Source: Monocercomonoides exilis PA203 (taxonomy: Eukaryota > Protista > Preaxostyla). Taken from it: a stretch of 64,000 nucleotides of DNA. The translations under genes and the position numbers were made by a program. A model generated the notes under the pieces. It was not told where the DNA came from and searched no databases. It was given only the letters and a program-made list of their open reading frames with translations. Where the stretch lies: positions 806,001 through 870,000 of the forward strand of contig LSRY02000023.1 of the NCBI GenBank assembly GCA_001643675.2. Reading direction: 5' to 3'. Below are positions 1 through 64,000 of this stretch, in pieces. Position 1 is the first letter of the stretch; every line of letters begins with the position of its first letter.

Positions 1-2
1 TG

Positions 3-1264
3 GGATCTGTCATTTTTGACTCTGTTGAGATCAGTGGAATATCGTTTTCATCAGTTCCTGCATTCGAGATCAGAGGAGAGCACTCATTATCTTTCCAGAT
101 GAAGGGCTGCGAGGTTAATGGGATTTCTCGGATGAGTGGAGATGGGAGTGCGATTTGTGGGAATCTGGTGAATGGGATGAATGTGAATATTTCAGGGGGA
201 ATGATGAGGAACTGCGAGTGTGAGGATGGGTGTGGAGGAGGGATGTGGATTCAGCTCAATGAAGGCTCACGGATGGAGATTGGGAATGTCTCAAGTGAAA
301 GTGGTGATGAGAATGTTGATAATGTGACATTCAGCAATTGCAGCTGTGTGGGGAAGGGAAATGGAGTTGGGGGGTTTGGTGGAGCAATTTATCTGGATGT
401 GTGTGATTGGAATTGTGCCTTTTGCATTCATTATGCTTCATTTGAGAATTGCCAAGCAGAGAAAGGGAACAACATATTTGTGAATGCACAGTGCTTGAGA
501 GATGTTGTGAGCAAGGCCACATTTGGCTTTGAGTGTGAGGGCATGACAGACAGCGACTTATTGGGATTTGAGGATGGGTGCCGGGAGGAGTATGCACCAC
601 TTCTTCCATTTTTGATGGAGGCTGGGGATGTTGGATTTGTGGGAGGAGAGAAAAGCTTGGACTTCAGCAGATGTGGAATGGAGCAGTATCCGTGCTCATC
701 GATCAACAAAGTGGTTGAGGTGTGGAATGGGGATGAAACAAGAACAATCAGAATCAAAAATGGATTTGTGCTCCGTGAAGAGATTGTGATGGAAAGACAT
801 TTTTGGAATGTGACAGGCATTCTTGGAGACACTGCCGTTGATGTTGTTGTGCCTTCTCCTCTGTTTGACTCAGATTGTTTGATTTGTATTTCATCCGGAG
901 CATTGCTGAAAGATATGTGCTTTTCTCTTCCATCATCCCTTTCTCTAGCCTCATCATTCGTCCTTTCCTCTTCAAATGTTTTGAGTGTCAGTGATTGCTC
1001 AGTTGAGCCTTCCGCTGGTAACCTGCTGAATGAAATTGAATACTGTATTTTTCATATTGATGGAGGAGAGCTGTTCATGGCAGGCTTTTCGAACAAAGGT
1101 CCAATAAATACCTTGTCAAATCCAATTATAAAATGCACTGGAGATGGCATTGCTGAACTTTTGAATTGTGTTCTAACTGGAATAACGAGGAGAACTGGAG
1201 GGGGAAGCTGTTTGGAAAGAATATGTGAGGAAAGTGAAAGTGAAAGTGAGAATGGAGATGCTTC

Positions 1265-1299
<35 letters not shown>

Positions 1300-4200
1300 C
1301 TGATTGCACATTCAGTGAATGTTGTATTGAAGAGAAAGATGGATGTGGTGGAGGAATGAAGATTTCAATTGGAAAAGATGAAGAGGTTGTGATAAATGGG
1401 TCAACCACATTTGATGGTTGCAAAACAGAGAACGAAGCAGACTCAAATGGAAGAGGAGGAGGGATGATGATATCAGTTGGAAATGAAGGTGGAATAAAGA
1501 TGAAGGAAGTAAAGTTTGATAGATGTGAAGTGTCATCAGGCAAGAGTGATGAGGTGGGGAGAGGATTGGGAGGAGGGATATTTGTTGAACTTCCAAATCA
1601 ATTGGGAACATTCATTTTGGAAGGAATGACATTTGAGGGGTGCAATGCCTGGAAAGGGAAGAATGTGTTTGTTTCAGGATGGGATCTGAGTGAGATTGTG
1701 AACAAGGATCATTTCAAATGGGAGATGAGTTCAGAGGATTTGAGATCATTGGATGAGTTGTGTGGATGGGAGAGAAAGACAACAGGAGAGGGATATGTGA
1801 TTCCACTGGTTGTGTATTTGTGGTCAAATTGGAGTGGGAATGGGTATGTTTCTGAGAGAAAGGGAGGAGACTTCAGTGGGTGTGGGTATTCAGAAGCACC
1901 ATGCTTATCAATCAATCACTTGATATCGCTGAGATATGGAACACTTGGAGGAAGTGAATCACATGTGATAATTGTTGATTTTGTGATTCTTCAAAATTCA
2001 TTGCGTTTGATTCAGACAGATTCAGACACACCAAAAATATCAATAGAAGGAGAAGAAAATGGAACAGTGCTGAGGGTTGAAGAAGAGAATGAAGGAGAAG
2101 TGGAAGAAGCAATGGTTGCCTCAGAAGTGATTCTCTCATTTGTGAATGCTTCATTTGTTCTGCCAAATGTGCTTGTTCATCATCTGGCATTTCTCAAATC
2201 GTCGTCAGGAGATGGGGCACTTTCTGTGAGAAGCTGCTCATTTGTGAGTGAGGATGCCTCAAAAGAAACGAATTTCTGTTTGGTGAGAGTGGATGGAGGG
2301 AGTGTGGCGATCGAAGACTGTTCTCTGAAAGAATTCCATTTGTTGCAAGGATTTATGGAATTGTCCTCAGATGTGAAAGTGGCAGATGTGATGAATCTGT
2401 CGACCAGTTACACGAGTGTTTCTGGAAGAAGTCTGATATCCATCAGTGAATCTGCTCTCTTATCAGAAAGATCATTGAAAGAAGCAACAATGTTGAAAAA
2501 CAAAGTGAATGGAGATGAAGATGGAATGCTGTCGATGAGTGTTAACAGCTCATCTTTCACAAACATCACATGCAGTGAAAACAGAGCCACAATTGTGAGT
2601 GCTGGTTCATTTGAATGTAGAATGAAATGCTTGGTGGAAGGGTGTGTGATGACGAAGTGTCTGAGTGAGTGGAGCGAAGAGGGAGGAGGGATGAAAGTGA
2701 GTTTGAAGAGCAGAGGGAGTGAGCTGAGAGTGAGTGGTTGCATGTTTGGGATGTGCTCGTGCTCAGTAGTGAAGGGGAGAGGAGGAGGGTTGATGATAGA
2801 TGCATCTGGTTTGGATGGAGCACAGACAGACACAGGAGATGCACCACCTTTAGGAATACTGATCGAGAGCACCAGATACACAATGAATGACGCGTATGTG
2901 GGGAAGGATGTGTTCATCCGATGCAACCGGATTGAAAAGGAGATCAATGAAAAATTGTTTTCATTGGACTTCAGCCAGGAGTCATTGAAGTCGAACAACT
3001 CGATTTGTGGAAGCGATGAAGAGAAAACAGATATTGATCTGATCCCGCTGATCACATTCTATTATGGACAGCAAGTGTTTGTGAATGCGAATGGGAGGGA
3101 TATCAGACAGTGTGGAGAGCAGACGAATCCGTGCAAAAGCATCAGCTGCAGTGTGGATCACATTCAAAGAGGAGTGGGGAATGTCATTTGGATTGACGAA
3201 GAAGGAGATATTGGAGGAGAATGTGTGATTGGAGATTTAAATGTGAAGTCAATGAAGAAGATGAAGGCGACAGTCCATTTCAATGCAACAATTCAAGAGA
3301 TAGGAAACGAAAGGAGTGTGATTGTGTTTGCGAATGAGTGTGTTGTGGAGCGGTGTGTGTTTGAGTTTGGGGAGTTGTATGAAGCAAATCACAGGTACAT
3401 AATGAAAGTGAAGAATGGAACAACAATGATGAGAGAATGCGAATGCTTGTCATCCACAACTGAATTGATCATAAGCAGCACAATAATGGCAGTTGAAGGA
3501 GGAGAACTGCAGATGGACAAGTGTGCATTCACGAGAATGAAATTATCGGCACCTTTGATAGAATTTTTTGGGGAATCTGAAGCAGTCATATCAGAAACAA
3601 GAATAGATAATTTGGAATCAGAGGGAAATGTGATTGAAGTTGGGGACAGAGCAAGAGTGCAGATGAAAATGTTGGATATTCAGAATGTCACTCTCTCAAA
3701 AAGTGGAAGCGTGGTGAAAATGAGGAATGCGGTGAAGAGTGTTGCTTTGTCGAATTGTTCATTTGGAAAGTGTTTGAGCTCAAAGGAGAAAGGATCGATT
3801 GTGTCCGTGGATAATTGTGTTGATGTGGATTTTGATTCCTGTAGCTTTCTTGGAGGTTTTGAAGAGGAAACAAGAGAAGAATGGGGGGAAAATGGCAGAA
3901 TGGAAGAGATGTGCAAATGGAATGGGTCAGTTGTGGATGTTCAATCCAGCAATGCTCTGATGAAAGACACAACAATCAGCAACTCGAAGAAAGGAGGGCT
4001 TTCATTGTCAGGTGGAAGTGTGGAGATATATGATGGGAGATTTGAGAACAACAACCCGTCGATGGTGAATTATGGATCGGCACGAAGAAACATTCTGTGT
4101 GGAGACTCAGGAAGATTGAGGGTTGTGAGCTTGAAGGGAGGGGATGGAGTGTTGCCGAATACATCGTTGTGGATATTGGATGAAGGATGCACACTGGAAG

Positions 4201-5912
4201 GGATTGCAGGAGAAAGAGAATCACCATTTTTCATCCCGAGGGTGGAGAGTGTGTCATCGGAAAAGTCAGGGGAGGTGGTGGATGTTGTGTTCAGAGGATC
4301 GGTTCTCCTTCCATGCAACCTCTCGTTCAAGACCGTTGCAGCAGTTGGGGATGAGGAGGTGGTTGAGAAATATTCGTTTGATGAAAGTGGTTTCATATCA
4401 GAAGAAGAGGTGCATGGGTCTGTTCCTGTCAAGACAGTTGAAGGGGTGGCAAGTGAAGCAGAAATGAGTGTGTGTATTCTGTTTGGGAGTGCTGATTCTC
4501 CATCAGCCACTGATTCTTTCATTCTGAAGAACAGGAGCGAATCCAAAACAAGTGGAGATGAAAGGATTGCTGAAGGAGGAAAGAAAGAAAGATCGATATG
4601 GCCAATAATTGTGATTGTGCTTGTTGTGATTTTGTTGATTGTTCTGATTGTTTCAATTATTGTTACAATAAGATGGAGAAAAGCTAAAAATGAGAACGAA
4701 GATCTGAGAGAGATTGTGAATGACAATATCAAAAAGGATCCAAAGCTGATTGAGATGATGACGATGGAGATGTCTCCTGAGGAACAGTGGCGAAGAGCTG
4801 AAAGAGAGGCAGAGAAGAAGAATGAAGAAAAGATTAAGAAGAGAATGTATGCGAAAAGCCTTGGACACTCGGAGTCATCTGAGCATCTTCTATCTGAGAG
4901 TGGATCAACAGAATATATTCTGGGGAGAGATTCAGACAAGATTCCTGAGTGGATGCTGGAGAAGGTGGATGAGAAGGAGGAGGAAGAAGAAACAAGAAAG
5001 AGATCGTCTTCACCTTCCATTTCATCCACTTGTTCAACTGATTCAGATTCCACTTTTGTTCGAGGGGAGGATCTATGTCCAACCACCTCATCGATGTCGA
5101 ATCTTGTGGATGCCATGGCTTGTTCCTCACCACATGAAAAGCTGATTGTTGACTTGAGGGATTCGCTGTTCATGTTGTTGCATGGAAGGAATGAGAAGAA
5201 AGAAATGGCGATTGGGAGTCTTCGGCAAAGAGAGCAGACAGCTGCTCAAATCCTGTTCTGGGTGGCGAATGGAGCTCTCCACTCATTTGACGAGATGGAA
5301 AATCCTCTTTCTTCTCTTGCCAACCTCAGTCCTCACATTGTGTTGTTCTCAGAACACATGGTGATTGCGATTGCCACGCACTCCGACTGCTCCTCTGATG
5401 ATTCTGATTCATCTTCGGTTTTTTCATCAACAGTGGTGACATCTGCCAGTGATGATGATGATGATGAAAGTGACTCTCTGCCCTCATCAGCCTTTGAGGA
5501 TGAGGAAGACAACCGATATGAGTGTTTGCGGTGGAAGGCGCCCGAGTTGTTGATGAACAGGAAAATGGGGGCAACGAAGGAGTCAGTGGCATTCTCGATT
5601 GGAATGATGCTGTGGGAGTGCCTGACGCTGCAGATCCCGTTTGGGGAGTATGAGGCAGAAATGGCGGGGAAGAAGATCAAAGATGGGGAGAGGCCGAAGA
5701 CGTTGGTGGGCTGTGAGTCGTCTCTTGGGGAGGTTGCGAGCAAAGGGATGGCGCAGAAGGCGGAGGAGAGGCCTGGGCTGGAAGATCTGAAAAGAGAGTT
5801 TTTCATGCGATTTCCAGAAGGGGCGATTGTGTTCACGATGTCAGATGCGGTTGATCTTGTGGGAGAATTGAGCAAGAAGTACAGCGCTGATGAGAAGAAA
5901 GGGGATGAGTGA
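3..5912 (+). CDS. Giant single-pass surface protein: Cys/GG-rich beta-helix-like ectodomain, TM helix, C-terminal TKL/TK-like pseudokinase; 5'-partial (frame open to the window edge)
   Basis: 1937-aa ORF whose frame is open from position 3. Repeated GGG(M/I)/GGAI and CxxC motifs, modules starting G.D...CG....PC.SI, TM segment IWPIIVIVLVVILLIVLIVSIIVTI, and kinase C-lobe motifs LRWKAPEL, FSIGMMLWECLTLQIPF and ERP. Confidence 0.85.
1266..1298 (+). repeat. (GTT)11 microsatellite encoding an in-frame poly-Val tract
   Basis: Direct reading of gtt x11 inside the CDS. Confidence 0.9.
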
Positions 5913-8900
5913 TGGGAAACAACACACCAGAGAGATTGTGTTTGAAGAAGATGAATGTGAAGAGGATTAAGAAAAGGGCGAGGGAAACATTGGGATAGCA
6001 CAAGCTTTTCAATCTGACTTGTTGGCTCCTTTCAAATATTTTTCTGGAGCTTGGGCCATGATGAGATGATGATGGCAATGAATGCAAAAAGAACATTTTT
6101 TTTAAAAAAACAAACTTTTCATTTCTTTTTATTCTTTTTTATTCTTTTTTATCAGTTATGGAAAGGAAATTAGGGTTTGTTATTCATTTTTTGTGGGGTT
6201 GTTCGAATAACATTTGACTCATTGACTCGCTTGTGCTCGTTGTTCTGTTTTTCTTTTTTATTCTTTTCCATTCCTTTTATGTTTTCCTTTTGAAGTTTTA
6301 TAATTCTTTTTTAAAAAAGATCATTGGCATTTTCTGTTGAAGCAACAATTCATAAATATGTGTGTTTTTTCAGCATTTCACAAATCCATTCCCAAAAAAT
6401 AAATGAGAAAAATACGAGAGAGAAAGGATGCAGCTGTGATTGACAAACTCACTGCCTTTTCTGGCAAAGTTGCTGATTAATCCTCCCACATGGAAATATG
6501 GTTCATGAATGGTGGAAGCATGAAAAAAATGCAACAGGAGTGATGGAGCAACAGCACAAGGAAGATAAAAAAGAAAATGAAGGAAATCACAACTCCCTTG
6601 AGTAATCAATGCAAAACACATGGATGAGATATGTAACTGACTTTTTTTCCCTGACTTTCCACAAACACTCTCACTGGAAGCAAAGGACATCTTTGAAAGT
6701 CTTCAAACATACTTTAGGTTTTTTTCCAAAGCATTTATTTTCTTGTTTGTGCAGCAGGAAGAGGGATGTTATGTGAGCACCTTGGGATCCAATTTGAACA
6801 GATTTCCAATTGGATATAATTATCAATTTATTCCAACAAAATGTTTTGTTTATCTGTGAATTATCAAACAAATAAAATTGGATGTCAAGGTGCTCACATA
6901 ACTTCTCTCTTTCTGCTGCACAAACCAGGAAATAAATGCTTTGATAAAAAATCAAAAGTCTGTTTGAAGGCTTTCAAAGATGTCCTTTGCTCCCAGCGAG
7001 AGTGTTTGTGGAAAGTCAGGGAAAAAAAGTCAGTTACATATCTCATCCATGTGTTTTGCATTGATTACTCAAGGGAGTTGTGATTTCCTTCATTTTCTTT
7101 TTTATCTTCCTTGTGCTGTTGCTCCATCACTCCTGTTGCATTTTTTTCATGCTTCCACCATTCATGAACCATATTTCCATGTGGGAGGATTAATCAGCAA
7201 CTTTGCCAGAAAAGGCAGTGAGTTTGTCAATCACAGCTGCATCCTTTCTCTCTCGTATTTTTCTCATTTATTTTTTGGGAATGGATTTGTGAAATGCTGA
7301 AAAAACACACATATTTATGAATTGTTGCTTCAACAGAAAATGCCAATGATCTTTTTTAAAAAAGAATTATAAAACTTCAAAAGGAAAACATAAAAGGAAT
7401 GGAAAAGAATAAAAAAGAAAAACAGAACAACGAGCACAAGCGAGTCAATGAGTCAAATGTTATTCGAACAACCCCACAAAAAATGAATAACAAACCCTAA
7501 TTTCCTTTCCATAACTGATAAAAAAGAATAAAAAAGAATAAAAAGAAATGAAAAGTTTGTTTTTTTAAAAAAAATGTTCTTTTTGCATTCATTGCCATCA
7601 TCATCTCATCATGGCCCAAGCTCCAGAAAAATATTTGAAAGGAGCCAACAAGTCAGATTGAAAAGCTTGTGCTATCCCAATGTTTCCCTCGCCCTTTTCT
7701 TAATCCTCTTCACATTCATCTTCTTCAAACACAATCTCTCTGGTGTGTTGTTTCCCATCACTCATCCCCTTTCTTCTCATCAGCGCTGTACTTCTTGCTC
7801 AATTCTCCCACAAGATCAACCGCATCTGACATCGTGAACACAATCGCCCCTTCTGGAAATCGCATGAAAAACTCTCTTTTCAGATCTTCCAGCCCAGGCC
7901 TCTCCTCCGCCTTCTGCGCCATCCCTTTGCTCGCAACCTCCCCAAGAGACGACTCACAGCCCACCAACGTCTTCGGCCTCTCCCCATCTTTGATCTTCTT
8001 CCCCGCCATTTCTGCCTCATACTCCCCAAACGGGATCTGCAGCGTCAGGCACTCCCACAGCATCATTCCAATCGAGAATGCCACTGACTCCTTCGTTGCC
8101 CCCATTTTCCTGTTCATCAACAACTCGGGCGCCTTCCACCGCAAACACTCATATCGGTTGTCTTCCTCATCCTCAAAGGCTGATGAGGGCAGAGAGTCAC
8201 TTTCATCATCATCATCATCACTGGCAGATGTCACCACTGTTGATGAAAAAACCGAAGATGAATCAGAATCATCAGAGGAGCAGTCGGAGTGCGTGGCAAT
8301 CGCAATCACCATGTGTTCTGAGAACAACACAATGTGAGGACTGAGGTTGGCAAGAGAAGAAAGAGGATTTTCCATCTCGTCAAATGAGTGGAGAGCTCCA
8401 TTCGCCACCCAGAACAGGATTTGAGCAGCTGTCTGCTCTCTTTGCCGAAGACTCCCAATCGCCATTTCTTTCTTCTCATTCCTTCCATGCAACAACATGA
8501 ACAGCGAATCCCTCAAGTCAACAATCAGCTTTTCATGTGGTGAGGAACAAGCCATGGCATCCACAAGATTCGACATCGATGAGGTGGTTGGACATAGATC
8601 CTCCCCTCGAACAAAAGTGGAATCTGAATCAGTTGAACAAGTGGATGAAATGGAAGGTGAAGACGATCTCTTTCTTGTTTCTTCTTCCTCCTCCTTCTCA
8701 TCCACCTTCTCCAGCATCCACTCAGGAATCTTGTCTGAATCTCTCCCCAGAATATATTCTGTTGATCCACTCTCAGATAGAAGATGCTCAGATGACTCCG
8801 AGTGTCCAAGGCTTTTCGCATACATTCTCTTCTTAATCTTTTCTTCATTCTTCTTCTCTGCCTCTCTTTCAGCTCTTCGCCACTGTTCCTCAGGAGACAT

Positions 8901-9766
8901 CTCCATCGTCATCATCTCAATCAGCTTTGGATCCTTTTTGATATTGTCATTCACAATCTCTCTCAGATCTTCGTTCTCATTTTTAGCTTTTCTCCATCTT
9001 ATTGTAACAATAATTGAAACAATCAGAACAATCAACAAAATCACAACAAGCACAATCACAATTATTGGCCATATCGATCTTTCTTTCTTTCCTCCTTCAG
9101 CAATCCTTTCATCTCCACTTGTTTTGGATTCGCTCCTGTTCTTCAGAATGAAAGAATCAGTGGCTGATGGAGAATCAGCACTCCCAAACAGAATACACAC
9201 ACTCATTTCTGCTTCACTTGCCACCCCTTCAACTGTCTTGACAGGAACAGACCCATGCACCTCTTCTTCTGATATGAAACCACTTTCATCAAACGAATAT
9301 TTCTCAACCACCTCCTCATCCCCAACTGCTGCAACGGTCTTGAACGAGAGGTTGCATGGAAGGAGAACCGATCCTCTGAACACAACATCCACCACCTCCC
9401 CTGACTTTTCCGATGACACACTCTCCACCCTCGGGATGAAAAATGGTGATTCTCTTTCTCCTGCAATCCCTTCCAGTGTGCATCCTTCATCCAATATCCA
9501 CAACGATGTATTCGGCAACACTCCATCCCCTCCCTTCAAGCTCACAACCCTCAATCTTCCTGAGTCTCCACACAGAATGTTTCTTCGTGCCGATCCATAA
9601 TTCACCATCGACGGGTTGTTGTTCTCAAATCTCCCATCATATATCTCCACACTTCCACCTGACAATGAAAGCCCTCCTTTCTTCGAGTTGCTGATTGTTG
9701 TGTCTTTCATCAGAGCATTGCTGGATTGAACATCCACAACTGACCCATTCCATCTGCACATCTCTT
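3904..9766. repeat. Large palindrome, axis ~6835: apparently identical arms 3917-6672 / 6998-9753, diverged inner arms, ~79-bp loop
   Basis: Mirrored ORFs with identical translations and a constant coordinate sum of 13670 (5912+7758, 4070+9600, 5833+7837). Confidence 0.95.
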
Positions 9767-12700
9767 TGAATTCATTTCTGTTCTCGTTTTCATTTTCATC
9801 TTCAAATTCTCCATCAAACAGACACAGACTCATCGAAAAATCCTTTGAATCAAGCAATTTCATAACACTCCCTTTTTCAGATAATGAAACACAATTCGTG
9901 CAAGTGCAGTTTGAAAGAACAATTTGAGCAGAGGATGAAGAAACAGAGAGAATAGAAGCTCCTTCCGAATTCCTTGAACAGTTGTTGAATGAGGAGCTTC
10001 CAACAGAAACAGACCCTGAAGTCTTTTCGTTCATTGAAAAGACACAACCCTCAGATAGACTCACTCCATCTGCAGAAACTCCATTGAATACAACTTCTTT
10101 GCAGTCAGTAATATCAAACACATTTATCGTTGATTCCATATGTTCCAGTTTCACATTTGTCAATGATATCTCTTTGCCACTGAACAGAAATGAAGGCTTT
10201 TTGAACGAGAGGAATAACACTGAGCAGTTGTCAACATGAAGAATTCCATTTTCGATGTTCAGCAATGTTGAATTGAGAATAACAAATTGAATTCCTTTTG
10301 ACTCCCCAGCCGAAGAGAAATCAATAGATGAAAGAGACAACTGGCCACTTGCTTCATGGATGATTGAACTTCCAGAATATGAAAATGACTGGCCAAAATC
10401 GAATTTCAATTTTTCAATCCGAACAGTCTCTGAGGTTGTGATCAGATTTCCCTCATTGATATTAATTGTTGAGTTCAGATGGACCAGAGCAGCTGAGGAA
10501 GATTGCAATGAGCGGATGATCAAATCCATTGCTTCGCATTCCCCAACAATAACTGTCTCCTTCGAGATCAACAGCTGCGAATACGATGAAGGAATGATGT
10601 GTTGCACTCCAACATCCAGTGATTGGCAAGGCATGCTGAACTCTCCACATTGCTTGCTATTTTTGTGATTTTCAGAAACAGAAGATACAAAGATCGTCTC
10701 GCTCAGATATTTCACGACTCTCAGCAGAAGATCTTCTTCTCCTTCAAACGAGTCTGTTGTGCAACCCCACACCGCAAGATCTTTCACAAACGGCGCTCTG
10801 AAATCCAGCAAGAATTGTTCATCAACTATTTGCTTTTCGATTGAGTGACATCTCACATACACATCTCTTCCCTTCGATGCAGTGTTGTCTTTGAAGGTGA
10901 TATTTGAGAGAACAAACTTCAGAGGATGTTCAGTCACCGAGGCGCATTCAAGAAACAGCCACCCACCTCTTCCTGCAGTCGAGCAGAAACACCCAGAAAT
11001 CGTGCAAAATGAGCAATCAAACTTTCCTTCCTCATTCAACACATTAAACATCGCCCCTCCCTTTCCACACCTCGTTCCGCCACACTTCTTCATCGCTGTG
11101 TTTCGAATCTCTATTTTCAATGGCTCAACATCATTCTCATTTCGAATGATGGGAATATTATCTGTTGTGTTCTGGGCAACTTCTTCAAACACGCTCCACC
11201 CAATAACAACATCATGCTCAATTTCATTATTTTCTCTTCTTGAACTCTTTGATATGCTCAATCCGCTTGATCCATCCAGCTCAATATTCTTCATCGTCAG
11301 ATTTCTGATGTTCAATATCGTTGTTGACAACACAGAAATTACATCTTTTGAAAAGCTGAGTGATTGCATTGAAACAATGTCCAATTGAACTGTTCCTCCA
11401 TCTGCCTTGATCAGCCCGTAATTCATTGTTTCTTCTCTGCTTTCTTCATTTTTGGTGAATGAGCAGTCTTTCAGAGTCAACAGTCCTTCACTTGATCCAA
11501 CATGGATCAGAACATTCACTCCTCTTGAAAATGAAGATGGAATAACAAAGCGAATCAGTTCGAGATTTGTGATGCCTTGAGTCTTCATTGCTGCTTCCTC
11601 TGCTCCTTCAACTGAAGAGAGACATTCCAACGAGCACATGCTGCTCTCATCCGATTTCACTGATATTCCACTCACATCAACACTTTTTTGGAGAACTCCT
11701 TTTCCAATGATGTTAATATTCTTTTCATTTCTTCCTTGGATTTTGGACAGAGAATAATCGATTGATTGGCAAGGATAATCAGAAAGCCCACAGACACACA
11801 CATCGCAACCTTCCCCTCCAATAAATATCTCTGAGCCAAATGTTCTCCAGAAATACACCAATGGAATAGCATTTGTCGTGTCATCTCCATCAAAGCCTCT
11901 CATTGAATTCAATGAAATATCTGCCAGATTCTCAGAAACAAATGGAAGAGAGGCATTTGTGATGCTCTTTGTCAAGTTGAATGATTCAACAAAAAGATCA
12001 TTTCCATATATCGCAATATTTGGCTTATCAAAATCAAAAACAGGAGATGAGATCACTAATGTAGAATAGTCATCAATCAGCTTCAGAGCCATTCCTCCCC
12101 CAAACCCAATCTTCCCTTCTCCAGCTGGTGCTGTGCATCCTGTGAATGTGCATGAAATAATATTCAATTGAATGTTTCCTTTCAACTGAGCATTGACTGC
12201 GCCTCCTCTGCTTCCTTCAGCCAGCACAGAGCATTCATCAAATTCACATTCTTCAATATTTATTTGTGTATTTGTATCTTCATCATGGCTGTTGTCAATG
12301 CTCACGCAGCCTCCACTTCCATCAGTTCTTTCAATTTCTGTGAAACGGCAGTTCGTCATGTTAAGCCATTTGGTGCTCATTAACTCAGCCTTTGTTCCAC
12401 TTCCAGACAACGAGATCAATGGGCTTGTGCTCAAATCAATCGATAAAGCAGAGAATTTGTCGATTGTCAAAATTCCTGATTCAACAATCAAGAATACAAA
12501 TGTCAATTCTAATGATGGATTTTGAAGGGAAAGAGAACAATGAGACAAAGTCAGATGTGAAGAAGAAGAAACAAAAGTGGAGTGTGAAGAGAGAGAAGAA
12601 GGAAGAGAGAAGATGAGTTTTGACAAGACTGTTTCAACACTTGCTGTTATCATAGATGAATTGGATGTTGAATTTGCATCAGAGACTATCCAACCACTCT

Positions 12701-15512
12701 CATCATCATTTCCTCGGATTTCATGTTTCTGTCCCGCAAAGGCCAATTCATCACTCATCGCAATCATTCCATTCACGGTGACTTTCTTTGTTCCTGTCAA
12801 CCGTGTGAGGGAGTGCTTCATTGTCAGGCAAGGGAATTGGACTATTCCACAATGTGAGTGATCGGATGCCTCCGAATCACTCACATATATTTCTTCTGGG
12901 GTGGGAAGAAGATAGATGCACAGAGGGATGACAACGCTCGTGTTTCCATTGTCATATCCTTGCACTTTGTCAAAAGAATCCAAAGAGACAGTGACGCATG
13001 TGATTTTTTGTGACTTTGAAGTCACTTCCAGATTTGGTGAAATGGCAAAAATATCATTCCCCCACTTGGCTGTGTTTGTGCCAAAGGAGGAAGAAATCAG
13101 GAAATCTGGATTGTCGTTCATCAATCGAAGAAGAATTCCTCCCCCAAGACCATTGGATGTTGAGCAATAGCATCCATCAAAAGATCCGCCTTTCACTTTC
13201 ACTTCATTTCCATTCCCAACACATAGCATCATTGATCCTCCATTTTCTGATGTTCTGCTTCCACACCCCAAAAATGAGCAAGAGTCCAGATCGATGTTTG
13301 CCTTGTCATTCGAAAACGACATCACAGCTGCTCCACTGTTTGTTCTCTCAATCCCATCAAAGGTGCATTCAGAAAGAGTCAATGAAATCTCATTTGTTGA
13401 AGAAAGCGAAATCAACGAAGTTGAAGAGATAGTCTGTGCCCAGTTCACATTATTCATCTGAAAGATACCATTCTGAACATTTATCAGTTCTGTGGTGAAT
13501 ACTGTTTGTGCGGAGTGTCCGCTTCCAGCAGATATGTTTAGCGCACTTATCCTCAGCTCTCCTGCTCCAGTAATCTCAAACAGCCTTGACCCACGATTAT
13601 TTGAATGATCCGAGTCATGCACAAAAATAAGGTCACTGACAATCAAGGTTCCTGTCGAGACAGAAAAAAGAGATAAATCTGATTCTTCAAATTCTGTCTG
13701 GATTGCTGTGCTCATATCACTTTGGCCATATATTGTGTAAGTGTTGGAACTGCAGTCCACACTCTTGGACTCTTTGATTGTTCCTGTGAGTATCTCGATG
13801 TCAGTCACATGGTTAGGAATAAGTTGAGACAAACAATGGCTGATGGTGTTGCATGGATAGCTTTTATCCAATCCACAAGTATATGTGTCTTTGGCATTAG
13901 GTTCTGTATGCACCGAGGAGACAAATCTGATTCTTCCCGCATCATTTCGAAGCCATTCGCTTTTGTCCACAATTTTTGAATAATCCAAGCTAACTCTGTT
14001 TTCAGTTTCCCTGGTCGAGAAGCAGGTGGAATCAATATTATTTGTTGCAGATCCTTGAAGAACAATGTCATGTCCTCCTTTCTCACATGTGTTATTGTGG
14101 AAAAAGCAATAGAAAAATAATATTCCATCATTGTTTGTATTTATATGTTGGCTTATGGCGCCTCCTCCGCTCAAAGAATAACAATTGCAGAAATGACAAT
14201 TTGAAATAACAACTTTATCCGTTGGATTGAAATGCATAATTGCTCCTCCCTCGCCATCGCCTGTTCCATTTGATTGGCAGTGATCAAAAAATGAATTAAT
14301 TACACATTTTTTCTGTCTTTGAGTTTTTGTTTCACGAATATCAACTGCACCACCATCGTCACCAGAAGAGCAGTTGTTGAACAAGCAATCATCGACAATT
14401 GGTTGGACGCAAATGCTTTCAATCAGTATCCCTCCACCTTCATAATCTGAATTTTTTGCTGCACATGTACATTGAACAAACGTTGTATGGGTCACAATGC
14501 ACTCTGCAATTTTCAATGCATATATTCCTCCCCCTTTTGTCGAGGAAGCATTGCATCTCGTGAAAGAACAATTCTCAACAGCCAGAATTGCAGTTGAATT
14601 ATCATGAACATAAAGAGCTCCTCCTTGGGGTGCTGTGCAGTCAACCCATTCGCACAACGAAAACGATTGGCCTTCTGTTGTGTCCATTCGTTGTTTTCTT
14701 TCAAGATCATTCATTTCTCTCTTCCCAAAGTTTGTTGTTGTGTTTTTGCAGATAAACTCTTGTGAAGAATAGGATCCACTCGAGATCCCTCCTTCAAAGG
14801 CATTCACACACGAATAAATGAGGCAGTTCTCCATTAAACTCAGAAAACATGAATGCTCCGCAAAATGACCGCTATTCGTGTTATATTTCACAGACATGTT
14901 CCTGAAGGCACAATTAATAATCTGTTCACTTTGGCTCTTTCCAGACAATAGAAAATAGTCTGATGATGAGACAACCAGATCAGCAATGATGAAATTTCTC
15001 AAAATGATAGAATTCTTGTGATCAGATGAAAATATGAGACTTCCAGAATAAATATTCATTTGAGGAATCACACTCATGTTTACCATGTTGATTGATCCGC
15101 TTTGAAGATGAAAAGGAGAATCTGACTTTTGGTGGGAAATACAGGAGTCCATCATCAGAGTTGAGTATTCTGTTATAAGCACACATGGCGAGGAAGAATG
15201 TTCAAGTGCCACATTTTTCAGTCCAACTGAAGAATTGTAGAATCCAAAAAATGCATTTATCACTATTGAAATTCCTGACTGCTGTCTTTCTGCTCCAGAT
15301 AATACACTTCGTTCACACAAATTATAATCATTGTTATTTGTGGGATAATGCTCATCTTGTTCAATGATTCGATCCGGATCAATGATGAAATTGTGATTAT
15401 CACGATTTCTGCCAAAATCTTCATATCTTGATGAAGGAACTCCAATGAACCTTTGACATTTGAACACGGCCACAAGAAGCAAGTGTGCAAATAAAAACAT
15501 GTGCAAGCTCAT
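7758..15512 (-). CDS. Giant surface receptor-like protein (signal peptide, beta-helix-like ectodomain, TM, pseudokinase), 2584 aa, intronless
   Basis: Hydrophobic N-terminus MSLHMFLFAHLLLVAVF, GGA(L/I)/FxxN repeats, and a C-terminal ~660 aa identical to the 3..5912 protein. Confidence 0.9.
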   Translation of the reverse strand: MSLHMFLFAHLLLVAVFKCQRFIGVPSSRYEDFGRNRDNHNFIIDPDRIIEQDEHYPTNNNDYNLCERSVLSGAERQQSGISIVINAFFGFYNSSVGLKNVALEHSSSPCVLITEYSTLMMDSCISHQKSDSPFHLQSGSINMVNMSVIPQMNIYSGSLIFSSDHKNSIILRNFIIADLVVSSSDYFLLSGKSQSEQIINCAFRNMSVKYNTNSGHFAEHSCFLSLMENCLIYSCVNAFEGGISSGSYSSQEFICKNTTTNFGKREMNDLERKQRMDTTEGQSFSLCEWVDCTAPQGGALYVHDNSTAILAVENCSFTRCNASSTKGGGIYALKIAECIVTHTTFVQCTCAAKNSDYEGGGILIESICVQPIVDDCLFNNCSSGDDGGAVDIRETKTQRQKKCVINSFFDHCQSNGTGDGEGGAIMHFNPTDKVVISNCHFCNCYSLSGGGAISQHINTNNDGILFFYCFFHNNTCEKGGHDIVLQGSATNNIDSTCFSTRETENRVSLDYSKIVDKSEWLRNDAGRIRFVSSVHTEPNAKDTYTCGLDKSYPCNTISHCLSQLIPNHVTDIEILTGTIKESKSVDCSSNTYTIYGQSDMSTAIQTEFEESDLSLFSVSTGTLIVSDLIFVHDSDHSNNRGSRLFEITGAGELRISALNISAGSGHSAQTVFTTELINVQNGIFQMNNVNWAQTISSTSLISLSSTNEISLTLSECTFDGIERTNSGAAVMSFSNDKANIDLDSCSFLGCGSRTSENGGSMMLCVGNGNEVKVKGGSFDGCYCSTSNGLGGGILLRLMNDNPDFLISSSFGTNTAKWGNDIFAISPNLEVTSKSQKITCVTVSLDSFDKVQGYDNGNTSVVIPLCIYLLPTPEEIYVSDSEASDHSHCGIVQFPCLTMKHSLTRLTGTKKVTVNGMIAMSDELAFAGQKHEIRGNDDESGWIVSDANSTSNSSMITASVETVLSKLIFSLPSSLSSHSTFVSSSSHLTLSHCSLSLQNPSLELTFVFLIVESGILTIDKFSALSIDLSTSPLISLSGSGTKAELMSTKWLNMTNCRFTEIERTDGSGGCVSIDNSHDEDTNTQINIEECEFDECSVLAEGSRGGAVNAQLKGNIQLNIISCTFTGCTAPAGEGKIGFGGGMALKLIDDYSTLVISSPVFDFDKPNIAIYGNDLFVESFNLTKSITNASLPFVSENLADISLNSMRGFDGDDTTNAIPLVYFWRTFGSEIFIGGEGCDVCVCGLSDYPCQSIDYSLSKIQGRNEKNINIIGKGVLQKSVDVSGISVKSDESSMCSLECLSSVEGAEEAAMKTQGITNLELIRFVIPSSFSRGVNVLIHVGSSEGLLTLKDCSFTKNEESREETMNYGLIKADGGTVQLDIVSMQSLSFSKDVISVLSTTILNIRNLTMKNIELDGSSGLSISKSSRRENNEIEHDVVIGWSVFEEVAQNTTDNIPIIRNENDVEPLKIEIRNTAMKKCGGTRCGKGGAMFNVLNEEGKFDCSFCTISGCFCSTAGRGGWLFLECASVTEHPLKFVLSNITFKDNTASKGRDVYVRCHSIEKQIVDEQFLLDFRAPFVKDLAVWGCTTDSFEGEEDLLLRVVKYLSETIFVSSVSENHKNSKQCGEFSMPCQSLDVGVQHIIPSSYSQLLISKETVIVGECEAMDLIIRSLQSSSAALVHLNSTININEGNLITTSETVRIEKLKFDFGQSFSYSGSSIIHEASGQLSLSSIDFSSAGESKGIQFVILNSTLLNIENGILHVDNCSVLFLSFKKPSFLFSGKEISLTNVKLEHMESTINVFDITDCKEVVFNGVSADGVSLSEGCVFSMNEKTSGSVSVGSSSFNNCSRNSEGASILSVSSSSAQIVLSNCTCTNCVSLSEKGSVMKLLDSKDFSMSLCLFDGEFEDENENENRNEFKEMCRWNGSVVDVQSSNALMKDTTISNSKKGGLSLSGGSVEIYDGRFENNNPSMVNYGSARRNILCGDSGRLRVVSLKGGDGVLPNTSLWILDEGCTLEGIAGERESPFFIPRVESVSSEKSGEVVDVVFRGSVLLPCNLSFKTVAAVGDEEVVEKYSFDESGFISEEEVHGSVPVKTVEGVASEAEMSVCILFGSADSPSATDSFILKNRSESKTSGDERIAEGGKKERSIWPIIVIVLVVILLIVLIVSIIVTIRWRKAKNENEDLREIVNDNIKKDPKLIEMMTMEMSPEEQWRRAEREAEKKNEEKIKKRMYAKSLGHSESSEHLLSESGSTEYILGRDSDKIPEWMLEKVDEKEEEEETRKRSSSPSISSTCSTDSDSTFVRGEDLCPTTSSMSNLVDAMACSSPHEKLIVDLRDSLFMLLHGRNEKKEMAIGSLRQREQTAAQILFWVANGALHSFDEMENPLSSLANLSPHIVLFSEHMVIAIATHSDCSSDDSDSSSVFSSTVVTSASDDDDDESDSLPSSAFEDEEDNRYECLRWKAPELLMNRKMGATKESVAFSIGMMLWECLTLQIPFGEYEAEMAGKKIKDGERPKTLVGCESSLGEVASKGMAQKAEERPGLEDLKREFFMRFPEGAIVFTMSDAVDLVGELSKKYSADEKKGDE

Positions 15513-17901
15513 CCCCAGAAATTTATTCAGGTTTCGCTGAAAAAGAAAAAAATATGTGTTTCATATTTGATCAAAGTGCAAAATTAAAACATCAAATTCA
15601 GACCATGAAGAAAGAAAGAATGAGAAATACCTGTCGTTTGAATTGAAACGTTTGCCTTTTCACAAAATTAATTCAATTCAATGTTCTATCTATTTTCCAT
15701 CGCATCCATCTTTATCTTCGAATCCAATGCTGTTTCTTTTTTCATTTATTATTCCTTGTGTTCTGTCTAAATCAAGCTTCTTTTCAGTTGATGGCGGTCA
15801 TTTCATCTGTATGGCTGTCTTTTCGTCAAAACTTCTGAACAGAAAAGAACAGAACAAAAGAAGATTTTGACGAATCCATCGGTTGAGTGGCATTCACAAA
15901 ATATTCCCTTCAAAAAAAGAATGAAGATTCTTCAACGCTGCTCAGAAGAAAGAATCGATTTCAGCAGATCACTTTCGTTGTTGTCAAATATTCCGTTCAA
16001 ATGGGAGATGACATTTCCTGTTTTTTTCCACACAAAGCTGAATGTGAAGCAGAAAGGAAGAACGCGGAAATGGAGAGCGGAGATAGACAGCGAAGGTCTG
16101 ATGCAATGATGCGCTCACCCCCAGATTGTTGAGGATATTCTCTCCATTTTCACTTTTTCTGAAAACAGACAATTTGAGATCAATCAAAGAACAAAGGAGA
16201 AAGGACAAAAAAGACATTCTGCCATTCAACATGAAAAAACACACCATTCATTTGAAACGAGTCATCATCATCACTTTGGCCAGTTTTCTCAAGTTCTCTG
16301 AATCTATTTGCCTGTTCTGAAATTCTTGTTGAGAAAAAACAGAAATTTCAATGACTTATTATCTTGAAAAAGAAATGGAACAGAAAGACTGAACATAGGA
16401 TTTTCAAACTCGAAGGTTCATTTCAAAAGAATTGATTTCATTGAGACATATTGAGCAGCAGAGATACAAGTTTGGAACAAGAAAATCGCAAATGCAAGCC
16501 TTTGAAATTGGCTGATGTGTTCTTGTTGATTGTTCGTGTATTGCGCGATAAATATACAGTTTGTGAAGTCACTGGGCTTTTGAAGATAATTGAACAATCG
16601 AAAGAAGCTTCTGATTTGCAGTTTCTTCGCTTTGAAAAATTTATTCAAATGAATTTTTTTGTTGGGGAAGAAGAAAAATACGAAGATGCAAATTCCGGCA
16701 AATGTTCAGTGTCTTTCCCCTGCTTCAAATAGCCAATTCGCAATAGAGCGAATATCCGAACGCAAGGAGCAGGTTTGCTCCTCAATAATGAGTATTGGTC
16801 ACGATTTATGGGCGGTTTAAGATCTAACTTCGCCAATACTCAAATTCAAAGTAGACCCAAATTGTCCGCAACAAAAAGAAGCAACAGCCTGTGACAAAAA
16901 ATACAGAGACGGCGATGGAAAGGAATTAGATCTATTTTTGAAACAAAAAAGAATGAAAAATTATCATCGAAGAATTTGCATGGATCAAAGTGCGAAATAC
17001 ATCATTCGAAACAAAGACTGCGTACAGCTGATAAAACAGAAAGGAAAGCCGTGCATTATAATTATTGTAAATATTTCCGCGTTATACTGCGAGTCAATTT
17101 CAGAAATTAAAACCACGAAAAATAGTGAAACATTTTGATAGAATAAAGATATGATAATTTTTCGACTTCAAAATAGAATAAAACTACACATTATTTTGCT
17201 TATTTATTAGGAGTAAGAACTGCCTATTGAAGCGAGATATAGTTAAATAATGAAATCGCAAGATGTTGCAAGAATTTAAAAAGATAGATCCACAAATTGC
17301 AGAGAGATTATTTTGGAGGAAGAACTTTCTATCAATGTGGAGATAATTAATTGAAATAATTAATACAAAATAGAAGAGATATATTCAAACAATGCTGTGA
17401 TATACAAATGAAAACAAAACCAACGACAAACTGCAGAATATTGTGTGAATTAATTAGGAAGAAGATTCGCTCATATCCACGAAATAATATATAATAACAG
17501 AAGCCACGATATTTCATCAGATACTTAAACAAAACGAAGATATGAATGATAATTGACTTTTAAAAGAATGAAACAACAAATATCGTAAGAATTTATTAGG
17601 AACAAGATCCGCGAAGTGTATCAAGATACAGTTAAATTTTAAATATAAATAAAAATAATAAATCGCTTGATGTTACTAGAATTAATGAGAATAAATGCAC
17701 ACATTGCAGCGAGATTACCATTGAGGAAAGATTAAATTACAATAAAGAGATAATTACATATAATACTGCTGCGAATTTGCTTAAGATAGTTACATAACAA
17801 TAATTATTCGATAATTCGCGATATTGAGAAAGCCATATACGTATTTGTTTTATTGCTAGATGATATCACAAGAATAGTGATAAAAGACGCGCAATGATAA
17901 G

Positions 17902-17911
17902 ATATATATAT

Positions 17912-17967
<56 letters not shown>
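17902..17967. repeat. (TA)n microsatellite
   Basis: Direct reading. Confidence 0.95.
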
Positions 17968-17968
<1 letters not shown>

Positions 17969-17971
17969 AGA

Positions 17972-18170
17972 AAGCCGCGCTATGCCGCGAGACAGAGAGA
18001 GAAGAGAGAGCCGCGCTTTGCCGCGAGACAGAGAGAGAAGAGAGAGCCGCGCTATGCCGCGAGACAGAGAGAGAAGAGAGAGCCGCGCTTTGCCGCGAGA
18101 CAGAGAGAGAAGAGAGAGCCGCGCTTCGCCGCGAGACAGAGAGAGAAGAGAGAGCCGCGTTTTGCCGCGA
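17972..18170 (+). repeat. 36-bp tandem repeat, ~5 copies (gccgcgagacagagagagaagagagagccgcgctt)
   Basis: 12-aa periodicity PRDRERRESRA(L/M) in the ORF track. Confidence 0.9.
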
Positions 18171-19669
18171 GATCATGATTTGTTTTATAGATTGAAAAGC
18201 CGCGCCTTGTCGCAAGATCATGATTTTATTAAATGAAAGAAGAATTGAGAAGTGAAGCGAGAGAGGGATAAATAGAGAATTTACGAAATATCAAAAGAAG
18301 ATTATTCAGGAAACGAGATACACAATTACGCGAGATACTGATAAATACAGTGACGAAATATTTATATTTATATAATATAAGAATATTTGTAATAATCGAT
18401 ACATATATTACAGCGATATTTTAATTAATGGATAATTTCATTACAGTTACAAGATAATTATTTGAAATGAAGCTGTGCCTATTCGAGAGAGAGTTACAAA
18501 GAATCAAACCGAGTTCGATCTCAAGATCATGAGATAAGAGAGAGAATAGGAAGACGTGCTTTACCACGAGACTAAGAGACGAGAGAGTAACCGCGTTCAA
18601 TACCGAGACTTTGAGAAGAGATAGAGCAGTGAACGGCGTTTCGCAGCAAAATGACGATAGAGATAGAAAGCTCAGTAAACCGATTGACTTTTGCTAAGGA
18701 AATATAGACAAGTTGTGTTACGACACAATATTAAACTGAAAGAGAGAAATATCATAAATTAAGAATTGGAAATGTTACGTTTCATTATAAGAGAAATTAT
18801 CACATAAGGGAAACCGCTAAATATTACTGGACTGAGAGAAAAGAGAAATTTGTGGATTGTCGCGAGATAATAGTGGAGCAACAAAAAACTGATGATCGAA
18901 AAAGTTAATATGAAGAGAGAACCGAGTTTGCTGTGAGAAAAGGAGAGAAAGAAATTGAGAGAAATGGCGATTTGATAATACTATAAGAAACAGTACATAA
19001 TTACGAGATATGTGCAGACACTGTAACCGCGAAACTTTTTGAGAAGACTGAAGAAGTGAAATCCGCAGAGAATCGCGAGGAGAATATTGAGCATGAGATC
19101 GCGGTAGACCGCGAGAGGAGGATACATAAGGAAGCCGCATAGTGCAGCGTAATGAAAATTGAAGAAGATTCTGCATTTCTCAGCTAAAAATGCTGATAGA
19201 CGCACTCAGCCGGACTTAGATAAAACTGGACTATGCACCGAAAGCGTAAAAAGTGGCAGAGATATTTCAAACAATCGCACCGAGAAGACTATATGTTGAT
19301 AATCGCACACCAGATTGATCAGGTGCCCTGCCAAACTATTTGTAAACTACACTCTCTGAGAAGGAAGAGAAAGAGAGAATAGTCTAGAAATGAGATCGTA
19401 CCAGTCCGTTATTGAGAAACATTGGATTGACCTCTAAAGAGATGAGAAAAGAAGGCTAGAAGATACCTTCATGAGAGGTCAGAAGTATTAGACTGGAGAG
19501 GAGAATATCTTAGGAAGGACATCTTTCAAACATGGGGAGAATAAGTTGGAGTGAAGGATATATCAGCAGCAGGGGATTCGTAGAGAGCGCTGCAATAATT
19601 AAAACTATTATTTGATAGAGAAAGAATCGATAAAACAGACCCCCTCATAGAAAAGATGCTAAGTGAATT

Positions 19670-20420
19670 ATGGCAGAGTTCACTGAAACACTTTCGAATA
19701 CTAACCTATCAAGTGGAGTGATTCATCAGACAGAACAGAAAGTTCTGGATTCTATTAACCTCTTCAGAAAGACTAAGGTTGACGTGAAAGACATAGAGAT
19801 ATTTCTTAAAACCTATGTGGGGGAGAAACCAAGAAGAGGCAATCGATACAAATCGATGTGGGACTTGACAATCATCACGAAATGGGCAGAAGCCACTCAC
19901 GATATGAAAGACCCACAGACCCTCCAAAGGAGAGCTCTCATCCTGACTATGATCTTTGGAGCTGTAAGGCCAGCAGAGCTGGAAGGATGAGAAGAGAGAC
20001 TACGATATTCAAAGAGGATTTAGTCCAGACACAAGTGCGAACGAAAACATCAGGGGGAGAGACTGTAAAGGTTATTATTAATAAGCATCCAAATCCACGC
20101 ATCGATGCGGTGGTAGCGCTCCAACGTTGGATGGGTTATACGAAGACAACCTTTAGAGACGAACATGTGTGGTTCGATATAGAAGAGGGCTGGATTGTTA
20201 ATTTGCAGAAAATCAAAGAGGAATTAGTCACTATCCTGAAAGAGAATGGAATATCCGACACATTCACCGTGTACACGATAAGATAATCTGTGATTACACA
20301 CTTTGCAAGACAACAAGATGCAGATTGGAAAGCAATCAATGCATATGCGAGATGCACGCCAGGTTCAAGAGTGGCCCAGGAATATTACACAGTTTTTCAA
20401 GTTCAAGATATGGAATTAAT
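19670..20420 (+). pseudogene. Tyrosine recombinase pseudogene of element 1
   Basis: GAVRPAEL, RTKTS, YTIR*, AYARC...EYY are collinear with 25138-26211. There is a 1-bp deletion near 19985 and a TAA at ~20284. Confidence 0.85.
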
Positions 20421-20983
20421 CCTGGAAACAATCGGTAACCAGGACCCCTAACGGGAGAAGAAGGAAGGTCGGAGAAGGACAGAAAAAGGAAGGAAATGAA
20501 AATCGAGAAAGGAAAATTAGAGATGAAAGATTTCACCAAAAATATACTAGAAGCTGGGAGAAAAGAAGATATGAATGAAGGAAAGAAGTTAAAGAAAGGA
20601 GACTCGTTGCTTAGAGAAGAGAGAAAGCTAAGAGAAATAACTTGGTTACAGAACGCCTCATCCCGACCACCCTAACGTTGGAGAACACCCCTCATAGTTC
20701 CCAGCAGCGTTTGCGAGCTGACTGGATGCAAATACACTGCCTCACAGAGAAAGAAGAGCACAGACCGGATGAAGAGTGGTGTGAAAAGTCTTGGTTCGAT
20801 GTTAAAGAATTCAAGTGAAACGAATACCCGATCGAGAACACCCCGAAAGCATTCCAAGAAAGGGAGGGAGAAGAGACAAGGGTAGCACCTTCATCCGCAG
20901 TCCCTCTGTTCATCCGCCGCACGACAAGGTGCTAGGCCGGAGGGTTTAAGATCAGAGGAGAGAAGAGAACGAGGGATTTCAAA

Positions 20984-21079
20984 ACTCATTATTGAGGAGC
21001 AAACCTGCTCCTTGCGTTCGGATATTCGCTCTATTGCGAATTGATAGAACGCAGTGAGCAGGATTTGCTCCGAAATAAT
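20984..21079 (+). other. Internal complementary region (ICR) of element 1
   Basis: Reverse complement of the left terminus fused through TTG (21041-21043) to the reverse complement of the right terminus. Confidence 0.95.
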
Positions 21080-23581
21080 ACTGACGCGGATGGAGAGACT
21101 CAGAGCGGCTGGGTGCGTAAGAGAGAAACATATTTGGAGGAATATGACGAGAAAAAGGGCGAGATATTAAAGGATAGAGGAAAAGATCAACCGCCCGAAG
21201 ATATTAATGTGCACCTAGGATCTTTTTTGAGAAACATGGAAACAAATAAAAAGTTCAAGCATGATCCTACTCCTTTACAAGATTATTATTGTTTTTACAG
21301 AGAAGAATTGAATATTTAATATGCAGTGTGTGATGATTGGGGTTGCTCTGCTGATGCAGCAGAAGAGTGGGAGGCAGAGCATAATACACGCAGTTTTCTT
21401 TTCCACGCCTTGCGAAAGCGAGAGTGGTTTTTCTTTCTGCTCCGTTTTTAATTTTCGCCTCACCGGATCCCTGCACAGCCTGCAGGAGGGAGCTCCGAGG
21501 GGTATGCCCCCTGCCCTCTGGTCTTCGAGACCATGGCAAAAGGCGAAGTCGGCGGTGAAGTGATGCGGACAATTCAAAATACACTTATTTTTGTCTAAAT
21601 GTTTTTGTCTATATTTTCATCTCGCCCTTTTTCCCACGTCATTTTGGGAGGGCGAAGTTTTCACTTAAACCGCCCATAAATCGTGAACAATACTCATTAT
21701 TTCGGAGCAAATCCTGCTCACTGCGTTCTATCAAAAAAAAATTTTTTTTTTAAAAGATAATTAGAAGATATCATCAAATAAAGCATTGAAACTTCTTCAA
21801 AAGCCAATAAAGGAGGTGACACTGAAACCGCGGAAGAGGATCGAAAATTCAAATCTTCCAAAGTCGGATGTGAAGTTCAAACAATAGAGACAGCCAAGAA
21901 AGCTTTTTGAATGTCTTTTTGTAGCAAGTGTCTTTACGGAGCAAGATGGAATATATTTGGTGCAATTCTCGTTTTGTTGTTTTCGAAACATGGGCTGAAA
22001 CAGAAGCTGTAGATCTTCATCTTTCTAGCTTCTGAAGCTCCACCACGAAAGGTTGGGCTTCGCTTTCAAAAAAGTCCACAAAAAGCAGGTAAATCCTTTC
22101 GAAAAGTTGAGGCAGTTATCTCACTTCCATTGAGGAAGATAACTTCTTGTTTCATTGTTTGGCGTTGCTTTCTTTCCTTTTCATCTCGATAAATACCTCT
22201 TCTTCGGCACAGTTGCAATTTTATTTGTCAAAAATACACCGGAAACTGTTCTCATGACTTATGTTCCAAAGAAATGCTCCATTTGGTCTGATGTTCGATT
22301 CCAGTCGAATTCCATCTTATTTTTCTTCTTTTTTTATAAATCTATAAGTCGAATTTGTTTTCATCTCTTGTTCCGATTAAAAATCATAAAAATCATGTAT
22401 ATTGCGCAACTTCATTTATTTCCTAATTGCTATTCAATAATCAGCTCCATTCACATCGTGTTGCTATCCAAAGATGGGATTGGTCATTTTGACAATGATT
22501 CTGATTCTTGGGCTTTGGAAAGGATACAGATGGAAATATCTTCACAACAAGCAGAACAATAAAAATTACATACACTACGTCTTTTTCGCTATTAACAAAA
22601 TTGTTGTATTCCTTCTGGCCATCCAATTGTCAAAAATAATCTGACAATTCGCAATAGAGCGAATATCCGAACGCAAGGAGCAGGTTTGCTCCTCAATAAT
22701 GAGTATTGGTCACGAATTATGGGCGGTTTAAGATCTAACTTCGCCAATACTCAAATTCAAAGTTGATCCAAATTGTCCGCAATGAAAATGAAGCAACAAC
22801 CTGTTACAATAGAACACAGAGACGGCGATGGAAGTGAATTAGATCAAAATTTAACACTGGTCAAAGTGGAATATTTTAGTGTAAAATTTTCCAGGATTTA
22901 AGAATGAAATTTAGCATCCGGAATAGAAGAAAGTGCACAGCCGAAGATGTCGAACGGCAAGCTGCACATTGCGAAGAGATTGTATCAAGAACAGAAGCTA
23001 CAAAATTCTGTGAGATAATTATTGGAATTAGAGCCACATTGTGCAGCGAGACAATTGTCCAAACAGAAACTATAAAAAATCGAGAGATGTTTAAACAGAA
23101 TGAAGATATAATATTCTATAGGTTTTAAAAAAGAATACAACTACACATTATTTTGTTTATTTATTAGGAATAAGAACAACGTATTGAAGCAAGATATCGA
23201 TATATTAAGAAAGTACTTGATATCGCAAGAATTTTAAGAGATAGATCCACAAATTGCAGAGAGATTATTTTGGAGGAAGAATTTCCTATCTAATGAAATT
23301 TCGAAACAATATAATTAATATTCACAATATAGAAGAGATATATTCAAATAATGCTGTGGAATTCAAATTTATACAAAACCAACGAGAAACAAGAGAATAT
23401 TGATAGAATTTGTAAGGAAGAAGATCCGCGCATAGCCGCGAGATGTGAATTAATTCAGAAGTGATTATATAGCAATAATAATTTGATTTCAATTCGAATA
23501 TATATAATTAAAATGAGACAAAGCATTGTATCGAAATGCTTACAATGAACATAATCGTGTTTAATCGTTAGACTAAGATTG

Positions 23582-23760
23582 AAGAGAGAGAAGAGAGAGC
23601 CGCGCTATGCCGCGAGACAGAGAGAGAAGAGAGAGCCGCGCTTCGCCGCGAGACAGAGAGAGAAGAGAGAGCCGCGCTTCGCCGCGAGACAGAGAGAGAA
23701 GAGAGAGCCGCGCTTCGCCGCGAGACAGAGAGAGAAGAGAGAGCCGCGCTTTGCCGCGAG
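23582..23760 (+). repeat. 36-bp tandem repeat, ~5 copies, same unit as in element 1
   Basis: 12-aa periodicity AARQREKREPRF in the ORF track. Confidence 0.9.
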
Positions 23761-24340
23761 ATTAAGAGAGGAGAGAGAGACCGCGTTCAATGCCAAGACC
23801 ATGAGAGGAGAGATAGCAGAGAACCGCGCTTCGCAGCGAGATGATAATAGAGATAGAAATCTCTGAAAATCGATTGGCTTTGCAAAGGAAATATTGACAA
23901 GCTATGTCACGACACAATATTAAACTGAAAGAGAGAAATATCATAAATTAAGAATTGGAAATGTTACGTTTCATTATAAGAGAAATTATCACATAAGGGA
24001 AACCGCTAAATATTACTGGACTGAGAGAAAAGAGAAATTTGTGGATTGTCGCGAGATAATAGTGGAGCAACAAAAAACTGATGATCGAAAAAGTTAATAT
24101 GAAGAGAGAACCGAGTTTGCTGTGAGAAAAGGAGAGAAAGAAATTGAGAGAAATGGCGATTTGATAATACTATAAGAAACAGTACATAATTACGAGATAT
24201 GTGCAGACATTGTAACCGCGAAACTTTTTGAGAAGACTGAAGAAGTGAAATCCGCAAAGAATCGCGAGGAGAATATTGAGCATGAGATCACGGTAGGCCG
24301 CGAGAGGAGGATACATAAGGAAGCCGCATAGTGCAGCGTA

Positions 24341-24859
24341 ATGAAAATTGAAGAAGATTCTGCATTTCTCAGCCAAAATGCTGATAGACGCACTCAGCCG
24401 GACTTAGAAAAAACCGGACTATGCACTGAGAGTGATAAGGTCGCAGAGATATTTCAGACAATCGCACCGAGAATACTAGATACAATTTTAGAACAGATTG
24501 TGCCGGTGCCCTGCGGAAGTACTTGGAGACTATCCTCCGTGAGAAGGAAGAAAGAGAGAGGAACACCAGAAGACGACATAGTGCTAGTCCACCCGTTCCT
24601 GAGAAACATTGGACGGACCCTGAAAGAGAAGATGAAGGAAGCCCAGAGGGAACTAACGATTCTGATTCTGCCAGCCTGGCGGGGGCAGACCTGGACCGCG
24701 CTACTGCAGCCTGGGCATTCGATAAAGACCCTGGGGACCTTTCAGGAGTGCATGATACCGGGAGCGAAGATGAGAAGAGAAGGCCGGAAATTACCCCCAG
24801 GAGAGGTTATAAGCGTTGTACTGGAGAAGAGAATGTTCAAGGAAGAGACCTCTTCTTAA
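24341..24859 (+). pseudogene. Vestige of the DIRS RNase H end and DAM-like methyltransferase domain
   Basis: DALSR (24387-24401) then DYAL in an alternative frame. VHPFLRNIGRTLKEK...LILPAWRGQTWTALL resembles the DIRS MT C-terminal pattern PP...l.rvl.K...ilv.P.W..q.W. Confidence 0.65.
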
Positions 24860-25137
24860 CAGGGGGAGAACACGTTGGAGCAAAAGAGATAGCAGCAGCA
24901 ATACTTAGAAATCAAAAGAGCGAAAGAGATACGTGGAGAGCGCTGCGAAGATTCAAGCAGTTCCTAGATAGAGAGAGCATGGATGACACTGACCCCCTCA
25001 CAAACAAAGATGCAAAGTGGATTATGGCAGAATTTATTGAAACTTTATATAATACAAATGTTTCAAGGGGAGAGATTGATGGAGCTGAACGAAAAGAATG
25101 ATAGTCTATTAATTTTTTCAAAGAGACGAAGGTTGAA

Positions 25138-26211
25138 GTGAAAGACATAGAAATATTTCTAAAAACCTATGTGTGGGAGAAACAAAGAAGAGGCAAACGA
25201 TACAAATCGACGTGGGACTTGACAATCATCACGAAATGGGTTGAAGCCACTCACGATATGAAAGACCCACAGACCCTCCAAAGGAGGGCTATCATCCTGA
25301 CCATGATATTTGGTGCGTTAAGGCCAGCAGAGCTGGAGAGGATGAGAAGAGAGACAACGATACTTAAAGAGGATTTAGTCCAGATACAAGTACGAACGAA
25401 AACATCAGGGGGAGAGACTGCAAAGGTTATTATAAATAAGCATCCAAACCCACGTATCGATGCGGTTGTAGCGCTCCAACGCTGGATGGATTATACGAAG
25501 ACAACCTTTAGAGACGAACATGTGTGGTTCGATCTCAGGGGGAGGCAACCTGCAAACTTGCAGAGGATTAAAGAAGAATTAGTGGCTGTCCTGAGAGAGA
25601 ACGGAATACCCGACACATTTACCGCGTACTCGATAAGACACGCTGTGATAACACATTTGGCAAGACAACAAGCTGCAGATTGGAAAGCAATCAATGCGTA
25701 CGCGAGATGGGCGCCAGGCTCTAGAGAAGCCCAGGAGTATTACACCGTGTTACCAGTTCAGGACACGAGATGGATCCTGGAGACAATCGACGGCCCAGTA
25801 CCCCTGGCAGAGAAGGGAGGAAAGTCGGAGAAGGACAGCAAAAGAAAAGAAATTTCAAATAAGAATACAGAATCTGAAACAAAGGAGTATCCTGAAGAAA
25901 CATCACAATCTGGGGGAGAAGCGGAGACGAGCAAGAGAAAGAATTCGAAGAGACGAGGGTCGACTCGAGAGAAGAGTTCGCATCATGAGGACGATATAAC
26001 ACAACCCACCAGGGGTGATGAGACACCTTCCATAATTCCCCGCAGCATCATGGAGCTGGCGGAGGGCAGACAACCTGCCTTGCAGAAGAAACTCGAGACC
26101 GATCGGAGGAAACGCGGAGAGAGAAGCATAGGACAAATTGTCATGTCCGCTCAGGTACAGAAGACCCGATCGAGAACCCCCCGAAGACAGCGCAAGAAGG
26201 GGAGGGAGTAG
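25138..26211 (+). CDS. DIRS-type tyrosine recombinase catalytic domain with a basic low-complexity tail; the in-frame N-terminal part (~24860-25098) is cut off by TGA-TAG
   Basis: R (GALRPAEL), K (RTKTS), YSIR in place of HxxR, W (ARWAPGS), Y (EYY). The listed start codon is GTG, not ATG. Confidence 0.85.
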   Translation: MKDIEIFLKTYVWEKQRRGKRYKSTWDLTIITKWVEATHDMKDPQTLQRRAIILTMIFGALRPAELERMRRETTILKEDLVQIQVRTKTSGGETAKVIINKHPNPRIDAVVALQRWMDYTKTTFRDEHVWFDLRGRQPANLQRIKEELVAVLRENGIPDTFTAYSIRHAVITHLARQQAADWKAINAYARWAPGSREAQEYYTVLPVQDTRWILETIDGPVPLAEKGGKSEKDSKRKEISNKNTESETKEYPEETSQSGGEAETSKRKNSKRRGSTREKSSHHEDDITQPTRGDETPSIIPRSIMELAEGRQPALQKKLETDRRKRGERSIGQIVMSAQVQKTRSRTPRRQRKKGRE

Positions 26212-26321
26212 GGATAGAGGCCGCACCTTCATCCGCAGTCCCTCTGTTCATCCGCCGCACGACAAGGTGCTAGGCAGGAGGGTTTAAGATCAGAGGAGAG
26301 AAGAGAACGAGGGATTTCAAA

Positions 26322-26418
26322 ACTCATTATTGAGGAGCAAACCTGCTCCTTGCGTTCGGATATTCGCTCTATTGCGAATTGATAGAACGCAGTGAGACAG
26401 GATTTGCTCCGAAATAAT
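26322..26418 (+). other. ICR of element 2
   Basis: Exact reverse complement of both of its own termini, joined at TTG. Confidence 0.95.
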
Positions 26419-27345
26419 ACTAACGCTGATGGAGAGACTCAGAGCGGCTGGGTGCGAGATGAGAGAGAAACATATGGTGAAGAATAGGACGAGGAAAAAG
26501 TGGCGAGATAGCAGAGGAGATAGGAAAAGAGAATCCGTCCAGGGATATTAAGCACACCCAGAACCTGTATTTACAAACAGGAAGGCTAGTGAGACCGTTA
26601 AGAAGAACCTTACTCCTTTAATTCATTACAAGAAAGTGCAAAGAAAAGAGTCAGACTGGTCCATACAGCGTGCGGCGAGCGGATTTGCTCTGCTGGATCA
26701 GTTGAAGAGCGGGAGGCAGAGCAGAGTGCACGCAGTTTTCTTTTCCACGCCTCGTGAAAGCGAGAGTGGTTTTTCTTTCTGCTCCGTTTTTAATTTTCGC
26801 CTCACCGGATCCCTGCACAGCCTGCAGGAGAAAGCTCCGAGGGGCAATGTCCCCTGCCCTCTGGTCTTCGTGACCAAGGCAAAAAGGCGAAGTCGGTGGT
26901 GAAGTGAAGCGGACAATTCAAAATACACTTATTTTTGTCTAAATGTTTTTGTCTATATTTTCATCTCGCCCTTTTTCCCACGTCATTTTGGGAGGGCGAA
27001 GTTTTCACTAAAACCGCCCATAATTCGTGACAAATACTCATTATTTCGGAGCAAATCCTGTCTCACTGCGTTCTATCAAAATTTCGTCGTCGGGAATGTC
27101 TTTCCCAGCATCCACATCAAAACAGAAAATAATATTTCAAGTCATGCCGTTAATGTCGATTCACCGACTTCTCATTTCGTGAAGAAATATTTGAAAAATA
27201 CAAATAATACTCACAAAATAGCCATTATTATTTTTTGTTGATTCATTCCTTTCCGAAAATGTCAAAGCGAATGAGGAAGGGGTGAACGCACGTATTTTCA
27301 TTGCAATTCTTATTTTTATTTTTGACAATTTTCTCCTCTCCAAAC

Positions 27346-28834
27346 ATGTTCTCGTTCAACGTGAACGTCCAAATGGTGCAGTTTTCAGAATACAAAGCTC
27401 GTCAGAAAATGCAGGCGAAAGATGGCACTCAAAAATTAATGAGTTTGCATTCATTGCTGCATTCGAATTCTTGCTGATTGCATTTCTGTTTTTATGATTT
27501 TTATGATTATTTTTGTTCAGGGTTGTTTTCTGAAGTTGAACGGAGCAATGAGGAAGAGCAAAAAGCGAAAATTGAAGAAATGAATGGGGTGATGGAAGAG
27601 ATGAGCAACGAGGAATTCTATTCCGTCTTCTCAGAAGGCATGTTTCAACAACATCAACAAAGTGATGAAAAGAAAGAGAATAAACGTTGAGAATGCGTGT
27701 TTGCAGCTGCTGAAGCACATTGGGCATTTCAAAGTGCTGAAATGTGTGTTGATCCATGACTTTGCAGAATGCACTTTGAATGGAAGACTTGAAACGATGA
27801 TATCTGAAGAAGAAGAGAAGAAAGAAGAAAAAGACGAAAGGCTTCTTGTTGATGCTTGCGAAAGCTATCTTTTGCTGAACGACAGATTCAATACGTATTT
27901 GGTGTTGATTTGTGTGCCATGTCTTCTGAAGGCTGCATCGAACAAGGAGGAGAGCGAGGAGGCGCAAAAAGAGGTGGAAATGGCATTGTTGGCTTTGAGC
28001 AATATTCACGAAAGATTTGTTTGAGAACCGCCATTTTTATTTATTTATTTATTTTTATTTATTTTTATATTTTTCAAAGGAAATTCCAGAAGAATTGTTC
28101 TTCGACGAGATCAAAGAAATTGTGGAATACCATCATGAGCACCACAACCTCACTCATCTTGCGTATGTTTCAGCTTGGAAATTTGAGATGCGCAGATTGC
28201 GTTTCAATGAAAATTTGTACGACGCTGTTGCGAATGAACGGCATTTTGCGAAAGCGACAGGGAGAGAGCTGGAAGAGCTGGCAAAATGTGTGGATTGGCA
28301 GGCAAAAAGGAGAAAAAGGAAAGAGAAGAAGACTTTCTTTTGATGAGATGGCTTGAAGCGTTTGGGGATTTCTTTGGGAAATGCAAATTGTGGAATGAAG
28401 AGTATTGTGGGGTATTGGGGGGCATTGCTGAGATATTCCGAGTTGGAAGGGAGAAATACCGAGAAATTGGGGGACAATGCATTTGTGTATTTGGATGTGC
28501 AGCGAGGAACAGAAAATTTGAAGTTGATATGTTGATGAAAGGCGGAGCTTTTGATATCATTTTGGAGGAGATTCAGGGGCTGACGTTGGATGACTATTTT
28601 TTGGAGAGCTGTATGAAATGCCTTTTGGACATTTCGAGGCGGTTGAAATTGAAGGATGATGATGAAGCATTGGAAGTGAAAAGAAAGGCAACGAAAAGGA
28701 AGGTTTTTGAAAAGCTGGAAGAAGAAGGATACGAAGATATCATCGCATGCTTTCATAAAAGGTTGGATTATCTGAACAGAAAGTATTTCAAAGAATTATC
28801 GTTGAATGTTTAAGATTATTTTGTGAATTTTTGA
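27346..28834 (+). pseudogene. Member of a helical-repeat hypothetical multigene family (CVPCLLKAASNKEESEEAQKEVEMALLALS type), two introns, frameshifted
   Basis: Coding-like segments in shifting frames with GT..AG AT-rich introns, frameshifts near 27645 and 28300, and a premature TAA at 28811. Confidence 0.65.
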
Positions 28835-29309
28835 GGAAACACCTTGAATTTTGTGACTCATATTAATTCTTTTTCTTTTTCTTTTTCTTTTTTCGCATTT
28901 CACAAAATTGAAAACAATCCATCGTTTGATTTTTAATGAAATCTGATTAATATCAAACGAATCACTTTGAAAAATTAAATGTAAACAATATTACATACTC
29001 AAAAAGAGAAAAAAGTTGAAGCGTGTAAGATACAAAAGTTAAAACATTATAACAACTAAACACTCAGCTAGAAGGAATGTTCATTTTCTGTTCGCATAAA
29101 ATTAGTGATATTTGGAGCATTGAAACAATGGATAAAAAGTGATCATTTTTTTTACAAGAAAATATATAGAATTGGTAAAAAAAAAGGTAAATAACACTTT
29201 CAATTCCAACGAACAAAACATACAAAAAATCTTTAGAAATTTTGCATCGAGGTTAAAAAGATTCAAAATCGGATTTATGGAGATTTGAAGAATTTTCGTT
29301 GATCTTTGA

Positions 29310-30965
29310 TCAAACATCCAAAATCTCATCCTCTTTCCCTCCATACGCCTGCCGATTTTGTTTTATAAGAGGAGCCCTCTCTTCATTACTTGCGACTTCA
29401 CTCTCAATGTCTTCCAACGATTTTTGCTTTGTTTCAGGCACAGCCGCAACCACAAATGCCACCATGCCCAGACAGAAAACACACAGCACAGTAAACACCC
29501 ACCTCGAGCCAATAGCCTCCACAAGTGGCAAATAGCTGAACACAATAGCCACATTCGCCAGCCAGTTAAACACAGAAATGACAGACATCGCAGTGCCTCT
29601 GTACTGCTGCGGGTACAACTCGGATGTCAGAACATAAAAAACAGGCCCAGGGCCTATTTCAAATCCAAGAACAAACAAGGCAATTCCACAGGTGGCGATA
29701 GTGTATGGTGCAAATGAAGGTATAAATCCGTTTATCACGTAGGAAAGAACAATCACAAAAAGACCCACAGCCATAGAGCCAAATCCAGCTATCAGAAGAG
29801 GGACTCTGCCAAGAAAATCAACCTTTTAATACAAAGTCATAATCGAAGGCATTAATTAGAAAAAACATCACATTATTCTTTATTAAAACACAAACCAATA
29901 AAACAGAAATTAAAGTTGACAAAAAGTTCCATAATCCAACAAGAATTGTTGCTCCAAGCTTTTGTTGAGTTGATTCGAGGCCACTGTGCCCCAGCATGCT
30001 TGGAGAAAACATCATCACGCAATTTATACCAGTCAGTTGAGTGAAAGAAGCCAACACAAGTCCAACAATTACCGCTCTCTTCGAAGAAAATAGAGCTCTG
30101 CACACATGCGATATGTGGATCCCTTTCTTCAAATGTGGCGCTTCTGCTTTGTAAGCAGCTTGCTTTTCTTTCCATCTCCCGGATTCTGGCAAAATAAAAA
30201 TTATTATAACGAGTGCAAGAGGGAAAAATCCTGTTGATCCAAATTCATATCTTTTTGAACATAAAAAAAAAAAAAAATAAATAAATAAATAAAAAATAAA
30301 AAAAATAAAATAAAAAAATAAAAAATGCATATATTTTTTGTCTTTATAAATATATTTGAATACCTCCATCCAAAATTCACGTTGTTGCAAAAATAATTTA
30401 TACCATAAGCAATTATTGTTGAAAAAATCAGTGACACCTGATATAATGAAACAATTCTTCCTCGTCGCTTTGCTGGAGATTGCTCTGAAATATAAACTGG
30501 AGCTACAACACTTATCACTCCAATTCCAAGTCCTGATATTGCTCTGAATGTCAACAATGATGCGACATGAGATTGAACAGCTAGAATGATTGCACAAATA
30601 ATAATAAGAATAGCTGAAGCTGCAATCATCTTTTTGGGTCCAAGCTTATCTGATAAGAATCCTCCGAGCATGCACCTGAAGTTAAAGTTAAAATCAATAA
30701 AACACTAAATTTATGAAAGATAAAACCCAAATGTCGCTCCAATGTTAATTGATGCTGAAATAAAACCTTGCAATGCACTACTCATTGATTTGTAAGGCTC
30801 TTCTGAAATGATTAAAATAAGCATGCATTTTAAACTGAAAAATATATTTTTTTGTATAAGTTGGAAAATACCTTCAATAATTCCAGATGTTATTGTTTGC
30901 GCAAATCCATGAGTTGCCCCTCCAAAAATTGCAACAAGTATTGCAGCTATCTGATTTTCTGGCAT
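29310..30965 (-). CDS. MFS sugar-porter family transporter, 5 exons
   Basis: Motifs DKLGPK, PVYISEQSPAKRRG, LPES, QLTGINCVMMFS, DFLGRVPLL, GPGPVFYVLTSELYPQQYRG, VPETKQKSLEDI. Four GT-AG introns at ~30803-30870, ~30676-30726, ~30251-30363 and ~29823-29895. Confidence 0.92.
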
Positions 30966-31461
30966 TACTCACAATAATTATTAACAAAATAAAATGTTTA
31001 CAATTTAAAAAAATTAAATATAGATAATTGATCAATTCATTTGAATTGAAGAAAACAGAATTGCAGACTCAATGTCTTATTCGAAACACCTCATCCTTTT
31101 GACCCAAAAATGAATGAAGTCTGTTTTTGATTTATTCTTTAAAACAAATAAGATATCTTTTTGATATTCTTCATCGAAAAATAAAAAAACCAAAAAATAA
31201 CTTTCTCCAAAATAACTTTTAACATTATTTTCGAAAAATAAATTATGTTGTTTTGAATAGTTTTTTGACTTTCAACATAATGTTTTCAAATTTTATTATG
31301 GACAAATGTTTCATGAATATTATTCAAAATATAACTTTAATCAACGGATATTTTTAAAAATTTTTCGATACATTAATAAGATTTATTATTTTACATATCA
31401 TAGCTTTATATGACTGTTTGCATGCAATTATTAAAAGCCTCATTTGTTCTTTTTATAAAAG

Positions 31462-34400
31462 GATAATTTTCAGTCACAGTCAAAAGAAAAGGGGAAATCT
31501 CCATTTTCAGTCGATTTACCATTTGAAATATACAATGTATAAAATATTGACATTTTTATTAAATTTTTATTAAAAATACCTTTTTCTAAATTATAAATTA
31601 GGCACTAAAAATCCCCCAATCATTGGATATATTGCCAAAAGACGAATTGAAAAAGTTAACTGAAAAGCAAGTTTTTGAACTTCAGGAAAATATCATCCAA
31701 AAATGTTTGAATATCAAACGAAATTTGGAAAAACGCTTTGCGGTTAGAAAGAGATTTCTTTCGTTCAATGAACTTTACAAACTTTGTTCTCAGGAACAAG
31801 AAGCAAAATTAAATGCCCGAGGGATTTTCGATTCAGCCACTAATCAGGCTCGAGCCAGAAGCCTTTTTTACGTGAAACTTAAGAGAGCGTATGCTGTATT
31901 CAAAAAAAGTTGAATGCTAAAAGTTCTTTTTCATAGTCTTAATTTTGATCACATTATCAACAGTGTGATTAAAGAAATGTCGCATGATGATAAAGTTGGA
32001 ACAGTTCAGAAGACTGTTGCCGAAGAAGAAATGAAGAAAGCAATGAGTAAAATTGGAAAAATGAAGAGTGATCCTGTCAGTGATACGATTGCTTCAAGAG
32101 CAAGGTCTCTTGAACACTATAGAAGTGTGCTTGACAATAAGTAGCTTATTTTTTTTTTAATTTTCATTCATTCAATTTCGACACAACTAATGCAATAAAT
32201 AACACTGAAATCATTTCCTTCACTATCACCAGAGGTTATCTCCTCAAAGGGAATTGAAGAGTCTCTGAAATACACTGACTTCGGAAAGGGTTCTGCTGCT
32301 GTGCGCGCAAAGACGGAAAGCATCATTCAAACCAGACCGCGTGGCTGGCTTGGCTCACTGGGAGACAAAGTGCTGGAGGAAGTGGAAGAGGAAGAGGCAG
32401 AAAGGAAGAAAGCAGAAGAAGACAAGAAAAGGAAAGCGGAGGAGATGATTCTTCTCGGACTGTCACCGTCAAAGCAGGCGATTGGATTGTCTTCTTCTCT
32501 TCCACCTTCTTCTCCTCCTTCTCCTTCAATCTCCATACCGCTTTCACCAGGGCTCGAGCTTTCCTCCTCTGCATACCCTCCGCTTCTCTACTCTGACCCG
32601 CCTTCCTTTGCCCAGCGCGGAGGAACGAATCTCCGCTCGCAGAAGTCCTTCAAAGCACTCAGCAAGTCAACAGAGCCGATCAAAAGGAGCGCCCTGCCAC
32701 TTCTGGACACAGACAACCCATCGCACAAAGTCGGTTTCCATTCAGTTTTGCTCAACATCGACGCCACACGCCACTCTGACCCGTGGCGCATGTCGCTGGA
32801 CGAGGTGAAGATGCTCTACGGAGCGAGAAGGAGGAGCACACATGGATTCGGAGGAGGAGGAGGAGGTGGTGGTGGTGGTGGAGGAGGAGAAGGAGGAATA
32901 GGAGGAAGCAACTACAGCAGCAATAGCTTGGGCTATTCAGGCAATGGCGACGAAGACGACGAGCAGTCCGAGAAGAAACGGATCCAGCGCGTGATGACTG
33001 CTGCCATCCTCTCAAAGACCATTGCACCTGTTTATGCCTCGACCCAGGCAGCTCAGTCAGTCATGCTGCAGAACTTGAACAAAGTGCCACGATACAGGCG
33101 CTCTGACTCCATTTCCAGCGTCGCGTCGCCGAAGGGCCTGCCGAACTGCGCCTCATCGATGTCTCTTCTGCAGCCCTCCTCGTCCACTTTCACATTCGCC
33201 TCGAACTACTCCTTTGCTGCTGGCAACGACCCGCACCGCCTCTCCACGCTTTCCTTTGACCACAGAAACAGCTCTGCCACGCAGCTGAGGTCGATCAGCG
33301 AAAGCGAGAGAGACTCATTCTCAGTTGCGAGAAGCGAAGATGAGTACTCACAGACCTCGTCGATCTACCAGAGCCACATACGGTTTGGTGAGGAAAAGCC
33401 CAGGCACAGTTTTTACCTGCCGACATTCACCAGAGAGCGGTCTGTTTCGGCGATGAGCACGTTTGGCCGTTCGAGCACAAGAAGAACGAATGGAGAGAAT
33501 AAAATGAGCTCAAATTCCTTTGCGCCTTATTCTGCTCGAATGAGGCAGAACAGCAATTCGCAGGCACATTCGGAGGGTGAAGGAGGAGAACTGACTGGGC
33601 AGTCGTCTGTGTTTGCGAACAGAAGGGAGATGATGGAAAGAGCGAGGCACTACATGGAGGAGAGGGCGAAGGAGTCTGGATACGGTGATATGGAAGTGGT
33701 GGATGACGAAAAGGAGGAGGAAGATTATGACGAAGAAGGAGAAGGAGAAGGAGAAGGAGATGGTGAAGGAGAAGGTGAAAATGGAGGAGAAGGAGAAGGG
33801 AAAGAAACAGTAGAGGAGGAGGTTGTGGAAGCAGGTGAAGACTTCCGACTTCTCAAAGACGATTCGACTGCAAAACTATTTGACGGACTCAATATCAACT
33901 CTGATGCTCATAATGCAGCAAATAATTCTTCATCTCATCCTTCTTCTTCTTCTGCAGCTGCTTCTGCTTCTGTTACTCCTTTCGCTGATGCTAACGTACC
34001 ACCCAAAGTGAAAGTGCTGAAGCGATTTTCGTCCGCGATGAATCTCGTGAGCAGCTTGGACACCGACCGCAGCTCCGTCACGCACTTCTCGAACGGCACG
34101 CCGCACCGCAACAGCTTCTCTTCGATTGCGCTGATGTCGCCTAGTCTGTCACAGAGCATGTCACACAGCCCGTCTTCTCCTGTATGGCACGGGATGAGCA
34201 TCGGCGGAGCAACAGCAGCAGCGATGCCGCCTACGCCGCAGACTCCCCACACACCTGCTGCCTCTTCGCTGAGGAGGTTGTCGTCGCAGAGGACGAATGC
34301 GTCTCACACGCCGACTCCGAAGAGGAAAGCGAAGACGAAGTTTGAGAGGAACTTGCAAAGAGCGCTGAGGAAGTCAATGGAGTCGGAGATGGAGGCGGTG

Positions 34401-36726
34401 TGGCTGAGGGTGATTGCGGGGAAAGAGAGGGAGGGAGATATTAAAAGACTGCAGGAGTTGGAGAAGAAGACGGGAAAAGTGTTTGATGGGATGGAGCTTG
34501 TGTCGGCTGTTGTGGAAGGCGGAAGGAAAAGCACGCTTTCATCACACAGTTCGACTTCCAGTGCTTCTTTGGCGTCTTCTGGAAACCGAAAATCTTCTCT
34601 TTATTCCAAGCTCAATGAATCATCGCAGCTTATCAATACACAAAATGCATTTTCCACTTCAAGTTCCACTTCAACAATTGCTTCTATTGCTATTCCTGTT
34701 CCTTCTGCCTCTGCATCTTCTTCATCTTTAGCCACACTTTCATCAACATCCACAACAACATCCGCTTCTGCCTCTTCTTCTTCTTCTTCTTCTTCTCCTC
34801 AACCTCAAACAATTCACACTTCAATGTCCACTTCAATGAGCATTTCATCACCTCATCAGCCCAATCCGTTTTCTCCCTTGCGCGGATTGTCTACACACAC
34901 ATCACACAGAAGCCCCAATGTGAAACATGTACCACCTATTGATTCCCGCACTTTTGCTCATCCTCCTCCTTTTCCTTACATTGCAGGAAGCCACGAGCTT
35001 GTTAACAAGGCAAGAAATGATGAGGATAGCGATGCTTCTTTTCAGCCATCGAAGAATGGCTTATCTTCGAAAGCATCATTTTCACAGCCTTCTTCTTTGT
35101 CTTCTTCTCTTTCTTCGTCTTCTGATTTGCGAATATCAAATTCTGCCCAACAGAAGCAGCTGGCACAAGAACGCACTACCGAGCACAAGCTGATGAGTTC
35201 CTTCACAAAAGAAAGGAAAGCACAGCTGGATTTGCTGAAGAAGCGCGAAAGGGCAAAAGAAAGCCAGCGGCGCGAGCTGCTTGCTAAGAGGAGGAAAGCG
35301 TTTGAGAAGTCGCTGAACAGAACACGAAAGATATTCAATGACACAGCAGAGAGCGAGAAGAAGAAGGAAGAGGATTTGGATGAGAAGGAGAAGATGGGCG
35401 CAGATGAGAAGATGCGGAAGAAAGGGAAAGACAAAGAGAAGCTGCTGGATGTGGATTCTGCGCGTGCAGACGATGAAGAGAAAGAATCGGAGACAGAAAA
35501 GGAAGAGAACGGAGAGAATGAGAATGATGACATGACAGAAGAGCAGATTATGCAGCTGCTGGGGAATGAATGGAAAGATCTGGATGAAGAAGCGTTGGGA
35601 AGCATGGAGAACGTCCCTGGAAGCAGAGCACAGACAAGAGACGGAAGGAGAAACACAGTGGAAGGAGCGGATGATCTGAAGGAGGAAACGGAAGAAGACA
35701 GGATGAAAAGGATGATAGCGGAGGAAGACGCGTGGGTGATGGAGGAGAAAGAGGAGGAGATTCTGGCGAGGTTCCCTCGGAGGCAGGAGATGGAGCAGCT
35801 GTTCAAGCACATTGACGAGAAGGAGAAAGAGTACAGACGCGGTACGAACGTGGGGGGAATCATGGGAGCTGCAGGAAGGTCAAGACAAGGAGGACTAGCA
35901 CCTCCCACTCCGTCTTCGATAGCTTCTCCTCTTTCGACGCCGTTTGGAGAATCGACAGCTCGCAGCGCCGCAAGCAGCTTTGGAAAGGGAGCAAGCGGAG
36001 CGAGTGGAGATGGTGGGGCGATGCCGCCGTCGCCCTTGGGTGTGCCAGAGTCAGCAGGCGAGGCAGAGACGAAAGGGAAGTCGAAAGGGCTGCTGCGGGC
36101 GTATGAGAAGGCGTCGAAAGAGTCGCTGCACAAGCAGCTGGAGGAGATCTGGACGCTGTTGGAGGTTCCTGTTGCACAAAAGATCGACATGCTGATCAAA
36201 TATACACGCCCGCGGATGACGGTGCTGCTGTCGGAGGCGCTGACGGTGTGGAATGTGATGGCCGAGGCGATGATTGCGAGGGAGGAGCAGTTTTTCCAAT
36301 GGGCGATGATTGAAAGCAACGTGAAAAGAATGAATGTCGGAAAGCTTTCTTCGAAGATGATGAGAAGAATTAGACTCAGGAGAAGAAGAACAGGAAGAAG
36401 AGTTACTGTTTTGTCAGATTATTGTAGATTGTATGATTGCCAGATTCTTTCTTGGATCTTTCTTTATTATCAAAGATAAATTATTTTTTTGATTTTTCAT
36501 TTTTTTTTCAACATTCAATAATATTTTAATTTTCTGCTTTTCTATTTCTTTCATATCCTTTTTGTAGTGTTATTACTCGGCATATGCGTGCATTCGATGA
36601 TGTTGTAACGTATGAAGGTGTTGTGTATCTCGACAAGATGAGCAAAGAACAGGTTGAAGTCGATCGTCGAATGGAAGAAGCAAAAACATGGGGAATGGCA
36701 ATGAGATTCTCAGCATTCATGAAATA
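31462..36726 (+). CDS. Large low-complexity/coiled-coil protein with a CCDC87/MAP65-like C-terminus; multi-exon, true start uncertain
   Basis: Main 1392-aa ORF 32301-36479 plus short upstream exons (e.g. intron gtatgc..catag ~31889-31935) and a last exon ~36569-36726. QLEEIWTLLEVPVAQKIDMLIKY and FDDVVTYEGVVYLDKM resemble CCDC87 C-terminal motifs as I recall them. Confidence 0.6.
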
Positions 36727-37399
36727 GGTGGAAGAATGCTTGAGGGAGTTGTACAGAGTTGAATTTGTGTTTTGAATAAATTTTTGTAATAGTTTTTATA
36801 ATTTCAAAAAGCAATTTGGAAGCAAATGAAAATGGTAATTTTTTATAAATGCAGTTATTATTAATCAGTTTATTTGTTGGTTGGGGTTAGTTTGCACAAT
36901 TATGATTTGAATCTTTTTAATTCCTTTCAGAAATTGGTATTATGGCATTATTTCGAAGTACTCAAAACTTTTATTTTTTTATTGCGACATATTAAAATAG
37001 TGTATTCTTCCATTCTTTATGTTATTTAAAATGTTAGTAAATAACGATTATATTTACCAAATTTGTGATAATTTTTGAAATCACATATTTTTTCGGGTTT
37101 GTGTAATTTTCTAATTCACAGTTATTTGCAAAAGAATTATCAAAAAAGCGTTTCATGCTTTCAAATTATTGCCTTAAAAACACTTGTTGTCACAGAAAGA
37201 CTAAGAAGTTCATTTTTGATTTTATTGAAAACATTCGATTGATTTCTGAGTATTTGCAACAGATTGTTATGTAATTTCTTATAAATAAAATTTGAAATCA
37301 AAAAGAATCACCCAATATAAAAAAATTATTTGGGAGAAACGAATATTTCATTTGTTTGATAAAATCAAATATCATCGAAAATTTTTATACTCGGATATG

Positions 37400-38200
37400 A
37401 AAAGGATCAAAACTTCGAAATTTTGACAACATTCACTGATGAAGAAAAGGTATAGCAGTGGTGTTATCGATTTGTTTTTCAAGACAGTTATTTTGAGTGC
37501 ACAATTCACCATCAGAATTTTGCTTTATAATCTGAAAAAGGAACTTATAGATTTTGGATGAGGTTCAAATGTGATAAAAAAAACGTGAGGTTTTCAAAAA
37601 TACTGAATTTGAAAACAAAAAAATTGGTCTGGGCAAATTCTTATTGATCATTTTATTAATATGGCAAGGGCTTATGCAAACTCAGATTTGCCTTTTCATA
37701 GAAGTTCATCCCAAAATTGGAGGATATTCAAGAAGTGCTTTTCTGTGGAGAGCATGAATATCATTGATCGTGACCATGTCATGATTGGTGGTGTCGGAAA
37801 AATAGTAAAAATTGAAGAATGCATATGGAGAAGAAGAAAATATTAAAGATGCAGAAAAAATGGTGGATATTCGGAAAAATTGAAGGAAACGAAGAAATGA
37901 AAATAACTCAAAGAAGATTTGTTTTCAATGTCCTTGATTGAATAACAGAAACACTTGTTTCTCTTTAAAAAATCTCTATTGACTGAAACGACAATTATGT
38001 GCGATGAATTGAGTGTGGATGTAGTTGTTTGAATGATCATGGCTACACTCATCAAACAGTGAATCATTTTTGAAATTTTGTGAATACAATTTCGCAGGTG
38101 TGCACAAATACAGTGGAAGGAATGTGTTCACATCAAGAATGTCTTTTTCCAAGGCATGACATGAGGGAGAAATATATTGGAGATGGGGGAAAATACGGAC
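37400..38200 (+). pseudogene. Decayed Merlin / IS1595(ISXO2)-type DDE transposase
   Basis: IGGVGKIVKIEECIWRRRKY (cf. iGG.G.iVEIDE...rKY), TTIMCD, GYTHQTVNHF*NFV...TNTVEG (cf. gY.H.tVnHs..Fv...hTn.iEg). Confidence 0.8.
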
Positions 38201-39789
38201 TTTCAAGCTTTTTTTACACAAAGCACAAAAAAATTGCTTCACTTATAACTATTTTTCACTTTCTCAGATTTCAAAATAAATTTGATTTTTATGTTCGAAA
38301 ACAGGCATCATCGATGATATTACATTTAGAATTGAGACATTTCACGAATGTCGAAAAATGGACCCATTATTATTGAGTTTTTTGATCTTTATAAGTCAAT
38401 GAAAAGTGTATAATTTTTCAATGAAAATGCCTAAAGAAAAATATTTTCCCCCAGATTATCTTTAATTTTTGTTGGTGAAAAAACAGTGAATGCTCCTTTT
38501 TGTTCATTGCGGGAAATATCGTTCAAGCGAGAGAAGATGAAGATTAAATGTTTGAAAAAAAAGTAGAAAACGAAAATAAAATTCCAAACCATGATGATAA
38601 AAATGAAATTTCAGTATCGGAAGAAGATAAAACTTCAAGTGATGAGATTTCTGATGATGCTTATGCATCAACTTGGAGTGAAGAAAAACTGATTTTTTAT
38701 TCATTTCAATCATGAACCTAAAACGGATTATTTCAATGAATTTGAATTTTTCTGTCTTTTTTTAATCATAAGTTTCCTCTTTGTTAAATATGAAAAAAAA
38801 AACTGACTGGTGCTATCACTTTGTAAAATCGCACAAAAAACGAAAAATTGCTTTTCGATAAAATGTCATCTTTACCAGATACAGATATCGCATAAAAAAC
38901 CGTACAAGATCGATTACACAATAACCACAAGTGGAAAAATTCTGATTATTATCCACAAAATATATCTCATCAATACAAACTCACGTGATAAACAAGACTT
39001 TCATAACTTCCTCGTTTATGCTCTGAAAAAATATGTATGGGTATTTTTTTTTTGAAAAGTCACAAAATATTAATTGATCTGAAAATCAGATCACAAATGA
39101 TCAAAAAATGTTGATCATTCCGTTACCATCATTTATTGCTGAATATTGTTCTATTGAGTTTTGTCACCCTATCCCTGTATATCACGTTTTAATAAAACAA
39201 ATTTCAAATATTCCTTTCACTGTTATATCATATTTATGTTTTTAAATATATTTTTCTTGTTTTTTGAAGCAACTGAACTATTTGTTCATATTTCTTTGTT
39301 TTCATTTCAACTGTTCAAGTCTACGTTTTGATTTTGCGAATGGAGACTTCTTTTTTAATATGTTCTTATGCAGAAAGACAAATAGATTTTTTCTTGCTTT
39401 AATTTGAGTATTTTGAAAAGAAATTATTAAATAAGAAAATTTCATCGATACTGTCCTCATTGAATTGAAAGAAATTAAAAAAGTTGTTGACATAGAGAAA
39501 TTTATAGTTTTATAATAAACAAATAATTGACAACTGCAATTTCTTGCATTTAATGTCCTTTTATAAAAAATCCAAAAAAGAAATGGTATATCAAGTCTTG
39601 AATCAAATCATGAATCATATCTTTAATAGCTACCAATTACTCATTTGCTTTTTTACTCATCTTTATCTTCATATTTTAACTCAACTTTTTAAAAAACCCT
39701 GTTCCATCTATTTTCATCGCTCGAGAACTGCGAGCTTTTGTTGCTGGTTGACCATTCTGAAATAAATGAAAATGTTGTGTTTGCATAAC

Positions 39790-42700
39790 CATTAGAGCTG
39801 CCTGCAGAAGTGGTGGGGTATCTGAAAAATCTTCTTGTTACAGGAGAAGCGCAGCAGTCCTCTCTTCGCTCAAGGCCTTTGTCTTTTTCTTCTTTATCTT
39901 TAATTCGGATGAGTGGAAAAAAAGTGGAGAAGGCTAAAGGTCATAAGCCAATCATCTTCATTTGCATCGACAGTTGATACTTCGGAGGCATCGGTGGTAG
40001 CTGCGTTTTTCACGTCATCAGCGATGGACAACATCAAGAGGAGGTTGCGGATTGTTGTGGTTAAGGCTGTTGGGATGTGTGCAATGCACATGTCGCTGTT
40101 GCGGCAGTCGCTGCGGAAATATGTCACATGGCTTGCTTTCCTTCACTAGCAGAATCATCACAAAAGAAGATGTGGAGCAAACATATCTTGATGGTGACGG
40201 ATCTGAATGCATTCCTTTTGATATACATTCTATTTGATCCGTTGCTGCTGCCGTCCGCGATAGCGCGGCTGGTGCAGCGATTGCCGCAGTCTAGGCGAGT
40301 GGTGACGAAGTTGGAGGACGAAGTGATAAGGCGGATGGTTGTTCTATGAAGGACAGAGGAGAGAGCGGAGAGGGTGCCGGAAGTGGCGTGGCTGAGAAAT
40401 GATGATGTGGTTCTGTCTCTGTATGTGCTCGATGAGCGATAAGAGGTGAAGGAGAAGGAGAAGAAGAAGGAGGAGACGGAAGGAGAGACAGATAAGAAAC
40501 TTCAGGAGTTCAACATGCTGCTGCAGAAGATCCGGGACGACGAGCGGATCTCGAAGCGGGCGAACGGGCTGGTAGAGCAGCTGCAGCAGAATGACAAGAT
40601 CAAAGGATGCGAGAGAGGAAGATCCTGGAGCTGAGCGAGAAGCACATCGCAGAGGTGAAGGAGCTGCAGGAGCAGCTGGTGGCGATGAAGGAGAAGGCTG
40701 AGCTGATTTGTGTGAGAATTGAGAAGTGAAGAAGTTCTGTGCTCAGCAAAGAGGAGTTGTGAGTGTGGATGGCAAGCATTGACTGGTGGTTTGGGGTTTA
40801 CACTTTTCATATCTTCTTCGTTGTCGTCTGCGGGAGGTGGGGAGGTTCAGTCTTTGGCTTTGTTGATTCTGTAGTTGGGGCTGTGTGAAAAGAGTCAAGA
40901 GAAGATTGTAGCGAGCTTTGAATGTGACGGCACTGTAATGCTTGAGCCAGACCCGACGGGAAAGAGGTTGTTGTGAAAGTGGGGAGCGGGATGAGTGTTG
41001 TGGGAAGAAGACAACGGCGTGTGGAAAGAGTATCGACTAAGGTGGAAGTTAGGGAAAGAGATCTGGAGTCAGAGAAAGATATGAAAAGAAAGGTTGTGTC
41101 GAAAGTGCAGGAAAGGATAATACAAATGAAGAACGGGCTGTTCAATTGATGAATGAGAGCTGCGGACGGAGGTTGTGCAATAAAAACAGGAGCAGAAGAA
41201 AAAGAAGGAGTTAAATGAAGAGACAGATAAGCAACTGACTGAAAAGGCGAAGAAGCTGAAAGAGAAGATGGAATGAGGGAACTTTTGTGGGAGAAGGAAG
41301 GTCAGCAAAAGGAAAATGTTGCCGGTCCAGTGCCTTTGGTGGAGTCTTCTTAGATGGAGCGGATGACAAGCACAGAATTTGAATCAACGGAACATGTGGC
41401 GCACGAAACTGTGTTTGAGCTTTTGATTCCGATCACGTTGCAGTCGTCCGTGCAGATGAAGCGTTTGTTGAAGCCGCAGAAGAGAGGGCTGAAATCGTCG
41501 CTGGTGTTGAAGCTGACGTAGATTCTGGGGATATTCGGAGACACGTACGCAACAGACTTGGGAGAGGGCAGCGCTGTGTTTGTGAGAGTGGTGGTTCCGA
41601 GGAAGTAGTTTGGGGATTATGTATTCATGAGGCTGAGGGAGAAGCACGCAGCGCAGAAGAAGAGCGAGGCAGTGATATCAAAGATGATTTTCGTTGTGGA
41701 GCCGTTACAAAATGACTTTGCAGATGTGTTGTTAAAGAAGATTGTGCAGGAGGAGTGCAAAGGAGACAAGTTGTGGTTTTCATGACAACTTCAAAGTCTA
41801 TTTGATTGTTTTCAGTTGAAGCCACTTGCAGAAGAGAGCCAGATCTTCTTGATGACATTGTACAGGATGTTTCGGAAGTTAATCAATACAGTGGTTAAAG
41901 AGTCTTCGGAGAAGAAAATTGAGATGTTGTTTTTGGGGAGTTTGAGGGATTTTATTCGGAGAAGGGAGAGGCAGACTCGTCTGTGTTTCTGGGGTTTCTG
42001 TTGAATAACACCTGAGCAGAAAAAAAGATGAAAAAAAGGAGGCGGTAGTGGCGCTGCACGATGAGATTCGTTGATGCGATTCATTGACTTTTCATCATCA
42101 TCATCACACGAAGCTTGGTGAGGGATAACGTATTCGAGGCAAGAGTCTTTTTCGTGTGAGCGCATTCCGCAGATACCACACGCGCTGTTGCTGCGGATCT
42201 TTCGGGATGAGTATATGCTGTCTGGATACTGTTTGCCATCATTTACTTCGTTGCTATAGGCGTGTCATCGCAATAACTTCTTCACGCTGTTCCTGAAACA
42301 TCAGGATATATTTAATTCCTCCGAGATTTGAGCATATCTGTATCCACCTGAAAAAAGGACGGTTTAGAAGAAAGTTAGCCTGCATTTTGCGCTGCTGAAG
42401 ATGGCTCTGAATGGCCAGGGGCTGGTGATTTCGGTGGCATCAACAGGGGCAAGCGTAGGGGCAGGGGTGGAGGTTGTTCAGAAACGGAAGATGGAGTCTA
42501 TGCAGCTGGCTGTGTGGAAGAAAGAAGGGTAGCGGTCACTGTTGTAGATGATTGGGTTTGTTGTGGAGCTGGTGGGGCAGCGGCTGAAAAGAACGAGGTG
42601 GAAATAGCGATCAGCTTTGTGTTGCTGCTGTGTGATTGGTAGTTTGTGGAGCTGTGTCACAAGGCTATAGAACGGCGGAGGGAGATAGGAAGAGTCAATA
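39790..42700 (+). pseudogene. GC-richer decayed coding-like sequence (coiled-coil fragments), unidentified
   Basis: Protein-like fragments broken by stops and frameshifts. Confidence 0.35.
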
Positions 42701-42999
42701 TATTGTCAAGAATCATCAACTTCCTCTTCCTTCTTCTTCTCCTCCTTTTCCTTCTTATTTTTTATTATTCATTTAGAAATAAGCAAAAAGAAGACAAAAC
42801 ATTTTCAATGTTGACAATATATTTGTTTCTTTCAAAGAATGGTTTGAAAGAAAATGAATGCAAAAAGAAACAGGATATGGAAGGAGAATGAGGTTAGTTG
42901 ATGAAGCAAAATTAAATTTTGAAGAAAAATTGAGAATACAAAAATCGATAAATAAAGAATAAAAGAGAAAGAGGAGAAAGATGGGTAAAAGGAAAAAGA

Positions 43000-45905
43000 A
43001 GAATAGAAGTAGAAGAATACGAAAAGGAGGATGTCAATGCCAATGAAGAACATGGCAATACTTTGCTATTAACTCCCTCCTCTACGCTACCGTCTTTAGA
43101 AACTGCACCAATCACTGCCCATCCCCCGAAGGAAGATCAGAGCAGATCGCCTTTTTTTGAGTCGTTCCTCCACAGCTTCAGCCACAACAGCATTCCCAGC
43201 AGCCGCACAATGTGGAACAACGTCAACAGCCCATCTTTCTTCTCTTTCACCAACTGTACAATCTACACATGTTGCTTCAGCCCAAACCATTCCCGCTTCA
43301 CCTTCAATACTGTAAAAAGCTCTCGATTTAAGTTGTTCAGCGCATCTCACTGTCTTCACAATTTCATTATTCAAAGACTGCAGATGAGGATTTCGCAGAT
43401 CAGCTTCATCACAAACATCCGGAAGCTGCTTCTGTTCGGAAGTTGTTCAGTAAAAACGATGGAAACACAAATATTTCGGTATTTCTCTTTTCAGACTTTA
43501 TTCCCACAAACAACAAAAAACACTATCATCTTTTCTCCGATACAACTTCAAACACCGTCAAGATGTAATGAAAACTGCATTTCACCTCAAATTTACTTTT
43601 TCCGCACAAATTCCCCAAATAGCCACATCCCTGCAAAGTCCTTCCGAAACAGCTCTTCCCAAAACATCCTCGCCAACCACACCACCTCTTTCTTCAATTT
43701 CTACGAGAATTTCTCCCCCAATCATATATGAATAAAGTCCACATGGACCTGCCTTAGAAGCACCACGCCTTCCCACCAAGCGCCGAAGCAGCTCAAATCT
43801 ACCAACATCTTCCTCTATATATTCCCTGGATCTTCGACAGCGTCCACGCCAGCTTCTGTTTAAGTCCTGTATTCAGCAGCATTAGCAGCATCTGCATCGG
43901 AATAGACGACCTCCACATTGGTGGCAACCGAAGCACATACACCATTTCGTATGCCACATACCTCAGCGACCCTGATACTGAGCTCATTAGCCGCTCCCTC
44001 TCCATCGATCCAGCAGGCAAAGACACCCTGCCCACCCCAGACAACCCTGCCCCCGATTCGCCAAGTGAAGTAACAGGCAACTCCGACTCTTTGTGGTCTT
44101 TGCAGTCTGTCGTCTGCTCAAAAAGCATGTGCAGTCGTCGCGCTACAATCATCTTCACTTCCCCTTTATTGACCTCTATTTGCGTTGCAGCTAGAATCAA
44201 ATTCTCCCGTTCTCTCTTCGGATCCTCGTGCGGCAACAGCGCAATCCCATGCAGCACGCTCGCTTATTTTTCATCTGCCTTTTCACCCTCCTCTGCTTTT
44301 TCGTATATTATGCCTTAACTTCCGTTCTTCCTCCTCATGCCATCCCTGCCTCTCACATCTTTCTTCTCTGTCCTGCCTTCTCTGCCCACCAAAGTTACCC
44401 CCACCCAACCTTCTCCTCCCGCTGCTTCACCCACCCAACCAGGCGCTGCACCATCTTTTCATACGACACCTTCATTATCTTTTAATCCTGCTCTTTTGTG
44501 CAGGTGCCATCCACTGATTATCAATCGCCTCCTCGAATAGCGCCTTCTGTTTTCAGATCGACTGCTCCTGCGCTTTCGAAAGCACCATCAGCATCTTCAT
44601 TTCCTTCTCCATCTTGTTTCTCTTCTGCCACACATTTGTACCCCCCAATTCTCCATACAGAAACTCTCTCCTCCACAGCTATTTGCTTCTCCCACAACAC
44701 TCATCCCGCTCCCCACTTTCACAACAACCTCTTTCCCGTCGGGTCTGGCTCAAGCATTACAGTGCCGTCACATTCAAAGCTCGCTACAATCTTCTCTTGA
44801 CTCTTTTCACACAGCCCCAACTACAGAATCAACAAAGCCAAAGACTGAACCTCCCCACCTCCCGCAGACGACAACGAAGAAGATATGAAAAGTGTAAACC
44901 TCAAACCACCAGTCAATGCTTGCCATCCACACTCACAACTCCTCTTTGCTGAGCACAGAACTTCTTCACTTCTCAATTCTCACACAAATCAGCTCAGCCT
45001 TCTCCTTCATCGCCACCAGCTGCTCCTGCAGCTCCTTCACCTCTGCGATGTGCTTCTCGCTCAGCTCCAGGATCTTCCTCTCTCGCATCCTTTGATCTTG
45101 TCATTCTGCTGCAGCTGCTCTACCAGCCCGTTCGCCCGCTTCGAGATCCGCTCGTCGTCCCGGATCTTCTGCAGCAGCATGTTGAACTCCTGAAGTTTCT
45201 TATCTGTCTCTCCTTCCGTCTCCTCCTTCTTCTTCTCCTTCTCCTTCACCTCTTATCGCTCATCGAGCACATACAGAGACAGAACCACATCATCATTTCT
45301 CAGCCACGCCACTTCCGGCACCCTCTCCGCTCTCTCCTCTGTCCTTCATAGAACAACCATCCGCCTTATCACTTCGTCCTCCAACTTCGTCACCACTCGC
45401 CTAGACTGCGGCAATCGCTGCACCAGCCGCGCTATCGCGGACGGCAGCAGCAACGGATCAAATAGAATGTATATCAAAAGGAATGCATTCAGATCCGTCA
45501 CCATCAAGATATGTTTGCTCCACATCTTCTTTTGTGATGATTCTGCTAGTGAAGGAAAGCAAGCCATGTGACATATTTCCGCAGCGACTGCCGCAACAGC
45601 GACATGTGCATTGCACACATCCCAACAGCCTTAACCACAACAATCCGCAACCTCCTCTTGATGTTGTCCATCGCTGATGACGTGAAAAACGCAGCTACCA
45701 CCGATGCCTCCGAAGTATCAACTGTCGATGCAAATGAAGATGATTGGCTTATGACCTTTAGCCTTCTCCACTTTTTTTCCACTCATCCGAATTAAAGATA
45801 AAGAAGAAAAAGACAAAGGCCTTGAGCGAAGAGAGGACTGCTGCGCTTCTCCTGTAACAAGAAGATTTTTCAGATACCCCACCACTTCTGCAGGCAGCTC
45901 TAATG
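43000..45905 (-). pseudogene. Decayed coding-like sequence sharing its 5' part with the previous feature, unidentified
   Basis: Mirror arm plus unrelated fragments such as 43799-44257. Confidence 0.3.
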
Positions 45906-48341
45906 GTTATGCAAACACAACATTTTCATTTATTTCAGAATGGTCAACCAGCAACAAAAGCTCGCAGTTCTCGAGCGATGAAAATAGATGGAACAGGGTT
46001 TTTTAAAAAGTTGAGTTAAAATATGAAGATAAAGATGAGTAAAAAAGCAAATGAGTAATTGGTAGCTATTAAAGATATGATTCATGATTTGATTCAAGAC
46101 TTGATATACCATTTCTTTTTTGGATTTTTTATAAAAGGACATTAAATGCAAGAAATTGCAGTTGTCAATTATTTGTTTATTATAAAACTATAAATTTCTC
46201 TATGTCAACAACTTTTTTAATTTCTTTCAATTCAATGAGGACAGTATCGATGAAATTTTCTTATTTAATAATTTCTTTTCAAAATACTCAAATTAAAGCA
46301 AGAAAAAATCTATTTGTCTTTCTGCATAAGAACATATTAAAAAAGAAGTCTCCATTCGCAAAATCAAAACGTAGACTTGAACAGTTGAAATGAAAACAAA
46401 GAAATATGAACAAATAGTTCAGTTGCTTCAAAAAACAAGAAAAATATATTTAAAAACATAAATATGATATAACAGTGAAAGGAATATTTGAAATCTATTT
46501 TATTTAAACGCAATATTTGGGGATAGGGTGGCAAAACTCAATAGAATAACATTCAGCAATATATTATGGTAACGGATTTGATCAACATTTTCTGATCATT
46601 TGTGATCTGATTTTCAGATCAATTATTATTTTGTGACTTTTCAAAAAAAAATACCCATATCGAAATCTCGGAGAAATAGAATTTTGAGTTTCTTCGAGAT
46701 TTCAAAAATTATTTATTCTGAGCACAAATGAAGATGTTTTGAAAGTCTCTTTCATCAAATGAGTTTGTATTGATGAGGTATATTCGAGATTATTTTTGAA
46801 ATCCTAACTTTTTTCGGGTCGCTGATAATCTTGAAAATTTCAAGAAATAGAAAATAAAATTTTCATTGATATGTTTTATGCATCTCAATTGTCTCGAAAG
46901 AAAATATTTGTTGTGAAAGAAATATGAGATGTTTTTGATTGGAGTTTTCACTTTTCTGTGATCATCAACTGGCATTCAAAGTGAATATTTTAGCCGAAAT
47001 TTTTCATTTGATAAATTATGATATCAAAAATAATCACCCATATTTTGAGGAAAATTATCTGAATTATTCCTCTTGCAGTTATTGTGAAATCGATCTTGTT
47101 CTGTATTTGATGAGACATCTGTATCCTTTTCAAATGAATAAAGCGGGGATTCAAAAAAACGCATATTTATTCGTGTTATCAGCTGTTTGAAAGATGGATT
47201 CATTCGTAATACAAAAACAGCTGTTTTTCTTGAGAAAATATTTATCCGGTTTTAAAACCCAGTATTTTTTTCCAAAAACAGAAAATTCATCTGAAATGTT
47301 TATTTTGTTTCAAATTTCTGGAAAGTGAAAGCCACATATTTTGATGAAATTTCTATTCGTGCTCAAGAAATATAACTGGATTGGAAATTATTAGGGTGGT
47401 TGACCTATTTGTTCATTTTTTATCCGGACAAAAATTTTTTAATAAAAATATTTCAACAAATTTTTAATATTAATTTACAGCAATTGGCACAGTTGTATAT
47501 TGACGCACATGACTTCTGTTCATATACAAAATTTTATTGGCGGTGTTGCATATTTTTTGAAATGAATAATTTTTATTTTTGAAAATCCGACTTTTGATGA
47601 ATTTTTCTATTTTAATAAAACGATTTGGTTCATCTTTTGCACACACAACCTATTTTTTCCATGATATAAGCAATTATGGTTATTTTTTATGCAAGCAATT
47701 TGCTCGTTTGGACTGAATAGAAATTTGTCATTTTTGAAAAATCATTGTCAATGGGTCACCTTAAAAAATATTTTTCATGAAAAGAAGGAGCATCTAACTG
47801 AAATCAACACTTGAAGTTATAAATATGACAGTAATATATAATTTCCATAAAGTTATAATTAAAAATGATTCAACATGGATTTCATAAGCATAATTTGTAT
47901 TTAATTTTTACGATTATTAATGTTCAATTCTCATTTGAACAGTTACATGAAATAATAAATAACTTTTCAAAAAAACTCAACACAAAAATAACAATAAAAT
48001 AAAAGATAATTTAACATTGAAAAAAACACCAATCAATAAAAAATAAAATGAAAAGACTCCAAAGTCAAACAGGAAGCAAGATTAACAAATATTCTTCAAA
48101 AATATACATTTATTCTTTTCCATCATTTTCTTCTTTTTTTCTATTACTTTTTTTTTTTGCATTGGAAATGGAATCGTTCTTTACAACATTTCATTCATTT
48201 TCAAATGCTGCTGTTGCTTCTTCATTCATGTTTATATCCCTTGAAGCTCATTTTTTTCAATTAAAGTCATTGTCATTCACCTTCTCAATGCTGAACAAGA
48301 ACATCTTGTTTCAAATTCTTCACAACAAGTCAGATAACATA

Positions 48342-49339
48342 GGGTGGTTTTTTATCCGGACATTTTTTTTAATCCGGACATTTTTTTTTATTGGCGTATC
48401 TCACTAAATAAAAACAAAAAACAAAAAAAGCATGTTGCATCAGGTTTGAGCACGTATTAAATGTTCATACAAAAAAATTTTTTTGTCAATTTTTGTTTTT
48501 GATGAAGATCTTGAGAATTTTTAATTTATTTTTGATCATTTGTTTTGCTCGTTTTTTATCGACTCTCTTTTTCTGTCAGTTTTTAGCTACTGGACCATGA
48601 ATCATTCATAATTATGTTTAATAATTTCAAATCTTTTTTGTTTTTACTTATTTTTTCACGAGTTTTTCGCATTTCATTGTTTTTGAAGAAAATTATAAAA
48701 ATCTGAAAATAATGAGCTACACAATATTTATTCGATGTTTTTAGTGAGGTTCATGAAAAGATAACTACTTGCAGTAAATATGCACCACGTGAAATTTTTA
48801 TAAAATGTTGCTGCTTTAGCAGTGCAAATATATTTATCATTATGACAAAATTGCTCATTTTGTTCTTGATTTAATAAAATATGACAAATAATTTCGATTT
48901 GCAATGTATTTTAATACAATTTGCATTATATTTTGGAATTATTTTTAAAAGAACAAAAAACAGAAGATTAAATATGAGTTTTTTATAATTTTCTTCAAAA
49001 ACAATGAAATGCGAAAAACTCGTGAAAAAATAAGTAAAAACAAAAAAGATTTGAAATTATTAAACATAATTATGAATGATTCATGGTCCAGTAGCTAAAA
49101 ACTGACAGAAAAAGAGAGTCGATAAAAAACGAGCAAAACAAATGATCAAAAATAAATTAAAAATTCTCAAGATCTTCATCAAAAACAAAAATTGACAAAA
49201 AAATTTTTTTGTATGAACATTTAATACGTGCTCAAACCTGATGCAACATGCTTTTTTTGTTTTTTGTTTTTATTTAGTGAGATACGCCAATAAAAAAAAT
49301 ATCCGGATTAAAAAAAATGTCCGGATAAAAAAACCACCC
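48342..49339. mobile_element. Foldback/MITE-like element with ~360-bp TIRs and flanking TA
   Basis: TA|gggtggttttttatccggac ... gtccggataaaaaaaccaccc|TA. TIRs at 48342-48701 / 48980-49339. No ORF. Confidence 0.88.
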
Positions 49340-49658
49340 TACTGAAAAACCTCATTATAATTGTTTCTTCTTTATTCCCCTTCTTTCTTCTCGCTCAATT
49401 TCCACCATCATCATCGATATCAAAGAAAGGATTGGATTTTCAATCAGTATTTCTTTTTCTTCTGTTCTTTGATGGAGAGACCACATCCTTTCAAAATGCT
49501 TCAAATAAATAAATGCACTCAAAGTGAGCTGATAAAATAAGAAATGAGTGAAAGACATTGTGAGGATAAAAATTAATGAGATTTCAGACTGTGATTTGTT
49601 TGTCTTCATCATTTCTTGTGATTTTTTTTCCTTCCTCAATCAGAATGAGCTGTGAATA

Positions 49659-50669
49659 GGGTGCAAATTTTATCTTGACCTCAAAAATTTATCTCAACCC
49701 TTTTTTTTGAAACTTATTTTTGCTTTTATAATTTGTTAAAAGGCTAAAAATAAAAACAAAATAAATAAACTTCTTGATATTTTTGTTTTTCAGAATTCTA
49801 TTGAAAAAAATTTTGAAATTTTTATTTTCAAAAAACTATTTTTATTTTTTATAATTTTAGGACACAGATCAAAGACTTGCTGGCTGTGAAACCAATATTT
49901 CATTCTGAACGTTTTAAGCCACAGCATCAGCATTCCACGTTCCTATATTTCTATTTTAACTTATTTTTAACATTTTCAATTTAATTTTTGACCTTTTTTT
50001 CTCATTTCACTGTTTTTACTTAAAACACGATTTTTTATATAAACAAGTGTTTGTGTCAAATTTTATAAAAATGAAAAAATTACACAAAGTCTTAATTATC
50101 GTTCATTTGTATTAAGCATTGAAATGAAAAGGAACTTTTCAAAAATATAAACTAAAAAGCAAGTATATATGATTTTTTTGATATTTTGATTACTAAACAT
50201 ATACAAACAAATAATTATTTCAACATACAAGAATCGTTTTATTTTAATATTTTTTAATAAAACATTTCATTCAATTCAAAAACAAACGAATACATATCCC
50301 AGAAATCGTGTTTTTTAAAGAAATGAATGAAATGAGAAAAAGTGTTAAAAAAACAAGTTGAGAAAGTTAAAAACAAGTTCAACTTATTAAAAATAAACGA
50401 TGCATTATGATATGAAAGCTTAAAGCTTCTGACAAAAAATATTCGCTGGAAAAGAAGCAAGTCAATGATCAAAACATAAAATTATTATAATCCTCGATCT
50501 TTTTGTAAAAAATGAAATATTGAAAAAAAAAATACAGAATAAGGAAATAAAAACATTTCAAACATTTCTGGTTATTTTTTATTAATCGCAGGCTTGTATA
50601 AAGCTAAAAGCATGGCAAAAAAGAAAAAGGTCTAGATAAAGAAAAAAGGTCAAGATAAAATTATAGCCC
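49659..50669. mobile_element. MITE-like element with short imperfect TIRs and flanking TA
   Basis: TA|gggtgcaaattttatcttgacct ... aggtcaagataaaattatagccc|TA, with a doubled subterminal motif at both ends. Confidence 0.7.
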
Positions 50670-51265
50670 TATTTCATTTTGAGATTACCGTTTGAAGATC
50701 AACAGAAGAAGGAGAAAGAAATTCGTTTCTGGCTGAGAAGCTGCAAAAAAACAAGCCAATGAACAAGAGAAACCCTTATTTTCTTGCCATTCATGTTTAT
50801 CCCATGAAATCCAACATTTATTTGTGAGGTTTTGATTTCCCTTCTTCATTCAATGAGATGAGATAGAAAGCTGGAAAACAAGGGAAGATGTTGAAGAACA
50901 TAAAACTTCCCCAAAGAGAAGAGATAATGCTGCGACTGAAGATGAATGATCTTGTGATTATTGATTTTTTTGGTTGAAACTTCAGGAAGAATGTGTAATT
51001 TGAGGGAGAGTTTTGAAGAAGGAAAGAAGAAGAAGAAAGTGAAGAAAATGAAGAAGTTGTTGAAGTTTTCTTTTTTTGCTGCTTCATTTCATCAAAATGA
51101 AGTCGGATGAAAAATAAAAATAAAAATTAAAATAAAATAATAATCCTCAAATGATGGATTGTTTTCGATTTTGTGAAATGAGAAAAAAGAAAAAGAAAAA
51201 GAAAAAGAAATTGAAATAGAAAAAGAAAAAGAATTAATATGAGTCACAAAATTCAAGGTGTTTCC

Positions 51266-52767
51266 TCAAAAATCCACAAAATAATCTGAAATATTCAACG
51301 ATAATTCTTTGAAATAGTTTCTGTTCAGAAAATCCAACTTTTTATGAAAGCATGCGATGACATCTTCGTATCCTTCTTCTTCCAGCTTTTCAAAAACCTT
51401 CCTTTTCGTTGCCTTTCTTTTCACTTCCAAGGCTTCGTCATCATCCTTCAATTTCAACCGCCTCGAAATGTCCAAAAGGCATTTCATACAGCTCTCCAAA
51501 AAATAGTCATCCAACGTCAGCCCCTGAATCTCCTCCAAAATGAGATCAAAAGCTCCGCCTTTCATCAACATATCAACTTCATATTTTCTGTTCCTCGCTG
51601 CACATCCAAACACACAAATGCATTGTCTCCCAATTTCTCGGTATTTCTCCTTTCCAACTCGGAATATCTCAGCAATGCCCCCCCAAAACCCCACAATACT
51701 CTTCATTCCACAATTTGCATTTCCCAAAGAAATCCCCAAACGCTTCAAGCCATCTCATCAAAAGAAAGTCTTCTTCTCTTTCCTTTTTCTCCTTTTTGCC
51801 TGCCAATCCACACATTTTGCCAGCTCTTCCAGCTCTCTCCCTGTCGCTTTCGCAAAATGCCGTTCATTCGCAACAGCGCCGTACAAATTTTCATTGAAAC
51901 GCAATCTGCGCATCTCAAATTTCCAAGCTGAAACATACGCAAGATGAGTGAGGTTGTGGTGCTCATGATGGTATTCCACAATTTCTTTGATCTCGTCGAA
52001 GAACAATTCTTCTGGAATTTCCTTTGAAAAATATAAAAATAAATAAAAATAAATAAATAAATAAAAATAAAAATAAAAATGGCTGTTCTCACACAAATCT
52101 TTCGTGAATATTGCTCAAAGCCAACAAAGCCATTTCCACCTCTTTTTGCGCCTCCTCGCTCTCCTCCTTGTTCGATGCAGCCTTCAGAAGACATGGCACA
52201 CAAATCAACACCAAATACGTATTGAATCTGTCATTCAGCAAAAGATAGATTTCGCAAGCATCAACAAGAAGCCTTTCGTCTTTTTCTTCTTTCTTCTCTT
52301 CTTCTTCAGATATCATCGTTTCAAGTCTTCCATTCAAAGTGCATTCTGCAAAGTCATGGATCATTGCATGTCTCAGCACTTTGCAGCTGCTGAAGCGCAT
52401 TGGGCATTTCAAACACGCATTCTCAACGTTTATTCTCTTTCTTTTCATCACTTTGTTGATGTTGTTGAAACATGCCTTCTGAGAAGACGGAATAGAATTC
52501 CTCGTTGCTCATCTCTTCCATCACCCCATTCATTTCTTCAATTTTCGCTTTTTGCTCTTCCTCATTGCTCCGTTCAACTTCAGAAAACAACCCTGAACAA
52601 AAATAATCATAAAAATCATAAAAACAGAAATGCAATCAGCAAGAATTCGAATGCAGCAATGAATGCAAACTCATTAATTTTTGAGTGCCATCTTTCGCCT
52701 GCATTTTCTGACGAGCTTTGTATTCTGAAAACTGCACCATTTGGACGTTCACGTTGAACGAGAACAT
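51266..52767 (-). pseudogene. Inverted paralogue of 27346-28834
   Basis: Near-identical translation fragments, the same two frameshifts and one extra near 51680. Confidence 0.65.
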
Positions 52768-55180
52768 GTTTGGAGAGGAGAAAATTGTCAAAAATAAAAA
52801 TAAGAATTGCAATGAAAATACGTGCGTTCACCCCTTCCTCATTCGCTTTGACATTTTCGGAAAGGAATGAATCAACAAAAAATAATAATGGCTATTTTGT
52901 GAGTATTATTTGTATTTTTCAAATATTTCTTCACGAAATGAGAAGTCGGTGAATCGACATTAACGGCAGGACTTGAAATATTATTTTCTGTTTCGACATG
53001 GATGAACGAAAAGACATTCCCAACGATGAAATTTTGTCTGATTATTTTTGACAATTGGATGGCCGGGGGGAATACAACAATTTTGTTAATAGCGAAAAAG
53101 ACGTAGTGTATGTAATTTTTATTGTTCTGCTTGTTGTGAAGATATTTCCATCTGTATCCTTTCCAAAGCCCAAGAATCAGAATCATTGTCAAAATGACCA
53201 ATCCCATCTTTGGATAGCAACACGATGTGAATGGAGCTGATTATTGAATAGCAATTAGGAAATAAATGAAGTTGCGCAATATACATGATTTTTATGATTT
53301 TTAATCGGAACAAGAGATGAAAACAAATTCGACTTATAGATTTATAAAAAAAGAAGAAAAATAAGATGGAATTCGACTGGAATCGAACATCAGACCAAAT
53401 GGAGCATTTCTTTGGAACATAAGTCATGAGAACAGTTTCCGGTGTATTTTTGACAAATAAAATTGCAACTGTGCCGAAGAAGAGGCATTTATCGAGATGA
53501 AAAGGAAAGAAAGCAACGCCAAACAATGAAACAAGAAGTTATCTTCATCAATGGAAGTGAGACCGCAGTTTCAACTTTTAGAAAGGATTTACCTGCTTTT
53601 TGTGAATTTTTTTGAAAGCGAAGCCCAACCTTTCGTGGTGGAGCTTCAGAAGCTAGAAAGATGAAGATCTACAGCTTCTGTTTCAGCCCATGTTTCGAAA
53701 ACAACAAAACGAGAATTGCACCAAATATATTCCATCTTGCTCCGTAAAGACACTTGCAAAAAAAAATCATTCAAAAAGCTTTCTTGGCTGTCTTTATTGT
53801 TTGAACTTCACATCCAACTTTTGAAGATTTGAATTTTCGAGGTTATTCTTCCGTTTCCATATTGCCTCATTTATTGACTTTTGAAGAGGTTTCGATGCTT
53901 TATTTGATGACATCTTCTAATTCTCCTTAACTTTTATTTTATTTTATTTTATTTTTTTTTGGTTATTCGAAGCAGAGGACAGACACTGAACATTTGCCGG
54001 AATTTGCATCTTCGTATTCTTCTTCTTCTCCAACAAAAAAATTCATTTGAATAAATTTTTCAAAGCGAAGAAACTGCAAATCAGAAGCTTCTTTCGATTG
54101 TTCAATTTTCTTCAAAAGCCCAGTGACTTCACAAACTGTATATTTATCGCGCAATACACGAACAACCAACAAGAACACATCAGCCAATTTCAAAGTCTTG
54201 CATTTGCGATTTTCTTGTACCAAACTTGTATCTTTGATGCTCAATATGCCTCGATGAAATCAATTCTTTTGAAATGAACCTTCGAGTTAGAAAATCCAAT
54301 GTTCAGTCTTTCTGCCATTTCTTTTTCAAGATAATAAGTCATTGAAATTTCTGTTTTTTTCTCAACAAGAATTTCAGAACAGGCAAATTGATTCAGAGAA
54401 TATGAGAAAACTGGTCAAAGCGATGATGATGACTTGTTTCAAATGAATGGTGTGTTTTTTCATGTTGAATGGCAGAATGTCTTTTTTGTTCTTTCTCCTT
54501 TGTTCTTTGATTGATCTCAAATTGTCTGTTTTCAGAAAAAGTAAAAATGGAGAGAATATCCTCAACAATCTGGGGGTGAGCGCATCATTGCATCAGACCT
54601 TCGCTGTCTGTCTCTGCTCTCCATTTCCGCGTTCTTCCTTTCTGCTTCACATTCAGCTTTGTGTGGAAAAAAACAGGAAATGTCATCTCCCATTTGAACG
54701 GAATATTTGACAACAACGAAAGTGATCTGCTGAAATCGATTCTTTCTTCTGAGCAGCGTTGAAGAATCTTCATTCTTTTTTGAAGGGAATATTTTGTGAA
54801 TGCCACTCAACCGATGGATTCGTCAAAATCTTTTTTTGTTCTGTTCTTTTCTGTTCAGAAGTTTTGACGAAAAGACAGCCATACAGATGAAATGACCTCT
54901 ATCAGCAGAAAAGAAGCTTTATTCAGACAGAACACAAGGAATAATAAATGAGAAAAGAAACAGCATTGGAGTTGAGTACAAAGATGGATTCGATGAAAAA
55001 TCGATGGAACATTGAATAGAATTAATTTTGTGAAAAGGCAAACGTTTCAATTCAAACGACAGGTATTTCTCATTCTTTCTTTCTTCATGGTCTGAATTTG
55101 ATGTTTTAATTTTGCACTTTGATCAAATATGAAACACATATTTTTTTCTTTTTCAGTGAAACCAGAATATATTTCTGGGG

Positions 55181-58100
55181 ATGAGCTTGCACATGTTTTT
55201 ATTTGCACACTTGCTTCTTGTGGCCGTGTTCAAATGTCAAAGGTTCATTGGAGTTTCTTCATCAAGATATGAAGATTTTGGCAGAAATTGTGATAATCGC
55301 GATTTCATCATTGATCCGGATCGAATCATTGAACAAGATGAGCATTATCCCACAAACAACAATGATTATAATTTGTGTGAGCGAAGTGTATTATTTGGAG
55401 CAGAAAGACAGCAGTCAGGAATTTCAATAGTGATAAATGCATTTTTTGGATTCTACAATTCTTCAGTTGGACTGAAAAATGTGGCACTTGAACATTCTTT
55501 CTCGCCATGCGTGCTTATAACAGAATACTCAACTCTCATGATGGACTCCTGTATTTCCCACCAAAAGTCAGGTTCTCCTTTTCATCTTCAAAGCGGATCA
55601 ATTAACATGGAAAACATGAGTGTGATTCCTCAAATGAATATTTATTCTGGAAGTCTCCTATTTTCATCTGATCACAAGAATTCCGTCATTTTGAGAAATT
55701 CCATCATTGCTAACCTGGTTGTCTCGTCATCAGACTATTTCCTATTGTCTGGAAAGAGCCAAAGTGAACAGATTGATAATTGTGCCTTCAGGAACATGTC
55801 TGTGAAATATAACACGAATAGCGGTCATTTTGCGGAGCATTCATGTTTTGGAAGTTCAATGGAGAACTGCCTCATTTATTCGTGTGTGAATGCCTTTGAA
55901 GGAGGGATCTCGAGTGGATCCTATTCTTCACAAGAGTTTATCTGCAAAAACACAACAACAAACTTTGGGAAGAGAGAAATGAATGCTTTTCAGAAAAAAG
56001 AACGAATGGACACAACGGAAGGCCAATTCTTTTCATTGTGTGAATGGGTTGACTGCACAGCACCCCAAGGAGGAGCTCTTTATGTTCATGATAATTCAAC
56101 TGCAATTCTGACTGTTGAAAATTCTTCATTCGCGAGATGCAATGCTTCCTCGACAAAAGGGGGAGGAATATATGCATTGAAAATTGCAGAGTGCATTGTG
56201 ACCCATACAACGTTTGTGCAATGCTCAGCAGCAACTCCTTTATATTATGGAGGAGGGGGAATTCAATTGCAATATGTTTATGCTCAATCCATTGTTGAAG
56301 ATTGCTTATTCAACAAATGCTCTTCTGGTGATGATGGCGGGGCAATGGATCTGCGCGAAACCAAAACTCAAAGGCAAAAACATTGCATTATTAATTCAGT
56401 CTTTGAATTTTGCAGAGCAAATAGTTCTGACAGCCTGGCAGGAGCAATTAATCATTGGGAATGCAATGATCAAATTATTCTGACAAATTGCTTATTCCGC
56501 AATTGCTATTCTATGTGCGGAGGGGGTGCCGTAACAATTACAATTAATTCAAAAAATAATGGAATATTATTTTTCTATTGCTTTTTTCACAACAACACAT
56601 GTGAGAAAGGAGGACATGACATTGTTCTTCAGGGATCTACAGCAAATAATATTGATTCCACCTGTTTCTCGACCAGGGAAACAGATAATAGAGTGAGCAC
56701 AAAATATGGCTCAATTGATGATCGCAGCGAATGGCTTCGAAATGATTTTGGAATAATCAGATTTGTTTCTTCAACTGATTCAAAACAAAAAGGAGTTGAT
56801 ACATATGCATGTGGAATGGATAAAAGCTATCCATGCAACACTATCAGCCATTGCTTGACTCAACTTATTCCTAACCATGTGACTATCATCGAGATGCTCA
56901 CAGGAACAATCAAAGAGGCGCAGAGTGTGGACTGCAGTTCCAACACTTACACAATATATGGCCAAAGTGATATGAGCACAGCAATCCAAACAGAATTTGA
57001 AGAATCAAGCTTATCTCTTTTTTCAGTCTCAACAGGCACCTTGACCATCAATGACCTTATTTTTGTGCATGACTCAGCATATCAAAATAACCGTGGGTCA
57101 AGGCTGTTTGAGATTACAGGAGCAGGAGAGCTGAGAATAAGTGCGCTAAACATATCTGCTGGAAGCGCTCACTCGGTACAAACAGCATTCACCGCAGAGC
57201 TGATAAATATTCAGGGTGGTATCTTTCAGATGAATAATGTGAACTGGGCACAGACTATCTCTTCAACTTCGTTGTTTTCGCTTTCTTCAGCTAATGGAAT
57301 TTCATTGATTCTTTCTGAATGCACCTTTGATGGGATCGAGAGAACAAACAGTGGAGCGGCTGTGACGTCGTTTTCCAACGACAAGGTTAACATTGATCTG
57401 GACTCTTGTTCATTTTCAGAATGTGGAAGCAGAACATCGTCTGATGGAGGGTCAATGATGCTTTGTGTTGGGAATGAAAATGAAGTGAAAGTGAAAGGCG
57501 GTAATTTTGATGGATGCTATTGCTCAACATCCAATGGTCTTGGGGGAGGAATTCTTCTTCGATTGATGAATGAAAATCCCAATATCCTGATTTCTTCTTC
57601 CTTTGGCACAAACACAGCCAAGTGGGGAAAAGATGTTTTTGTCAATTCACCCAATCTGGAAGCAATTGCCAATCCTCAAAAGATCTCGTGTGTGACAGCC
57701 ACTTTGGATTCTTTTGACAAAGTGAGAGGATATGACAATGGAAACAACAGTGTTGCCATCCCTCTCTGCATCTATCTCCTTCCCACCCCAGAAGAAATTC
57801 ATGTGAGCAACACCGAGGCATCTGACCATTCTCACTGTGGAATTGTCCAATTCCCTTGCCTGACAATGAAGCACTCACTCACTCGTCAAACAGAAACAAG
57901 GAAAGTTGTTGTGAATGGAATGATTGAGATGAGCGATGAATTGGCCTTCTCTGATCAAAAGCATGAAATCAGAGGAAACGATGATCAAAGTGGTTTGACA
58001 GTCTCTGATGCAAGCGAGACATCAAATTCAGCGATGATAACAACAAGTGTCGAAACAGAATTATCAATGCTTATCTTCTCTCTTCCTCCTTCTCTTTCAT

Positions 58101-61100
58101 CACACTCCACTTTTGTTTCTTCTTCTTCGCAACTGACTTTGTCTCATTGTTCTCTTTCTCTTCAAAATCCTTCATCAGAAATGTCATTTCTATTCTTATC
58201 TGTTGAGTCTGGAACGTTGACCATTGAATCGTTTTCTGCTTCATCAATTGATTTGAGAAGAAATTCATTGATCTTATTATCAGGAAGTTGCACAGATAGC
58301 GAGCTCATGAATACTCCCTGGTTGAACATGACGAAATGCAATTTCACAGAAATTGAAAGGGAAGCTGGAAGTGGAGGGTGTGTGAGCATTGACAACAGCA
58401 ATGATGAAAAGGCAAAATCACAAATAAACATTGAAGAATGTGAATTTGATGGATGCTCTGTGCTTGCTGATGAAAGCAGAGGAGGGGCCGTTGATGCTCA
58501 GTTGAAAGGGAATACTCAATTGAATATTATTTCATGCACATTCACAGGATGCACAGCACCAGCTGGAGAAGGGAAGATTGGGTTTGGGGGAGGAATGGCA
58601 CTGAAGCTGATTGATGACTATTCTACGTTCATAATATCATCACCTGTTTTTGATTTTGATAAGCCAAATATTGCGAGACATGGAAATAATCTTTTTGTTG
58701 AATCATCCAACTTGACAAAGAGCATCACAAATGCCTCTCTTCCATTTGTATTTGAACATCTGGCAGATATTTCATTGGATTCAATGAGCGGCTTTGATGG
58801 GAATGACACAATGAATGCCATTCCACTGGTGTATTTCTGGAGAACATTTGGTTCGGAAATATTCATTGGAGGTGAAGGTTGCGATGTGTGTGTCTGTGGG
58901 CTTTCTGATTATCCTTGCCAATCAATCGATTATTCTCTGTCCAAAATCCAAGGAAGAAATGAAAAGAATATTAACATCATTGGAAAAGGAGTTCTCCAAA
59001 AAAGTGTTGATGTGAGTGGAATATCAGTGAAATCGGATGAGAGCAGCATGTGCTCGTTGGAATGTCTCTCTTCATTTGAAGGAGCAGAGGAAGCAGCAAT
59101 GAAGACTCAAGGCATCACAAATCTCGAACTGATTCGCTTTGTTATTCCATCTTCATTTGCAAGTGGAGTGAATGTTCTGATCCATGTTGGATCAAGTGAA
59201 GGACTGTTGACTCTGAAAGACTGCTCATTCACCAAAAATGAAGAAAGCAGAGAAGAAACAATGAATTACGGGCTGATCAAGGCAGATGGAGGAACAGTTC
59301 AATTGGACATTGTTTCAATGCAATCACTCAGCTTTTCAAAAGATGTAATTTCTGTGTTGTCAACAACGATATTGAACATCAGAAATCTGACGATGAAGAA
59401 TATTGAGCTGGATGGATCAAGCGGATTGAGCATATCAAAGAGTTCAAGAAGAGAAAATAATGAAATTGAGCATGATGTTGTTATTGGGTGGAGCGTGTTT
59501 GAAGAAGTTGCCCAGAACACAACAGATAATATTCCCATCATTCGAAATGAGAATGATGTTGAGCCATTGAAAATAGAGATTCGAAACACAGCGATGAAGA
59601 AGTGTGGTGGAACAAGGTGTGGAAAGGGTGGAGGGATGTTTTGTGTGTTGAATGAGGGAGGAAACTTTGACTGCTCATTTTGCACGATTTCTGAGTGCTT
59701 CTGCTCGACCACAGGAAGAGGCGGGTGGCTGTTTCTGGAGTGCACTTCGACAGTTGAACATCCTCTGAAGTTTGTTCTCTCAAATATCACCTTCAAAGAC
59801 AACACTGCATCGAAGGGAAGAGATGTGTATGTGAGATGTCACTCAATCGAAAAGCAAATAGTTGATGAACAATTCTTGCTGGATTTCAGAGCGCCGTTTG
59901 TGAAAGATCTTGCGGTGTGGGGTTGCACAACAGACTCGTTTGAAGGAGAAGAAGATCTTCTGCTGAGAGTCGTGAAATATCTGAGCGAGACGATCTTTGT
60001 ATCTTCTGTTTCTGAAAATCACAAAAATAGCAAGCAATGTGGAGAGTTCAGCATGCCTTGCCAATCACTGGATGTTGGAGTGCAACACATCATTCCTTCA
60101 TCGTATTCGCAGCTGTTGATCTCGAAGGAGACAGTTATTGTTGGGGAATGCGAAGCAATGGATTTGATCGTCCGCTCATTGCAATCTTCCTCAGCTGCTC
60201 TGGTCCATCTGAACTCAACAATGAATATCAATGAGAGAAATCTGATCACAACCTCAGAGACTGTTCGGATTGAAAAATTGAAATTCAATTTTGGTCAGTC
60301 ATTTTCATATTCTGGAAGTTCAATCATCCATGAAGCAAGTGGCCAGCTGTCTCTTTCATCTATTGATTTCTCTTCGGCTGGGGAGTCAAAAGGAATTCAA
60401 TTTGTTATTCTCAATTCAACGTTGCTGAGCATCGAAAATGGAATTCTTCATGTTGACAACTGCTCAGTGTCACTCCTTTCATTCAAAAAACCTTCATTTC
60501 TGTTCAGTGGCAAAGAGATATCATTGGCAAATGTGAAACTGGAAAACATTGAATCAACATCAAATGTGTTTGAGATTGCTGACTGCAAAGAAGTTGTATT
60601 CAATGGAATATCAGCTGATGGAGTGAGTCTATCTGAGGGTTGTGTCTTTTCAATAAACGAAAAGACTTCAGGGACTGTTTCTGTTGGAAGCTCCTCATTC
60701 AACAACTGTTCAAGGAATTCGGAAGGAGCTTCTGTTTTCTCTGTTTCTTCATCCTCTGCTCAAATAGATCCGTCTAATTGCTCTTGTTCAAGCTGTCATT
60801 CTCTCTCTGAAACAGGAAGCGTTATGGAAGTTAATAACTCAACAGATATTTCAATGAGTCTGTGTCTATTTGATGGAGAACTTGAAGAAGAAAATGAAAA
60901 CGAGAACAGAAATGAATTCAAAGAGATGTGCAAATGGAATGGGTCAGTTGTGGATGTTCAATCCAGCAATGTTGGGATGAAAGACACAACAATCAGCAAC
61001 TCGAAAAAAGGAGGGCTTTCATTGTCAGGTGGAAGTGTGGAGATATATGATGGGAGATTTGAGAACAACAACCCGTCGATGGTGAATTATGGATCGGCAC

Positions 61101-61573
61101 GAAGAAACATTCTGTGTGGAGACTCAGGAAGATTGAGGGTTGTGAGCTTGAAGGGAGGGGATGGATTGGAGAAAAATACCTCTTTGTGGATATTGGATGA
61201 AGGATGCACACTGGAAGGGATTGCAGGAGAAAGAGCATCTCCCTTTTTCATCCCGAGGGTGGAGAGTGTGTCATCGGAAAAGTCAGCGGAGGTGGTGAAT
61301 GTTGTGTTCAGAGGATCAGTTCTCCTTCCATGCAACCTCTCATTCAAGACAGTTGCAGCAGTTGGGGATGAGGAGGTGGTTGAGAAATATTCGTTTGACG
61401 AAAGTGGTTTCATATCAAAGAAGAGGTGCGGGTCTGTTCCTGCCAAGACAGTTGAAGGGGTGGCAAGTGAAGCAGAAGTGAGGGTGTGTATTCTGTTTGG
61501 GAGTGCTGATTCTCCATCAGCCACTGATTCTTTCGTTCTGAAGAACAGGAGAATCCAAAACAAGTGGAGATGA
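55181..61573 (+). CDS. Paralogue of 7758-15512; as given, frameshifted before the TM helix, with degraded TM/cytoplasmic remnants to ~62110
   Basis: 2130-aa ORF collinear with the 2584-aa protein. Small indels begin at ~61415. Confidence 0.8.
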   Translation: MSLHMFLFAHLLLVAVFKCQRFIGVSSSRYEDFGRNCDNRDFIIDPDRIIEQDEHYPTNNNDYNLCERSVLFGAERQQSGISIVINAFFGFYNSSVGLKNVALEHSFSPCVLITEYSTLMMDSCISHQKSGSPFHLQSGSINMENMSVIPQMNIYSGSLLFSSDHKNSVILRNSIIANLVVSSSDYFLLSGKSQSEQIDNCAFRNMSVKYNTNSGHFAEHSCFGSSMENCLIYSCVNAFEGGISSGSYSSQEFICKNTTTNFGKREMNAFQKKERMDTTEGQFFSLCEWVDCTAPQGGALYVHDNSTAILTVENSSFARCNASSTKGGGIYALKIAECIVTHTTFVQCSAATPLYYGGGGIQLQYVYAQSIVEDCLFNKCSSGDDGGAMDLRETKTQRQKHCIINSVFEFCRANSSDSLAGAINHWECNDQIILTNCLFRNCYSMCGGGAVTITINSKNNGILFFYCFFHNNTCEKGGHDIVLQGSTANNIDSTCFSTRETDNRVSTKYGSIDDRSEWLRNDFGIIRFVSSTDSKQKGVDTYACGMDKSYPCNTISHCLTQLIPNHVTIIEMLTGTIKEAQSVDCSSNTYTIYGQSDMSTAIQTEFEESSLSLFSVSTGTLTINDLIFVHDSAYQNNRGSRLFEITGAGELRISALNISAGSAHSVQTAFTAELINIQGGIFQMNNVNWAQTISSTSLFSLSSANGISLILSECTFDGIERTNSGAAVTSFSNDKVNIDLDSCSFSECGSRTSSDGGSMMLCVGNENEVKVKGGNFDGCYCSTSNGLGGGILLRLMNENPNILISSSFGTNTAKWGKDVFVNSPNLEAIANPQKISCVTATLDSFDKVRGYDNGNNSVAIPLCIYLLPTPEEIHVSNTEASDHSHCGIVQFPCLTMKHSLTRQTETRKVVVNGMIEMSDELAFSDQKHEIRGNDDQSGLTVSDASETSNSAMITTSVETELSMLIFSLPPSLSSHSTFVSSSSQLTLSHCSLSLQNPSSEMSFLFLSVESGTLTIESFSASSIDLRRNSLILLSGSCTDSELMNTPWLNMTKCNFTEIEREAGSGGCVSIDNSNDEKAKSQINIEECEFDGCSVLADESRGGAVDAQLKGNTQLNIISCTFTGCTAPAGEGKIGFGGGMALKLIDDYSTFIISSPVFDFDKPNIARHGNNLFVESSNLTKSITNASLPFVFEHLADISLDSMSGFDGNDTMNAIPLVYFWRTFGSEIFIGGEGCDVCVCGLSDYPCQSIDYSLSKIQGRNEKNINIIGKGVLQKSVDVSGISVKSDESSMCSLECLSSFEGAEEAAMKTQGITNLELIRFVIPSSFASGVNVLIHVGSSEGLLTLKDCSFTKNEESREETMNYGLIKADGGTVQLDIVSMQSLSFSKDVISVLSTTILNIRNLTMKNIELDGSSGLSISKSSRRENNEIEHDVVIGWSVFEEVAQNTTDNIPIIRNENDVEPLKIEIRNTAMKKCGGTRCGKGGGMFCVLNEGGNFDCSFCTISECFCSTTGRGGWLFLECTSTVEHPLKFVLSNITFKDNTASKGRDVYVRCHSIEKQIVDEQFLLDFRAPFVKDLAVWGCTTDSFEGEEDLLLRVVKYLSETIFVSSVSENHKNSKQCGEFSMPCQSLDVGVQHIIPSSYSQLLISKETVIVGECEAMDLIVRSLQSSSAALVHLNSTMNINERNLITTSETVRIEKLKFNFGQSFSYSGSSIIHEASGQLSLSSIDFSSAGESKGIQFVILNSTLLSIENGILHVDNCSVSLLSFKKPSFLFSGKEISLANVKLENIESTSNVFEIADCKEVVFNGISADGVSLSEGCVFSINEKTSGTVSVGSSSFNNCSRNSEGASVFSVSSSSAQIDPSNCSCSSCHSLSETGSVMEVNNSTDISMSLCLFDGELEEENENENRNEFKEMCKWNGSVVDVQSSNVGMKDTTISNSKKGGLSLSGGSVEIYDGRFENNNPSMVNYGSARRNILCGDSGRLRVVSLKGGDGLEKNTSLWILDEGCTLEGIAGERASPFFIPRVESVSSEKSAEVVNVVFRGSVLLPCNLSFKTVAAVGDEEVVEKYSFDESGFISKKRCGSVPAKTVEGVASEAEVRVCILFGSADSPSATDSFVLKNRRIQNKWR

Positions 61574-63100
61574 AAGGATTGCTGAAGGAGGAAAGAAAGA
61601 AAGATCGATATGGCCAATTATTGTGATTGCACTTGTTGTGATTTTGTTGATTGTTCTGATTGTTTCAATTATTGATGATGAAACTCTCTAAAAATGAGAA
61701 CGAAGATCTGAGAAAGTGAATGATCAGGATCAAAGGATTGAGATGATGGGAGGAGATGCAGCCTGGGAAGAGTGGCGAAGAGCCGAGCGAGAGGCAGAGA
61801 AGAAGAATGAAGAAAAGATTAAGAAGAGAATGTATGAGGAAAGCCTTGGATGAGATGTGCATCTTCTGTCAAGCCTCTGAGCTCTTTCTTCATGATGATT
61901 CTGAATGGATTCAGAAAGTTGATGAATTGAATAAAGTTGATGTGATCGAATCTTCTGAGTATTTGGAAAGAATCACACCATATAGATTCCACTTCAAAAA
62001 TGATGAGAAGAGAGGATCTGTGCCAACCCCTCATGGATGTCGAATCTGGTGGATGCCATGGCCTGCTCATCTCCTCATGAGAAGCTGACTTTGGATTTGA
62101 GAGAAAGTTTGTTTGTGGAAGAAAGAAGTTATGTGAGCACCTTGGCATCCAATTTAAACAGATTTCTTATCTGAAAATAGTCCACAATAAATTCACACGA
62201 AATTCTTTGTTTATCTGTAAATTATCAAACAAATTAAATTGTATGCCAAGGTGCTCACATAACTTCTCTCTTTCTGCTGCACAAACCAGGAAATAAATGC
62301 TTTGATAAAAAATCAAAAGTCTGTTTGAAGGCTTTCAAAGATGTCCTTTGCTCCCAGCGAGAGTGTTTGTGGAAAGTCAGGGAAAAAAAGTCAGCTACAT
62401 ATCTCATCCATGTGTTTTGCATTGATTACTCAAGTCAGAGAGATTTCCTTCATTTTCTTTTTTATCTTCCTTGTGCTGTTGCTCCATCACTCCTGTTGCA
62501 TTTTTTCATGCTTCCACCATTCATAAACCATATTTCCATGTGGGAGGATTAATCAGCAACTTTGTCAGAAAAGGCAGTGAGCTTGCCAATCACAGCTGCA
62601 TCCTTTCTCTCTCGTATTTTTCTCATTGATTTTTGGGAGTGAATGTGTGAAATGCTGAAAAAACACATATCTATATGAATTGTTACTCCAACGAAAAATG
62701 CCAATGATCTTTTATTAAAAGAATTTTAAAACTTCAAAAGTTAAATACAAACAGAGAAGAGAAGAAAAGATAGAAAAGAAAAACAGAACAACGAGCACAA
62801 ATGAATCAATGAGTCAAATATTATTCAAACAACCCCACAAAAAATGAATAACAAACCCCAAGTTCCTTTCAATAACTTATAAAAATGAATAAAAAGTTTT
62901 TTTAATAAAAAATTGTTCTTTTTGCATTCATTGCAATCATCATAGCATTATGGCTCAAACTCCAGGAAAATATTCTGAAAAGAGCCAACAAGTCAGATTG
63001 AAAAGCTCGTGTTATCCCAATGTTTCACTAGCTCTTTTCTTATTCTTCTTCTTCTTCTTATTCTTCTTCAAGCGCAATTTCTCTGGTGTGTTGCCTCTCA

Positions 63101-64000
63101 TCACTCATCCCCTTTCTTCTCATCGGTGCTTCCTCTCTTGCTCAATTCTCCCACAAGATCAACTGCATCTGACATCGTGAACACAATCGCCCCTTCTGGA
63201 AATCGCATGAAAAACTCTCTTTTCAGATCTTCCAGCCCAGGCCTCTCCTCCGCCTTCTGCGCCATCCCTTTGCTCGCAACCTCCCCAAGAGGCGACTCAC
63301 AACCCACCAACATCTTCGGCCTCTCCCCATCTTTGATCTTCTTCCCCGCCATTTCTGCCTCATACTCCCCAAACGGGATCTGCAGCGTCAGACACTCCCA
63401 CAGCATCATCCCAATCGAAAACACCACTGACTCCTTTGTTGCCCCCATTTTCCTGTTCATCAGCAACTCGGGCGCCTTCCACCGCAAACACTCATATCGG
63501 TTGTCTTCCTCATCCTCAAAGGCTGATGAAGGAAGAGAGTCCTCATCATCACTGGCAGATGTCACAACAGTTAATGAAGAGATGGATGATGAATCAGAAT
63601 CATCAGAGGAGAAGTCGGAGTGCGTGGCAATCGCAATCACCATGTGTTCTGAGAACAACACAATGTGAGGACTCAGATTGGCCAGAGAAGGCAATTCTTT
63701 TTCCTCATCGAATGAATGGAGAGCCCCATTCGCCACCCAGAACAGGATCTGGGAAGCTGTCTGCTCTCTTTGTTGAAGGCTCCCAATTTCCATCTCCTTC
63801 TTTTCATTCCTTCCATGCAACAACATGAACAGCGAATCTCTCAAATCCACAATCAGCTTCTCATGAGGAGATGAGCAGGCCATGGCATCCACCAGATTCG
63901 ACATCGATGAGGTGGTTGGACACAGATCCTCTCCTCGAACAAAAGTGGAATCTGAATCAGTTGAACAAGTGGATGAAATGGAAGGTGAAGGCGATCTCTT
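63101..64000 (-). CDS. C-terminal pseudokinase part of a fourth family member, 5'-partial
   Basis: Frame open to the window edge. LRWKAPEL...DEKKGDE stop, with slight divergence (FDEEKELPSLANL). Confidence 0.85.
   Translation of the reverse strand, partial: KRSPSPSISSTCSTDSDSTFVRGEDLCPTTSSMSNLVDAMACSSPHEKLIVDLRDSLFMLLHGRNEKKEMEIGSLQQREQTASQILFWVANGALHSFDEEKELPSLANLSPHIVLFSEHMVIAIATHSDFSSDDSDSSSISSLTVVTSASDDEDSLPSSAFEDEEDNRYECLRWKAPELLMNRKMGATKESVVFSIGMMLWECLTLQIPFGEYEAEMAGKKIKDGERPKMLVGCESPLGEVASKGMAQKAEERPGLEDLKREFFMRFPEGAIVFTMSDAVDLVGELSKRGSTDEKKGDE

Follow-up and report, generated by a model that had tools for sequence, protein, structure and literature searches.

DIRS elements and their non-autonomous relatives

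DIRS-1 of Dictyostelium discoideum and the DIRS1-like elements combine inverted, non-identical termini with an internal complementary region (ICR) complementary to both outer ends and with a tyrosine recombinase (YR), and their reading frames overlap. Cryptons, the YR-only DNA transposons, likewise have a YR without a reverse transcriptase (RT); they move as DNA and are not known to carry ICR or ITR replication signals. DIRS1-like elements integrate at a 3-nt junction and leave the target unduplicated, which is a rule of the DIRS family (PMC3266345). Few natural non-autonomous derivatives of YR retrotransposons are on record, the searchable literature yielding TOC1 and SIRE. TOC1, a DIRS-type element of Chlamydomonas, has termini in common with its autonomous partner (PMC9940879), and SIRE of Trypanosoma cruzi, about 430 bp long, has the ends of its partner VIPER and no YR gene (PMC6681497). 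INT1 at the Chlamydomonas MT+ locus is DIRS-derived and retains RNase H, methyltransferase and YR without RT (PMC9940879); it is a locus-bound fragment in a tandem repeat. Experimental precedent for mobilization in trans comes from Dictyostelium only. There, the engineered DIRS-1 construct trDIRS-1bsr, which lacks GAG, RT and RNase H, yielded cDNA through the trans action of endogenous RT; the ICR was essential, being required to complete retrotransposition. The construct is artificial, and its passage through an entire cycle could not be scored (Malicki et al. 2020, PMC7192593).

The stretch of Monocercomonoides exilis DNA analyzed here (the window, 64,000 nucleotides) contains two mobile elements, e1 and e2, that lie in the same orientation and were both recently inserted (Table 1). 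They are very probably non-autonomous internal-deletion derivatives of an abundant M. exilis family of DIRS1 architecture, copied via enzymes supplied in trans. The elements share with DIRS1-like elements the inverted non-identical termini, the ICR, the YR and the 3-nt junction, and their full-length relatives in M. exilis also have overlapping reading frames; however, they lack gag, RT and RNase H and are derivatives of the family rather than autonomous members. They have no replication enzymes of their own and, as in TOC1 and SIRE, their cis-acting termini are common to an autonomous partner, here one resident in M. exilis. Unlike SIRE, the derivatives in M. exilis measure 4.4-5.1 kb and carry a YR gene and a pol tail, and in contrast to INT1 the lineage is dispersed, retains its cis signals and is still inserting. 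In gene content e1 and e2 are essentially the same as trDIRS-1bsr, yet they are natural copies that show completed insertions. Our search of the literature found no description of DIRS elements for metamonads, the group to which M. exilis belongs. The elements belong to an ordinary class of genomic parasite, here in a form that has seldom been documented, and they leave the current view of DIRS function unaltered.

Table 1. Features of e1, e2 and their surroundings, numbered from the first nucleotide of the window
Feature	Position	Strand	Details
e1, gag-less, RT-less DIRS derivative	16734..21734	+	5001 bp; repeat architecture, ends and empty site, tblastn
e1 left terminus	16734..16834	+	ICR-complementary 64-nt end 16734-16797; left inverted-repeat arm 16774-16834
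e1 5' non-coding A-rich module	16835..17901	+	at gag position; degenerate 48-nt internal repeats; no Pfam-matching ORF, no gag similarity
e1 (AT)n microsatellite, then 36-nt minisatellite	17902..18172	+	5.7 minisatellite units
e1 linker, probable decayed pre-RT pol	18652..19197	+	ends at deletion junction; 97% identical to e2 linker
e1 pol C-terminal remnant (after RNase H)	19198..19453	+	degenerate; 141-nt deletion, 6 stops; lesions common to C48 copy (L028)
e1 YR gene, broken	19530..20496	+	shared N-terminal lesions; private frameshifts and stops
e1 ICR	20980..21079	+	repeat architecture
e1 right inverted-repeat arm and right terminus	21651..21734	+	ends ...TCTATCAA; arm 21651-21711
Host spacer separating e1 from e2	21735..22644	.	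found in paralogous arm; aligns to 53928-53042, 95.5%
e2, gag-less, RT-less DIRS derivative	22645..27079	+	4435 bp; repeat architecture, ends and empty site, tblastn
e2 left terminus and left inverted-repeat arm	22645..22745	+	arm 22685-22745
e2 36-nt minisatellite	23583..23785	+	5.6 units
e2 linker, probable pre-RT pol remnant	23842..24385	+	
e2 pol C-terminal remnant	24386..24859	+	full-length pol residues 734-890; tblastn 79% identity, E=1.8e-71
e2 YR reading frame, interrupted	24523..26211	+	two adjacent in-frame stops 25099-25104; 90% identical to full-length YR frame
e2 ICR	26318..26418	+	repeat architecture
e2 right inverted-repeat arm and right terminus	26995..27079	+	arm 26995-27055
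e2 empty target site, inverted paralogous arm	53034..53036	-	GACAA/AATTT
e1 empty target site, inverted paralogous arm	53959..53961	-	CAA then A-run; ...CCAA/AAAAAAA

Insertion sites, termini and interior

An inverted paralogous arm (55193 to 51147), with 95-96% sequence identity, passes uninterrupted through the sites of e1 and e2. The absence of both elements from this arm, already noted in a preliminary description of the locus, indicates that each arrived by insertion, and is supported by clean empty sites at both positions; filled and empty sites, when compared, show a 3-nt junction and no duplication of the target. That the insertions postdate the segmental duplication is likewise supported. 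The right junction of e2 recurs in unitigs from independent runs on the same sample; the sequence turned up in no RNA run. The start of e2 had been set at 22640 and lies about 5 nt further right, at 22645, TCTGA at 22640-22644 being host flank that is present in the paralog too. The filled and empty sites indicate that insertion is carried through in nature by a DIRS derivative devoid of gag, RT and RNase H, a step beyond the reach of the Dictyostelium helper/donor assay.

The inverted-repeat arms of e1 and e2 show 87-89% complementarity, and the 40 nt and 23 nt lying outside them are unique to each end. Each ICR, when reverse-complemented, matches (98-100%) the opening 64 nt of the same element joined to its closing 39-40 nt, with the two end segments overlapping on TTG and the junction spelled ...TCTATCAATTCGC..., confirming in both elements the initial view that the termini are inverted and that the ICR spells the end-to-end junction. 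An indel variant of a copy's own ICR is also present at its right end in 21 of the 25 informative copies, e1, e2, L002 and L003 among them. All copies compared end in CAA on the right; the left flanking trinucleotide is CAA in six of 12 distinct element copies and TAA, TTA, ACA, AAT or GAA in the rest. This terminal CAA, together with TTG in the ICR, differs from the NTT and AAN usual in DIRS1-like elements.

Queried by tblastn with gag and pol of their own family, e1 and e2 gave no match to gag or to pol residues 1-733, the pol match beginning at residue 734, and family-specific tblastn found no trace of gag, RT or RNase H in three further copies either. Interior ORFs of e1 and e2 gave no Pfam match. 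The lack of RT and gag claimed at the outset is thereby borne out, but the accompanying view of the interior is not. The minisatellite had been thought to replace gag, RT and RNase H, whereas its 36-nt unit also occurs at the gag/pol boundary of full-length copies, and what had been read as replacement by A-rich DNA includes a linker that resembles pre-RT pol. This linker, the A-rich stretch beside the deletion, is about 70% similar to sequence that other copies, those of a divergent subfamily, have shortly upstream of RT, at 140-160 nt. The linker-like pre-RT region of L023, the one copy examined, is degenerate. On these similarities, the stretch adjoining the deletion is probably a decayed remnant of pre-RT pol and not foreign filler; its resemblance to pre-RT sequence suggests that the derivatives probably originated when about pol residues 260/290-733 were lost in one simple internal deletion, together with decay. 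The ancestor would thus have lost the entire RT and RNase H, with a junction at about 24385/24386 in e2, and the upstream gag and pre-RT region would since have turned non-coding. The derivatives keep the left and right inverted termini, the ICR, the pol tail beyond RNase H and the YR gene, and this minimal set can be used for tests of cis requirements. A further difference from DIRS1-like elements is that no Dam-like methyltransferase domain was detected, the pol tail giving no Pfam match even at E<=10, full-length copies included; some distant homologues from other sources carry PF05869.

Relatives across the genome

RT-less and RT-containing copies could be counted genome-wide, as the preliminary description had anticipated, in a census made from coordinates alone that represents a lower bound. 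The RT-less junction is present at at least 29 loci (77-100% identity) and the linker at at least 33, some of the loci counted being palindromic segmental duplicates and not insertions in their own right (C69; C18:551784/604560). Full-length copies of 6.0-6.3 kb, with gag, RT/RNase H and YR, number at least 78-97. One of these, L035, has a gag of 425 aa and a pol of 890 aa (RVT_1, 6.7e-28; RT_RNaseH, 1.1e-8) in addition to a YR, and an uninterrupted 434-aa RT/RH match was found in at least 13 of the at least 97 RT loci scored. YR loci (n=98) are RT-adjacent in 78 cases and linker-adjacent in 10. The termini and ICR of RT-less copies match those of full-length copies at 97-100% identity, and the existence of many full-length copies with near-identical (97-98%) termini and ICR indicates that helpers are present.

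Identities between e2 and e1 are discordant from one segment to the next (linker 97%, 5' module 74%, YR core 84%), and RT-less and full-length copies are intermixed in a YR tree. The mosaic make-up of every copy would be accounted for if RNAs packaged together often exchanged places as templates. The RT-less lineage reveals heavy modular recombination among DIRS copies.

Mobilization and the fate of the recombinase gene

The RT-less copies were most likely mobilized in trans by the enzymes of their full-length relatives. In a process modeled on DIRS-1, gag and RT/RNase H from the full-length elements would reverse-transcribe transcripts of the derivatives, the ICR would template restoration of the ends, and a YR, perhaps that of the element itself if its gene is intact, or else that of a helper, would integrate the cDNA next to a CAA/xAA trinucleotide without target-site duplication. 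Retention of the ICR and inverted termini, covariation of right ends with their own ICR and mosaicism with full-length copies all argue for replication via reverse transcription. The suggestion that e1 and e2 borrow RT in trans is well supported, given dispersed RT-less copies and helpers that share their termini and ICR, and their movement after the loss of RT is upheld by the common RT-less junction and the empty paralogous sites. Neither of the two findings named beforehand as telling against this account was made: there is no decayed RT in the copies searched, and dispersed RT-less copies are many.

Pure parasitism in trans leaves unexplained why some 2 kb of pol tail and YR are retained in all sized RT-less copies. 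It is possible, but doubtful, that the lineage is semi-autonomous, borrowing gag and RT while a recombinase of its own is needed or useful and is kept by selection in master copies. The YR region persists in every sized RT-less copy, and in the RT-less C34 copy (L002) the YR frame is open, with 409 aa free of stops (Phage_integrase, 3.4e-10). The YR core of L028 is lesion-free downstream of a damaged N-terminus, and YR-core dN/dS between RT-less copies is 0.11-0.27 (0.11 for L002 versus L028). However, YR frames are interrupted in four of the five linker-type copies examined and also in L021, an RT-less copy that contains gag. In e2, the ORF at 25138-26211 contains the catalytic domain (Pfam Phage_integrase, E=1.1e-9), and the YR of e1 contains many stops and frameshifts; the claim that the elements carry their own integrase is only partly supported, since a YR gene is present but a working integrase can be credited to neither, their frames being broken where that of the C34 copy is open. 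Moreover, e1 and L028, the C48 copy, have six indels and 10 stops in common in the polC/YR N-terminal region, which in full-length copies is constrained coding sequence (pN/pS 0.13), indicating that this sublineage moved while the N-terminus of its YR was already damaged; the e1-type deletion, judged by spacing, is present at at least four loci. Full-length pairs have the same YR dN/dS as RT-less pairs and the YRs of the two groups interleave. Since recombination with full-length elements is rampant, there is no ascribing this constraint to the RT-less lineage, which perhaps inherited it by recombination. The plus strand is T-poor, and open frames therefore come cheaply.

It is unlikely that functions are split such that selection keeps the YR, and perhaps the pol tail, in master copies of the parasite and helpers provide gag and RT/RNase H. 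Under such an arrangement, integration would favor a recombinase from the same RNA or particle, and the lineage, if this were true, would offer a natural dissection of cis- and trans-acting DIRS functions in a metamonad without described DIRS elements.

Crypton-like transposition, in which YR-mediated excision and reintegration as DNA would have dispensed with reverse transcription, is very improbable. A YR gene without RT and a 3-nt junction with no target duplication would both fit, but within each element the ICR and the two termini are conserved and vary together, as expected for ends rebuilt from the ICR on cDNA, the at least 29 copies are mosaic with RT-bearing elements, and e1 inserted recently despite a badly broken YR. 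Contigs from the DNA runs, which cannot exclude skip or circle joints, contained none. An intermediate between DIRS and Cryptons, as proposed in the preliminary description, finds no support; in contrast to Cryptons, the M. exilis elements keep all DIRS cis signals, ITRs and ICR included, each right end varies in step with the ICR of the same copy, and they recombine with RT-bearing relatives. That RT was present at insertion and then decayed independently in each copy, or that the copies spread by segmental duplication alone, is barely credible in a genome admittedly rich in inverted segmental duplications, where some RT-less loci are inverted pairs with identical scores, as e1 and e2 have one junction, 97% identical linkers and no RT trace, are absent from the duplicated arm and differ in their flanks from L002, L003 and L028, the empty sites and common junction refuting this reading for the window copies. 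Recognition of the RT-less lineage also helps to classify part of the "unclassified" repeat fraction, put at 35%, of the M. exilis genome (PMC8767320).

Architecture and insertion of the two elements

Repeat analysis of positions 14000-30000 of the window delineated two elements, e1 and e2, which share a common orientation and have every repeat block in register. Each internal complementary region (ICR) is the reverse complement of the first 64 nt plus the last 39-40 nt of its own element, with a TTG overlap, and thus spells the end-to-end junction TCTATCAATTCGC. Together with an e2 ORF (25138-26211) containing a Phage_integrase domain (Pfam, E = 1.1e-9), this bears out the preliminary description of two elements with inverted termini, an ICR, and a tyrosine recombinase (YR) gene. 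Both elements also carry 5.6-5.7 units of a 36-nt minisatellite.

Coordinates of e1 and e2 (window positions) and of related copies in the M. exilis assembly (G000; C, contig; L, individual copy)
Feature	Location	Basis
e1	16734-21734	repeat analysis
e2	22645-27079	repeat analysis; start fixed by empty site
e1 inverted arms, inset from ends	16774-16834/21651-21711	repeat analysis
e2 inverted arms, inset from ends	22685-22745/26995-27055	repeat analysis
e1 ICR	20980-21079	repeat analysis
e2 ICR	26318-26418	repeat analysis
Linker-like pre-RT stretches	C2:1566797; C26:336788; C56:195740; C2:1593833	linker+junction search
Expanded minisatellite examples	G000:C48:68092-73317; G000:C30:257680-259184; L037; L040	
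Truncated-RT or extra-486-nt copies	G000:C91:225385-230077; G000:C17:821584-825272; L023 (G000:C34:281942-287633)	
Best preserved full-length copy	L035, 3882-9959 (G000:C1:2399182-2405258)	
Decayed-gag copy	L021 (G000:C20:564118-569895)	
Copy with RT-less-type 5' module and RT	L033:3707-9967 (G000:C36)	

Positions 15500-29000 have an inverted paralog, running from 55193 to 51147 and 95-96% identical, as part of a large inverted segmental duplication. The paralog is uninterrupted at the empty sites of e1 (...AACCAA/AAAAAAAT, slash at the insertion point) and e2 (...CAGACAA/AATTTC), and this continuity across both insertion points proves that the elements arrived by insertion, confirming their reported absence from the paralogous arm; the e2 empty site also places the true start of that element at 22645. 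Comparison of filled with empty sites revealed no target duplication for either element, integration adjoining CAA. The same architecture and the same duplication-free 3-nt junction are found in DIRS1-like elements (PMC3266345). The right junction and interior of e2 were also present in unitigs from independent runs of the same sample. Within the compared stretch, e1 and e2 are the sole large differences between the duplication arms.

Junctions compared in 12 distinct element copies proved asymmetric: all 12 end on the right in ...TCTATCAA, with CAA as the final trinucleotide, and have a variable trinucleotide before the left-end TTCGC (CAA in six copies; TAA, TTA, ACA, AAT, or GAA in the rest). 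The element proper may therefore be TTCGC...CAA, inserted preferentially after xAA, rather than the product of a strict CAA/CAA crossover. The two different RT-less elements lie in one arm 905 bp apart, a closeness that may reflect a target preference, either regional or for AT-rich DNA.

Full-length relatives and the loss of RT

In a genome search with e2, most relatives matched the 3' 2.7 kb only. Ten of these, with upstream sequence included, are 6.0-8.2 kb long and possess termini and an ICR as in e2, the longer copies having an expanded minisatellite. The best preserved, L035, has a 425-aa ORF in the gag position, a pol of 890 aa containing RVT_1 (6.7e-28) and RNase H domains, and a YR frame with Phage_integrase; Pfam gave no match in gag or the pol tail. 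These three frames overlap, each offset by -1 relative to the preceding one, and the YR frame has a constrained N-terminal part without an opening AUG, a sequence layout suggestive of either a fusion product or two -1 frameshifts in succession. Of 468 candidates in the genome, 97 were scored as RT/RNase H loci, 13 of them with an uninterrupted full-length match; these counts, like the RT, linker, and YR classes below, are based on match coordinates and are lower bounds. Full-length copies that could act as helpers are thus plentiful.

In tblastn searches with L035 queries, gag and pol residues 1-733 had no match in e1, e2, or three further RT-less copies (L002, L003, and L028); the pol match starts at residue 734, immediately after RNase H. 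Pfam likewise gave no match in the interior ORFs. e1 and e2 have a common deletion junction, and the 544-nt linker preceding it is 97% identical between them. A linker+junction query matched across the junction at 29 genome loci (77-100% identity), a few of them palindromic duplicates, and among 98 scored YR loci RT lies 609 nt upstream in 78 and is replaced by the linker in 10. Independent decay of RT in each copy, which the preliminary description had offered as a way its reading could fail, is rejected by the common junction and the lack of any RT trace; nor are dispersed RT-less copies lacking, as the junction-spanning loci demonstrate. Spread by duplication only was likewise rejected as an explanation.

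Sequence about 70% identical to the linker occurs in other copies; the match to the query ends about 10-30 nt before the junction, and in genome coordinates this sequence lies 140-160 nt upstream of the start of RT. This position makes it most likely that the linker represents a decayed pre-RT part of pol from a divergent subfamily. On this origin of the linker, a simple internal deletion removing about pol residues 260/290-733 would have produced the RT-less form. Comparison of the linker with the L035 RT region (blastn, tblastx) did not convincingly establish homology, the matches being confined to weak, collinear ones in tblastx, and the linker-like pre-RT region of L023 is degenerate. The minisatellite, earlier taken to be part of what replaced gag and RT, is ancestral, being located at the gag/pol boundary in full-length copies.

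Mobilization and the state of the recombinase

When each terminus was compared with its own ICR in a table of indel variants, the right-terminal variant (A, T, or none) was that of the ICR in 21 of 25 informative copies, including e1, e2, L002, and L003, with 0-1 mismatch per 38 nt, as expected if ends are rebuilt from the ICR. Identity varies strongly by segment: between e2 and e1 it is 97% in the linker, 74% in the 5' module (the non-coding A-rich part in the gag position), and 84% in the YR core, and between e2 and L003 it is 96% in the 5' module and 80% in the YR tail. In a YR-core tree, in which internal branches are short and terminal branches long, RT-less and full-length YRs are interleaved and the RT-less copies are not monophyletic. 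Frequent template switching between co-packaged RNAs would explain these discordant segments and the interleaved tree. That RT is borrowed in trans, as first proposed, and that the RT-less lineage is mobilized in this way, is well supported; Crypton-like DNA transposition was rejected as an explanation, and the suggested link between DIRS and Cryptons found no support.

The YR gene is kept in every RT-less copy whose length could be determined (4.4-5.1 kb), mostly in damaged form. That of e2 has two adjacent in-frame stops (25099-25104) and that of e1 numerous stops and frameshifts. e1 and L028, whose insertion sites are unrelated, have in common six indels, one of them a deletion of 141 nt, and 10 YR-frame stops across the pol tail and the N-terminus of YR. 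In full-length copies the N-terminal stretch is coding sequence under constraint (pN/pS 0.13). The spacing typical of the e1-type deletion occurs at at least four loci. These lesions indicate that a sublineage moved with a truncated recombinase gene. The YR frame of L002 is open, and YR-core dN/dS between RT-less copies is 0.11-0.27; since full-length pairs give equal values and recombination is rampant, this constraint is not assignable to the RT-less lineage. The claim that the lineage carries its own integrase is thus supported insofar as the gene is retained, with one open frame; a self-sufficient enzyme is not well supported.

A DIRS-1 construct without GAG, RT, and RNase H was reverse-transcribed in trans, with the ICR essential (Malicki et al.; PMC7192593). 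Non-autonomous YR retroelements as such are already known, among them TOC1 (PMC9940879) and SIRE (PMC6681497). In the searchable literature, non-autonomous DIRS were found in the Chlamydomonas report alone (PMC9940879), and no description of DIRS in metamonads was found. The M. exilis genome paper, which reports an 82.3-Mb, 101-contig assembly with 35% unclassified repeats, makes no mention of DIRS (PMC8767320).

Structural variants and a neighboring ORF

Other forms of the family were also encountered. In L021 a divergent, decayed gag is joined with the pol tail and YR, RT/RNase H being absent; L033 combines a non-coding 5' module like that of the RT-less copies with complete RT, RNase H, and YR. 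Further copies have, between the linker-like stretch and the junction, either an RT that lacks its 5' part and begins near RT residue 180 or 486 additional nt; they represent other variants of the deletion or intermediates. Expansion of the 36-nt minisatellite can be extensive in this family: the array measures about 5 kb in one RT-less copy and 1.5-2 kb in some full-length ones. Elsewhere in the window, 7758-15512 on the minus strand is an intron-free ORF of 2584 aa whose C-terminal part contains a tyrosine/serine-threonine kinase domain (Pfam, 8.5e-10); the ORF is a member of an expanded kinase family which, according to the genome paper (PMC8767320), overlaps "unclassified repeats".
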